A stretch of DNA of 39,980 bases, taken from assembly GCA_000992395.1 (NCBI GenBank), contig LBUD01000015.1, positions 1 through 39,980 on the forward strand, given 5' to 3'. Below the pieces are notes generated by a model. That model was not told where the DNA came from and ran no database searches. It saw only the letters and a list, made by a program, of their open reading frames with translations. Below are positions 1-39,980 of this stretch, one piece after another; positions within the stretch are counted from its first letter, which is position 1; every line of letters starts with the position of its first letter. The translations under genes were made by a program, and so were the position numbers. This DNA comes from Parcubacteria group bacterium GW2011_GWA2_38_13 (lineage in GTDB: Bacteria; Patescibacteriota; Patescibacteriia; Buchananbacterales; GWA2-38-13).

Positions 1-55
1 TAATATTGTTGTATTATATTTTCTGCCATACAAAATAATTATCTGGTATAAATTT

Positions 56-1105
56 TCAAACCTCTTCTAAATCCTTTAGAAGCTGTGTGCCCAAAATTAT
101 TGGCGTAAGATTTTCTTTTATACATAACAACGCTTTTTTAGAAATATGATCCCGCAATTCCTGATTATTTTTTATATCTACTATTGCATCGGCAATAGCA
201 TCTATATCGGCGCGTTTGCATAAATAAACATTTTCTCTATGTGTGAATTTTTCGCGAATGGCAGGAGTATCGGATGTTATAACAGATATGCCCATGGCCA
301 TAAGTTCATACACCTTATTTGGTATTACCCGGTTCACCTTATCGGTATTTCCAAAAATTCCCAAGCCCACGTGGACCGATCCGATAAAATTCATAAGTTT
401 CTCCGGCACCATAACAGGAAAAAAATCAACATTTGAAAGTTTCAATTCATTGGTCGCGAATTCTTTCATCTTTTTATAATCCTGCCCGCCTCCTATAATC
501 CATAATCTTATATTTTCTTTTTCTAATTTTTTCATTGCCCCCAATACATACTCAATGCCATGAAGCGGGGTGATGTACCCATAAAAAACAGCTAGAAAAC
601 ACTTTTCGTTTTTTTGTACATTTAATGGATGATATACATTATCATCAATTCCGTGGTATACCACAATTAATTTTTTTGAATTCATACGAAAGGTTTTAAT
701 AAAATATTGCGCGTGTTCTTTGGTGTCAAGAAGAACTCTGTCGGCAAGCGCGCAAGAAAGCCAATCCATACAATAATACCACAAAGCTTTTAAAGAATAT
801 GGACTGCAATTTTTCCTATCAAACACGTTTCCGTCGTACATAGAGGCAAATGCGTCAAAAACTATTGGTTTTTTTGAAATGAGTTTTGCAAATGGCATAA
901 TAATTTGCCCGGGAAATCCGACTAACATAATATCGTAATTGTTTCTTATTTCTCTGTGCTGTTTATATAAATTCCAAAATTTTTTAAATCCAGGCGTCCT
1001 GTCCTGAACCTCAATTACCTCAACACCACATTTTCTTAGCCCGATAATTGTATTTTTCGCGCGGCAATAATCTTTTTGATAAATTCCGAAGTAACAAATT
1101 TTCAT
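56..1105 (-). CDS. Glycosyltransferase family 4 (GT-B fold)
   Basis: Likely start MKICYFG at 1105 (ORF open to 1135); FYGYITPLHG and PNKVYELMAMGISVITSD match GT4 C-terminal motifs. Confidence 0.9.
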   Translation of the reverse strand: MKICYFGIYQKDYCRAKNTIIGLRKCGVEVIEVQDRTPGFKKFWNLYKQHREIRNNYDIMLVGFPGQIIMPFAKLISKKPIVFDAFASMYDGNVFDRKNCSPYSLKALWYYCMDWLSCALADRVLLDTKEHAQYFIKTFRMNSKKLIVVYHGIDDNVYHPLNVQKNEKCFLAVFYGYITPLHGIEYVLGAMKKLEKENIRLWIIGGGQDYKKMKEFATNELKLSNVDFFPVMVPEKLMNFIGSVHVGLGIFGNTDKVNRVIPNKVYELMAMGISVITSDTPAIREKFTHRENVYLCKRADIDAIADAIVDIKNNQELRDHISKKALLCIKENLTPIILGTQLLKDLEEV

Positions 1106-1113
1106 AAAAAATT

Positions 1114-2082
1114 TTAAATATTTTTTCTCCACCATGCCAGCATATCGGGTAATGTTTGTTGCATAAAATCAATTTCAGGTTTCCAGCCGCTCGCTTTTTT
1201 AAATTTATTATTATCGCCGACAATCGCATTACCGTCATTCGGCCTCGTACCCGATGTATCTTTAATAAATTGAATGTTTTTTATTTCCGATAATCGTATG
1301 AGCGCGTCAAGAATTTCTTGAAGCCGAAGTCCGTTGCCGGAACAAATATTATATACATCGCCCGCTTGGCAATTTTGGGTAGCCATTACATATCCCCTGA
1401 CAATATCCCGAACATCGGTAAAGTCCCGGACAGCTGACAAGTCGCGTATTTCCAAAATTGGCGGCCGTATTCCTTTTTCTATTTCAATAATTTTTCTTGC
1501 CATATTAGAAACAAAAAATATCGGGTTGCGCCGAGATCCCGTATGATTAAACGCCCTCATCCGGATAATTTTCATCCCGTAAGAGATAAAATATTGGTAC
1601 CCCATGTAATCCTGCGCGAGCTTGCTTATGGCATAGGGAGATCTTGGGTGCAATTCTTCGTTTTCTTTAATAGGCAAATTCGCTTCGCCCACAAAACCAT
1701 ATTCCTCCGAAGAGCACGCAATAAGGATTATAGGATCAGCCTTGTCCTTTAACATCCTTACCGCTTCAAAGAGATTGGATTGCCCCAAGATATTCGTAGA
1801 AAGCGTTGAGGTCGGATCTTCCCAGGAAGAATGAACGTAGCTTTGCGCTGCCAGATGGTATATGCGATCCGGCGCCACTTTTGCAACAACCCTCTCAACT
1901 TCTTTTTTATTATTGATGTCGCAGGTCAGGATGTGTATTTTCTCAGAGAATGCTTTAATATTTTTGATATCCGTATCCGGAAGAATTGTACCAAAAATTT
2001 CCGCTTTATTTTTTTGCGATAGTATATATTCGGCAAGATGGCTTCCGGCAAACCCGGCAATACCGGTTATAAAAATCTTCAT
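1114..2082 (-). CDS. GDP-mannose 4,6-dehydratase / GDP-4-keto-6-deoxymannose reductase-like SDR enzyme
   Basis: ITGIAGFAGSHL, HLAAQSYV, SSEEYG, SPYAISK (YxxxK), RAFNHTG, RDFTDVRD. Confidence 0.88.
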   Translation of the reverse strand: MKIFITGIAGFAGSHLAEYILSQKNKAEIFGTILPDTDIKNIKAFSEKIHILTCDINNKKEVERVVAKVAPDRIYHLAAQSYVHSSWEDPTSTLSTNILGQSNLFEAVRMLKDKADPIILIACSSEEYGFVGEANLPIKENEELHPRSPYAISKLAQDYMGYQYFISYGMKIIRMRAFNHTGSRRNPIFFVSNMARKIIEIEKGIRPPILEIRDLSAVRDFTDVRDIVRGYVMATQNCQAGDVYNICSGNGLRLQEILDALIRLSEIKNIQFIKDTSGTRPNDGNAIVGDNNKFKKASGWKPEIDFMQQTLPDMLAWWRKNI

Positions 2083-2083
2083 A

Positions 2084-3358
2084 TTATAAAGTGTGTTCTA
2101 TAATCTTTAAAAATTTCTTAATAATCGCGTCATAAGTATAATTTTCCATAACTCTTTTTCTCGCATCATCGCCCATTTGTTTTTGTAAATTCTCATCTGA
2201 CAAAATTTTGACTATCGCGTCGGCAAGAGCTTTTGAATTTTTTATAGGAACAACAAGACCGGTCTGGCCGTCAATATTAATCTCAGGGCTTGCTCCCGCG
2301 TCAGTCGTTATGACCGGCAAGCCGCACGACATTCCCTCAATAGTCACCTGACCAAATGCCTCCATCCAAATCGAAGGAACCACAAAGACATCCGCGGCAT
2401 TAATATATTCCGGGAGTTCGGAGAATGGCTTCCTGCCAAGTATTTGCACGCTACCGCCTACTCCAAGATTTTCAATCAATGCTTTCATTTTTTCGCTCTC
2501 GCCACCGCCGCCGATGATTGCCAACGACGCGTCAGAAATTCGCGCACGTACCTCAGGCATCGCTTCTAATAAATATCCTATCCCCTTTTCTTCAAAATTT
2601 ATTCTCCCTATAAATAAAATGATTTTCTTTCCCCGTAGCCCAAGTTTTTTTCTTAAATCATTTTTATTCCCAAGGGGTTTGAATATATTCTCTTCAATAG
2701 AGATACCAAGATCTATTGACTTTGATTCATCAAGGCCAAGCTCTTTTCCTTCCCGAATCGCCGCCTTGCTGAGAAAAACTATGGCATCGGCATTTTTATA
2801 AATAGCTTTTGCGTACTTCATCTGCCTTTTTTTCCCGAGCAAAAGCTTAAGCTTAAAATTAAGAATGCCGCCCATCCCGATTTTATAAAAAAATTTGTAC
2901 CATGGCTTTTCGCCAAAAATATCTTTCGGGGTCCTCTGAAAATGCCAGTGCCACGCCGTTATTTGCCGGAATATAAACGGCACACCAAGCCTGTGTTTTA
3001 TTTTTGCAACTGCATAACCGGTTTCACGCGCTTGCCAAACATATACAATTTTACATCCCTGTCTTACAGCTTCCAAAACCATTTTTTGCGTTCGGACACT
3101 ATAAATAAAAAAAATTATTCTGTTAAGGGGCCACGCCCAAATACTCGCCATCATAGGAGGCCAATATCTTTTTATTTTTACCCCATTAACATCCACGCTT
3201 CCCTTTTTAAAAAAACTTAAAAATGGCGCAACTACTGTTACCTCATGCCCGAGCGTTACCAAGCGCCTCATTTTTTCTATAAAATAATGATACGTGCCGA
3301 GATGTTCGCCAATTTCTTTTTCTGTTCCGAATTTATACGCTACAACGCATATTTTCAT
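2084..3358 (-). CDS. Glycosyltransferase family 4
   Basis: FIGRINFEEKG, DVFVVPSIWMEAFGQVTIEGMSCGLPV (Ex7E); likely start MKICVV at 3358 (ORF open to 3373). Confidence 0.92.
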   Translation of the reverse strand: MKICVVAYKFGTEKEIGEHLGTYHYFIEKMRRLVTLGHEVTVVAPFLSFFKKGSVDVNGVKIKRYWPPMMASIWAWPLNRIIFFIYSVRTQKMVLEAVRQGCKIVYVWQARETGYAVAKIKHRLGVPFIFRQITAWHWHFQRTPKDIFGEKPWYKFFYKIGMGGILNFKLKLLLGKKRQMKYAKAIYKNADAIVFLSKAAIREGKELGLDESKSIDLGISIEENIFKPLGNKNDLRKKLGLRGKKIILFIGRINFEEKGIGYLLEAMPEVRARISDASLAIIGGGGESEKMKALIENLGVGGSVQILGRKPFSELPEYINAADVFVVPSIWMEAFGQVTIEGMSCGLPVITTDAGASPEINIDGQTGLVVPIKNSKALADAIVKILSDENLQKQMGDDARKRVMENYTYDAIIKKFLKIIEHTL

Positions 3359-3414
3359 ACAATCATATTTCAAATAAATATTCTTCTTCCTAAATCCATT
3401 TCCCTATCACTCTG

Positions 3415-3423
3415 ATTATACCA
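3415..3423 (-). promoter_or_regulatory. Extended -10 promoter element (TGgTATAAT) abutting palindrome copy 1
   Basis: Minus strand reads TGGTATAAT upstream of the GT4 gene; the -35 position falls inside the palindrome and is non-consensus. Confidence 0.55.
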
Positions 3424-3460
3424 CTTGCAATTTTACTGCGATAGCATAAAAATAACAAGT
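3423..3460. repeat. 38-bp imperfect palindrome, copy 1
   Basis: ACTTGCAATTTTACTGCGATAGCATAAAAATAACAAGT; last base overlaps the stop codon of the PaaX-like gene. Confidence 0.92.
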
Positions 3461-4011
3461 CATACGCTTTTATCAATTTTTATATCTTTAACTTTCAACA
3501 TCTGTACTCCATCTTCTATACCAAAATCTTTAATGATGCTCCGAATATCTTTAATAATATTATTTGAAGTAATCCATATACTCTTTTGAAGCTGATCAAA
3601 ACCCAGATCTTTAAGCTTATTACGAAATATCTCCCGTTTATATTTAAATTTTTCAGGAATATCATAAAAAATCATCAATTGCTCGTTATGGGGCAATTTT
3701 TCTTTCTTTTGAATTTTTAACTGCAAGGAAAAAATCTTTTTCTGCGCTTTGGGGGTCAAAATAAAACCATACGATTTTTCGAATTTCTTTTTTTGTAGAT
3801 ACCCCCTCCTTTTTAAATTTGCCAAAGCACTGTGAATCTTCTGTCTTTTATTTTTATCTTCTAAAAATTCTTCCATCCACTTGCGATTTTCATACCTTTT
3901 CGGCAAACCTCTTAAAAAAGGTGGGATATAATGAAAACTAAAAACATGTTCAGTGGTATCAAAAAAATCAGAAAGAAATAATAACATTTTATCAGATAAA
4001 GAATATCCCAT
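3460..4011 (-). CDS. PaaX-like protein: winged HTH plus Cas2/VapD-like ferredoxin-fold domain
   Basis: IHSALANLKRRGYL...FILTPKA (wHTH) followed by IFYDIPEKFKYKREIFRNKLKDLGFDQLQKSIW. Confidence 0.85.
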   Translation of the reverse strand: MGYSLSDKMLLFLSDFFDTTEHVFSFHYIPPFLRGLPKRYENRKWMEEFLEDKNKRQKIHSALANLKRRGYLQKKKFEKSYGFILTPKAQKKIFSLQLKIQKKEKLPHNEQLMIFYDIPEKFKYKREIFRNKLKDLGFDQLQKSIWITSNNIIKDIRSIIKDFGIEDGVQMLKVKDIKIDKSV

Positions 4012-4049
4012 ATCTTAAAATATCTATCAAAATTATGAATAAACTTTCT

Positions 4050-4087
4050 ACTTGTCATTTTTCTGCGATAGCATAAAAATGACAAGT
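4050..4087. repeat. 38-bp imperfect palindrome, copy 2
   Basis: ACTTGTCATTTTTCTGCGATAGCATAAAAATGACAAGT, 38 bp upstream of the PaaX-like start codon. Confidence 0.95.
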
Positions 4088-4088
4088 G

Positions 4089-4112
4089 ATTATTATTATT
4101 ATTATTATTATT
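4089..4112. repeat. (ATT)8 microsatellite
   Basis: Eight perfect ATT units starting one base after palindrome copy 2. Confidence 0.9.
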
Positions 4113-4141
4113 TTCGTTTTCCGGTTGTGTATATTCCCTAT

Positions 4142-6970
4142 TCATTCCCTCACTTCATATAGCTGATACAGAGCGTCATCGCCTTCGCCATAATAATCAT
4201 TTTCAACTGCTTCTTCAAGTAGTTGTACGCCAAGTCTTTCCAAATCTTCCTTATGCCTTTCCATAAATCGTTGAGAGTTGGGACGAAGGTGCATATCTAA
4301 AAGTACTGGCTTTTTCTGCTCCTTGGCTTTTTCTTTCAGTTTTTGCGTAAATGCCTCCATCATATTCCAGCCGATTCCCTGCCCTTGCGCTTCCGGTGCA
4401 ACCGCGATGTCTTCCAAATACACACAGGGTTCGCCATCAGAGGTTTCATCTTCAACGCCAACAATATACCCAAGCATTTCTAAAGTCTTCTTCCCCTTTC
4501 TCGTCCCCTGCAAGGTAATAGAATATTCCAAACCTTTTTCATCGTTAATATCTTGGATCAAACCCTGTCCCGCGATGAGGTCTTCATCTTCTTGCTGGTA
4601 AATTGTCCTTTCTAATCTTAGGATTTCCGAAAAATCTTTTTCCGTGAGATCCTTGGTGACCAGGCCTTTGAATTGCACCTTGGGAAGGTCTGTCTTTTCC
4701 TTCTTTTCCATATTCTGGCGTTTTGGATTTTCATCTTTTTCATCCCAAATAATTTTTACGCTTTTCTCCTCTGCCTCAAGAAAATAGCCGTCGGGACGGT
4801 TGCTGTTGCCAATTTTTTTGTAGGTGGACTCGTCATCGCGCAATATATTCTGATTGCTCGCGGTGGGAAGGTCATTATTTCTTTTGCCCAAGACAACTTT
4901 TTTTGCGCCTATGGTTCTGGCGTACTCTTGTAAAAACTCAAAAAGCTCTTGAGTAAGCTGTTCCGGATAGTTTGAACTGTACAGCGTATTGGATTCAATA
5001 TTATCTACCACCAAAACTGGAGTGCCCCCCTCATCTTCACCCAGCCAGCACCAAGCGGCCGTCACTGGCTCTTGCTTGGTTTCGTCCCAGATATTAACAA
5101 TTTGAATGCCCAGGTCAGTAGTGTAATCAGCAATGGTTGATTCTGCGCCATCCGCATGGTATCCGCTTTCAATGGAAATACAGCAGGGGGAATAATTGGC
5201 CTGATACAAATCAATATCTGGATTTCTTGCCCAGACAAATATGCTCATGGGCTGGGATTCAAGCTTTTCTTTTTCCGCGTCCTGCCGTTCAGAAAAAAGG
5301 TTAGCCAGAGTGCTCCGGTCAACATCATAGTGAGTGAGCTGTTCCTGGAAACCTTGCTGAATTTCCTGGATCAGCCCGGCTGACCTCTCCTCGCCTAATG
5401 CCGGCAGAATAGTGGCATAAAGAGTATTTCTAAAATCTTCCATTCTCCGCTCTAAAACACTAAATTTTGTCCTAAGCTCATCTTTTGCTTTGGCTATTTT
5501 TTCTTTTTGCTCTCTGATTTCTTTGCCGGATGGCGCCTTTTGGGCAGTGAGCTCCTGAAATTTGGCTTCCGCCTCCATGGCTCTTTCGTGCGCCAGGTGC
5601 ACGTCATTTTTTAGTAATTGGAATGAATTAATGGTATTGATGAGTTTATTCCATACTGATACGGTGGCTGTCTTTTCCTTGGATTTTTCAGTGCTTTCCA
5701 TTCCCTTAAGAATTCCTTGGGATTTTTTCTCATTGCCTTCTCTTTTCGCCTTTTCGTATTCCCCTCTCATCTTGGCAATCTTTTCATCAATGCCACCGCT
5801 TTCTGCCACGGGTATCTGGTGTTCCGAGAGTTCTTTATGATATGGCTTTACCGTTTCTTTGATGAGGTGAGCGTAGCTGTCAATGGTTTCTTTAATTCTA
5901 TTGATCGGCGTGGCAATGGTTTCCGAAAATGCCACGGTGTTTTTGCGAGATGCCAAAGAAAAATATCGTACTTCATCATACGCGAGCCATTGTTCAACAG
6001 CAATGCCGCTGGCTTCAATTGCTTTATATATTTCTGTGTTTCTTTTAAAGTCTTTGAGCTTTTCCTGCATGGCCTGGCGGAACTCCAGGGACTCGGGATC
6101 TATTTCTGGATGTGCTGCCATGATTTCATTTTTGGCAGTGTACAGAAAGGTAATGTTTTCTCTTGAACTAGCATCCAATGATTCAAATTTTACCAAGAGC
6201 TTTGTGCCAAAACGGGGATTTCTCTCTACCGCGTCAAAAAGAAAAGGATTTTCATCAACGGTGGTAAAAAGTTTCTCGGGCGCTCCTCTATAGTTAAATA
6301 ATGACATTACTACTTCAAGGGAACGCGTTGCTTGGCGGTAAAATTGCGCCGATTTTTCCTGAAGCTTTACGAGCAGTTCTTGAAGATCCGGAAATGCATC
6401 AATAATTTCCCGCGGGGTTATCTGAACGAAAAAATTTTCCCTAACTTCAAGGGCAGCATCTACCCAGCCGTGAGACAAATGCTCAATCATACCTTCCTTG
6501 GCAGCGGAATGCAACTCTGGCGATTGTAGAATTTCCTTGGAAACCTTCAATCGATTTTTGATGTTAAGGGCAGAATTTAGCCGGCTGTCAGACAAACACT
6601 TAATCATTCCTTCCTTGGCAGCGGATTGCACGACTTCCTCGGGAACCTTAAAGTCATCTTTGATTTCAAGGGCATCATCTATCTGGTCGCAAGACAAACA
6701 CTTAATCATTCCTTCCTTGGCAGCGGATTGCACGACTTCCTCGGGAAGCTGAGATCCAACTTTGATTAGAAGGGCATAAAATATCCGGCCGTGAGACAGA
6801 TGATCAATCATGCTTTGCTTAGCTTTTTCTTGATCTTCCGTGAGTTTAATTTCTGGTTTTTCTTTATCTGGTTCAGCTTCTTCAACTTTTTCACATTTTT
6901 TATGATCCCCATCCTCCAAGGGCAAGCCACAAGCCGGTTCAAATTGTTGACCTTCGGATTTTTCGGTCAT
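4142..6970 (-). CDS. 942-aa protein: N-terminal helical repeats, coiled coil, uncharacterised YSPCC domain, C-terminal GNAT acetyltransferase
   Basis: Long ORF; YLEDIAVAPEAQGQGIGWNMM is GNAT motif A; PEEVVQSAAKEGMIKCLS occurs twice. Confidence 0.8.
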   Translation of the reverse strand: MTEKSEGQQFEPACGLPLEDGDHKKCEKVEEAEPDKEKPEIKLTEDQEKAKQSMIDHLSHGRIFYALLIKVGSQLPEEVVQSAAKEGMIKCLSCDQIDDALEIKDDFKVPEEVVQSAAKEGMIKCLSDSRLNSALNIKNRLKVSKEILQSPELHSAAKEGMIEHLSHGWVDAALEVRENFFVQITPREIIDAFPDLQELLVKLQEKSAQFYRQATRSLEVVMSLFNYRGAPEKLFTTVDENPFLFDAVERNPRFGTKLLVKFESLDASSRENITFLYTAKNEIMAAHPEIDPESLEFRQAMQEKLKDFKRNTEIYKAIEASGIAVEQWLAYDEVRYFSLASRKNTVAFSETIATPINRIKETIDSYAHLIKETVKPYHKELSEHQIPVAESGGIDEKIAKMRGEYEKAKREGNEKKSQGILKGMESTEKSKEKTATVSVWNKLINTINSFQLLKNDVHLAHERAMEAEAKFQELTAQKAPSGKEIREQKEKIAKAKDELRTKFSVLERRMEDFRNTLYATILPALGEERSAGLIQEIQQGFQEQLTHYDVDRSTLANLFSERQDAEKEKLESQPMSIFVWARNPDIDLYQANYSPCCISIESGYHADGAESTIADYTTDLGIQIVNIWDETKQEPVTAAWCWLGEDEGGTPVLVVDNIESNTLYSSNYPEQLTQELFEFLQEYARTIGAKKVVLGKRNNDLPTASNQNILRDDESTYKKIGNSNRPDGYFLEAEEKSVKIIWDEKDENPKRQNMEKKEKTDLPKVQFKGLVTKDLTEKDFSEILRLERTIYQQEDEDLIAGQGLIQDINDEKGLEYSITLQGTRKGKKTLEMLGYIVGVEDETSDGEPCVYLEDIAVAPEAQGQGIGWNMMEAFTQKLKEKAKEQKKPVLLDMHLRPNSQRFMERHKEDLERLGVQLLEEAVENDYYGEGDDALYQLYEVRE
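6590..6747. repeat. 56-bp perfect intragenic direct repeat with 102-bp period
   Basis: 6590-6645 is identical to 6692-6747; degenerate copies near 6472-6513 and 6793-6812. Confidence 0.9.
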
Positions 6971-7007
6971 AGTATTAAAATTATAAATTACAAATCAGGA
7001 ATAATAT

Positions 7008-7063
7008 ATATTTTCTACTTGTCATTTTACTGCGATAGCATAAAAATGACAAGTAGAAAATAT
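7008..7063. repeat. 38-bp palindrome, copy 3 (core 7017-7054), extended to a 21-bp perfect inverted repeat
   Basis: ATATTTTCTACTTGTCATTTT - 14 nt - AAAATGACAAGTAGAAAATAT. Confidence 0.95.
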
Positions 7064-7097
7064 GTGGGTATAAATTTTAATATTCTTTTATAAATTT

Positions 7098-8168
7098 TCA
7101 TATAACAAATTGTTTTACTATGAATTGTGCCAATGATCCGAGATTGTGTTTTTTCAACACCTCCTCGCGCAAAACTCTTCGAATCTTTTCTTTATTTTGG
7201 CGTGTTAGATTTTTTATCTGGAATAATTTTTTTGCAAGTTCTTTTGGCTGATCTTTTTCTATTAATAAATTATCGCTTACTATTCCCTTGAATGCCTTAT
7301 TGGAAGTAATGACCGTGCATCCGCATGCCATTGCCTCTAAAACGGCCTTATCTACGCTTCCTGTATTGCTTAAATTAATAAAAACATCGGCTTCTTGATA
7401 AAATCTCACAACCTCCTTATTCGGTATCGGTCCTACAAATTCTATAATTTTCTCCAGATCCATGGCCCTTACCATCTGCTTTAAATTATCAAAATAGCTC
7501 TGATGCTCAGGCAATCCGGGTTCGCCTACAATTTTTACAATTAAATTTTTTTCACCGCCGTCGTCCAGCGAATCAATTGCTTTAATCAGGCTCTCTAAAT
7601 CTTTGGTGGGGGAAATTCTTCCTACAGTTAGAATATGAAACAATGCGTCATCAGGATAATCTTTCCATATAGGATGAAACAGCTCGGTGTCAATGCCATG
7701 CCCCGTTGCTAATACTTTTTCGGAATGTATAGGAAAACTTTCCGGCGATGCGGTCAAAATCACGTTAGCCATCTTTACCAACAATTTTAGTTTCCACGTG
7801 ATTGTGCCATGCGTATACCAAGAAACTATTTTTTTCCTATGGATTTTCGCATATGGCCAAATATTTAACGTATACTCCGGATTCATATGGCAAAATATTC
7901 CCTGCACTTTCGGAACAATTTTTATGGCATATTTTTGAAATTCTATGAAACGTCCAAACCGGCTGACTCCGACTTCTTTGCCAAGCGAATAAATCTCAAC
8001 GTTGTCCGGCAATCCCGAAACATCACCTTTTTCAATGCAAATACAATACAACTTCGCATTCGCATCAAGATTTTTCAATTCTTGCGCAATTTTATCCACC
8101 CAGCCATAAGCGAAACCGGCCAAAGCGTCGGCGTGATCAATTTTTCTTGTTATCATGAGTATATTCAT
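7098..8168 (-). CDS. Glycosyltransferase family 4
   Basis: GHGIDTELF, TVGRISPTKD, DVFINLSNTGSVDKAVLEAMACG. Confidence 0.92.
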   Translation of the reverse strand: MNILMITRKIDHADALAGFAYGWVDKIAQELKNLDANAKLYCICIEKGDVSGLPDNVEIYSLGKEVGVSRFGRFIEFQKYAIKIVPKVQGIFCHMNPEYTLNIWPYAKIHRKKIVSWYTHGTITWKLKLLVKMANVILTASPESFPIHSEKVLATGHGIDTELFHPIWKDYPDDALFHILTVGRISPTKDLESLIKAIDSLDDGGEKNLIVKIVGEPGLPEHQSYFDNLKQMVRAMDLEKIIEFVGPIPNKEVVRFYQEADVFINLSNTGSVDKAVLEAMACGCTVITSNKAFKGIVSDNLLIEKDQPKELAKKLFQIKNLTRQNKEKIRRVLREEVLKKHNLGSLAQFIVKQFVI

Positions 8169-8180
8169 ATCTAAAATATA

Positions 8181-10034
8181 TTAATGTAGATTAAAACATC
8201 TTTGTACGGCAATACAATATTTTGAATCGTGAAATTCCCTGATTTGGTATTTTAAAATAATTTCCTTAAGCCATTGGGGCAATTCATCCGAATATTTTAC
8301 TTCCATAATGGATGCATTTTCCAATAAAATATTGCCGTCAGATACCTTGTGAATTCCTTGAAACGAGCCTGCCGTGAATTCTTTATCAAAAATAACCCGG
8401 ATATCTTTATTGAGCCCGCCGACCATAGCGCACCTTTTATAATTTACAAAAAGTATCGGCTTCATCTGATGCTGTGATGCAATTTGCAAAAATTCCTGTA
8501 TAATTTCCCGGCTTTCGGCCGGCATATTTGAAGCTTTATCCAGCGACATATTTTGCATGATCCGTGAAAAATCCGAATAGCTGATTTTTACTCTAAATTT
8601 CTTTACATACTTTCCTTTTCTTTTTTTTATTTCAGGATATACGATAAAATCTTCAGTATCGGGCTCAACGTAAATCCTTAAACGGTATTTTGTCAATTCT
8701 TTTGTTATGTCCTTCCTTTGGTGATAGCATTGAAAATCTTGTGTATCAAAATAAACATTAATAATTTTATAAAAATTTCCGCCGGTAATATTTGAATATT
8801 CATCAAATTCCATAAATTTTCTCATTTCCCCAATTATCGTGTTGAGCTGATCCCAAGGAATAAGAAATTTTATTTCCTGGCGCAAAAAACTCGCGCTTTC
8901 TATAACATGAACGATATTGTTCCAAAATGCAATGATTTTTTCCGTTACAACCTTCCCATCAAAATTTTCAAAAACATATTTTTTTGCGTTTTGCCCCATT
9001 GCAAGCGCAACGTCAAAATTTTTCAGTATATATAATATCTTTTCGCCCATCAGACTATAATCTCCTATTCCAACTAAAAACCCGTTATACCCGTCTTTGA
9101 TAATTTCCATTGCACCGGTTGTTGCTGTTGATATAACCGGTTTCCCGCACGCCGACGCTTCAATCAAAACCTTACCAAAGCTTTCACTAAGCGATGACAG
9201 GACAAAAATATCACAAGCATAATAGTATGCAATAATGTCTTTCTGTTCTTTTTGCTCCAAAAAATGCACGTCAAGCTTTTTTCCCGCGCATAAATCTTTC
9301 AGTTTTGCGCCTTCGCTTCCAGACCCTATGACAACAAGGGTTGCGTTATTGATTTTTTTTGCCACTTCCTCGTATGCATGTATCAGGGTTTCAATATCTT
9401 TAACTTTTTCCAGCCGCCCCACAAACAGGATAATTTTTTTATTTTCATAATCTTTTCGAATAGCCTCCACTTTGTTTATATCAGTATTTCCAAACTTTGA
9501 TATATCAACGGGTGTCGGGATAACTTTTATTTTATTTTCAGGCACTCCATTCAAAATTAATTTTTTCTGTATACCAATACTCATTGCACGAAACGCGTCA
9601 GCTTCTTTCATATTATGTTTTGCCAGTAAAACCAGATACCTATTTTTCCAATCCTCTCTTAAAAAACTTCCATTATCCAAAAAATCTCCGTGGAAATGAA
9701 TTAAAAGTTTTGTTGTATGCATTTTTTTCAGTCTTATTCCAACCGTTGCCGTTATAAATGGGTCTTGCGTGATTATAAGATCATAATGTTTTTTTTCAAA
9801 CAATCGCCTTGCAATTTTCATCGCATCCCTGATATATAAAAATTTATATGATGAATTTGTAGGAAATGCCGATACATTTTCAGAAATTACGTAAGGCGAA
9901 TATCCGCTTTTGCTAAAAACTATAATATCAATACTGTCTACACGCTTGCCATATTCTTTATGACGCTCGCAAACATCCCCAAGCTGCCCTTGCCCCAGCA
10001 ATCCTTTATCCAAACTGATGATTAAAATATTCAT
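8181..10034 (-). CDS. GT4 glycosyltransferase fused to a C-terminal VTC (CYTH-like, polyphosphate polymerase) domain
   Basis: GT4: FVGRLEKVKD, ESFGKVLIEASACGKP. VTC: RQEIKF, YFDT, KYRLRIY, EIKKR, YKR, RVIFD, MEVKY, SKYC. Confidence 0.85.
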   Translation of the reverse strand: MNILIISLDKGLLGQGQLGDVCERHKEYGKRVDSIDIIVFSKSGYSPYVISENVSAFPTNSSYKFLYIRDAMKIARRLFEKKHYDLIITQDPFITATVGIRLKKMHTTKLLIHFHGDFLDNGSFLREDWKNRYLVLLAKHNMKEADAFRAMSIGIQKKLILNGVPENKIKVIPTPVDISKFGNTDINKVEAIRKDYENKKIILFVGRLEKVKDIETLIHAYEEVAKKINNATLVVIGSGSEGAKLKDLCAGKKLDVHFLEQKEQKDIIAYYYACDIFVLSSLSESFGKVLIEASACGKPVISTATTGAMEIIKDGYNGFLVGIGDYSLMGEKILYILKNFDVALAMGQNAKKYVFENFDGKVVTEKIIAFWNNIVHVIESASFLRQEIKFLIPWDQLNTIIGEMRKFMEFDEYSNITGGNFYKIINVYFDTQDFQCYHQRKDITKELTKYRLRIYVEPDTEDFIVYPEIKKRKGKYVKKFRVKISYSDFSRIMQNMSLDKASNMPAESREIIQEFLQIASQHQMKPILFVNYKRCAMVGGLNKDIRVIFDKEFTAGSFQGIHKVSDGNILLENASIMEVKYSDELPQWLKEIILKYQIREFHDSKYCIAVQRCFNLH

Positions 10035-11149
10035 ACATTTTCCAATATTTTAATAGTTGAAGACATCATTTTTTCTTTTTCAAATTTTTTCAAAATATCC
10101 TTCGCGTTTGTTTTAAATAGTTCTTTTAATTTCGGATCTGAATAAATTTTTTTTACCGCTTCCACTATCTGATCCTCATTATCATATTCAACCAACAAAC
10201 CGGTTTTCCCGTCTTCTATTACTTCGGGATTGCCTCCAGTATTTGTGGTAACGATAGGAATGCCCGCCGAAAGGCATTCTAAAAGAGTATGTGATAATCC
10301 TTCGTATCCGGTATTAAGAATAAAAATTCCTGCGCCTCTAACGCTTTTCATAATATTTTGCCTTGTCTGGCAGGATAAAAATACTTTATTCTCAAGCCGT
10401 GCCTCTTTTATAAGCCGAAGCAATTTTCCTTCATCGGGTCCGCTTCCATAAATATTCAAAATAAAATTTTTATTAATTTCTAAAAGCTTTGGCATTATTT
10501 TTATCAATGTGGAAAAACCTTTCCACGGAACCAATCTTCCGGTTGTTACAATACTATTCGGATTAACGGAAACATCCGAGGTGATTTCTTCCGGAACAAA
10601 AGAATTATATATAACATTAATTTTATTTTCCTTAACTCCCCAGCCCATCACAATATTTTTTAAATAATTGCTTGGAACAATAACGGCATGTGCATTTTTT
10701 ACAGTTAACCGCTCCAAATATTGCAATATGCCAGTTTTCCCGACCATCTTGATTTTTTGAAAATTATCAATTCCCATTTCTGTCGCGTTGGAATTTCTCG
10801 CTGACTCCCAGGCATAATCTCCCACCACCTTTACTGCGTATTTTTTTCCTAAAATATTATTCACAAGATAAGCCGGAATTCCACTCGAAATCGGCCCCTG
10901 AGCATATATGACATCAAATTTTTTTGCTAAAAAAAATAGTTTCAAAAAATATCGGACATAACGAATCAGGACAAAAGATTTTCTGGAAATCCGCGTTATA
11001 GTAAAATCATATGATTGTGTATCATCGCCACAACACAACACTTCAAAATCATAATGGTTTTCCTTCATCCAAAGCGCCAGATCCATCGCATATGTTGCTG
11101 GTCCTCCGATATCCGGCGGAAATATTTCGCACGCAAGTAATATTTTCAT
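10031..11149 (-). CDS. Glycosyltransferase family 4
   Basis: FPPDIGGPATY, TGRLVPWKG, YEGLSHTLLECLSAGIP. Confidence 0.92.
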   Translation of the reverse strand: MKILLACEIFPPDIGGPATYAMDLALWMKENHYDFEVLCCGDDTQSYDFTITRISRKSFVLIRYVRYFLKLFFLAKKFDVIYAQGPISSGIPAYLVNNILGKKYAVKVVGDYAWESARNSNATEMGIDNFQKIKMVGKTGILQYLERLTVKNAHAVIVPSNYLKNIVMGWGVKENKINVIYNSFVPEEITSDVSVNPNSIVTTGRLVPWKGFSTLIKIMPKLLEINKNFILNIYGSGPDEGKLLRLIKEARLENKVFLSCQTRQNIMKSVRGAGIFILNTGYEGLSHTLLECLSAGIPIVTTNTGGNPEVIEDGKTGLLVEYDNEDQIVEAVKKIYSDPKLKELFKTNAKDILKKFEKEKMMSSTIKILENV

Positions 11150-11155
11150 AATTTT

Positions 11156-12583
11156 TTACTTTTTAATTTCCTGATACTCTTCATCGGTGTTTACATTTAA
11201 TACATCATAGTGGCCGCCAAGAGTATTTCTTGCGGCATATAATCCCGTTACAATAGAATGATCCATATTATTATAACGAAAAGCGCCGCCCCGCCCCACA
11301 ATCTGCAAATTTTTTATTGATTTGATATATTCAAATATAATCTCAAGCGGCGCGCGGTATCCGATTTTATAAATAGGATATGTATCTTCCTGCCGCGCGA
11401 CAAATCCGTCTATAATTTTTAAATTTTTCCCAAGCCCGACACGATGTAATTCATCTTTTGCATATTCAATCAATTTTTCATCATCCATTATCCAAAGATC
11501 ATCACCTTCAAAACAAACATATTCCATCCCAAGCGATGTTTTTGATGCATCGGGCACCATAGAGGGACTCCAATTTTTAAAATTCTGTATGCGGCACACC
11601 TTAACTTCCGGGCTATGAATATAAATCCAATTGTCCGGAAATATATCAGGCGTATCAATTATCAGACAAACGGTAAAAAATCCCCGGAAACGCAAAAATT
11701 GCAATGCTTGTAAAATATTTTCTGGAGGTGCCGGCTGTATTTTTTGTATAAGCTCGGGGAGAGGTATGCTTGAAATAAAATTATCACCCTCAATAAGAGC
11801 CGTACTCCCATCATTGTTTCGCGTTTCTATTCCTTGCACCGCCATATCTTTAATATGAATCCGAACAACGCTGCAACGCAATTGTATTTCTCCGTTTTTC
11901 AATCTGATATTTTCAGCCATTTTCTCATACATCATTCCGGGACCGTATTTTGGATAATGGAATTCATCAATAAGACTTGTTTCTTTGGCTTTATTTGAAA
12001 AAAAAGCATTTATAATAGCCCGCGCCAAAGATAATCCCTTGATCCTTTGCGAGGCCCATTCCGCTCCTATCTCCGTTGTGGGTATGCCCCAAATTTTCTC
12101 CGTATATGTTTTAAAAAAAATGTTAAAAAGCCTTCTTCCAAATCTTGAGACAACCCATTCTTCAAAAGTGTCCATCTTCTTTTTACGTCTGAAAGAATGC
12201 TTTATCCGAGCGTAAAAATAACTCAATATAATTGCGACAGCCTGGTATATACCTATATTTTTTAAAGCATTCATCGGCCTAAGCGGATAAAAATAGAACT
12301 TCTTATCATAGTATATTCTTGATAGCCTCGGGCGTTTTAAAAAATCGTCACCCAGCGTTTCATTCCAAATATTTTGCACTTCTTTGTTTTTTGTAAAAAA
12401 CCTGTGTCCGCCTATATCAAAATAATAATTTTTATAATTTATTGTTTTTGATAGCCCGCCGACTTGGCTATCTTTTTCAAGCAACAATACTTTTTTCTTG
12501 TTTTTTACAAGTTCATACCCCGCGGCCAAACCAGCCGGTCCGGCGCCCAAAACAACAGCAAAATTTTTTATTTTTTCTTCCAT
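11156..12583 (-). CDS. FAD-dependent oxidoreductase, UDP-galactopyranose mutase / protoporphyrinogen oxidase-like
   Basis: GAGPAGLAAG, VGGLSKT, FDIGGHRFF, GRGGAFRYNNMDHS; likely start 12583 (ORF open to 12598). Confidence 0.82.
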   Translation of the reverse strand: MEEKIKNFAVVLGAGPAGLAAGYELVKNKKKVLLLEKDSQVGGLSKTINYKNYYFDIGGHRFFTKNKEVQNIWNETLGDDFLKRPRLSRIYYDKKFYFYPLRPMNALKNIGIYQAVAIILSYFYARIKHSFRRKKKMDTFEEWVVSRFGRRLFNIFFKTYTEKIWGIPTTEIGAEWASQRIKGLSLARAIINAFFSNKAKETSLIDEFHYPKYGPGMMYEKMAENIRLKNGEIQLRCSVVRIHIKDMAVQGIETRNNDGSTALIEGDNFISSIPLPELIQKIQPAPPENILQALQFLRFRGFFTVCLIIDTPDIFPDNWIYIHSPEVKVCRIQNFKNWSPSMVPDASKTSLGMEYVCFEGDDLWIMDDEKLIEYAKDELHRVGLGKNLKIIDGFVARQEDTYPIYKIGYRAPLEIIFEYIKSIKNLQIVGRGGAFRYNNMDHSIVTGLYAARNTLGGHYDVLNVNTDEEYQEIKK

Positions 12584-12584
12584 A

Positions 12585-13709
12585 CTATTTTTTTTCAACT
12601 AATCCATTAAATATACCAGCCATTTTTATTGAAATACTGTCCCATTGATATTTTTCCATAACAAGCTTTCTTCCGTTTTCACTCAATTTTTTATATAAAT
12701 TATCATCTTGCATCAATAACGTAATTTTTTCAGCCAAATCACTTGGATCGTCAACCGTACACAATAAACCGGTCTCATTGTCGTATAAAAAATCGGAAAT
12801 TCCGCCGACAGGAGTGCCTATGACCGGCAAACCCATAGCCATTGCTTCCAAAAACGCGTTGCCAAGCCCCTCTGATCGCGATGGCCGAACAAAGATATCC
12901 GCTTGTACCAAATACTCATTTACTTTTTCCGGTATAACGTTTCCTATAAATTCAATCCTATCTTCAATCCCAAGGTCTTTTGCCAATTTTTTTAATTTCT
13001 CCTCCATGCTCCCCCCACCGACAACTATCAACTTAAAATTCAATTCGTAATCCGTAATTCGTAATTCTTTAATTGATTTTATTAAAACGTCAACGCCATT
13101 CTTTTTCTCCAGCCTTGAAACAGTTATAATCACTTTTTCATTATTCACTTTGAACTTTGAACTTTGAACTTTGAACTTATCTAAACCCACCCCATTCGGC
13201 ACCACTTCCACCGGGCATTTTGCTCCCATCTTTTTCGCGCGATCAGCCAAAAAATTTGAAATCGCCTGGATACAATCAGCCTTGCGGTAAATATTTTTAT
13301 ACAAAGGCCTTATAAACCATGTGCGAAGCCATATATCTATTTCCGAATCCCCTTCCTGCAGTGTAAGTAAAAATGGAATGTTTGGATTATTTTTTTTAAA
13401 AAACAACCCCGCCAGTCCCGCCTGATTCGCCATCATCGCCCAGGTTATATCGTATTTTTTTTCTATGCACATCTTTTTGGCAACTCGTGCCGCCGCCCAT
13501 GGAAAAAAATATTTACTCATTTTCCCATTACCGATTCTCAACACATTCACGCGACCAATCTTCTCCTCGCTTTTTTGCTTTCCGTCCAGATTCACCGTGA
13601 TCATGTCAAATTCAAAATCAGGCAAGCGATCAGTAATTTCTTTAATCGCCACTTCGGCTCCGCCGACAAACGGAAAATAAGCGAGGGAAAAAATTAAAAC
13701 TTTTTGCAT
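12585..13709 (-). CDS. Glycosyltransferase family 4 carrying two heptamer-repeat tracts
   Basis: VGGAE, PNGV, SRLEKKNG, SRSEGLGNAFLEAMAMGLP. Confidence 0.92.
   Translation of the reverse strand: MQKVLIFSLAYFPFVGGAEVAIKEITDRLPDFEFDMITVNLDGKQKSEEKIGRVNVLRIGNGKMSKYFFPWAAARVAKKMCIEKKYDITWAMMANQAGLAGLFFKKNNPNIPFLLTLQEGDSEIDIWLRTWFIRPLYKNIYRKADCIQAISNFLADRAKKMGAKCPVEVVPNGVGLDKFKVQSSKFKVNNEKVIITVSRLEKKNGVDVLIKSIKELRITDYELNFKLIVVGGGSMEEKLKKLAKDLGIEDRIEFIGNVIPEKVNEYLVQADIFVRPSRSEGLGNAFLEAMAMGLPVIGTPVGGISDFLYDNETGLLCTVDDPSDLAEKITLLMQDDNLYKKLSENGRKLVMEKYQWDSISIKMAGIFNGLVEKK
13042..13067. repeat. Heptamer tract (AATTCGT) x about 3.7 inside a CDS
   Basis: AATTCGT AATCCGT AATTCGT AATTC, encoding ELRITDYEL. 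Confidence 0.8.
13147..13178. repeat. Heptamer tract (ACTTTGA) x4.5 inside a CDS
   Basis: Four perfect units plus ACTT, encoding KFKVQSSKFKV. Confidence 0.9.
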
Positions 13710-13757
13710 AATAAATATTACTTAGAAAAACAAACCCTTACCGTTTTATTTACCCTT

Positions 13758-13876
13758 AATTTCTAATTACTAATTTTTAATTTCTAAACAATGCCTGATG
13801 TCTAATTTCAAAATTTTTATTTATTAGTTTATTAGGAATTTCTTAGGTTAATTAGAAATTAGGTCAATTAGAAATT
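13758..13876. repeat. Imperfect hairpin element with AATTTCTAATT/AATTAGAAATT termini
   Basis: Same ends as 33015-33379; overlaps the last codons and stop of the epimerase gene. Confidence 0.75.
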
Positions 13877-14826
13877 TTATAATATTCTTTATACCACTGT
13901 AAAAACTTTTCTATCCCTTCTTCAATACCTGTTTTCGGCTCCCAGCCAAGTTTTGTTTTTGCCTTTTCAATATCAGCCCAAGTTTTTGGAACATCCCCCT
14001 CCTGCATTGGCAACAAATTTTTCTGAGTTTTCGCGCCAATATTTTTTTCAATAACTTGAATGAAATATTCAAGCGCAATTGGTTTATTATTTCCTAAATT
14101 ATAAATTTCATACCCGGAATTTCTATCAATCGCGCGAATGATACCGTCAATAATATCGTCAATGTACGTAAAATCTCTTTCCATTTTTCCATTATTAAAA
14201 ACATCAATTGGCCTGCCCTCAAAAATAGCTTTTGTAAATATAAAAAGAGCCATGTCCGGCCGCCCCCAGGACCCATACACCGTAAAAAATCGTAAGCCCG
14301 TACAGTTCATTCCATACAAATGGTGGTACGTATGCGCCATAAGCTCATCAGCTTTTTTCGTTACCGCATATAATGAAACCGGATTATCCACCCTGTCGGT
14401 TTCAGAAAACGGCACCTTGGTATTGCCTCCATATACGGATGAAGACGACGCAAAGATGAAATTTCGCACCTGGTGTTTTTTCGCAAGCTCAAGGAGATTG
14501 AGCGTGCCGAGTATATTCGCCTTTTCGTACGCGAAAGGATTTTCGAGAGAATACCGGACTCCAGCCTGCGCCGCCAAATGGCATATGGCGTCAAATTTTT
14601 TGCTTGAAAAAATTTTATCCAATGCCGCAAAATCGCAAATATCAATTTCATTCATTTTAAAATTCACCCCTGATAAAAATTTTTCTATTCTGTCGCGCTT
14701 TAGTTTCGGATCGTAATAATTATTAAAATTATCAACACTCACAACAGAATCGCCCTGCGCCACAAGCGCTTGTATTAAAGCTGATCCTATAAATCCGGCC
14801 CCACCAGTGACAAGTATTTTAGGCAT
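13864..14826 (-). CDS. UDP-glucuronate 4-epimerase-like NAD-dependent epimerase
   Basis: TGGAGFIG, HLAAQAGVRYSLENP, SLYAVTKK, LRFFTVYGSWGRPDMA. Confidence 0.92.
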   Translation of the reverse strand: MPKILVTGGAGFIGSALIQALVAQGDSVVSVDNFNNYYDPKLKRDRIEKFLSGVNFKMNEIDICDFAALDKIFSSKKFDAICHLAAQAGVRYSLENPFAYEKANILGTLNLLELAKKHQVRNFIFASSSSVYGGNTKVPFSETDRVDNPVSLYAVTKKADELMAHTYHHLYGMNCTGLRFFTVYGSWGRPDMALFIFTKAIFEGRPIDVFNNGKMERDFTYIDDIIDGIIRAIDRNSGYEIYNLGNNKPIALEYFIQVIEKNIGAKTQKNLLPMQEGDVPKTWADIEKAKTKLGWEPKTGIEEGIEKFLQWYKEYYKISN

Positions 14827-14868
14827 ATTTAATTTCTGTTTTTTTAGGTTAATTAGGTAATTAGATAA

Positions 14869-15654
14869 TTAGGTTAATTGTTTCTTCTGCCCTAGCAACT
14901 CCTCATTTATCTTCTGCACATCTTCAAGCAAAGGAACTTCCACACCCAGATCCTGCGCAAGATCAACAAGCGAAGCCAGATCTTTCGGCAAACATTTGCC
15001 GCCAAATCCCCTGAAACCCCCGTGCCATACATCAAAATTTCCCGGAGCCACTCGCCTATCGTGTTCAAACGCCTCGCGCACGATATTGTAATCAATACCA
15101 AGCGACTGGCATATATCATAAATCTGGTTTGCAAAAATAACTTTTGTAGCATAATACGAGTTCACCATATACTTTGTCATTTCAGCGGCTTTCGCCAACA
15201 TAATTTTTGAATACTTTGCTTGCGGCAATATTGCCAAAATTTTTTCTGCAACATCTTTGCTTAACTTTGTATACCCGACGATTTGTTTATCAGGGTTCAA
15301 AAAATCCTGCGGCGCGGTTGAATTGTCTAAAAATTCCGGATTAAAAAGCAGGCGCAATTTTGGATATTTTTCTTGGAACATATCCGTAGTGCCGGGTACA
15401 ACCGTTGATTTGATAATCACGACCTTGCCGTCCATATTGCTCAATTTTTCCAAAACCTCATCAACAATTGATGCATCAAAACCTGAATTTTCGTTATACG
15501 GCGTTGGAACACATATAAAAATATATTCTTGGCTTGCCACCTCATCCCACGGATCCATTGTTAAAAATTTGTCATAAACCTTAGCATTTTTAAAAAAATT
15601 TTTCACTGCCTTGCCCACCACTCCTCCCCCAATGATTCCAACGGATTTATGCAT
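14869..15654 (-). CDS. UDP-glucose/GDP-mannose 6-dehydrogenase family, short form
   Basis: GGGVVG, ICVPTP, KSTVVPGT, NPEFL, GFGGKCLPKD; 261 aa, no C-terminal UDP-binding domain. Confidence 0.85.
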   Translation of the reverse strand: MHKSVGIIGGGVVGKAVKNFFKNAKVYDKFLTMDPWDEVASQEYIFICVPTPYNENSGFDASIVDEVLEKLSNMDGKVVIIKSTVVPGTTDMFQEKYPKLRLLFNPEFLDNSTAPQDFLNPDKQIVGYTKLSKDVAEKILAILPQAKYSKIMLAKAAEMTKYMVNSYYATKVIFANQIYDICQSLGIDYNIVREAFEHDRRVAPGNFDVWHGGFRGFGGKCLPKDLASLVDLAQDLGVEVPLLEDVQKINEELLGQKKQLT

Positions 15655-15662
15655 ATAATTGC

Positions 15663-15718
15663 TTGATTATTAACAATTTACATACTATAATTATAAATAA
15701 TTTCATCAAAGAAGTCAA
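15663..15718. promoter_or_regulatory. Two overlapping, oppositely oriented sigma70 promoters
   Basis: Plus: TTGATT(15663)-17-TATAAT(15686-15691). Minus: TTGACT(15718)-17-TATAAT(15695-15690). Confidence 0.75.
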
Positions 15719-15727
15719 AGGATAAAT

Positions 15728-16864
15728 ATGACTAAATTTAGTAAAATATTATTCATTATTACCCAATCTGAACTTGGCGGCGCGCAAAGATATGTTTTAG
15801 ATTTGGCAAATCATTTAAAAGATAATAATTATGACATAATTGTTGCGTCCGGTCAATCCGGACATCTTTTAGATGAATGCAAAAAAAAATCAATACAAAT
15901 ACATATTTTTAAAAATTTGATCAGACCAATTCATCCGTTTAAGGATCTTTTTGCATTTTTTGAAATATATTCATTTATAAAAAAAGAAAAGCCGGATATC
16001 GTACATCTGAATTCTTCAAAATCAGGAATTTTAGGAGCTGTTGCGGCCAAGGCCGCCGGAGCGAAAAAGGTGGTTTATACGGTACATGGTTTTGTTTTTA
16101 TGGAGCCCATGGCAAAATGGAAAAAAATATTTTATATATGCGCGGAAAAATTTTCTTCGTTTTTTAAAGACGCAATAATTTGCGTATCAGAATACGACAA
16201 AAAGATGGGCATACGATACAGAATCGCACCTGAAAAAAAATTTATAACCATCCATAACGGTATTGAACCCATCAACTTCCTGCCAAAAGAAGAAGCGCAA
16301 AAATTTCTATTAAAAAGCTATCAGCTATCAGCTATAAGCTATAAGCTAATAATCGGCACCATAGCAAATTTTTATCCAACAAAAGGACTTTTGTATCTGG
16401 TCCAATCTGCGAAAAAAATAATTGAAAAATTTCCACAAACACTTTTTGTAATTATCGGAGACGGCGAGGACAGAAATATTCTTGAAAACGAAATTGCAAA
16501 ACTTAGCATTAAAGAAAATGTATTGCTTTTGGGAAAGATACCAGATGCGTTGCGCTATCTTCGCGCGTTTGATATATATGTTTGTTCATCTGTAAAAGAA
16601 GGGCTTCCCTATTCTATTATTGAAGCAATGTCAGCAGGGCTTCCAATCGTTGCCACAAATGTCGGCGGAATACCGGAGCTATTAGCAAATGATTGCGGAA
16701 TTTTAGTTGAGCCAAAGAATTCAGATGCAATTTTCATGGGAATAGAAAAAATTATCAGCAGTCCCGGGCTTGGAAATATTTTAGGAAACAATGCAAAAAT
16801 AATTGCGCAAAAAAAATATTCGCTGGATACGATGATTCAAAAAACGCATCAAATATATTTATAA
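15728..16864 (+). CDS. Glycosyltransferase family 4 carrying a heptamer-repeat tract
   Basis: GGAQRY, TVHG, IHNGI, ANFYPTKG, EGLPYSIIEAMSAGLP. Confidence 0.93.
   Translation: MTKFSKILFIITQSELGGAQRYVLDLANHLKDNNYDIIVASGQSGHLLDECKKKSIQIHIFKNLIRPIHPFKDLFAFFEIYSFIKKEKPDIVHLNSSKSGILGAVAAKAAGAKKVVYTVHGFVFMEPMAKWKKIFYICAEKFSSFFKDAIICVSEYDKKMGIRYRIAPEKKFITIHNGIEPINFLPKEEAQKFLLKSYQLSAISYKLIIGTIANFYPTKGLLYLVQSAKKIIEKFPQTLFVIIGDGEDRNILENEIAKLSIKENVLLLGKIPDALRYLRAFDIYVCSSVKEGLPYSIIEAMSAGLPIVATNVGGIPELLANDCGILVEPKNSDAIFMGIEKIISSPGLGNILGNNAKIIAQKKYSLDTMIQKTHQIYL
16316..16348. repeat. Heptamer tract AGCTAT(C/A) x about 4.7 inside a CDS
   Basis: AGCTATC AGCTATC AGCTATA AGCTATA AGCTA, encoding SYQLSAISYKL. 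Confidence 0.88.
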
Positions 16865-16889
16865 TGATGCGATTACAAAATTATTTCAC

Positions 16890-16920
16890 AAATAGCCCGC
16901 GAAAAAAGCGGGTATTTTTT
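16890..16920. terminator. Intrinsic terminator between convergent genes
   Basis: CCCGC-GAAAAAA-GCGGG stem followed by TATTTTTT. Confidence 0.65.
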
Positions 16921-18661
16921 ATTCATTCAATCTGGCGCGGTACACCTTAAATATCAATACCCCGTCATCATCAAAAACATTTTCAACCGTAACAGGAGCA
17001 TTATCTTCCATTGATCTTAGAAATTCATTTTCAACAAAACCTGAAAGCTCACTTTGCTTTGGATTCGCATAATACGAAGGATTAAAAACTTTCTCCGCAA
17101 CCCCTTTAATATAATAAAAATTTTTCATTTTTCTTTCCTGCAATAACGCAAACCAATTGTCGGCTGTTTGGGAGCTTCTCCAAAACGTCAAATCAGATGA
17201 CATGATCATTCCATGGTAAACCTTATATCTTTCCAAATACCATGTTGTAGCAAACCAATCCAGCCCGTTTTCATATAAATAAATATTATTGTCCGCGAAA
17301 TTGACATCATAAAAAGTAATATCGTGCAAGGCGTTAATCGCCTTGACATCGCTTGAAAATAATTTGTCTTTTTTCCAAATTTCAAGCATATGCTTCTCAA
17401 GATTTTTAAAACCCAGGTCTTCCGCCCTTAAGCTGGAATAATTTTTATCTTTAACCCCCATGGGCTTTGCAAAAATATTCGTATTCATATTAAAGTAAAT
17501 TTCCATGCTTGCAAAAAATATTATTAATGGCACAAATATGCATAGTAATTTTTTTTGCGTTTGGATTTCTTTGTCGCGAATAACAAAATTATAAAAATCC
17601 ATAATACAAACGGCAAGGGCCAGCGCCAAAAATGGAGACCATATCGCCATGTAGCGGATATTGGGCGAGATAAAGCTGAATTCAACTGCCAAGGATGTTA
17701 TTGCAAGAAAAAGAAAGTGGTGTTTCTTTTTTCTCAAAAATATTTGTGCGGCTATATATGTAACCGATATCAATATTGCGCCAATGAATATTTTGGAATA
17801 TCCAATGCCCAAGGCCGCCCCAATATTTAAAAAGTTGGCGTACGGGCTCGTTACCAAATTTTGCGTAAATAAAATGGGCCAATCTTTTTGGGCGGCTTCA
17901 AAAACCCATGGGAAAATATGCGAGAATTGCACATCAAAATGCCCCCGGGTCTTAAAAAGCATAAAATTATAAAAAATCACCGGAGAAAAAACAACTGCGA
18001 AAACTGCCATTGCAACAAAAAATTTTTTGCTAAACAATATTTTTTTATCACGAAAATAAGCATACGAAACAATCAAAGGTATTAAAAAAAATGTCGTATA
18101 CTTTGTCAAAAATGCCATTCCCAAACAAGCGCCGAATAACGGAAAATAATTCTGTTTTTCAAACGATTTTAGAAAAAATAGAATCGCTAAGAGTATAAAA
18201 AATATAACCACCCCTTCCAGATATGTCACGCGGGATGCCCATGTAAACAAAGTAGATATCCCTAAAAAGAATACGGCCATAAGAGCGGTGTTTTTATCAT
18301 ACAATTTCTTTGCTATATAATATAATAAGATCAAAGAACCTATTCCCGCCAGCGCAAACGGCAAAAGCGCGGTGAATTCATTTTCCCAAAACACGCGAAA
18401 GAATATATTTTGTATTATAAAAACAAGCGGAGGATGCGCGTGAAAAGACAGCCTTGCCCACCACGGAATAATAAAAAACCATTGCACGGGAGTTGTCTGC
18501 CGATCCGAGAAAAGATAATCCAAATACCCCACCGACCACATAGAATAGAAGGCGCCGTCTGTTTGGAAATCGGCGCGTGTCAGGCGAAAAAAAATCAATA
18601 TACCGGAAAAACAGATTATTATAATAAATAATATTGCGGATTTCGAAAACTTCATACGCAA
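16919..18661 (-). CDS. GT-C membrane glycosyltransferase (ArnT/PMT, family 39-like)
   Basis: Multi-TM; ADFQTDG, FHAHPPL, LTKYT; start TTG 18661 or ATG 18655. Confidence 0.85.
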   Translation of the reverse strand: MRMKFSKSAILFIIIICFSGILIFFRLTRADFQTDGAFYSMWSVGYLDYLFSDRQTTPVQWFFIIPWWARLSFHAHPPLVFIIQNIFFRVFWENEFTALLPFALAGIGSLILLYYIAKKLYDKNTALMAVFFLGISTLFTWASRVTYLEGVVIFFILLAILFFLKSFEKQNYFPLFGACLGMAFLTKYTTFFLIPLIVSYAYFRDKKILFSKKFFVAMAVFAVVFSPVIFYNFMLFKTRGHFDVQFSHIFPWVFEAAQKDWPILFTQNLVTSPYANFLNIGAALGIGYSKIFIGAILISVTYIAAQIFLRKKKHHFLFLAITSLAVEFSFISPNIRYMAIWSPFLALALAVCIMDFYNFVIRDKEIQTQKKLLCIFVPLIIFFASMEIYFNMNTNIFAKPMGVKDKNYSSLRAEDLGFKNLEKHMLEIWKKDKLFSSDVKAINALHDITFYDVNFADNNIYLYENGLDWFATTWYLERYKVYHGMIMSSDLTFWRSSQTADNWFALLQERKMKNFYYIKGVAEKVFNPSYYANPKQSELSGFVENEFLRSMEDNAPVTVENVFDDDGVLIFKVYRARLNE

Positions 18662-18662
18662 A

Positions 18663-20426
18663 TCAATTAAGTTTTATCCTTAATACCCTGAAAGCCTCTT
18701 TATTTTCATCATTATATATCGGCGTAACTTCCCCATCGCTTCCATTTTTTATATATTCCAAAAAAATATTTTCAAAATTTTCTACAAAATCTTTCCGATC
18801 ATTGCTTGAATCATAGTCTCCGCGATACACTAGAGGGTTTGCCCCGACAATATAAAAAAGATTTTTAATTCCCAGACTGCGCAAAACATTTATTGAATCT
18901 TGAGGTGAAATTTTACTGTCCACAAGCTCTTTAATATACTCAGAATCCCCCATAAATGGCACTTTATGATAAATCCATTGTCTGTTAAAATACCATATTC
19001 TCGCAAACCAGTCCAAATCAAAATCAAAAAGATAAAAATTATAGCCCTGTAATGATTTCCAATCAAGCCGTATTTCATCCAAAACGTTGATTTTTCTTAA
19101 TTTTTTATTGTAAAAATCTTCATTCTCCCACGTTGTTTTTAAAAATTTTTCCAGCTGGTTATATCCAAGGTTTCTTTCAACAATATTTGAAAATATTTTT
19201 TTATCACTTGCAACAAAGCCCGGCACATGATTTATTCTATAACTATGCATATATTCAAATCCAAATATACTTATTATAATGGCGGCAATTCCTATGAATC
19301 CTATACTTTTTTTGGAAAAAAATTTCACCATATCGCTTATAAAAACCCCTATCGCTAGAGATAAAAATGGAAGAAATATTGGCAAATAACGCGACGTAGG
19401 GGAGATAACCATAAACATTGCGGATGCGCTAAGTATTGCCACGAGAAGGAATTTCTCAAAATGCTCTTTTGAAAAAAATAATGTTTTTATTGCCACATGC
19501 AACACGGAGAATAGCATCATAATGTAAAATGGAAATGAAAATCCTTCTTTCATACCCGGCCAAATATTTTTTAGGTTTGTATATATATTTCTGGAATCCG
19601 TCTTATCGGTATATATACCCGGCCAATCCCTTTGCGCTGCTTCAAACATATTTGGAAAAAGATGCGATAGTTGGACGTCAAGGTGTCCGCGCGTTTCATA
19701 GACCATGATATTATAAAAAATAACAGGCGATATGATAACCAAAAATGCAATCATGCCGAGAATAAATTTTTTATTAAAAAATATTTTTCTCTGCCACATC
19801 GCAATATACGCAAAAATAAACACCATAAGAAAAAACGAAGTATATTTTGACATAAGCGCGCAACCCAGGGCGCACCAAAACCATACAAAGTAAGAATCTT
19901 TCTCAAGCGCGCGGATGAACAGATAGAATGCGAAAGTAATAAAAAATATTTCAATGCCTTCAAGGTACGATATCCTGAAAACCCACGAAAACAATGTTGA
20001 AATAGACAGCGTTCCAGCCGAAATAAGCGCGATTTTTTTCCCGAACATTTTTGCAGCTGACATAAATACAAGAAAAAATGTTCCCATGCCGGCAAGCGCG
20101 AACGGAAGCCTCATCGCGAAAGTATTATCCCCGAAAATTTTAAAAAAAATATTCTGTATTATAAACACAAGCGGAGGGGCGTCATGAAATGATAGTTTTG
20201 ACCACCACGGAATTTTTCCATACCACTGTATCGGCGCTGTTTGCTGATAAGGCACAAGATAATCCACAAGCCCAACCGAGCGCATAGAATAGTGCGATCC
20301 GTCCGTATAGCTGTCGGCCCTTCCCAATTGATAGAATAAAAAAAAGGCTGTATTTATTATAATTATATAAAAAATAATCCTCTCTATTGCTTTGAGTTTT
20401 TCATGTTTTAGTGTTAATGTTTCCAT
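18663..20426 (-). CDS. GT-C membrane glycosyltransferase (ArnT/PMT-like)
   Basis: ADSYTDG, FHDAPPL, AMRLP, SKYT; paralog of its neighbours. Confidence 0.85.
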   Translation of the reverse strand: METLTLKHEKLKAIERIIFYIIIINTAFFLFYQLGRADSYTDGSHYSMRSVGLVDYLVPYQQTAPIQWYGKIPWWSKLSFHDAPPLVFIIQNIFFKIFGDNTFAMRLPFALAGMGTFFLVFMSAAKMFGKKIALISAGTLSISTLFSWVFRISYLEGIEIFFITFAFYLFIRALEKDSYFVWFWCALGCALMSKYTSFFLMVFIFAYIAMWQRKIFFNKKFILGMIAFLVIISPVIFYNIMVYETRGHLDVQLSHLFPNMFEAAQRDWPGIYTDKTDSRNIYTNLKNIWPGMKEGFSFPFYIMMLFSVLHVAIKTLFFSKEHFEKFLLVAILSASAMFMVISPTSRYLPIFLPFLSLAIGVFISDMVKFFSKKSIGFIGIAAIIISIFGFEYMHSYRINHVPGFVASDKKIFSNIVERNLGYNQLEKFLKTTWENEDFYNKKLRKINVLDEIRLDWKSLQGYNFYLFDFDLDWFARIWYFNRQWIYHKVPFMGDSEYIKELVDSKISPQDSINVLRSLGIKNLFYIVGANPLVYRGDYDSSNDRKDFVENFENIFLEYIKNGSDGEVTPIYNDENKEAFRVLRIKLN

Positions 20427-20467
20427 AGAACGATTATTTGCTATACTGTAATTATATAACGCTTCAT

Positions 20468-22168
20468 ATGATTCTACGCAAGCATCTTGGCATATCCATA
20501 GCAGCTGCCGGCCTTATAGCAATGGCAATATTTTTTCGCCTTGGCTACGTTGGCGCAAGCGATGTCATAACCGATGAAGCATCGCTTGGTTTTCGCGCCA
20601 TAGGGCTCATTGATTTTGACGCGACGATACACCAGCCGTCCCCATGGGAATGGGCGAATATACTTTCCTCCTGGATGAGGCTCTCAATGCACGACCATCC
20701 TCCCCTCTTTTTTATTATACAACATTTTTCCCTCAAAATATTGGGAGAAAACACAATTGCTTTGAGGCTGCCTTCAGCTATCTTCGGGATTCTGTCGGCA
20801 TATCTCATATATAGTATCACAAAAAAATTGTTTGATGAAAAAACCGCAATGGTGGCAGGAGCGCTGTCATCGGCCAATGTTTATTTAATCTGGGTATCAA
20901 GAATCGGCCTTCAAGAATCAACGCTTATATTTTTCTTTTTGCTTTCCATATATTTTTTTCTCAAAAGTTTCTCGGACGAACGTTTTTTTATTCTTTGCGG
21001 AATTTGCGTCGGACTCTCGTGGCTGACGAAATATACGGCGTTTATTCTTGCGCCGATATTTCTGACATACTTTATAATTTTTGATCGGCAATATTTTCGC
21101 AATAAATTTTTTTGGGCAGGTGTTGCGCTTGCGCTTGCAATCTTTTCACCGGTGCTTTTGTATAATTACAGGCTTTATCTCGCCTTTGGGCATTTTGACT
21201 TCCAGTTTTCCTATGTATTCGGACAAAATGTCGCTCAATGGCAAATCCAGCCGGGCAAAGAAGAATTTAAAAACATCCTGGATAAATTTTTCTCAATTTT
21301 TATAAATCTAAAAAACGGCCTATCTCCGGCATTTGCCGGACTGCTTTTAGCAACAATGGTTTACTTTTTCCATAACATAATCACAAACAGAAATAAAAAT
21401 AAAATATTTTTGCTGCTTGCGCTTATTTTTTTATTCCTTGAATATATTGTCATCGGCCCGTCGCAAAGATTTTTAAGCGCGATTATTCCTTTTTTTATCA
21501 TCATCATATCGTGCAGTATTATTGATGTATATAATTCAATACAAAAATTTGCACGTATAGCTATGTGGAAATATGCATTCACGCTTTTGCTATTTTTATT
21601 TTTTGTTTATGAGGCAATATTTTCCTACCAAACAAATATAACTATGCAGCCGAAACATTATTACTCCAAAGATATAGCCTCTCATTATTCGTATTCAGGT
21701 TACCAAAATCTTGACCAATGGCTGACCGACGAAATCCAAAACAAAAAACCTCGGTTTTCATTTGACCTATCCTATATTTTTCTCAAAGACATAAGTATTA
21801 AAACAAATGAAAAATATAATCGTGGCAATTTCAAAGATGAGGGAATTTTATTCGTATATGATGAAAATATGAATGAACAATCAAGTTTATGGATAATGCA
21901 CCGCCTTATGATATATCATAATTGGCCCGTACTTGCCTCAAAACAATATTATAACGCCATACAAAAAAATGGCGATGATTATTATAAAAAGCTTGGTTTT
22001 GAAAAAATTTATTTAATAAAAAAAGACCCCGAAACGCTCGGGAAAAAATTCAGTCTGGAAGGTAAAAATATTGATGACCTTATCTCTTACCTTAATATCA
22101 GCGGTAGCGAGCCGTATATACTAAAAAATTCACAAGGCAAAAAATCTTTTTCTATTTACTCACTATAG
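20468..22168 (+). CDS. GT-C membrane glycosyltransferase (ArnT/PMT-like)
   Basis: DVITDEA, MHDHPPL, ALRLPS, TKYT; ATG at 20468 preferred over TTG at 20438. Confidence 0.85.
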   Translation: MILRKHLGISIAAAGLIAMAIFFRLGYVGASDVITDEASLGFRAIGLIDFDATIHQPSPWEWANILSSWMRLSMHDHPPLFFIIQHFSLKILGENTIALRLPSAIFGILSAYLIYSITKKLFDEKTAMVAGALSSANVYLIWVSRIGLQESTLIFFFLLSIYFFLKSFSDERFFILCGICVGLSWLTKYTAFILAPIFLTYFIIFDRQYFRNKFFWAGVALALAIFSPVLLYNYRLYLAFGHFDFQFSYVFGQNVAQWQIQPGKEEFKNILDKFFSIFINLKNGLSPAFAGLLLATMVYFFHNIITNRNKNKIFLLLALIFLFLEYIVIGPSQRFLSAIIPFFIIIISCSIIDVYNSIQKFARIAMWKYAFTLLLFLFFVYEAIFSYQTNITMQPKHYYSKDIASHYSYSGYQNLDQWLTDEIQNKKPRFSFDLSYIFLKDISIKTNEKYNRGNFKDEGILFVYDENMNEQSSLWIMHRLMIYHNWPVLASKQYYNAIQKNGDDYYKKLGFEKIYLIKKDPETLGKKFSLEGKNIDDLISYLNISGSEPYILKNSQGKKSFSIYSL

Positions 22169-22195
22169 GAAGGTATGGAAACCTAAAGGTTTCCG

Positions 22196-24571
22196 CTACA
22201 GGCCTCCATAATAACTGTCATCTCTATTTCTTCCATCTTTTGCGTACACATCGGCCATGCTTGAATATAAAATAGCTGCGTTCGGGAAATGCGTTATCCC
22301 TTCCAGTAATAATTCTTCTGCCTCTTTATAATAACCCCTTGCGGCATATACCCCTGCAATCCTTTTGTAGTTATCCGAAGCAAGCGTGCGCAATTCTTTC
22401 AAAATTTTCAATTGTTCCTGCGCTTTATCAATATTTTTTATAGTCACATATCCGGAAAATAATGCCCAGTGAGGATCAAAAACGCGAGGAGCCAAATCCG
22501 ATGCCTTTTCAAAATCCGCGACTCCTTTTTCATACTCGCCAAGAGACATATATGCTCTTCCTGTTAATAAAAAGGTGTATGCGCGAGTGGGGCTTTGTTC
22601 TATGGTTTTCTCGCGCATTGCGATAATTTTTTTTGCATTTTCCTCCTCAATGCCCATCGTATCCATGTAAAAATTCATAAGAAAAATCTTCAATCGGACA
22701 TCTCCCTGATGTTTTTCAATACTATCAAGCATTTGTTTTTCCGACCGGCTGAATAATTCGGATAAAATAAAACTTGGTTTATTATTATCTTTTATCATGT
22801 TTTTAATCCAATCCGCGGCTACATAAATTAATTCAAATCTTCCGAGATACGGCCCTTTCTCTATGGTATCCAGCAAATCTTTTGCTTCATTCTCGCTAAA
22901 ATTTTTATTCACCATAGCGAATGTTTTTAAAAAATTTGCGTTTTGACTCATAGGCACAATATTGCAATACCAAATAATGAAAGCCATTATTAAAAATGAA
23001 GCGATATAAACAATTTCTTTGTTATTTTTTATTACAAAAGGAATTTGTTTTTCTTCAATATGGGGCTGTGCAGGTTTTTCTGATTCCCTTAAGACAAGAT
23101 GCGAAATAAATCCTATCATAAAATAAAACGGCATTGAACTGTTTAAGCTGTCAAAAACAAAAAGATTTTGCCCTATATAGGCAATGAGAAATGAAGAAAA
23201 AATTATTCCTATATAATTTTTCTTCTGATATCGCAAAAGATAATATATCAAAAATCCGATAAACCCCAAATACAGCGCGAGCCCGACAGCGCCGCCTTCG
23301 GATGCGTACTGAATTATTATATTATGGGGCCTATCAAACCAGACAACAGCATCTTCCTTATCATAAATAACTGTCGGAAAATACTTATCAAATACCTGAT
23401 AAAAATTTTCCATCCCCCATCCAAAAATCGGCTTGTCGTAAAAACCCCGCAGGGCGGCATTCCATGTTGCAAGGCGGGTCTGTGTTGTATGATCACTTAA
23501 GGATATTGACGCGATTCTAGATAAAAATGGCGAATACGCGACTATCAAATTATTTTTATTATTAAAAACCAAAATTGATCCCAATGACAATGCCAGCACG
23601 ATACACACACTGTAAATTTTTATATTCATTTTCACGCCGCGCCGGAGCAAAACCGCTACAAATGCAAATGCAATAGCAAGCGCAATGCCGATGATTGCTC
23701 CCCGCGTCTGAGTGAATGTAATGAGTGCGGAAAACATCACAATCACAAGTCCATAGAATATATACGGTAAAAATTTATTTATTTTTTCCAAAGCTCCTTT
23801 CCAAAAAGGCAAAAACGCTAAAATATGAAATATCACAAAAGGAATCCACAGTATCGCGTTTGAAAATAGTTGGCGTAAAATCCCGGATTTCCCCGAGCCT
23901 AATCCGTATTTTATTTCCAAAAAAAGTATAAAAATATCAAACCCAATAAAACAATATTTAAAAATCGCCACATCATATATCTCTTTATTCTTCATAAAAA
24001 AATAAAGACACATAAAAATGTGTATCAAAAGATAGGCGGAAAGATATGTCGGATTTCCCAATGTTGATGACACGCGCTCGCCTCCCGAAGACTCCAATAA
24101 AAGATTTACTCCCGCAACCTGGCTTAATCCTACAAACGCAATGGCAATTGCTGAAAAAATACTTACTTGCATCATCATCTCCCACTCTTTTTTTGTCTGC
24201 AATACCCCCAATAATATAAAGAAAAACGCGAACTGATGATATAGCGTTATGAGCCCGTCCATTCTTTCAAAACTGCTCCAAAAGCTATATAAAAAATCCC
24301 CTGCCAAAATGCTTGACAGGGTAAACGATGCCACAAACCCCGCGAATATCAGCAAAATTTTGTTTTTAGGAAGGATATATTTTGGATTCTGCACCACCAA
24401 AACAATAAATAACAAAATCATCGCCTCAACGCAGATTCTGAAAATAAAATTTCTTGGGGTAATGAAGGGAAAATAAAAACCACTCGGCGATACGAACGGC
24501 AAGAAAAAAATTATTCCCGTTAATGTAAGAATTCCGCGCACAAGATACTTTTCCCAAAGTTGCTTTGCCAT
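22196..24571 (-). CDS. O-antigen ligase (WaaL/Wzy_C)-like protein with C-terminal TPRs; candidate O-oligosaccharyltransferase
   Basis: RVSSTLGNP, TQTRGA, TRLATW, PIFGWGMENF, FDRPHN; likely start MAKQ at 24571. Confidence 0.88.
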   Translation of the reverse strand: MAKQLWEKYLVRGILTLTGIIFFLPFVSPSGFYFPFITPRNFIFRICVEAMILLFIVLVVQNPKYILPKNKILLIFAGFVASFTLSSILAGDFLYSFWSSFERMDGLITLYHQFAFFFILLGVLQTKKEWEMMMQVSIFSAIAIAFVGLSQVAGVNLLLESSGGERVSSTLGNPTYLSAYLLIHIFMCLYFFMKNKEIYDVAIFKYCFIGFDIFILFLEIKYGLGSGKSGILRQLFSNAILWIPFVIFHILAFLPFWKGALEKINKFLPYIFYGLVIVMFSALITFTQTRGAIIGIALAIAFAFVAVLLRRGVKMNIKIYSVCIVLALSLGSILVFNNKNNLIVAYSPFLSRIASISLSDHTTQTRLATWNAALRGFYDKPIFGWGMENFYQVFDKYFPTVIYDKEDAVVWFDRPHNIIIQYASEGGAVGLALYLGFIGFLIYYLLRYQKKNYIGIIFSSFLIAYIGQNLFVFDSLNSSMPFYFMIGFISHLVLRESEKPAQPHIEEKQIPFVIKNNKEIVYIASFLIMAFIIWYCNIVPMSQNANFLKTFAMVNKNFSENEAKDLLDTIEKGPYLGRFELIYVAADWIKNMIKDNNKPSFILSELFSRSEKQMLDSIEKHQGDVRLKIFLMNFYMDTMGIEEENAKKIIAMREKTIEQSPTRAYTFLLTGRAYMSLGEYEKGVADFEKASDLAPRVFDPHWALFSGYVTIKNIDKAQEQLKILKELRTLASDNYKRIAGVYAARGYYKEAEELLLEGITHFPNAAILYSSMADVYAKDGRNRDDSYYGGL

Positions 24572-24575
24572 AATA

Positions 24576-25307
24576 TTATTTATCAAGCTCCGCAAGCGCC
24601 TGTTTTGCAACAATGCTTTCCGGGTATATTTTCAAAAGTTTTTTATAGGTCTCTATGGCTTTTGGAATTTGTTGTAATTGCCGATAATGAAGCGCGAGAT
24701 TAGCTAAAATATCTGTTTGCTCCGGATATTTGACAGAGCCGGAAATCAAAATATTTTCTGCTTTCTTTTCATCATTGAGAAAAAATCTGTAAAGCTCATA
24801 AAGCTCGCTATAGTACATTTCAAGATACGGACCCGGGATTTCAATGGCTTTCAAATAATACTCTTCGGCTTTTGCGTAATCTTTTATATAACGAAAATAC
24901 AATTCTCCCAGATTTCCGTAAGGCAAAAACGCTCCCGGCTGTAATTTTTGGGCATACATAAATGCGGCTTGGGCTTTTGCAAAATTACCAACATCCCTAT
25001 GTACGCCTCCAAGATATATAAGCGGCCAATATAAAAACGTTTCGTTCTGATTCCCCTGTGTTTCAATCACTGCTATTTTTTCTTCAAGTTCTTTTTTGAA
25101 TACCTGAAAATCCTGAAAATATTTTTCTTTTTGTGCATCTGTCAGATCGGTTTTTATGTATTCCAATTTCATAAGACTTTCAAGGGTTGTCTGTGAAGAA
25201 TTTACATTCGCCGGTTTTTCAGTTTTATTAAAATAATAGAATCCGGATATCAAAAAAATAACAACAATGAGCGTGATAATAATGCCTAAAATCTTTCTTT
25301 TATTCAT
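24576..25307 (-). CDS. Membrane-anchored TPR protein
   Basis: N-terminal TM helix; TPR patterns such as YGNLGELY...DYAKAEEYYLKAIE. Confidence 0.82.
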   Translation of the reverse strand: MNKRKILGIIITLIVVIFLISGFYYFNKTEKPANVNSSQTTLESLMKLEYIKTDLTDAQKEKYFQDFQVFKKELEEKIAVIETQGNQNETFLYWPLIYLGGVHRDVGNFAKAQAAFMYAQKLQPGAFLPYGNLGELYFRYIKDYAKAEEYYLKAIEIPGPYLEMYYSELYELYRFFLNDEKKAENILISGSVKYPEQTDILANLALHYRQLQQIPKAIETYKKLLKIYPESIVAKQALAELDK

Positions 25308-25382
25308 ACATAATTCTTTAAAATTATTATCTATTATATATAGATTCTATATTATTTTTGATAAAAAGTCCATATAACAACA

Positions 25383-25413
25383 ATCTCTCCCCCGACGGGG
25401 CCGGGGGAGAGAT
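25383..25413 (-). terminator. GC-rich hairpin downstream of the S-layer-like gene
   Basis: ATCTCTCCCCCG / CGGGGGAGAGAT 12-bp perfect stem; weak U tract. Confidence 0.7.
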
Positions 25414-25448
25414 AAATAACTAATTCACTACGATGATTGGACTCAAGA

Positions 25449-25900
25449 TTACTTGCTGATTGTCTGAGGAGTGGTTGAATTATCCGCAAGACCGCTTACG
25501 CGATAACCATTGAACCAGCCAAGTGTCTTGGTTGCTGTAGACGATGAGTATTGGTCAAAATTAAGATCTGACCATATAAAGTCGTCTTGATCTACGGTTC
25601 CATCAATAGCGCCAAAAGTGGTCGCTACGGTTGATGCAAAGGCTGCGTCACCAGCCAATACAACGTTTACTGATTCCTCCGTTGTCGAGCCGTCATGACC
25701 CGAAAGCGTACCTTTAAGCGTAAAGTATCTGGTTGCGCCCGCATCAACGATGTATGAATCTGTCTTATCGGCCGCGGCTCGTGCCGTAGCATCATCGTTA
25801 TTCAAGTCAAACCTTGCTTCAACTATTACCGGTGTCGCTGAGGTGCCAATAACGGTCACCACGAAATCGCCAGTGTCTGATAATAGTGTTCCAAGATATT
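25449..25900 (-). CDS. C-terminal part of the S-layer-like protein, out of frame with 25856-28951
   Basis: Same Thr/Ala/Ser-rich composition; frame is open through the junction (YLGTLLSDTGDFVVTVIG); ends DDFIWSD...WFNGYRVSGL. Confidence 0.7.
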
Positions 25901-28900
25901 GAACTTCAATAAATTCGTAACTTCGTTACTCGTAATAACGCCTGCTCCGGTAAACGGAGTTACGGTTACGGTCGGAACGCTCTTAAGTTCAGTGAATGCC
26001 TTAAAGTTGTCGCTGATACCGTTTGTCGTTACGCTGGATGAGCCGACAGCTGTTCCCTTGACATAGATGTAGCTTAATTTCACCATCACGCCTTCTCCTG
26101 ACAATGCGGAAGCGGATGCGTTGGATGTAAGAGCCTTGAATTTAGCTTTCACAACATAGGTCTTTTCCTGATCCAATGCCAATGTAAGCGGGGCAGTAAT
26201 GGTTGCGCGCGCCGCGTTCACAATCTGCGTTCCCAATGCTGCTGATCCGCCCTGCTCCCAGAGTTCAATCTGGTCAATGTTATTGTAATCACCGTCTATA
26301 TCTGTTTCGGTATTGGCTACAATCTGGAAGCCGACATCAGAAATATTCATTCCTTCATATTTTGCCTTGGCAATGAATTTACCGATTTCTACGGTTGTTC
26401 CGCCAACTACCAACGCCGCTTTTGGATCAGTGCCCAATGATATCTGCAATGTTCCACCGGATGACAATGTCATTGAGGCCGCTGCTCCCGCTGTGTAGGT
26501 TTCAGTTACTGTCTGGCCTTCCTCATCAATGGCCGCTATAAGATCTTCTACCAATTCAACTAAGAATGAGCCGGAAGTGTCAGCTGTGCCGACATTACCC
26601 TTTACCGATAGAACCTTTGTGGTACCTTTGGTAACCTTTAGATTACCCGCGGAAATGGATAATGTGGTTGTGGATCTGCCTGTGGTTGAACATGTTGTGC
26701 CCGAGCATGTTTGTGATGATGAATTCACCGGAATTTCTGTTGCTCCATCATAAATCTTTATCGTATCCAAGATGTTCGGCTGGGCAGAGGTGTCTTTTAC
26801 CAATATACCAACCTGAGTTATGCGGATATCCATACCTGAATCAGAAGCATCCAATATAAACTGGGCTACTTCAAAATTCGGGGTTCCGGAAACTACTGTC
26901 TGTGCCGCAGGAGTTGATCCGACAGAAACTGCCAATGAAGCTGCTTTTACATTCAAGGATGTTGACTGCACTTGTCCTGCAGGTGTAGGCGTGATCAAAT
27001 TGCCCGAAACATCACCGCGAACGGTAATAGCTTCCGGGAATATGCCAACCTGAACAGTGTCATTTGCAATGAAATTTGCATCCAAATCTCCATACACCAT
27101 CACTGTGGTCTCACCCACTGACAAAGAAACCGTATCGGTTGATGTTGCTGTCAATTGACCCGCAATGTTCAAGACCGGATCCTTCGCGCTTGTAAGCGAT
27201 GCACCGTTTGCATCCTGGGAAACAACGTTTGTTATAATTCCATTCCCAGTGCTTGCGGTAGAGGTCGTAACCTTATATCCTAATGAAGTGATATTCAATT
27301 TCTCACCCTCAACCACAAATTTGAATTTCCCAATCAATACTTTCTTGGCATTTTCGGCAATTTTATTGGATGTAATCGCTAATGATTCAATCCTCAATTT
27401 TCCGTTGCCAATAGTGGTGTCTGACGGGTTGTAGTAAGGCGACGAACTCACAGTTGCGCTTGATGCATTCGTGTACGTTGGTACTACGTTAAATGTTCGC
27501 AGTACATCAAAAATAACAACATCGGACTTCTGGTCTACATCAAGAGAAATAGTCCTTGCGGAACCGCTCTTGATATCCAAGCGAAGATCTAAAGTGATGT
27601 TATTACCTTTCTTAACGGTTAAGTTAAGGCCGGTAAAACTGATTTTCTTTGTGGCCGGTGCGGCAACAGTTGCGAGAGTTTCGCTTGTATTCGTGTTAAT
27701 AAGACGTATATTCTGTAAATCTTCAGGTGCCGCTGAACCATTCTGCGTGAATGTTACGCTTTTAACTGTGAAATCCTGTCCTGTTGCTGTGCTATTGTTG
27801 GAGATCTTAATGGACGACACAATGTAATCCTTGGTGCCGACTTCCTTTGTAGTGGCAGCAGGACTATTTGCGCCAACGGCGATTGCCGCTGTTCCAACGG
27901 TCATGGTGCCGTTTATATTCTGATAGTTACCGGTTATCGGCAATGTACCAACAAGAGTTGCTCCGCCTTTCAAAACGATCGCGTTTACGCCCAATGTCGG
28001 TGTTTCACCGGCATAGCTAGATAACGCGCCAGATGTCATATTCGCGGAAACAATGACCTTCTTGGTCGTTCCTGCTGCAACAGTAATATCATCGCTGAAA
28101 ATTGCTTCGTGGGTGGAATTTAAGGATTTGCTCAAACTGTTGAAAGGAAGCATGGTTGATGCATCCAATAAATCAAAGTCTGCGAATTCGCCGTCCTGTG
28201 AAATTCCGCCTCGGATAATAGTCACGCTATCAACAACGACATCGCCATCCGATGATGCTGTTAATGTGAATGTGGAGAATGGAACTCTCGAAGCGCTTCC
28301 CATAACAATTCCTGAAGCTGGGGTATCGGAAGCTAATGCCACGGTCATGGTGGATCCACCAGTCACAGGTCCCGAGCCTGAGAGATTCTTATCAACGTTT
28401 ATGGAAGTTGATCCTGCGGTTTCGGCTGTCTTGTCAAATGACGACGTTCCTGTAACATCTCCTCCCAATGTATAATTGGTGAAGAAAACATCCGGGACAT
28501 CATCAATTTGCTTGTTCCAAGTGCTTCCGTATAAGGCCACAGCGATAGCTTCTGTTTGTACCCATCGCAATGTTCCGCCCTTGGCTACTGCGTAGACCTT
28601 GGGATCAGTTGTAATTTTAACCATCTTTAATGCTGGCCGATATGTGGCATTTCCGCCAATTGGATATGATTCCATTTCAGTCTGTGAAATTTCTTTCACT
28701 GACGAAAAATCAGCATACCATGTCTTATATGTTTTTTCATTTGGGAATACATACCTTTTTCCATTGGCGCCAAGATAATACACGGCTTGGCAAACTGATG
28801 CGTTTGTGCCGGTGCATTTTATCTTGATCAAATCGCCTGACGTGGCTGCGAATGCTGCCGGAAGGGCAAACACTCCAACCGACCACATAATGGTTGTCAT

Positions 28901-28951
28901 AACGACGACAACGGTAACGGCTTTTTTCCCTGTTTTTAATAAGTTAGACAT
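25856..28951 (-). CDS. Large secreted S-layer-like surface protein
   Basis: Signal peptide; N-terminal AVYYLGANGKRYVFPNEKTYKTWY...KITTDPKVY domain seen in CPR surface proteins; beta-rich Thr/Ser/Ala/Gly/Val body. Confidence 0.8.
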   Translation of the reverse strand: MSNLLKTGKKAVTVVVVMTTIMWSVGVFALPAAFAATSGDLIKIKCTGTNASVCQAVYYLGANGKRYVFPNEKTYKTWYADFSSVKEISQTEMESYPIGGNATYRPALKMVKITTDPKVYAVAKGGTLRWVQTEAIAVALYGSTWNKQIDDVPDVFFTNYTLGGDVTGTSSFDKTAETAGSTSINVDKNLSGSGPVTGGSTMTVALASDTPASGIVMGSASRVPFSTFTLTASSDGDVVVDSVTIIRGGISQDGEFADFDLLDASTMLPFNSLSKSLNSTHEAIFSDDITVAAGTTKKVIVSANMTSGALSSYAGETPTLGVNAIVLKGGATLVGTLPITGNYQNINGTMTVGTAAIAVGANSPAATTKEVGTKDYIVSSIKISNNSTATGQDFTVKSVTFTQNGSAAPEDLQNIRLINTNTSETLATVAAPATKKISFTGLNLTVKKGNNITLDLRLDIKSGSARTISLDVDQKSDVVIFDVLRTFNVVPTYTNASSATVSSSPYYNPSDTTIGNGKLRIESLAITSNKIAENAKKVLIGKFKFVVEGEKLNITSLGYKVTTSTASTGNGIITNVVSQDANGASLTSAKDPVLNIAGQLTATSTDTVSLSVGETTVMVYGDLDANFIANDTVQVGIFPEAITVRGDVSGNLITPTPAGQVQSTSLNVKAASLAVSVGSTPAAQTVVSGTPNFEVAQFILDASDSGMDIRITQVGILVKDTSAQPNILDTIKIYDGATEIPVNSSSQTCSGTTCSTTGRSTTTLSISAGNLKVTKGTTKVLSVKGNVGTADTSGSFLVELVEDLIAAIDEEGQTVTETYTAGAAASMTLSSGGTLQISLGTDPKAALVVGGTTVEIGKFIAKAKYEGMNISDVGFQIVANTETDIDGDYNNIDQIELWEQGGSAALGTQIVNAARATITAPLTLALDQEKTYVVKAKFKALTSNASASALSGEGVMVKLSYIYVKGTAVGSSSVTTNGISDNFKAFTELKSVPTVTVTPFTGAGVITSNEVTNLLKFNILEHYYQTLAISW

Positions 28952-29254
28952 TTTTATTAATTTCCTTTCTTAAACCTGCATAAATCCCGGTGGGACAACA
29001 TAATACAGAAAGATTCAACTCATAGTAATCCTACTCTTGAAAAAACCCTCGAACGTGAGTCCGACCTTTGATTATTCAAGGCGTAGATGAGATGAACTCC
29101 CATGATCCAAAAAGTACGCAAGCTTTAAACATAATACGAATCTACAAATTTTATGCGAATACTACAAATAATTCCCAAAAACACTATTCGTAGCTCTTGA
29201 GACTTTCATTTGAGGTATTCGCATGCCATTCGCAGATTTGCATTACGTATTATT

Positions 29255-29284
29255 ATTATAATAAATTTAATGTGCTTTCGTCAA
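29255..29284 (-). promoter_or_regulatory. sigma70 promoter of the S-layer-like gene
   Basis: TTGACG-18-TATAAT on the minus strand, about 300 nt upstream of the start codon. Confidence 0.65.
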
Positions 29285-29308
29285 AAAAATTCCTGTGAAT
29301 AACCTAAT

Positions 29309-30346
29309 TTAATCTTCAATTTCAGCGCTATCTATAATAACGGCCGTCATGTCCGGATTTTCATTACTCACCGATACCTCATCTGTTCCGACAATGCTTC
29401 TCAATAGTGTTTTTGCAATCTGGATATTTTTTAAAACCGCGTCAAGATTCCCCTGCTCCATATCAATTTGTATTTTGCCAAAAATCTTTTTTATTTCTGA
29501 AATATTATTCGCGATATTTTCATCGAGCGTATCTTTATATTCCTTTTCAACTGCTAAAAATTTATTTTCAATCTCCAGTATTTTTTGTAAAACCAAATCT
29601 TTGATATCTTCGGTATTCTTCACGCTCTTGGTTGTCGTGGCAATAGATGTCGCGCTTGGCTCGGCAATGCTTCCCATAAGCGCCTTAAGCCCCGCGTCTT
29701 CTGTTATATCTTTTGCATTTTCAAAACTCTTTTTTACATCATCGCCCAAGGCTTCCTGTTTTTCAAATGTTTTTTCAAGCTCTTTGCCGGTTGAATCCAA
29801 TGAAAGCGCGATTTTTAAACTCATTTCTTTTTCCGGCATATTATTATCCACATCATCTTTCACTGATTGAATATTTTGCTTGAATGTCTTTACGGCAATA
29901 TGCACTTTTTTCTCTTTCTCCTGGGAATCTTCGGGTTGAAGCATTATTCTGTCTATTTCATAAATCCTTTTATTCGCGAATTCCACTTTCAGCTCGGTTT
30001 TGGCGTTGGAATCGCTCATAAATGCCAATTGCGCGCGTTCAAGCCGTATTTTCAACGGATATAGCGCGTCTCCCGGAAGGCTATAGTATGCCGCGTTCAC
30101 CACTATGCTTGATCCCGTGGCTGACCCAAGCACGAGCAATAATAGCACGGTTGGCTGTAAAACCATCCTTTTGGCCGATCCAAACGCGATTTTTGTAAAA
30201 GCGAGCCATGGCGACACTTTTCTTTCCGGAGAAAAATTTTTCATAAGCAAAACAAGCTCTTTTTCGCAATTGAGCTTCCATCCCGCATTCGGCTTCGCGG
30301 AATTTTTCATCGTATTCAGTTTTTTTATTACTTCGCTTGTTCTCAC
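29309..30346 (-). CDS. DUF5667-domain membrane protein, putative anti-sigma factor
   Basis: One TM helix then SLPGDALYPLKIRLE...EFANKRIYE; 4-nt overlap with the ECF sigma gene. Confidence 0.75.
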   Translation of the reverse strand: MRTSEVIKKLNTMKNSAKPNAGWKLNCEKELVLLMKNFSPERKVSPWLAFTKIAFGSAKRMVLQPTVLLLLVLGSATGSSIVVNAAYYSLPGDALYPLKIRLERAQLAFMSDSNAKTELKVEFANKRIYEIDRIMLQPEDSQEKEKKVHIAVKTFKQNIQSVKDDVDNNMPEKEMSLKIALSLDSTGKELEKTFEKQEALGDDVKKSFENAKDITEDAGLKALMGSIAEPSATSIATTTKSVKNTEDIKDLVLQKILEIENKFLAVEKEYKDTLDENIANNISEIKKIFGKIQIDMEQGNLDAVLKNIQIAKTLLRSIVGTDEVSVSNENPDMTAVIIDSAEIED

Positions 30347-30906
30347 ACGTTTGTAGATTTAATATGTTTCTTTAATTCTTTTATTGCGCGATGAAGCAAA
30401 ATTCGTACGGCGCCTTTTGACCTATTCATTATTTTTGAAATTTCCGAAGTAGAAAAACTTTCAATATGATAATACACTATTACTTCCCGATATTCGTCTT
30501 TTAATAATTCAAGAGCTTTTTCAATTTCTGAATAATCCTTTTCATCATCTATCCTTAGGCCAAGATCCTGTTGATTTTCATCTGTTATCCGGGCAACCTC
30601 GTTATCTTCCAAGGGTTTATCTTCCCTGCCTTTCCTGTAGTAGTCAGTGATTAAATTCTTCGCTGTCTGGAAAAAAAATGCATTCAAGTACGCGATATTG
30701 TTTTCTTTTTTATAAATGTACTCCCATGTTCTTTTGAATACTTCCGATGCCATATCCTCTGCGTCTTCTTTGCTCCTAACCCGCATAAATATATACCGGT
30801 AAATCCTATCTACGTAAAACCTGTAAATTTCAATGAAAACTTCAGTATCAAACGAATTGAGCCGGGATAAAAACAGTTTTTCTTGTATCTTCTCTGTGTA
30901 GTTCAT
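30343..30906 (-). CDS. ECF-family RNA polymerase sigma factor
   Basis: Region 2 DAEDMASEVF; region 4 YREVIVYYHIESFSTSEISKIMNRSKGAVRILLHRA. Confidence 0.92.
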   Translation of the reverse strand: MNYTEKIQEKLFLSRLNSFDTEVFIEIYRFYVDRIYRYIFMRVRSKEDAEDMASEVFKRTWEYIYKKENNIAYLNAFFFQTAKNLITDYYRKGREDKPLEDNEVARITDENQQDLGLRIDDEKDYSEIEKALELLKDEYREVIVYYHIESFSTSEISKIMNRSKGAVRILLHRAIKELKKHIKSTNV

Positions 30907-30911
30907 TTATG

Positions 30912-30939
30912 TAGACGTATAAAATAAAAAAGTGTTACA
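30912..30939 (-). promoter_or_regulatory. ECF-type promoter TGTAAC-N16-CGTCTA
   Basis: Matches the AAC/CGT ECF consensus; ends 5 nt before the sigma factor ATG. Confidence 0.72.
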
Positions 30940-30949
30940 CTAATCAATT

Positions 30950-30978
30950 ATTATAGAATAAATATTAAAAAAAGTCAA
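30950..30978 (-). promoter_or_regulatory. sigma70 promoter TTGACT-17-TATAAT
   Basis: Near-consensus boxes upstream of the ECF sigma gene. Confidence 0.72.
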
Positions 30979-31091
30979 ATACTCAGTATTTAACTATTTT
31001 ATTATAAAATTTAATTATTTTAGACAATAAAATGTAAATAAGGACTAACCTTTGGATATTTTTAATTCAAAATAATATCTCCTATATATGA

Positions 31092-32122
31092 CTACGTAAT
31101 TTTTCCAAGAACTACTTCAATTTTAATTTCCTTCGTATCCCTTAAAATGGTAAATATCGCTTTGTCTCCAATTGAATATTCTTGTATTATTGAGCTAAAA
31201 CTTTTTATTCCGCTTATACTCGATCCGTCTATATGCGTTATAATATCTTTAACGCGAATTCCCGCCATTCCGGCCGGTGTTGGTGGAAACGGGGTCTCCC
31301 ACACCATTATCCCCTTTTCCAGCGTAATTTTTTGATTTTTCAGGCCAACGGCGCGCGATAAATCAATATATTTAATACCTAAAACCGGTCTTGCTATTTT
31401 TTCATTCTGTAAAATGCCCTCTATGGCTTGTTGTAAAATATTTGATGAAATAATAGTATTTACCTTTTTATCATCTTTTTGATTCAGTATCATTCCAATA
31501 ACATCTCCGTCTAAATTTACCGCAACCGCGCCACTGAAATATTTATCAAATTCATCCTTAGTAAGCAAAAATTCTGATAGTTTTTCCGTAGATTCCACAA
31601 ACTGAGTTGTTTCCTGCGAAAGCCGCCAATCTATATTTTTAATGTTTGTTGGTATAATACCGCTTGCAAAACTCACCGCAAGAATATTTTGTCCAATGCT
31701 ACTATTATCAGGGCTTCCAAGCTTTACGGCAGGAAGGTCTTTTGCGCTTATTTTAATAAAAACAGCATTACTATATGGATCTACAATAATTTTTTCAACT
31801 GGATATACGTTTAAACCACGGACTACTGCGATTGATTCCTTTTTAAAATTACGTGAAATATCAATAATGGTAACAATCCAACCGTCTTCGGTAAGAATAA
31901 AACCATTGCTCATGAAATCGTTGAGATTCCAAGAAATTTTTTCAAACGCACAAGCTCGGGTATTGCCTGAGCGGAATTTTCCGCCGGCTGCCCAGAACAA
32001 AAACAAAAATCCTCAGGATGGATAAAATATTTCCAAACAATGCCCGCGCCCATGGCTCCACTGGCCACGCTCAATAAAAATAAAGACATTGTAATAAAAA
32101 TTAAATTTTTTTTCATTTTCAT
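31092..32122 (-). pseudogene. HtrA/DegP-like trypsin-PDZ protein, reading frame broken near 31940
   Basis: TM N-terminus in ORF 31910-32122; GFILTEDGWIV, VNLDGDVIG and PDZ (PAGMAGIRVKDII) in ORF 31092-32006; break may be an assembly artefact. Confidence 0.68.
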
Positions 32123-32129
32123 AATAATT

Positions 32130-32933
32130 TTATGACCATTTCGCGGTTAATAAAATAATCGTTGTTGTAATACATGCAATAAATGCATACCTTGCTAAAA
32201 TATTTTTATTCATTAATCCCAATATCTGATTTTTTGCCAATCCCATAAAAATATAATATACAATAGCGATCATAAAACCATTCACATATATGCTTGAAGG
32301 CAAAAAATTAATCACCCAAAAAAATTCTAAAAGTATGAGCGGTATTATGCAAAGATACGCCCACCCCTTTTCAATAAAACGGTAATACATCATCCAAATG
32401 CCTTGAAATACCAATACAAGCGCTATACAAAGCACTAAAAGGCTTGCCGCCCATACCTGAAATCCCAAAAAACGGATATATCCGTACATAGCGGCGGAAA
32501 AGGAATATATAATAAAAATGCTTAAAAAACCCGAGATATTCCCAAAAGAATAATCTTGAAATTTTTCCCTGCGATAATATCGTAAATATATATTTTCCAA
32601 AAATACTCCTAAAAAAGAATTAAAAATTGCGGGAAACAAAACGCTCAGCCAGGTGCTTTCTAAAAAGAGTATAAGCGTATATTGGCTTATGACAAGTAAC
32701 GCGGGAGTTGGGGCAAAGCCAAAAAATTCTTTTATATTTTTTCTTCCCGTAAATGAAAAAATTGACAACAAAACTAAAATAATAGAAGCTATACAAAAAA
32801 AATAAATAATAAAAGAACCTTTTGCTTCCCCCGCGTAAACGTTGCTTCGCGTGTAGGTAAAATAAATATATTCAACAAATAAAAAAATAATCAGCGGAGT
32901 CGCCCACACCAAATTGTGCTTGAGTTTTGACAT
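32130..32933 (-). CDS. Polytopic membrane protein of unknown function
   Basis: 267 aa with about 9 hydrophobic segments. Confidence 0.8.
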   Translation of the reverse strand: MSKLKHNLVWATPLIIFLFVEYIYFTYTRSNVYAGEAKGSFIIYFFCIASIILVLLSIFSFTGRKNIKEFFGFAPTPALLVISQYTLILFLESTWLSVLFPAIFNSFLGVFLENIYLRYYRREKFQDYSFGNISGFLSIFIIYSFSAAMYGYIRFLGFQVWAASLLVLCIALVLVFQGIWMMYYRFIEKGWAYLCIIPLILLEFFWVINFLPSSIYVNGFMIAIVYYIFMGLAKNQILGLMNKNILARYAFIACITTTIILLTAKWS

Positions 32934-33014
32934 AATATATAAAGATTCAAAAATTGAATACAGCTATGCAAGGAGCAAGTCTGCTTTGGGACGAGACTTT
33001 TAGCAAGCCCTGTA

Positions 33015-33379
33015 AATTTCTAATTATTCTAATTCCTAATTAATCTAAATAATTCCCAATGTATAAATCCAAATGTCAAATCAAATCCGAACTATTTAAA
33101 TCCTAGATACGAAATCCTAACTCATTAAATCCTAAATCTGAATATCGAAATTCTAAACAAGTTCGAAATCACAATTTTCCAATTTTCCAAACAATACTTT
33201 ACATTTTTAGTTTGAAACATTGTGATTTGTGATTTATGATTTGTTTAGGATCTAGGATTTAGAATTTCGGATTTATTTGATATGAGAATTTCGGATTTTA
33301 AAAGATTTGAGCTTTGGTTTTTGGGTTTATTGTTTTGGGATTTTATTAGAAATTAGAGCAATTGGGTCAATTAGAAATT
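33015..33379. repeat. 365-bp nested imperfect palindrome with about 7-nt periodicity
   Basis: A/C-rich left arm, G/T-rich right arm; termini AATTTCTAATT / AATTAGAAATT. Confidence 0.85.
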
Positions 33380-33400
33380 ATCAAGCCATCTCGTATCCAT

Positions 33401-33805
33401 TTACTTCATCCACCCATTTTCCCCTTTCAATTGTTCCAATTTTTCCATAGCGTCCTGAATGGTTGCCTGGTCGGCATTATTTGATCCCTTGATAATATTG
33501 CTGAAAGTCAAGACAAGGTCAAGATGAAGATTTTTATATTTATCCGGAACCACTACATTTAAAAGCTCGTCGCGTATTGCAAGAGGGCTAACTTTTTTGG
33601 AAAATTTTTCTAAAATAACCTTTACATTTTTTTCGTACTCGGCTTCAAGCTTCGGATTGGGCACGGGCGTTGGTTTTACTTCTGAAGAATTATTGTTCGC
33701 CGGCGCGCCTGCCTTGTTGGAATTTTTAATATAATCAACTCCGTAAAATAAAACAACCGCGATTGCGATAGTAAAAAAAACCGAGAGTATTTTTTTGTAT
33801 CTCAT
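33401..33805 (-). CDS. Hypothetical protein with N-terminal TM helix
   Basis: 134-aa ORF in operon-like spacing with its neighbour. Confidence 0.75.
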   Translation of the reverse strand: MRYKKILSVFFTIAIAVVLFYGVDYIKNSNKAGAPANNNSSEVKPTPVPNPKLEAEYEKNVKVILEKFSKKVSPLAIRDELLNVVVPDKYKNLHLDLVLTFSNIIKGSNNADQATIQDAMEKLEQLKGENGWMK

Positions 33806-33811
33806 ATTTTT

Positions 33812-34144
33812 TTAAAAAATATAATTTCCTTTTTCCATTTCAATTTCATCCCACCTTAAAATATTTTCATCCCACTTAAATGCTTTAAATTTATTCACGC
33901 GCTCGGTTTCGGAATACACATACTCTACCTTAGTCTCGCTTCCAATCCTTTTTGATCCATGAGTCTTTTTATCCAAAAGCAAGGGCTGATCCGTCCATTC
34001 AAGTCTCATTTTCCCCAAAGGACCGGAAAACTCAATAAATTCAACAGTGCCCGGCCTATTTTCAAAATCATTTGTGCCACTATCAATAATTTCAAACTTC
34101 TCCTGTACGATATCTTTTATTTCCTGCCATTTTTCAAGAGTCAT
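33812..34144 (-). CDS. Hypothetical protein, 110 aa
   Basis: Start MTLEKWQEIK at 34144; the longer ORF to 34264 only reads through an AT-rich hairpin. Confidence 0.75.
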   Translation of the reverse strand: MTLEKWQEIKDIVQEKFEIIDSGTNDFENRPGTVEFIEFSGPLGKMRLEWTDQPLLLDKKTHGSKRIGSETKVEYVYSETERVNKFKAFKWDENILRWDEIEMEKGNYIF

Positions 34145-34149
34145 ATTTG

Positions 34150-34231
34150 GAGTATTTAGTATCAAGTATATAGAATTTAGTATAAAAAAATATACTAAAT
34201 ACTTTATTCCAAGCAATACACGTTTAATACT
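34150..34231. repeat. AGTAT/ATACT heptamer-periodic hairpin
   Basis: AGTATTTAGTATCAAGTATATAGAATTTAGTATA...TATACTAAATACTTTATTC; related to 34450-34524. Confidence 0.7.
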
Positions 34232-34325
34232 TTCTATCATACCAAATAAATCAAATTTTTTCAATTTTTTTAAATGATAAAAGTTATATTTTTATCTAAA
34301 TTTAAATATTATTAAGCATTTTTAA

Positions 34326-34354
34326 TTGACTAATATAATTAAATGTGCTATAAT
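34326..34354 (+). promoter_or_regulatory. Consensus sigma70 promoter with extended -10
   Basis: TTGACT-17-TATAAT preceded by TG. Confidence 0.8.
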
Positions 34355-34585
34355 TATACATTGTAGTGTTTACCCGTTCTTTTCGGTGGTTCTGTTTTCG
34401 GAGATAGGTTTCGTGTCTATCCCCTTTCCGCCAATGCGGCTTTTATAAAAGTATAAAGTATCTAGAATCAAGTATTTAGTATATAAATTTTATACTTTAT
34501 TCTAAATACCAAATACTCAATACTACATAAAAGCCCCAGTGGCGGGAAAATGTTCTTCAAAAGTCAGTTACCAAAAGGAGAGTGC

Positions 34586-34911
34586 ATGATTATTCTGGAT
34601 TCTGGACAATTCGCTACGATTTCCAAACTTCGCGAATGGAAACAAACGCAAATGAGGCTGGCTGAAAAAAAGCCTTAACTATGGAGGAACGGCTCAGGCG
34701 CGCAGTTCCCTATATTCTTCGGCGGGTCTTTGACAATAAACATATCATCCACGACCTGGTCGCATACGGCGGGGTCTGGATAAAATTCAGGAGTAACGAA
34801 GGCGACTGCTACGGATTCACACAGCTCCAAGAATTCAGAGATCGTTTCAATGGACTGAAAACTGCATGGCAAGAATTTGCCAAAGTTGACATCCTTTCCC
34901 CGATTTCATGA
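34586..34911 (+). CDS. Hypothetical protein split in two frames (34586-34678 and 34681-34911) at A_AAA_AAG
   Basis: AGGAG at 34576-34580 precedes ATG 34586; a -1 shift at 34666-34672 joins the frames. Confidence 0.55.
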
Positions 34912-34945
34912 GTGATTCCTTTGAAATCACCATTACCGCACTTTA

Positions 34946-34997
34946 AACAACCCATAACCCTGACTTACCAAGTAAGATCGGGGTTTTTTCTATATAT
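34946..34997 (+). terminator. Terminator hairpin, direct repeat copy A
   Basis: AACCCTGACTTACCAAGTAAGATCGGGGTTTTTT. Confidence 0.8.
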
Positions 34998-35047
34998 GAG
35001 AATGCGGTCTCAAATATGTTAAAGAACCTGACACTCGCAAATAAAAT

Positions 35048-35076
35048 TTGCTTATTTTCTTAATTTATGCTATAGT
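35048..35076 (+). promoter_or_regulatory. sigma70 promoter
   Basis: TTGCTT-17-TATAGT with TG extension. Confidence 0.6.
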
Positions 35077-35100
35077 ATAATCAAATAAATAATATATATT

Positions 35101-35664
35101 ATGGGCGTTGAATCAAGAGGAACAATAGCAGAAGCTGAATTTTTAGGGGAAATCATTGACCCGGAAAAACTCGCTTCAAAAGAGAAGAAGCTTAAAGAAA
35201 GGCTTGGCTGGCTGACACAAGATCAGCTCATGGACAATGTAAAAGAGTTCCAGCCCGGCAACCCGAGCGATCCGGAAAAACAGTTTCCCGGAGATATTTT
35301 TGCCCTTATCGCTGAAAAAATAACACCAGATGATTATGACCGGCTCAGATATTATACTGCAGTTACCAGGAAAGAAGATATAGTGTTAAAATCCCGGCTG
35401 GATTATTGCGAGGGCGTTGATTTCTTTTTTGAATTTGATTCCGAAGAAGGAGTGGTAAAAGTAACCTGCGACTTCGCCCTGTTTGAAAAATCAGAAACAG
35501 ATTTCAAGGCGGACGTGCTTGCCGTAATCCCAGACGAAGATATGAACCCCAAAGATGATCCCAAGCTCTGGGAATCCACTACAAAAAAAATCGCAGAAGA
35601 TATTATTTGGAATATCAAAGAAAGAATTAAAGAAATAAAAAAGAAAAAGGAGGAAAGGCCATGA
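35101..35664 (+). CDS. Hypothetical acidic protein, possible PD-(D/E)xK-like fold
   Basis: 187 aa; LDYCEGVDFFFEF...VTCDF pattern. Confidence 0.7.
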   Translation: MGVESRGTIAEAEFLGEIIDPEKLASKEKKLKERLGWLTQDQLMDNVKEFQPGNPSDPEKQFPGDIFALIAEKITPDDYDRLRYYTAVTRKEDIVLKSRLDYCEGVDFFFEFDSEEGVVKVTCDFALFEKSETDFKADVLAVIPDEDMNPKDDPKLWESTTKKIAEDIIWNIKERIKEIKKKKEERP

Positions 35665-35966
35665 GTAACGAAAACAAAGTAAAAGAAAAATTTCTTGGCT
35701 CTTTGAAATCCCCAAAAGTTACTGGAAAAAACGCAGTTGATCCGAAGAAAATATCCATGCCAATGCATGACCCCGAAGCAGTTATTCAAGTTTTTTGTAC
35801 CGGCTGCGGGAAATATTCTCGCATCAACCAAAAAGGCGCAACCAATTTAGCCCAAATGGCAAACGTAGAATTGCCTTCCGACACTGATGGTTTCTATTTT
35901 GAAACGAGCCGTTGCATTCTGTGCGACGATGACTTCAGGGAAGTCAATCTGCAAAAGGCACGCTAG
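35661..35966 (+). CDS. Small putative zinc-binding protein
   Basis: CTGC and CILC; GGAGG RBS and ATGA overlap with the upstream gene. Confidence 0.72.
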   Translation: MSNENKVKEKFLGSLKSPKVTGKNAVDPKKISMPMHDPEAVIQVFCTGCGKYSRINQKGATNLAQMANVELPSDTDGFYFETSRCILCDDDFREVNLQKAR

Positions 35967-35971
35967 GGCGC

Positions 35972-36021
35972 AACAACCCAAAACCCCGACTTATCAATTA
36001 AGATCGGGGTTTTCTATATAT
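35972..36021 (+). terminator. Terminator hairpin, direct repeat copy B
   Basis: AAAACCCCGACTTATCAATTAAGATCGGGGTTTT. Confidence 0.8.
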
Positions 36022-36036
36022 AATTTTTAACGAAGG

Positions 36037-36489
36037 TCATACCTTCGTTTTTTTTGTACTGCTTATTCTAGCTAAAAATTCTTCTACCTTTTCTAATATT
36101 TCGTTCTTGCTATTTTTATAATAGAGCTTTTTTTCCGCGTCTTTATTATCAAACCAGCCAAAAGAAAAATGCTCAGAGGAAATAAATACATTGCTTGAAT
36201 TCACACGGCCGAGAAAAAAAGTTACTTTTTTATTTATTACCCTTCCCTCCTCCACGCGAAAAGAATAATAATTATAAACCTTAAATTCCGGATGCAAGAA
36301 TATATCTTTTTTTTGTATGCCTGTTTCTTCCTCAACTTCCCGGTATGCGGCCTCAAGCTCTGTCTCGCCTTTTTCCAATTTGCCCTTTGGAAAATTCCAA
36401 TACCTTCCGCCATGCTGAAGAAGCAAATAATGCGGTTCATTATTTTTGATAATATATAAAACAATGCCTGCCGAGAGCTGGTTAATCAT
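36037..36489 (-). CDS. NUDIX hydrolase (Ap4A hydrolase-like)
   Basis: Nudix box GKLEKGETELEAAYREVEEETG; SAG, WNFPKG, SEH. Confidence 0.9.
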   Translation of the reverse strand: MINQLSAGIVLYIIKNNEPHYLLLQHGGRYWNFPKGKLEKGETELEAAYREVEEETGIQKKDIFLHPEFKVYNYYSFRVEEGRVINKKVTFFLGRVNSSNVFISSEHFSFGWFDNKDAEKKLYYKNSKNEILEKVEEFLARISSTKKTKV

Positions 36490-36499
36490 TTAAATTTCA

Positions 36500-38014
36500 T
36501 TACTTATTCAATGCCGCGCGTGTCGCCGGGCCCACATATCCCAATTGCGAAATGCCATGCGCTTTCTGAAACTTCTTTACTCCCGCAAATGTTAAGACTC
36601 CAAATTTTCCCGTAATAGGGCCGCTATAAACACTTTCTTGCGTCAAACGATTTTGAAGTTCCTTTACATCATCTCCCGTTGCTCCAATATTTAAAAATCT
36701 TGAAAAAACAAAAGTTTTCACACCCAAAACAACTCCTGGATCAGTTGAATCTTTGTCCGGCTCTATTGATCCGACCATAATGGTAAATGCAGGAATGTCA
36801 AGGCGATTACTAGCCACACCGTTTGAATCCGTAACAATTATGGAACAATTATTGTGCAAACCGCGGCTTAATGCATTAAATTGTATACTATTTTTTCCAA
36901 CCAAAGCAACCATTGTCGGGCTTGCGCAGTCCCCGAAATATTTTATTGATCCGGCTTGTGTGGCGCTAAATTCATACACCGGGCTCGTGCTGAAAACTTC
37001 ATACGGAATCGGCGTCACCTGCGCTATTGCAGGGCCTAAAGCAAAAATAATTTTTTGAATATCGTTTCCGGAAAATGCCGGGCTGATATTGCCTTGAGCG
37101 TCAGCTATAACAACATCCGTGATTTGTAAAGGCGCGCTTCGGCTTATATGCCCCGAAGCAACCGTATAGATAGCCGTGTAATTGTAACCACGATCAATAG
37201 TGGTCCAGTTGAGCGATACGCCATTGTATGATCCGAAAATTCGCAAATTCGGATCCGGAGTTTTTGGCATTAAGCGGAATCGTATTGTTTCACCCATTTT
37301 TAATATTCCGGACGAGGTCGCGTCTGATGTTAATGAAAAAATTTCCGGAACCGTGCTATTGAAATTTAACGTTGCCCGAACAGGAGATGCTCTAGCTCCC
37401 GATATATCTTCCATGTTTATAATAAATGGCACAAGGCCCGCAGTATCGCTATCCGTATAGGTATATGTTGCCACATATGGCCCGATACCGCTTCCGGAAA
37501 CGCTCACGGTGTGGCCGGAAATTACAATTGTTGGAGTTTTTATTGACTCGCTCGTGATAAATGTAAGCGTAAGGGTGTCGTTCTTTTTTGCAATGCCCGC
37601 ACCAAAACTATTGGAATTTGTAGAAAATATCAGGGATGTAATGGTTGGAGCCTGGCCGTCAATTACATTGATATATGTTCCTACAAACGGCGTATTATCG
37701 CGCTCACTCACGGTACCGGCGCCCAAAGTAAATCCACCCGCGGTAATGGGAGAAAAACCCGCGCCATCAAAAGTAAGTGTTATATATCTCGTTCCGCTTC
37801 CGCTTAATCCGGTGATAGATCTTCCGCTTAATGCTCCGGTGAAACCCGTGTAATCGGAGATTTTTGTATACACCGCTTCTGAAAATTCTATAGATACCTC
37901 GCTTTGCGAAGTGATTTTCGCGCTCACAACTATCGGAGCGCTTGCGGCAACGTTTGAAACCGCGCCAAAAAATATTATTACGCCAACAATCACTACTCGC
38001 ATTGTTTTTTTCAT
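36500..38014 (-). CDS. Secreted Ig-like domain protein with C-terminal peptidoglycan-binding domain
   Basis: Signal peptide; LNIGATGDDVKELQNRL...GKFGVLT...KFQ...GYVGPATRAALN. Confidence 0.85.
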   Translation of the reverse strand: MKKTMRVVIVGVIIFFGAVSNVAASAPIVVSAKITSQSEVSIEFSEAVYTKISDYTGFTGALSGRSITGLSGSGTRYITLTFDGAGFSPITAGGFTLGAGTVSERDNTPFVGTYINVIDGQAPTITSLIFSTNSNSFGAGIAKKNDTLTLTFITSESIKTPTIVISGHTVSVSGSGIGPYVATYTYTDSDTAGLVPFIINMEDISGARASPVRATLNFNSTVPEIFSLTSDATSSGILKMGETIRFRLMPKTPDPNLRIFGSYNGVSLNWTTIDRGYNYTAIYTVASGHISRSAPLQITDVVIADAQGNISPAFSGNDIQKIIFALGPAIAQVTPIPYEVFSTSPVYEFSATQAGSIKYFGDCASPTMVALVGKNSIQFNALSRGLHNNCSIIVTDSNGVASNRLDIPAFTIMVGSIEPDKDSTDPGVVLGVKTFVFSRFLNIGATGDDVKELQNRLTQESVYSGPITGKFGVLTFAGVKKFQKAHGISQLGYVGPATRAALNK

Positions 38015-38051
38015 ATTTTTATACTATATAATAATTGATTAAAAGTTTTTG

Positions 38052-38139
38052 ATTGTCATCCCCTCGACGATTCGAGGGAATCCAAAAATAAATCATTACA
38101 ACAATTTTCTAGATTCCGCATCATGCGCGGAATGACAAT
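38052..38139. repeat. REP-like inverted pair
   Basis: ATTGTCATCCC-hairpin-GAATCCA ... TAGATTCC-hairpin-GGAATGACAAT. Confidence 0.75.
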
Positions 38140-38156
38140 TATTATTATTCTACCAT

Positions 38157-38188
38157 AAAAAAAGAGCCCCATGCAAAGCACGGGGCTC
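38157..38188 (-). terminator. Intrinsic terminator
   Basis: Minus strand GAGCCCCGTGC-TTT-GCATGGGGCTC followed by T7. Confidence 0.85.
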
Positions 38189-38326
38189 AATAGCCAACTG
38201 GAAAAGGTCTCAGGTTAGATTTTTTTTCTTCTTATACTTTCCTCCTTAAATATGTTTATGGCCTGATTAAAAGATCGAACGAAGAAAGGGGTTTGAAAAA
38301 TTGATTTCCAGTCCCCCGAATGCTTA

Positions 38327-38445
38327 TTTATAGCATATCTAAATATTTTTTTCAATACTTCAATAATAAATTTTTGCTAAGTTTTAACCAAAAATATAGA
38401 TATATAATTCATTTTATTGATAAATAAATACAATTATGATAAAAT
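38327..38445. promoter_or_regulatory. Back-to-back sigma70 promoters
   Basis: Minus: TTGAAA(38355)-17-TATAAA(38332-38327). Plus: TTGATA(38417)-17-TAAAAT(38440-38445). Both have TG extensions. Confidence 0.6.
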
Positions 38446-38451
38446 CATTTC

Positions 38452-38648
38452 AGATCGCATACCCACCGAATGGAGCGCAAAGCTCTTCCACCCACGCGGT
38501 CTCTTCCCCTTAAAGGAGGACACAAGTCCTGGGAAGCAATGTTTCACAGAGCGCCGGCGTTTACAGTACGCCAATTACCCAAACAAGCGTCTCTGATGGA
38601 GCGAATCTTGCCATGAGCAGAAGCACCTTTAGCCTCTGCTCTTTTTTT
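38452..38648 (+). other. About 195-nt GC-rich transcription unit: 48-aa ORF (38470-38616) or structured ncRNA
   Basis: Promoter upstream, terminator GAGCAGAAGC...GCCTCTGCTC-T7 at 38615-38648. Confidence 0.55.
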
Positions 38649-38656
38649 ATTGGTAA

Positions 38657-39979
38657 TTAAGAATTTTTTAAGTATTTTCTCCCTTTTAATTTATCAGGAA
38701 AATATTGTTGGTCTTCCTTCCATTCATAATCCGGAGAATATTTATAATCTTTGCCGTACCCAACTTCTTTCATAAGTTTTGTCGGAGCATTTCGCAAATG
38801 CAAAGGCACGGGCTCATCCATGGTTTCTTTCACGTCCTGTTTCACCTGCCCGTACGCCTGATACACCTCTACGGATTTTTTGGATTTTGCCAAATACGCC
38901 ACGCACTGCGCCAAAACAACGTCGCACTCCGGCATGCCCATAAAATGGCACGCATGGTAGCACGCAACGGCCTCCACAAGCGCCGTTGGATTGGCTAAGC
39001 CGATATCTTCCACTGCCATTCTTATCAAGCGCCGTGCTACATAAAGCGGGTCTTCTCCGGACTCCAGCATCCTTCCAAGCCAATAGAGCGCGGCATCGGC
39101 ATTGCCTCCGCGAACGCTTTTATGAAGCGCGGAAATAATATTATAATGCTCCTCCCCTTGCCTATCATACAGATGGGTTTTTTGCAAAGCTTCTTTAATT
39201 TTAGATTTTTCAATAATAATTCTTTGTTCCCCCTCTCCTGTCCCTCGGTTTGCGCTCAGGACATCCTCTCCCTGCCTACCGGCAGGCAGGCCACCTAGGG
39301 GCGAGGAAACTTTTCTCTTCTCCCCCTCACCCCGCCCTCTTTCCCTTGGGGAGAGAATCTCCTTTTGGGAGGACTTTTTCTTTATATCATTCTCCCTCCC
39401 CCCTTTGTGGGGGAGGGCTGGGGAGAGGGGTGTGGATTTCACCGCGAACTCCAAGGCATTAAGCGCGGTTCTGGCGTCGCCATTTGAAAATTCTGACAAA
39501 TACAAAATAGCTTCATCATCCATTTTAATTTTAATATTTCCCAAACCCTTTTCTTTATTTTCTAACGCTTGCCGTAATATTTTTTCAATACTATGGATGG
39601 AAAGCTGTTCCAAAACAAAAACACGGCTGCGCGAAAGCAGAGCTGAATTTATTTCAAAAGAAGGATTTTCGGTTGTCGCGCCAATCAAAGTGACAACGCC
39701 TTTTTCCACGTGCGGCAAAAGCCCGTCTTGTTGCGCTTTGTTCCAGCGATGGATTTCATCAATAAATAAAATCGTGCGCTTGTTATACGACTTGCGCCTA
39801 TTTTCCGCCTGCTCAATAACTTCGCGGAATTCTTTCACGCCCGAAGATACGGCGGAAAATTGCACGAATGTGGATTTGGTCATTTTTGCAATCACCCACG
39901 CAAGCGTGGTTTTGCCCGATCCCGGCGGGCCCCAAAAAATCATTGACGGGATGTCATCCTTTTCAATTGCCTGGCGTAA
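38657..39979 (-). CDS. rarA: Replication-associated recombination protein A (RarA/MgsA), 5' end outside the window, with a roughly 65-aa insertion
   Basis: GPPGSGKTT, FIDEIHRWNKAQQD, GATTENP, GDAR, ISALHKSVRG, EDIGLA, VPLHLRNAPT. Confidence 0.95.
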   Translation of the reverse strand, partial: LRQAIEKDDIPSMIFWGPPGSGKTTLAWVIAKMTKSTFVQFSAVSSGVKEFREVIEQAENRRKSYNKRTILFIDEIHRWNKAQQDGLLPHVEKGVVTLIGATTENPSFEINSALLSRSRVFVLEQLSIHSIEKILRQALENKEKGLGNIKIKMDDEAILYLSEFSNGDARTALNALEFAVKSTPLSPALPHKGGRENDIKKKSSQKEILSPRERGRGEGEKRKVSSPLGGLPAGRQGEDVLSANRGTGEGEQRIIIEKSKIKEALQKTHLYDRQGEEHYNIISALHKSVRGGNADAALYWLGRMLESGEDPLYVARRLIRMAVEDIGLANPTALVEAVACYHACHFMGMPECDVVLAQCVAYLAKSKKSVEVYQAYGQVKQDVKETMDEPVPLHLRNAPTKLMKEVGYGKDYKYSPDYEWKEDQQYFPDKLKGRKYLKNS

Positions 39980-39980
39980 T

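Follow-up and report, generated by a model that had tools for sequence, protein, structure and literature searches.

A glycosyltransferase (GT) operon in a Patescibacteria (CPR) genome raises the question of what three copies of a 38-bp palindrome are doing around two genes that lie within it, and in particular whether the copies are operators, sites at which gene cassettes are captured and excised, self-copying elements or RNA hairpins. The operon lies in a 39,980-nucleotide stretch of DNA, referred to here as the window, from Parcubacteria group bacterium GW2011_GWA2_38_13, a tiny groundwater bacterium whose sugar-transferase operon hosts an inserted gene pair. The reading that we favour, to which we would assign a probability of roughly 60%, is that the palindromes are the cognate promoter-operators of an autoregulated repressor (here mini-PaaX), and that they entered the operon together with the two genes as a whole unit.

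Three palindromes at the locus

Pattern search of the window located the 38-mer at three places and no more, each on the plus strand, with three mismatches in copy 1 and none in copies 2 and 3, against a chance expectation of 0.00 (100 dinucleotide shuffles); this confirms the three same-orientation copies of the original prediction. Across the whole genome (1,036,782 bases) the same three places and no others carry the 38-mer (reversed-sequence control, 0 matches), and thus every copy found by the proposed genome-wide search is at this locus. Note that a relaxed spaced search of the genome gave no additional sites of the window type, the extra matches all having four mismatches and lacking the centre. 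The features are as follows.

3423..3460, no strand assigned: palindrome copy 1, with three substitutions; abuts the mini-PaaX stop codon and lies upstream of the GT gene at 2084-3358
4050..4087, no strand assigned: palindrome copy 2, ahead of the mini-PaaX ATG by 38 nt; putative promoter-operator for autoregulation
7017..7054, no strand assigned: palindrome copy 3, ahead of the ATG of the 942-aa gene by 46 nt
3460..4011, minus strand: mini-PaaX gene; PF20803 profile match, predicted structure and fold match to PaaX 8a39
4142..6970, minus strand: 942-aa accessory gene; C-terminal GNAT acetyltransferase domain (PF00583 over residues 831-904)
2084..3358, minus strand: flanking GT4 glycosyltransferase, downstream of the insertion; 61% identical to positions 1504-2778 of locus L184 in a relative
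7098..8168, minus strand: flanking GT4 glycosyltransferase, upstream of the insertion; 65% identical to L184 443-1507

The core CTGCGATAGCAT is invariant across all three copies, as had been claimed, although it is less an asymmetric core than the continuation of a near-perfect 38-bp dyad (in copy 2, half-length 19 with two mismatches), and copy 1 (ACTTGCAATTTTACTGCGATAGCATAAAAATAACAAGT) is degenerate, with two of its three changes breaking the dyad. The dyad of copy 3 reaches 7008-7063 as an inverted repeat with 26-nt arms that are 92% complementary. In the window copies the centre of the dyad is CGATAG, one base off the CGATCG of the wider family. Copy 1 does touch the stop codon of the PaaX-like gene, base 3460 being common to the palindrome and to ORF 3460..4011(-). 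The copies were also said to lie upstream of gene starts, and this held once the strand of the genes had been corrected: with all genes at the locus on the minus strand, a copy lies upstream of the gene to its left, with gaps to the ATG of 38 nt (PaaX-like gene), 46 nt (942-aa gene) and 64 nt (GT gene, true ATG at 3358).

Mini-PaaX joins a winged helix to a Cas2-like domain

The gene between copies 1 and 2 had been described as encoding a winged helix-turn-helix (wHTH) with a Cas2-like domain, and a profile match, a structure model and a fold search all identify the 183-aa product as a wHTH followed by a Cas2-like (PaaX_M) domain. In particular, Pfam model PF20803 (PaaX_M) matches residues 113-176 (E=1.5e-14; 54.3 bits against a cut-off of 24), and the structure model (pLDDT 89.1) has a wHTH (helices 37-51 and 53-68, wing 72-85) and then a beta-alpha-beta-beta-alpha-beta domain. 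The best Foldseek match was E. coli PaaX (8a39; E=8e-5, 126 columns), with Cas2 entries next; profile search favoured Cas2 structures (3exc, 9.4e-4; 6jhz, 1.6e-3) over PaaX 8a39 (0.67). The C-terminal domain carries the Cas2 signature FDIPE...R...R...LQxSVW, and D117, R126 and S144, the Asp/Arg/Ser of that signature, are invariant in 118 of 118 sequences.

Mini-PaaX gave no match to the Pfam model of the PaaX N-terminus (at E<=0.01) or to the PaaX_C effector (aryl-CoA) domain PF08223, its last domain being the Cas2-like one; PaaX_C is present in L088, an Omnitrophota relative of 276 aa. Scores fell below the cut-offs of the equivalog TIGR02277 (PaaX_trns_reg; 28.9 bits versus 264.55) and of the Cas2 model TIGR01573 (17.1 versus 24.5), and the PADLOC Cas2 models gave weak matches only (best 7e-06). 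No Cas1 scored above cut-off in the window's genome, which is 82.7% complete and contains one sub-threshold stretch with stop codons.

The block is an insertion in a glycosyltransferase operon

In a relative (G002) the two GT genes overlap by ATGA with no palindrome between them, and because of this arrangement we regard the 3.7-kb block in the window as an insertion; the original prediction that it interrupts a tightly packed GT operon is thus supported by an example of the empty arrangement. The N-terminus of the downstream GT (MKICVVAYKFG) aligns with MNICVVAYKFG in the relative, and the C-terminus of the upstream GT (AQFIVKQFVI, then stop) is colinear with SQLIVRQFIL, then stop. The insertion junctions fall within a direct repeat of 8 bp, at distances of 43 nt from copy 3 and 64 nt from copy 1, on the outer side of each.

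3351..3358, minus strand: downstream copy of the direct repeat ATGAAAAT; holds the true ATG of the GT gene (3358)
7094..7101, minus strand: upstream copy of the same repeat; holds the stop codon of the upstream GT gene (7100-7098)

The location of this repeat outside the palindromes argues against the palindromes as the recombination sites of the block. The 942-aa protein has N-terminal 34-aa tandem repeats (102-nt repeats in the DNA) and a conserved central region, and belongs to a family that is common in Patescibacteria (45-60% identity); its gene was not found in the six other genomes of the window's family. That this gene is more GC-rich is correct in direction (0.41-0.46 versus 0.38 for the genome), although the contrast is modest given values of 0.40-0.44 for the flanking GT (2084-3373).

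Promoter-like sequence at each copy

On the minus strand, a sigma-70-like promoter lies within or next to each copy, ahead of the GT, mini-PaaX or 942-aa gene.

3458->3430, minus strand: promoter-like sequence at copy 1, TTGTTA-17-TAAAAT
4085->4057, minus strand: promoter-like sequence at copy 2, TTGTCA-17-AAAAAT; the 38-bp dyad lies 38 nt before the mini-PaaX ATG
7052->7024, minus strand: promoter-like sequence at copy 3, TTGTCA-17-TAAAAT, 10 of 12
3359..3422, minus strand: GT leader at the distal end of the inserted block, as read from sequence

The GT leader also holds an extended -10, TGGTATAAT (3423->3415), directly after copy 1. A terminator scan found nine terminator-like sites, none of them at a palindrome copy.

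Palindromes accompany mini-PaaX homologues in Patescibacteria

Homologues of mini-PaaX form 6337 clusters at 50% identity across Patescibacteria; gene counts per genome range from 0 to 14, and as many as 14 places match in one genome of 0.9 Mb. They are bracketed by locus-specific palindromes of 30-50 bp, mostly centred on CGATCG or CGGCCG (CGATCG 38, CGGCCG 19, AAGCTT 6). Among 74 homologous loci drawn from GTDB species genomes, strong palindromes were found upstream at 27, downstream at 25 and on either side at 40, compared with 0/126 and 0/126 control gene ends, although the surveyed genomes are kin and the counts overstate independence. The search beside homologous PaaX-like genes that the original prediction called for was therefore positive and, as judged by comparison of loci, the mini-PaaX layout is a trait of the family and not of the window alone. 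A paralogue on contig C42 of the window's genome is flanked on each side by a palindrome of another type; the mini-PaaX paralogues in this genome share 39% identity, and are thus old. Several orthologues keep synteny.

The upstream copies are rich in promoter elements. A sense -10 scoring at least 5/6 occurs in 39 of 47 (random 42-mers, 397/2000), an exact TATAAT in 13 of 47 (36/2000) and an extended -10 in 18 of 47 (90/2000); in 11 of the 47 the distance from centre to ATG is 19-21 nt and the surrounding sequence reads TTGACA-N17/18-TAnnAT. Downstream copies are equally frequent whether the next gene is convergent (13/19) or co-directional (39/59), and only 22 of 53 have a good sense -10. Because the convergent rate is equal and a downstream -10 is less common, the bracket is not simply an operator before every gene.

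Arm mismatches are without strand bias (G.T 52 versus A.C 49) and the centres are self-complementary, which points to duplex DNA that is read by a symmetric dimer. An observation that counts against the operator reading is that copies within a locus differ by 39 compensated and 146 single-arm differences over 846 positions, and symmetric double changes that preserve the dyad exceed the prediction from independent mutation. Whichever strand is read, the palindromes have T runs as their 5' flank and A runs as their 3' flank. Two further observations count for the operator reading: in Daviesbacteria orthologues (80-85% protein identity) the palindrome is kept while the upstream flank is unalignable, and in another genome (G033) the same palindrome types stand alone in front of other genes, at 20-50 bp.

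A model for regulation by mini-PaaX

The original prediction offered an operator array as one of two alternatives, and this appears to fit best, because the copies are promoter-like on the strand of the genes and the upstream palindromes of the family carry -10 elements. We infer that mini-PaaX dimerises, binds the palindromes and represses until a signal relieves the repression. On the PaaX pattern, two subunits would pair through the Cas2-like domain, such that the two winged-helix heads would contact the outer arms (TTGTCA ... TGACAA), which are spaced by about two turns of the helix, with the body of the dimer over the conserved palindrome centre. A leftward promoter overlaps or adjoins each site, so mini-PaaX on the DNA would silence three targets at once: the gene that encodes it, the 942-aa GNAT-family gene and the GT genes downstream. 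The unit of 3.7 kb, in the order palindrome, 942-aa gene, palindrome, regulator and palindrome, was inserted in one piece between GT genes that had overlapped, and copy 1, together with the extended -10 that follows it, would then have provided a new regulated promoter for the GT genes that were cut off from their operon.

Alternative explanations

A different possibility, which we consider unlikely but worth weighing, is that the palindromes are small self-copying DNA elements, akin to REPINs with their single-copy RAYT gene, that the wHTH-Cas2-like protein recognises, maintains or moves; promoter use would then be secondary, and the two functions can coexist. The excess of symmetric co-changes, the range of 0 to 14 genes per genome and the invariant Asp/Arg/Ser signature (E. 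coli PaaX has SEGLD instead of FDIPE) are in its favour, as are the five copies of one palindrome type in G033 and three good copies in G034. Another case is that of G035, where six places share a palindrome of 38-40 bp (0-2 mismatches over a 24-nt core), two of them in frame, in murF and in the interdomain linker of enolase; both translate as CNRFLPIGRNLLQ, and in the orthologues of the window's genome the loop is six residues shorter. Ordinary operator evolution does not explain the G035 copies, and there the palindromes themselves may to some extent be copied or mobile. Copies are few, however (three in the window's genome, at most six elsewhere), only 2 of 92 distinct strong palindromes are inside genes, both in that one genome, and the age of the paralogues, the synteny of several orthologues and insertion junctions outside the palindromes all count against self-copying, as does the fact that we know of no nuclease or transposase chemistry for PaaX_M. 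The broader proposal that Patescibacteria wHTH-Cas2-like proteins with the full signature copy or move 30-50-bp palindromes, rather than being mere repressors, seems to us improbable. If it were true, the palindromes would bracket the gene of the protein itself and cargo genes and at times land in frame in housekeeping genes, in a REPIN-RAYT-like partnership built on the Cas2 fold that would hint at how an ancestor of Cas2 came to act on palindromic repeats.

The other alternative in the original prediction, that the hairpins are recombination or excision sites of a gene-cassette system (like integron attC or Xer/dif sites), did not hold up and is very improbable. The repeat-gene-repeat-gene-repeat layout with its asymmetric centre in direct orientation would suit it, as would the absence of the 942-aa gene from the six other genomes of the family and the presence of three-copy modules with unrelated cargo at L014/L034, L045 and L095, with a 501-aa cargo between two palindromes at L045 that the orthologous L043 lacks. 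Yet the empty site in the relative holds no palindrome, the junctions are in the outlying direct repeat, and four metagenome runs yielded no palindrome-to-palindrome junction contigs while contigs bridging copies 1, 2 and 3 were present. No tyrosine recombinase was found at the locus (the sole PF00589 match in the genome is on contig C52, not C15) and Cas1 is absent above cut-off. Note that the cargo palindromes of L045 are unlike the palindrome upstream of its regulator and recur beside paralogous PsbP_2-like genes, which fits duplicated promoter regions. We give hardly any credence to the idea that the palindromes act as RNA hairpins, whether as terminators, processing sites or mRNA sites for a Cas2-like RNase. 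Long, perfect stems would suit it, as would the position of the downstream copy directly 3' of a stop codon, where it would be transcribed, and some Cas2 and VapD relatives are termed RNases in the titles of PDB entries; against this, no terminator was called at the copies, the polarity of the flanking T/A runs is wrong for an intrinsic terminator, the centres are self-complementary hexamers and not free loops, G.T mismatches are not in excess over A.C mismatches (52 versus 49), and upstream copies would be only partly transcribed because they are at promoters.

Implications

To our knowledge, almost nothing is known of transcription control in Patescibacteria. If the operator reading is true, one family would account for a large share of their regulators, and its cis-element, readable from the DNA itself, would make regulons and promoters, including those of apparently leaderless genes, predictable in uncultured organisms. 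Annotation would also be corrected, because database clusters of these proteins are auto-named 'Cas2 family protein' or hypothetical. Literature searches gave no publication linking PaaX to Patescibacteria or to Cas2, and PaaX was absent from the 10 best-ranked of 1,345 matching papers; supplementary files could hold such lists.

Comparison with known systems

Integron cassettes and Xer/dif modules have a repeat-gene-repeat-gene-repeat layout like that of the window; they differ in that the window has no recombinase nearby and its empty site holds no repeat copy. Rickettsia palindromic elements are short palindromic repeats found in frame inside housekeeping genes, which the eno and murF copies resemble in one genome that is not that of the window. 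REPIN-RAYT systems share with the window a single gene flanked by cognate palindromic repeats, with each paralogue having its own type. RAYTs are described as HUH/Y1 transposases, however, and REPINs as numbering tens to hundreds, whereas the protein here is wHTH-Cas2-like, copies number 2-6, and all three in the window's genome are local. The protein has its signature in common with CRISPR Cas2, but it is fused to a wHTH and scores below Cas2 cut-offs, and genes of 0.6-3 kb lie between the window repeats, compared with CRISPR spacers of 30 bp, with no Cas1 above cut-off.

PaaX, the phenylacetyl-CoA-responsive repressor of E. coli and Pseudomonas (PDB 8a39, 3l09), has the same order of a wHTH and then a Cas2-like central domain. 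Mini-PaaX is shorter (183 versus ~316 aa), is without the PaaX_C effector domain and keeps the Cas2 Asp motif FDIPE where E. coli PaaX has SEGLD. Moreover, unlike the PaaX system, the locus has no paa genes near it; its sites are palindromes over their full length, built on a conserved centre of the CGATCG type, and another copy comes after the stop codon. E. coli PaaX is described in a review as binding TGATTC-N27-GAATCA, a 39 bp inverted repeat, and as repressing its own Px promoter by steric hindrance (PMC9493321). The PaaX operator, on this description, is long, widely spaced (~39 bp) and autorepressing, and the 38-bp dyad ahead of mini-PaaX is a candidate counterpart.

Palindromes and their neighbours in the glycan operon

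The window corresponds to contig C15 of G000, a 1.04-Mb genome (63 contigs, 82.7% complete) whose kin and best database matches are groundwater Patescibacteria (CPR). All genes from 56 to 13709 lie on the minus strand, and the 38-bp palindromes are arranged among them as follows.

Palindromes in the window and the genes around them
3423-3460: palindrome copy 1, 3 substitutions
4050-4087: palindrome copy 2, dyad half-length 19, 2 mismatches
7017-7054: palindrome copy 3
Order in gene direction (minus strand): glycosyltransferase (GT) gene 7098-8168, copy 3, 942-aa gene, copy 2, 183-aa gene, copy 1, GT gene 2084-3358

A search of the window recovered the 38-mer three times and in one orientation, as originally observed (0.00 copies expected from 100 shuffles), and copy 1 does touch the stop codon of the 183-aa gene, base 3460 being common to both. 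Rather than being a loop, the supposed 12-nt asymmetric core belongs to a dyad that takes in the whole 38-mer, as the half-length in copy 2 indicates; its centre, CGATAG, is one base off CGATCG. The 38-mer was not found elsewhere in the G000 genome, and a relaxed spaced search for a regulon there returned no further sites.

The 942-aa protein consists of N-terminal 34-aa repeats and a C-terminal GNAT domain. Its family occurs in many CPR lineages at 45-60% identity; the gene was not found in the six other genomes of the same taxonomic family. The repeats (102-nt tandem units at 6424-6827) vary in copy number among samples, with a contig of metagenome run X3 skipping 102 nt at 6589-6692, and a contig of run X1 carries 117 extra letters at 6937/6938. 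An (ATT)n microsatellite (4088-4120), where X1 contigs have gaps, separates this gene's stop codon from copy 2. Elsewhere in the window we noted a 617-aa protein (8181-10034, minus strand) in which a GT4 glycosyltransferase is fused to a VTC (polyphosphate-polymerase-type) domain, an unusual pairing within the glycan operon; a 51-nt direct repeat (34946-34996 and 35972-36022, 88% identity), which includes a GC-rich hairpin with a T run after it and resembles a duplicated terminator; and TTAG/AATTAG-rich repeats of about 33 nt at four places (among them 13839-13871, 14840-14872 and 33333-33374), with an inverted partner at 33014-33060.

The 183-aa protein is a minimal PaaX-type protein

The sole domain match of the 183-aa protein was PaaX_M, the PaaX central Cas2-like domain (E=1.5e-14). 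An AlphaFold model built from 118 aligned relatives (pLDDT 89.1) predicts a winged-helix arrangement of helices and beta-wing at residues 37-85, which a linker helix joins to a beta-alpha-beta-beta-alpha-beta domain at residues 110-175. The top Foldseek match for this model was E. coli PaaX (8a39, E=8e-5, 126 columns), with numerous Cas2 structures ranked next; with the family sequence profile, Cas2 (3exc, 9.4e-4) scored better than PaaX (0.67). Residues D117, R126 and S144 are invariant (118/118 family sequences), and the family has FDIPE where E. coli PaaX has SEGLD. Because a domain search did not find PaaX_C in the protein, and because it scores far under the equivalog cut-offs of both PaaX and Cas2, we call it mini-PaaX; it is neither PaaX nor Cas2. 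PADLOC and PHROGs gave weak matches only, to Cas2 and acetyltransferase, and a homodimer prediction, run without controls, scored 0.02.

Palindromes accompany mini-PaaX genes across Patescibacteria

A second family gene is present in G000, on contig C42 between ligA and glyS; its product is 39% identical to the 183-aa protein, and the gene is flanked on each side by a palindrome other than the 38-mer (TTGGTATAT..ACGATCGT..). Homologues were found in four of the seven genomes of the taxonomic family (2, 9, 4 and 3 places), and a CGATCG-type palindrome adjoins the gene at 12 of the 17 places outside the window; at another locus (L011) the adjacent palindrome is centred on CTATAG. A single-sequence search within the order saw the family in f1 only, a result that profile and pattern searches show to be a sensitivity limit. 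When 1.84 billion representative proteins were searched by profile, 6337 clusters passed E<=1e-3, of which 4837 also passed E<=1e-10; most of them are 170-200 aa long. Scanning the species genomes of GTDB yielded 506 candidate stretches, and 421 of these were confirmed, almost all of them patescibacterial. In five such genomes, 0.6-0.9 Mb in size, profile searches gave 2, 8, 14, 9 and 2 matching places.

Palindromes were defined as strong when half-length minus twice the mismatches is at least 12. Of the 74 loci with both flanks, 27 had a strong palindrome upstream of the gene and 25 had one downstream; 40 had one on at least one side and 12 had one on each. These counts are not independent because the genomes are kin. 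The ends of other genes in the same loci had none (0/126 and 0/126). Most centres are CGATCG (38) or CGGCCG (19), with AAGCTT (6) and a few others, and the arms differ from locus to locus. Upstream copies end 2-60 nt before the ATG; downstream copies usually begin no further than about 10 nt from the stop codon. Three-copy modules like that of the window were found at L014/L034, L040, L045 and L095, with unrelated cargo. Note that although arm identity climbs from 0.33 to 0.65 with protein identity, this trend is not evidence of co-evolution, since linkage by descent explains it equally well.

Two side observations concern these loci. In both G000 and G002, a genome of the same family and a different genus, ligA is followed by a family gene (L005 1498-2037 and L013 1501-2076); the two family proteins are 38.5% identical, compared with 67% for the LigA proteins, and their palindromes have only the centre in common, a pattern that would reflect very rapid co-divergence or else replacement at the one site. 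In G001, eight of nine family genes are found no more than about 700 nt from the end of a contig (C96, C82, C53, C110, C131, C116, C10 and C93). Assemblies seem to break at duplicated palindromes, and the family may therefore be under-counted in draft genomes.

Recombination, self-copying and RNA hairpins as alternatives

It had been proposed, as one of two options, that the hairpins are recombination or processing sites for capture and excision of cassettes, and that relatives be checked for an empty site. G002 provides one: the flanking GT orthologues (65% and 61% identity) are adjacent with an ATGA overlap, palindrome, regulator and GNAT gene are all absent from the junction, and the C-terminus of one and the N-terminus of the next are colinear with the window proteins. 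The block in the window is an insertion. It comprises 3735 bp (3359-7093) between two copies of ATGAAAAT; four of the eight bases needed duplication if both GT genes were to remain intact, and the 8-mer recurs often locally (five occurrences on the plus strand in 3.9 kb), so the repeat only suggests target duplication or microhomology. A palindrome-bracketed 501-aa cargo that is present in L045 and missing from its orthologue L043 would fit cassette movement. At the locus studied here, however, the junctions lie 43 nt outside copy 3 and 64 nt outside copy 1 and the empty site is palindrome-free, which argues against the palindromes as recombination sites and leaves that part of the original prediction unsupported. 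No integrase was found on contig C15 and no Cas1 in the G000 genome. Contigs of runs X1, X3, X5 and X6, which can show presence and not absence, had the same structure, with no palindrome-palindrome or deletion joint; a 3568->7068 joint in X1 was taken as spurious, one side being just 21 letters. Other comparisons were less informative: ligA is not adjacent in the glyS neighbourhood of six relatives, orthologues in relatives of G031 are too distant for an empty-site comparison, G006 and G003-G005 share 34-50% identity without usable synteny, and in a comparison of G002 loci L007 and L010 with G000, other genes take up the place.

Palindromes that copy themselves, in the manner of REPINs, are a further alternative, and palindromes of a given type do occur away from any family gene (G033, G034 and G035). 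G033 has three, each 20-50 bp upstream of a gene, two of them adjoining PsbP_2-like paralogues of the L045 cargo; G034 has one good example; and G035 has three, one of them in frame within enolase.

In-frame palindromes in G035
L191 1490-1535 (G035:C64): 38-40-bp perfect palindrome, in frame in the enolase interdomain linker
L040 1747-1784 (G035:C63): same 38-40-bp perfect palindrome, in frame in murF beside the regulator gene

Both translate to CNRFLPIGRNLLQ, and the G000 orthologues have a loop that is six residues shorter. Strong palindromes inside genes number 2 of 92 distinct ones over all fetched loci, however, and low copy numbers, old paralogues and the synteny kept by several orthologues argue against self-copying or moving elements. 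As for a reading as RNA hairpins, mismatches show no G.T bias (52 G.T versus 49 A.C) and the centres are self-complementary, which points to duplex DNA as the relevant form, with a two-fold symmetric protein as its predicted reader, and not to an RNA hairpin. Terminators were ruled out by a terminator scan and by the polarity of the flanking runs. Separately, a GC-rich 36-bp palindrome centred on GCGGCCGC, with ends TCCTCC and GGAGGA, lies 14 nt upstream of glyS without an adjacent family gene (L104 2858-2893, G002:C30); an anti-SD/SD hairpin and a solo site are both possible readings.

The palindromes as predicted operators of mini-PaaX

The other half of the original proposal, an operator array, fared better. 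On the gene strand, a consensus scan found TTGTCA-17-TAAAAT (10/12) at copy 3, TTGTCA-17-AAAAAT at copy 2 and TTGTTA-17-TAAAAT at copy 1, which is directly followed by an extended -10 (TGGTATAAT); such matches are no proof alone, and it is the family comparison that lends them weight. There, upstream copies carry -10 elements in the sense direction.

Promoter elements in upstream copies (sense; antisense; random 42-mers)
-10 with at least 5/6 matches: 39/47; 21/47; 397/2000
Exact TATAAT: 13/47; 0/47; 36/2000
Extended -10: 18/47; 7/47; 90/2000

In 11 of the 47 upstream copies the dyad centre lies 19-21 nt from the ATG; here the conserved centre falls in the spacer of TTGACA-N17/18-TAnnAT, and the transcript would therefore be leaderless. 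Daviesbacteria orthologues that are 80-85% identical keep the palindrome, while the DNA just upstream is unalignable.

Two observations fit this picture less readily. Downstream copies precede convergent (13/19) and co-directional (39/59) neighbours alike, and a good -10 is present in only 22 of 53; the downstream copy therefore belongs to the regulator's own gene. It may serve as a second operator, through looping or as a roadblock, or be left over from a tandem duplication; at L048, the first codons of the gene are repeated after it. Between copies within a locus, 39 dyad-preserving double and 146 single-arm changes were counted over 846 compared positions, the double changes lying several-fold above the expectation for independent mutation.

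Overall, cognate promoter-operators of an autoregulated mini-PaaX repressor are the best-supported mechanism, to which, judging from sequence, we would give a probability of roughly 60%. Minimal PaaX-type regulators of this kind, which retain the Cas2 signature and are bracketed by their own long palindromes, are abundant across CPR; we found no description of such a unit in the literature searched. Among the closest known systems is E. coli PaaX, which according to a review (PMC9493321) recognises TGATTC-N27-GAATCA and, by obstructing RNA polymerase, represses the promoter of its own gene; this operator matches in size the 30-50-bp dyads of Patescibacteria.

Follow-up and report, generated by a model that had tools for sequence, protein, structure and literature searches.

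A Vtc4-type triphosphate-tunnel domain fused to a GT4 glycosyltransferase in a conserved glycan cluster of Patescibacteria

A single gene of a Patescibacteria member encodes, in one reading frame, a complete GT4 glycosyltransferase (aa 1-375) joined by about four linker residues to a complete VTC domain. The fusion is confirmed to be real and maintained, not an artefact; it is rare, and its GT4 half is a positional ortholog with a fixed slot in a conserved multi-GT4 glycan cluster of Patescibacteria. In yeast, Vtc4 of the VTC family makes polyphosphate from ATP. The gene lies in the window, namely the whole stretch of 39,980 nucleotides that was analysed, and its parts are as follows.

8181..10034, minus strand: GT4-VTC fusion gene, 617 aa plus stop (ORF; Pfam GT4 and VTC in one frame; identical to P0001)
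8910..10034, minus strand: GT4 (GT-B) glycosyltransferase half, aa 1-375 (Pfam; ortholog conservation; ortholog ends; last helix of the AF2 model, 360-375)
9159..9185, minus strand: E284-x7-E292 motif of the GT4 half (invariant in four aligned fusions; conserved in orthologs)
8898..8909, minus strand: interdomain linker of about four residues, aa 376-379 (AF2 secondary structure; gap-free alignment A1; bridging contigs)
8184..8897, minus strand: VTC (Vtc4-type triphosphate-tunnel) domain, aa 380-617 (Pfam; Vtc4 profile match; AF2; Foldseek; conserved positions)

ORF analysis gives one uninterrupted frame with an ATG start, and a protein identical to its product over all 617 aa (P0001) is present in the public protein collection. 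At its 5′ end the gene shares 4 nt with the upstream GT4 gene (10031..11149), and a gap of 12 nt separates it from the downstream GT4 gene (7098..8168). Across the protein, Pfam recognises no families other than GT4 and VTC. Around the junction, the AF2 model places a helix at 360-375 and then a strand at 380-393; the full-length model has a pTM of 0.65. The in-frame union of a complete GT4 with a Vtc4-type VTC domain, proposed in the initial annotation, is thus borne out by the single ORF and by Pfam.

The same annotation had singled out the junction for verification, and contigs from three runs (X1, X5, and X6) of three studies bridge it without indels. The X1 contig (record 4) covers 8492-9939 with 0 differences, and those of X5 (record 18) and X6 (record 27) cross the junction over 8750-8951 and 8847-9023, respectively; run X3 yielded no bridging contig, its pieces ending at 8840 and starting at 8903. 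Of the seven variant sites that X1 record 3 lists for the VTC portion, six lie at third codon positions. Four further fused sequences with 44-82% identity to the fusion of the window bring the number to five. Relatives with two separate genes, which would have pointed to a one-off lost stop codon, are not what was found: the relatives at 82, 52, and 44% identity are fused alike, alignment A1 runs through the junction without a gap, and one fused sequence (L032) lies in a contig syntenic with the window.

Bacterial VTC-domain proteins are common, with 3,193 matches at E ≤ 1e-3 among 1.84 billion cluster representatives, and 149 of the best 150 matches in that set are stand-alone. Stand-alone VTC, and no fusion, was found in about 845 related genomes sampled, and a profile scan of the genome contig collection returned five loci, all with a stand-alone VTC of 26-29% identity and none fused. 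In the ESM Atlas, where the search covers clusters of at least 50 members only and thus does not imply absence, the nearest clusters include none with GT4 and VTC together. A word-indexed search with aa 380-617 recovered P0001 and P0002 alone; P0003 and P0004 escaped it, and it is too insensitive for counting architectures.

The VTC half matches Pfam VTC (PF09359) at aa 385-612, over profile positions 2-233 of 235, with an E-value of 5.1e-40 and 137.9 bits (cut-off 23; 140.9 bits in the genome scan), and the protein ends five residues past the match. Eight ordered tunnel motifs had been listed in the initial annotation, and all are present in the translation, with HMM E-values far beyond chance: E387-x-K389, Y428-F-D-T431, K449-x-R451-x-R453-x-Y455, E468-I-K470, Y532-x-R534, R546-xxx-D550, E578-V-K580, and S604-K605-Y606. 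Searched against the PDB with a profile of 60 sequences, this half matches yeast Vtc4 (3g3q) at E 1.5e-23; a single-sequence phmmer search gave only chance matches to BUD31 (E 0.07). Its AF2 model, built on alignment A4, has a pLDDT of 92.9 and a pTM of 0.89. In Foldseek, the best match is Vtc4 (3g3r; TMq 0.77, E 5e-14) and ranks 1-11 are all chains of VTC complexes, whereas generic TTM/CYTH enzymes reach a TMq of 0.40-0.54.

In a study on Vtc4 (10.1101/2023.01.27.525886), the residues described as critical are K200, R264, R266, K281, Y359, R361, E426, S457, and K458, the last being replaced by I or L in the inactive Vtc2/3. By profile alignment, these nine residues map to K389, R451, R453, K470, Y532, R534, E578, S604, and K605. 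All nine are conserved across the aligned fusions, among them K605, the equivalent of K458. Of 31 positions that are conserved among 24 stand-alone VTCs, 28 are kept unchanged in all five fusions. Taken from sequence and model, the VTC half looks catalytically active. Conversely, 13 positions are invariant in the fusions yet rare in stand-alone VTCs, including a charge reversal (E600 versus R/K), and these fusion-specific substitutions could reflect a changed activity. The VTC halves also diverge faster than the GT4 halves (39% versus 61% identity between the window and L032). In the literature on bacterial VTC proteins, neither biochemical evidence nor an experimentally supported function was found.

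The fused VTCs form a separate clade together with P0122 (SH-aLRT 99), which is the nearest stand-alone VTC and whose locus was not found in the genome contig collection; no listed stand-alone VTC is more than 35% identical to the fusion of the window. The VTCs embedded in clusters of the same family or order are not the source of this clade, so that the replacement of a module by the fusion is a scenario and not a result. The VTC-bearing 3′ end has apparently been exchanged between orthologous GT4 lineages, cotransferred with the GT4 end, as expected for a selectable unit. One mosaic protein (P0004) comes from a single contig of 4,980 bp and could be an assembly chimera.

The GT4 half is covered by Glycos_transf_1 (aa 192-352, E 7.1e-42, 143.3 bits) and Glyco_transf_4 (aa 41-179, E 3.8e-13, 50.3 bits), and in the full-length AF2 model aa 1-375 alternate between beta and alpha elements with a pLDDT mostly above 90. 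The E-x7-E motif is a defining hallmark of GT4 enzymes. Among 76 positions at least 90% conserved in 34 stand-alone orthologs, 64 are identical in all five fusions; the conserved residues include E284/E292, R207, and K212, and E284-x7-E292, R207, K212, and H115-G-D117 are invariant. From alignment A3, only the fused and GT4-only rows were used, the VTC-only rows being misaligned onto the GT4 part. All but one of the 34 stand-alone orthologs end at the position matching residue 375. By these conserved positions and ends, the GT4 half is judged to be intact. No NCBIfam equivalog names it, all scores lying far below their cut-offs (119 for BshA, with a cut-off of 273.7), and its best solved sequence relatives are the BshA-type 2JJM/3MBO and 5D00 (E 1.8e-22), a generic GT4 similarity which assigns no substrate. 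A role in antiphage defence was also considered and rejected: in PADLOC, neither the fusion nor either of the GT4s flanking it matched a family, and the match to the "GT4-conflict" family PF20706 (39.6 bits) is common to other GT4s of the window and lies beneath stronger generic GT4 matches.

The cluster surrounding the fusion gene comprises the following features.

10031..11149, minus strand: upstream GT4 of the conserved cluster, overlapping the fusion gene (Pfam; ortholog upstream in many loci)
7098..8168, minus strand: downstream GT4 of the conserved cluster (Pfam; ortholog downstream in 31 of 39 loci of at least 6 kb; 78% identical in L032)
11156..13709, minus strand: FAD amine-oxidase/GLF-like oxidoreductase (11156-12598) and GT4 (12585-13709), cluster members (Pfam; synteny)
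56..3373, minus strand: GT4 (56-1135), NDP-sugar epimerase/dehydratase (1114-2082), and GT4 (2084-3373), distal part of the cluster (Pfam)
13864..24613: remainder of the glycan locus, with an epimerase, a short UDP-glucose-dehydrogenase-like ORF, a GT4 (plus strand), three PMT_2 (GT-C type), and a Wzy_C/O-antigen-ligase-like TPR protein (Pfam; partial synteny)

In L032, the distal GT4, epimerase/dehydratase, and GT4 recur in the order of the window, directly after the fusion and the next GT4. Stand-alone orthologs of the GT4 half (for example P0005 and P0006; sources include Candidatus Buchananbacteria/Falkowbacteria), 40-59% identical over aa 1-376, share the conserved residues and occupy the slot of the fusion between the same neighbour GT4s; in 33 of 34 cases they stop at the residue-375 position, whereas the fusion runs on into VTC. 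In 40 loci with orthologs of both the GT4 and the downstream GT4, the pair is directly adjacent in 23. In nonadjacent loci, the slot just downstream of the GT4 is held by methyltransferases (5), GT2 (7), B12-radical SAM (3), and Asn-synthase-like amidotransferases (2 loci), as well as by sugar aminotransferase/acetyltransferase genes. No flippase or phosphate-related gene was recognised by Pfam in the window. Between 6900 and 16000, predicted promoters (40 versus 36.7 ± 5.8 expected) and terminators (6 versus 7.3 ± 3.6 expected) occur at chance level.

Relatives carry the VTC domain in another form. As the initial annotation had stated for bacteria in general, VTC genes in Patescibacteria are usually stand-alone and lie beside DUF4956 and CotH: these partners accompany the stand-alone VTC of relatives in 10 of 17 short loci, and DUF4956 does so in all five long loci. 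In one locus (L040), a CotH/beta-helix - VTC - DUF4956 module comes after the orthologous GT4 pair and shares its strand, and in one genome of the same family (G765) and three of the same order (G549, G708, and G746) the VTC module stands amid GT, epimerase, DegT, flippase, and deacetylase genes. The stand-alone VTCs are single-domain proteins of 209-316 aa, followed by DUF4956 and usually accompanied by CotH, whereas the fusion is without both partners. Pfam found neither in the window, in agreement with the initial annotation, and neither was found in the 1.04-Mb genome (82.7% complete), so that the fusion does not constitute a VTC-DUF4956-CotH module. PPK1, PPK2, and Ppx-GppA (PPX) were likewise not detected in this genome. 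At 82.7% completeness, the missing DUF4956, CotH, or PPK is not proof of absence. Their joint lack with Ppx-GppA argues against channel-coupled export or bulk polyphosphate storage. In one report (10.1101/768473), CotH, a "poly-phosphate polymerase," and DUF4956 are accessory genes of Gram-positive pel loci; such stand-alone modules share the domain family with the fusion and likewise stand inside polysaccharide clusters.

The tunnel domain of yeast Vtc4 (3G3Q/3G3R, 8I6V, and 7YTJ) is one of the closest known systems, belonging to the same Pfam family, giving the best structural match, and sharing the nine triphosphate/Mn2+-binding residues, at only 16-18% identity over the aligned structures. 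The fusion differs from it in having no transmembrane domain and no Vtc1/2/3-like partners, in its GT4 N-terminus, and in its small-genome bacterial host; it has no SPX domain by Pfam and its genome no DUF4956, which sets it apart from the eukaryotic VTC complex. Capsule and teichoic-acid polymerases, of which the TagF-like Cps3D (8QOY) is a weak match of the GT4 half, offer an analogy only: there, too, one polypeptide combines glycosyl transfer with the introduction of phosphate into a surface polymer, but the phosphotransferase fold is unrelated to the triphosphate tunnel of the fusion. The phosphate source of TagF-like polymerases is CDP-glycerol and not the gamma-phosphate of an NTP.

The preferred reading, tentative and with chances that are fair but somewhat short of even, is that the fusion is bifunctional, its VTC half drawing on NTP to attach phosphate or oligophosphate while the glycan is being assembled. 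It would be a cytoplasmic enzyme of the conserved surface-glycan pathway of Patescibacteria. The GT4 half, judging from its positional orthology, would perform one of at least five sequential glycosyl transfers. For the VTC half we infer catalysis, acceptor, and product: with NTP and Mn2+ bound in its tunnel, it would act as a competent Vtc4-type phosphotransferase and hand the gamma-phosphate on to an acceptor of the phosphate type. In this way, it would provide built-in tailoring, placing phosphate or short polyphosphate on the growing lipid-linked glycan or beside it, and it would stand in for the separate tailoring enzymes found right after this GT4 in other lineages as well as for the VTC-DUF4956-CotH module of relatives in the same kind of cluster. 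The conserved glycan cluster, the tailoring slot, and the VTC modules of sister clusters favour a phosphorylated or polyphosphorylated surface glycan, as suggested in the initial annotation; the other route suggested there, nucleotide recycling coupled to glycosyl transfer, is supported by no result.

It is rather unlikely, though worth weighing, that the VTC half has another triphosphate-tunnel activity (NTP/tripolyphosphate hydrolase or cyclase-like) or is a noncatalytic sensor which binds ATP, polyphosphate, or a lipid carrier bearing pyrophosphate and either regulates the GT4 or positions it. The TTM/CYTH enzymes sharing the tunnel fold are hydrolases or cyclases, and both the 13 fusion-specific invariant substitutions and the faster divergence would fit such a change; however, the VTC half is nearer to Vtc4 than to any hydrolase or cyclase in sequence and in fold, it keeps 28 of the 31 family-conserved positions, and it retains K605, whose counterpart is the single residue by which the Vtc4 study tells active Vtc4 apart from inactive Vtc2/3. 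Moreover, the Mn2+-binding E578 would be needless in a pure binding module.

Production of free polyphosphate from ATP in the manner of Vtc4, with the GT4 half merely placing the VTC half at the membrane or glycan machinery, is unlikely. The polyphosphate, not covalently linked to glycan, would then be a local phosphate or energy store, a counterion, or a primer. This would agree with the full conservation of the Vtc4 catalytic set and, no PPK1/PPK2 having been found, would make the VTC half the only polyphosphate-forming candidate of the genome. Yet neither a DUF4956-type membrane partner nor Ppx-GppA for polyphosphate use was detected, and the VTC domain sits in a slot held elsewhere by glycan-tailoring enzymes; the linker of about four residues and the cotransfer of the 3′ end with the GT4 end point to tight functional coupling rather than mere anchoring. 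Finally, an artefact of assembly or annotation, or the one-time loss of a stop codon merging two adjacent genes, is extremely improbable and, as far as the contig data allow, tested and rejected: only five fused sequences are known and the window belongs to a metagenome-assembled genome in 63 contigs, but the indel-free bridging contigs of three studies, the gap-free junction of the fused relatives with the syntenic L032, and the lack of a VTC gene directly downstream of the GT4 ortholog in all 79 nonfused loci stand against it.

A bolder extension of the bifunctional reading, and a doubtful one, is that the VTC half builds polyphosphate onto the lipid-linked glycan itself or onto a phosphate that it carries. 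The surface glycan would then bear covalent oligo- or polyphosphate, as an anionic polymer resembling teichoic acid, and the fusion would be a Rosetta stone for the widespread bacterial VTC-DUF4956-CotH modules as exopolysaccharide-phosphorylating systems. If true, a teichoic-acid-like polymer would be made in a new way, and in those modules DUF4956 would export the VTC-made polyphosphate for use outside the cell.

A conserved GT4-VTC fusion in a fixed slot of a glycan cluster provides strong guilt-by-association for a VTC class acting on surface polysaccharides, and as a single soluble polypeptide it lends itself to a direct test of this action. It also indicates that a polyphosphate polymerase core of the eukaryotic type can function in the absence of a membrane channel partner, or at any rate be maintained by selection. 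The finding is further relevant to the barely known cell-envelope chemistry of Patescibacteria (CPR), here in a genome in which canonical polyphosphate enzymes were not detected: the core of a yeast polyphosphate enzyme, attached to a sugar-adding enzyme of an uncultured small-genome bacterium, hints at phosphate on a surface sugar chain.

The fusion gene shares 4 nt with the GT4 gene upstream of it, and a gap of 12 nt separates it from the GT4 gene downstream. Its three Pfam domains share one frame.

Fusion gene and its Pfam domains
8181-10034, minus strand: GT4-VTC fusion ORF, 617 aa, ATG start
aa 41-179: Glyco_transf_4
aa 192-352: Glycos_transf_1 (E 7e-42)
aa 385-612: full-length VTC domain (E 5e-40; 137.9 bits, cut-off 23)

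The eight tunnel motifs listed in the initial annotation are all present and in the same order. A public protein collection holds an identical 617-aa protein (P0001). In the full-length AF2 model (pLDDT 90.6, pTM 0.65), the last GT4 helix spans residues 360-375 and the first VTC strand starts at 380, and 33 of 34 stand-alone GT4 orthologs terminate at the position matching residue 375. By these ortholog ends and modelled boundaries, the protein is a whole GT4 joined to a whole VTC by a linker of ~4 residues.

The domain junction (~8890-8930) was examined with Logan contigs of four sequencing runs placed on 8000-10200. It is bridged by the following records, with no indels listed.

Contigs bridging the junction
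8492-9939: X1 record 4, 0 differences
8750-8951: X5 record 18
8847-9023: X6 record 27

X1 may be the source sample of the window, and X5 and X6 come from studies other than that of X1. Contigs of X3 gave no bridging piece over this interval. The same architecture is found in three more protein clusters, P0002 (82% identity), P0003 (52%) and P0004 (44%), whose alignment crosses the junction without a gap. In addition, L032, a metagenome contig of 7 kb, carries a 616-aa fusion among orthologs of the genes next to it in the window: GT4, fusion, GT4 (78% identity), GT4 (70%), epimerase (60%) and GT4 (43%). The one-off lost stop codon that the initial annotation had allowed for is excluded, because P0002-P0004 share the architecture and the L032 fusion is syntenic; that the fusion is an artefact is very improbable.

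The fusion is conserved and intact, and it is rare. Searched with the VTC part by HMMER, 1.84 billion cluster representatives yielded 3,193 matches at E<=1e-3; among the matches listed, only the query's own cluster is stronger than E 1e-30, and the rest of the best 150 (149 matches) are stand-alone proteins, 209-316 aa long and 24-35% identical. Among species-representative genomes, the VTC domain occurs in 22/401 of the phylum sample, 31/401 of the class sample and 15/41 nearest relatives, each count including the window's genome. Apart from that genome, all full-length matches in the sampled genomes lie in open frames of 222-286 aa. A profile scan of genome contigs returned five loci, all stand-alone VTC and none a fusion, and no GT4+VTC cluster was present among the nearest ESM Atlas clusters. 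Each domain is of a known family; no description was found of the architecture, its cluster placement or the implied functional link, and no paper retrieved in the literature search mentions a GT-VTC fusion.

The window is a large glycan locus. Besides the fusion gene, Pfam identifies seven GT4 genes, two NDP-sugar epimerase/dehydratases, a FAD oxidoreductase, a short UGDH-like ORF, three PMT_2 (GT-C) genes and a Wzy_C/TPR protein.

Other features of the window
3460-4011, minus strand: 183-aa PaaX_M/Cas2-like protein, with a weak Cas2 match in PADLOC
4142-6970, minus strand: 942-aa protein, N-terminal repeats of ~35 aa, C-terminal GNAT acetyltransferase domain
14869-15654, minus strand: UDP-glucose dehydrogenase-like ORF, 261 aa, N-domain profile matched only from position 65, lacking the C-terminal UDP-binding domain
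16919-24613: three tandem PMT_2 paralogs (576-587 aa), then an 805-aa Wzy_C/O-antigen-ligase-like protein with TPR repeats and a separate 243-aa TPR protein
25856-28951, minus strand: 1031-aa ORF, G+C 0.44-0.46 against ~0.35 around; neither it nor the 137-aa ORF after it has a Pfam match

The pair at 3460-6970 looks to have been inserted in this genome only, because the GT4 genes flanking it are directly adjacent in L032. The UDP-glucose dehydrogenase-like ORF may be truncated or decaying; its counterpart in the metagenome locus L040 has 397 aa and all three domains. The 16919-24613 set looks like a system for extracytoplasmic glycan transfer or ligation beside the GT4 cluster.

When the window's proteins were compared by tblastn with 80 metagenome loci around GT4 homologs, a conserved order emerged: GT4(-), [UGDH/epimerase], GT4, [FAD oxidoreductase], GT4, the fusion's GT4, GT4, [GT4, GT4]. 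The downstream GT4 has an ortholog in 31 of the 39 loci of at least 6 kb, and orthologs of the two are directly adjacent (gap <=300 nt) in 23 of the 40 loci having both. The slot that the fusion occupies in this conserved glycan cluster is a fixed one. In non-adjacent loci, the slot after the GT4 ortholog holds small GT2 enzymes (7 loci), SAM methyltransferases (5), B12-radical-SAM enzymes (3), Asn-synthase-like amidotransferases (2) or sugar aminotransferase/acetyltransferase genes (2), so the VTC domain sits in a hot spot for glycan-tailoring functions. In two further orthologs, P0029 (713 aa) and P0071 (632 aa), a second GT4 domain is joined in tandem; in other lineages, fusion of this GT4 gene with its neighbour has therefore occurred more than once.

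Both halves retain their conserved residues. Of the 76 positions conserved in the 34 stand-alone orthologs, the GT4 half of the fusions keeps 64, including E284-x7-E292. A 60-sequence VTC profile matches yeast Vtc4 (3g3q) with E 1.5e-23, and counting along this alignment maps Vtc4 K200, R264, R266, K281, Y359, R361, E426, S457 and K458 to fusion K389, R451, R453, K470, Y532, R534, E578, S604 and K605; all nine are kept across the fusions. A VTC cryo-EM preprint describes these residues as coordinating triphosphate and Mn2+ and as required for polyP synthesis; of the nine, K458 alone is changed, to I/L, in Vtc2 and Vtc3, which are inactive (10.1101/2023.01.27.525886). All five fusions keep the conserved residue at 28 of the 31 positions that are at least 90% conserved in 24 stand-alone VTCs. 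The AF2 model of the VTC half (pLDDT 92.9) finds its best PDB matches in Vtc4 chains (TMq up to 0.77), whereas generic TTM/CYTH enzymes reach only ~0.5.

Among relatives, DUF4956 follows the stand-alone VTC gene in 10/17 short loci and in 5/5 long loci (same family, G765; same order, G549, G708 and G746; metagenome, L040), and CotH/beta-helix proteins occur in four of the latter. Glycan clusters surround all five long loci; their other members are GT4/GT2, epimerase, DegT, methyltransferase, deacetylase or flippase genes. In L040, the cluster is the conserved one described above: its orthologous GT4 pair is followed directly by the VTC module, in the same orientation. A report on Gram-positive pel operons lists CotH, 'poly-phosphate polymerase', DUF4956 and DUF4832 as contiguous accessory genes (10.1101/768473). 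In the window's genome (82.7% complete), DUF4956, CotH, PPK1, PPK2 and Ppx-GppA were not detected, a suggestive absence of the usual VTC partners and canonical polyP enzymes.

Two other VTC groups were observed. In proteins of 427-483 aa from three genomes of the same class (L121:2849-4300, G479; L122:2601-3884, G491; L123:2343-3638, G606), the VTC-like match is partial and divergent (E 5e-8 to 6e-5) and falls in the N-terminal half, and the C-terminal ~220-260 aa have no assignment; one of the proteins adjoins a GT4 gene. They may represent a second, unrelated VTC/TTM-derived architecture. A deep clade (SH-aLRT 100) of short VTC ORFs (219-236 aa; L013 and L015-L018, in G213, G140, G210, G230 and G249) has no adjacent DUF4956, its neighbours being a 480-494 aa protein (CotH in L013, Pfam-less in L015 and L016) or GT1-like genes.

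On the preferred, tentative reading, the VTC half would be an active NTP-dependent phosphotransferase that adds phosphate or oligophosphate to the pathway's glycan. Counted against this are its faster divergence (39% identity between window and L032, versus 61% for the GT4 half), 13 fusion-specific substitutions including E600 where stand-alone VTCs have R/K, a window with no recognised transport or phosphate-handling gene, and a literature search that found no biochemistry on any bacterial VTC protein. It is unlikely that the VTC half instead carries another TTM activity or acts as a regulatory binding module, and slightly less likely again that it makes free polyP, localised by the GT4 half.

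As to the origin of the fusion, a tree of 73 VTC domains places the five fused ones and the stand-alone P0122 in one group (SH-aLRT 99), apart from the VTCs that accompany DUF4956 in the same family and order, and the fused state requires one change. In the GT4 tree, the stand-alone orthologs P0005 and P0006 surround a clade of four fusions (SH-aLRT 93), and the GT4 half of P0004 clusters with P0015 and P0040; an AU test rejects a single clade of all five (p 0.0245). By sliding window, P0003 and P0004 share 12-42% identity over aa 160-260 and 70-88% from ~aa 341 to the end, and P0004 resembles P0015 and P0040 over aa 140-340. P0004 has a single 4,980-bp contig as its source, so its mosaic may be an assembly chimera. 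The sequence pattern fits a transfer in which one orthologous GT4 gene passed its VTC-bearing 3' end to another; such a transfer, if it took place, would imply selection for the fused state.
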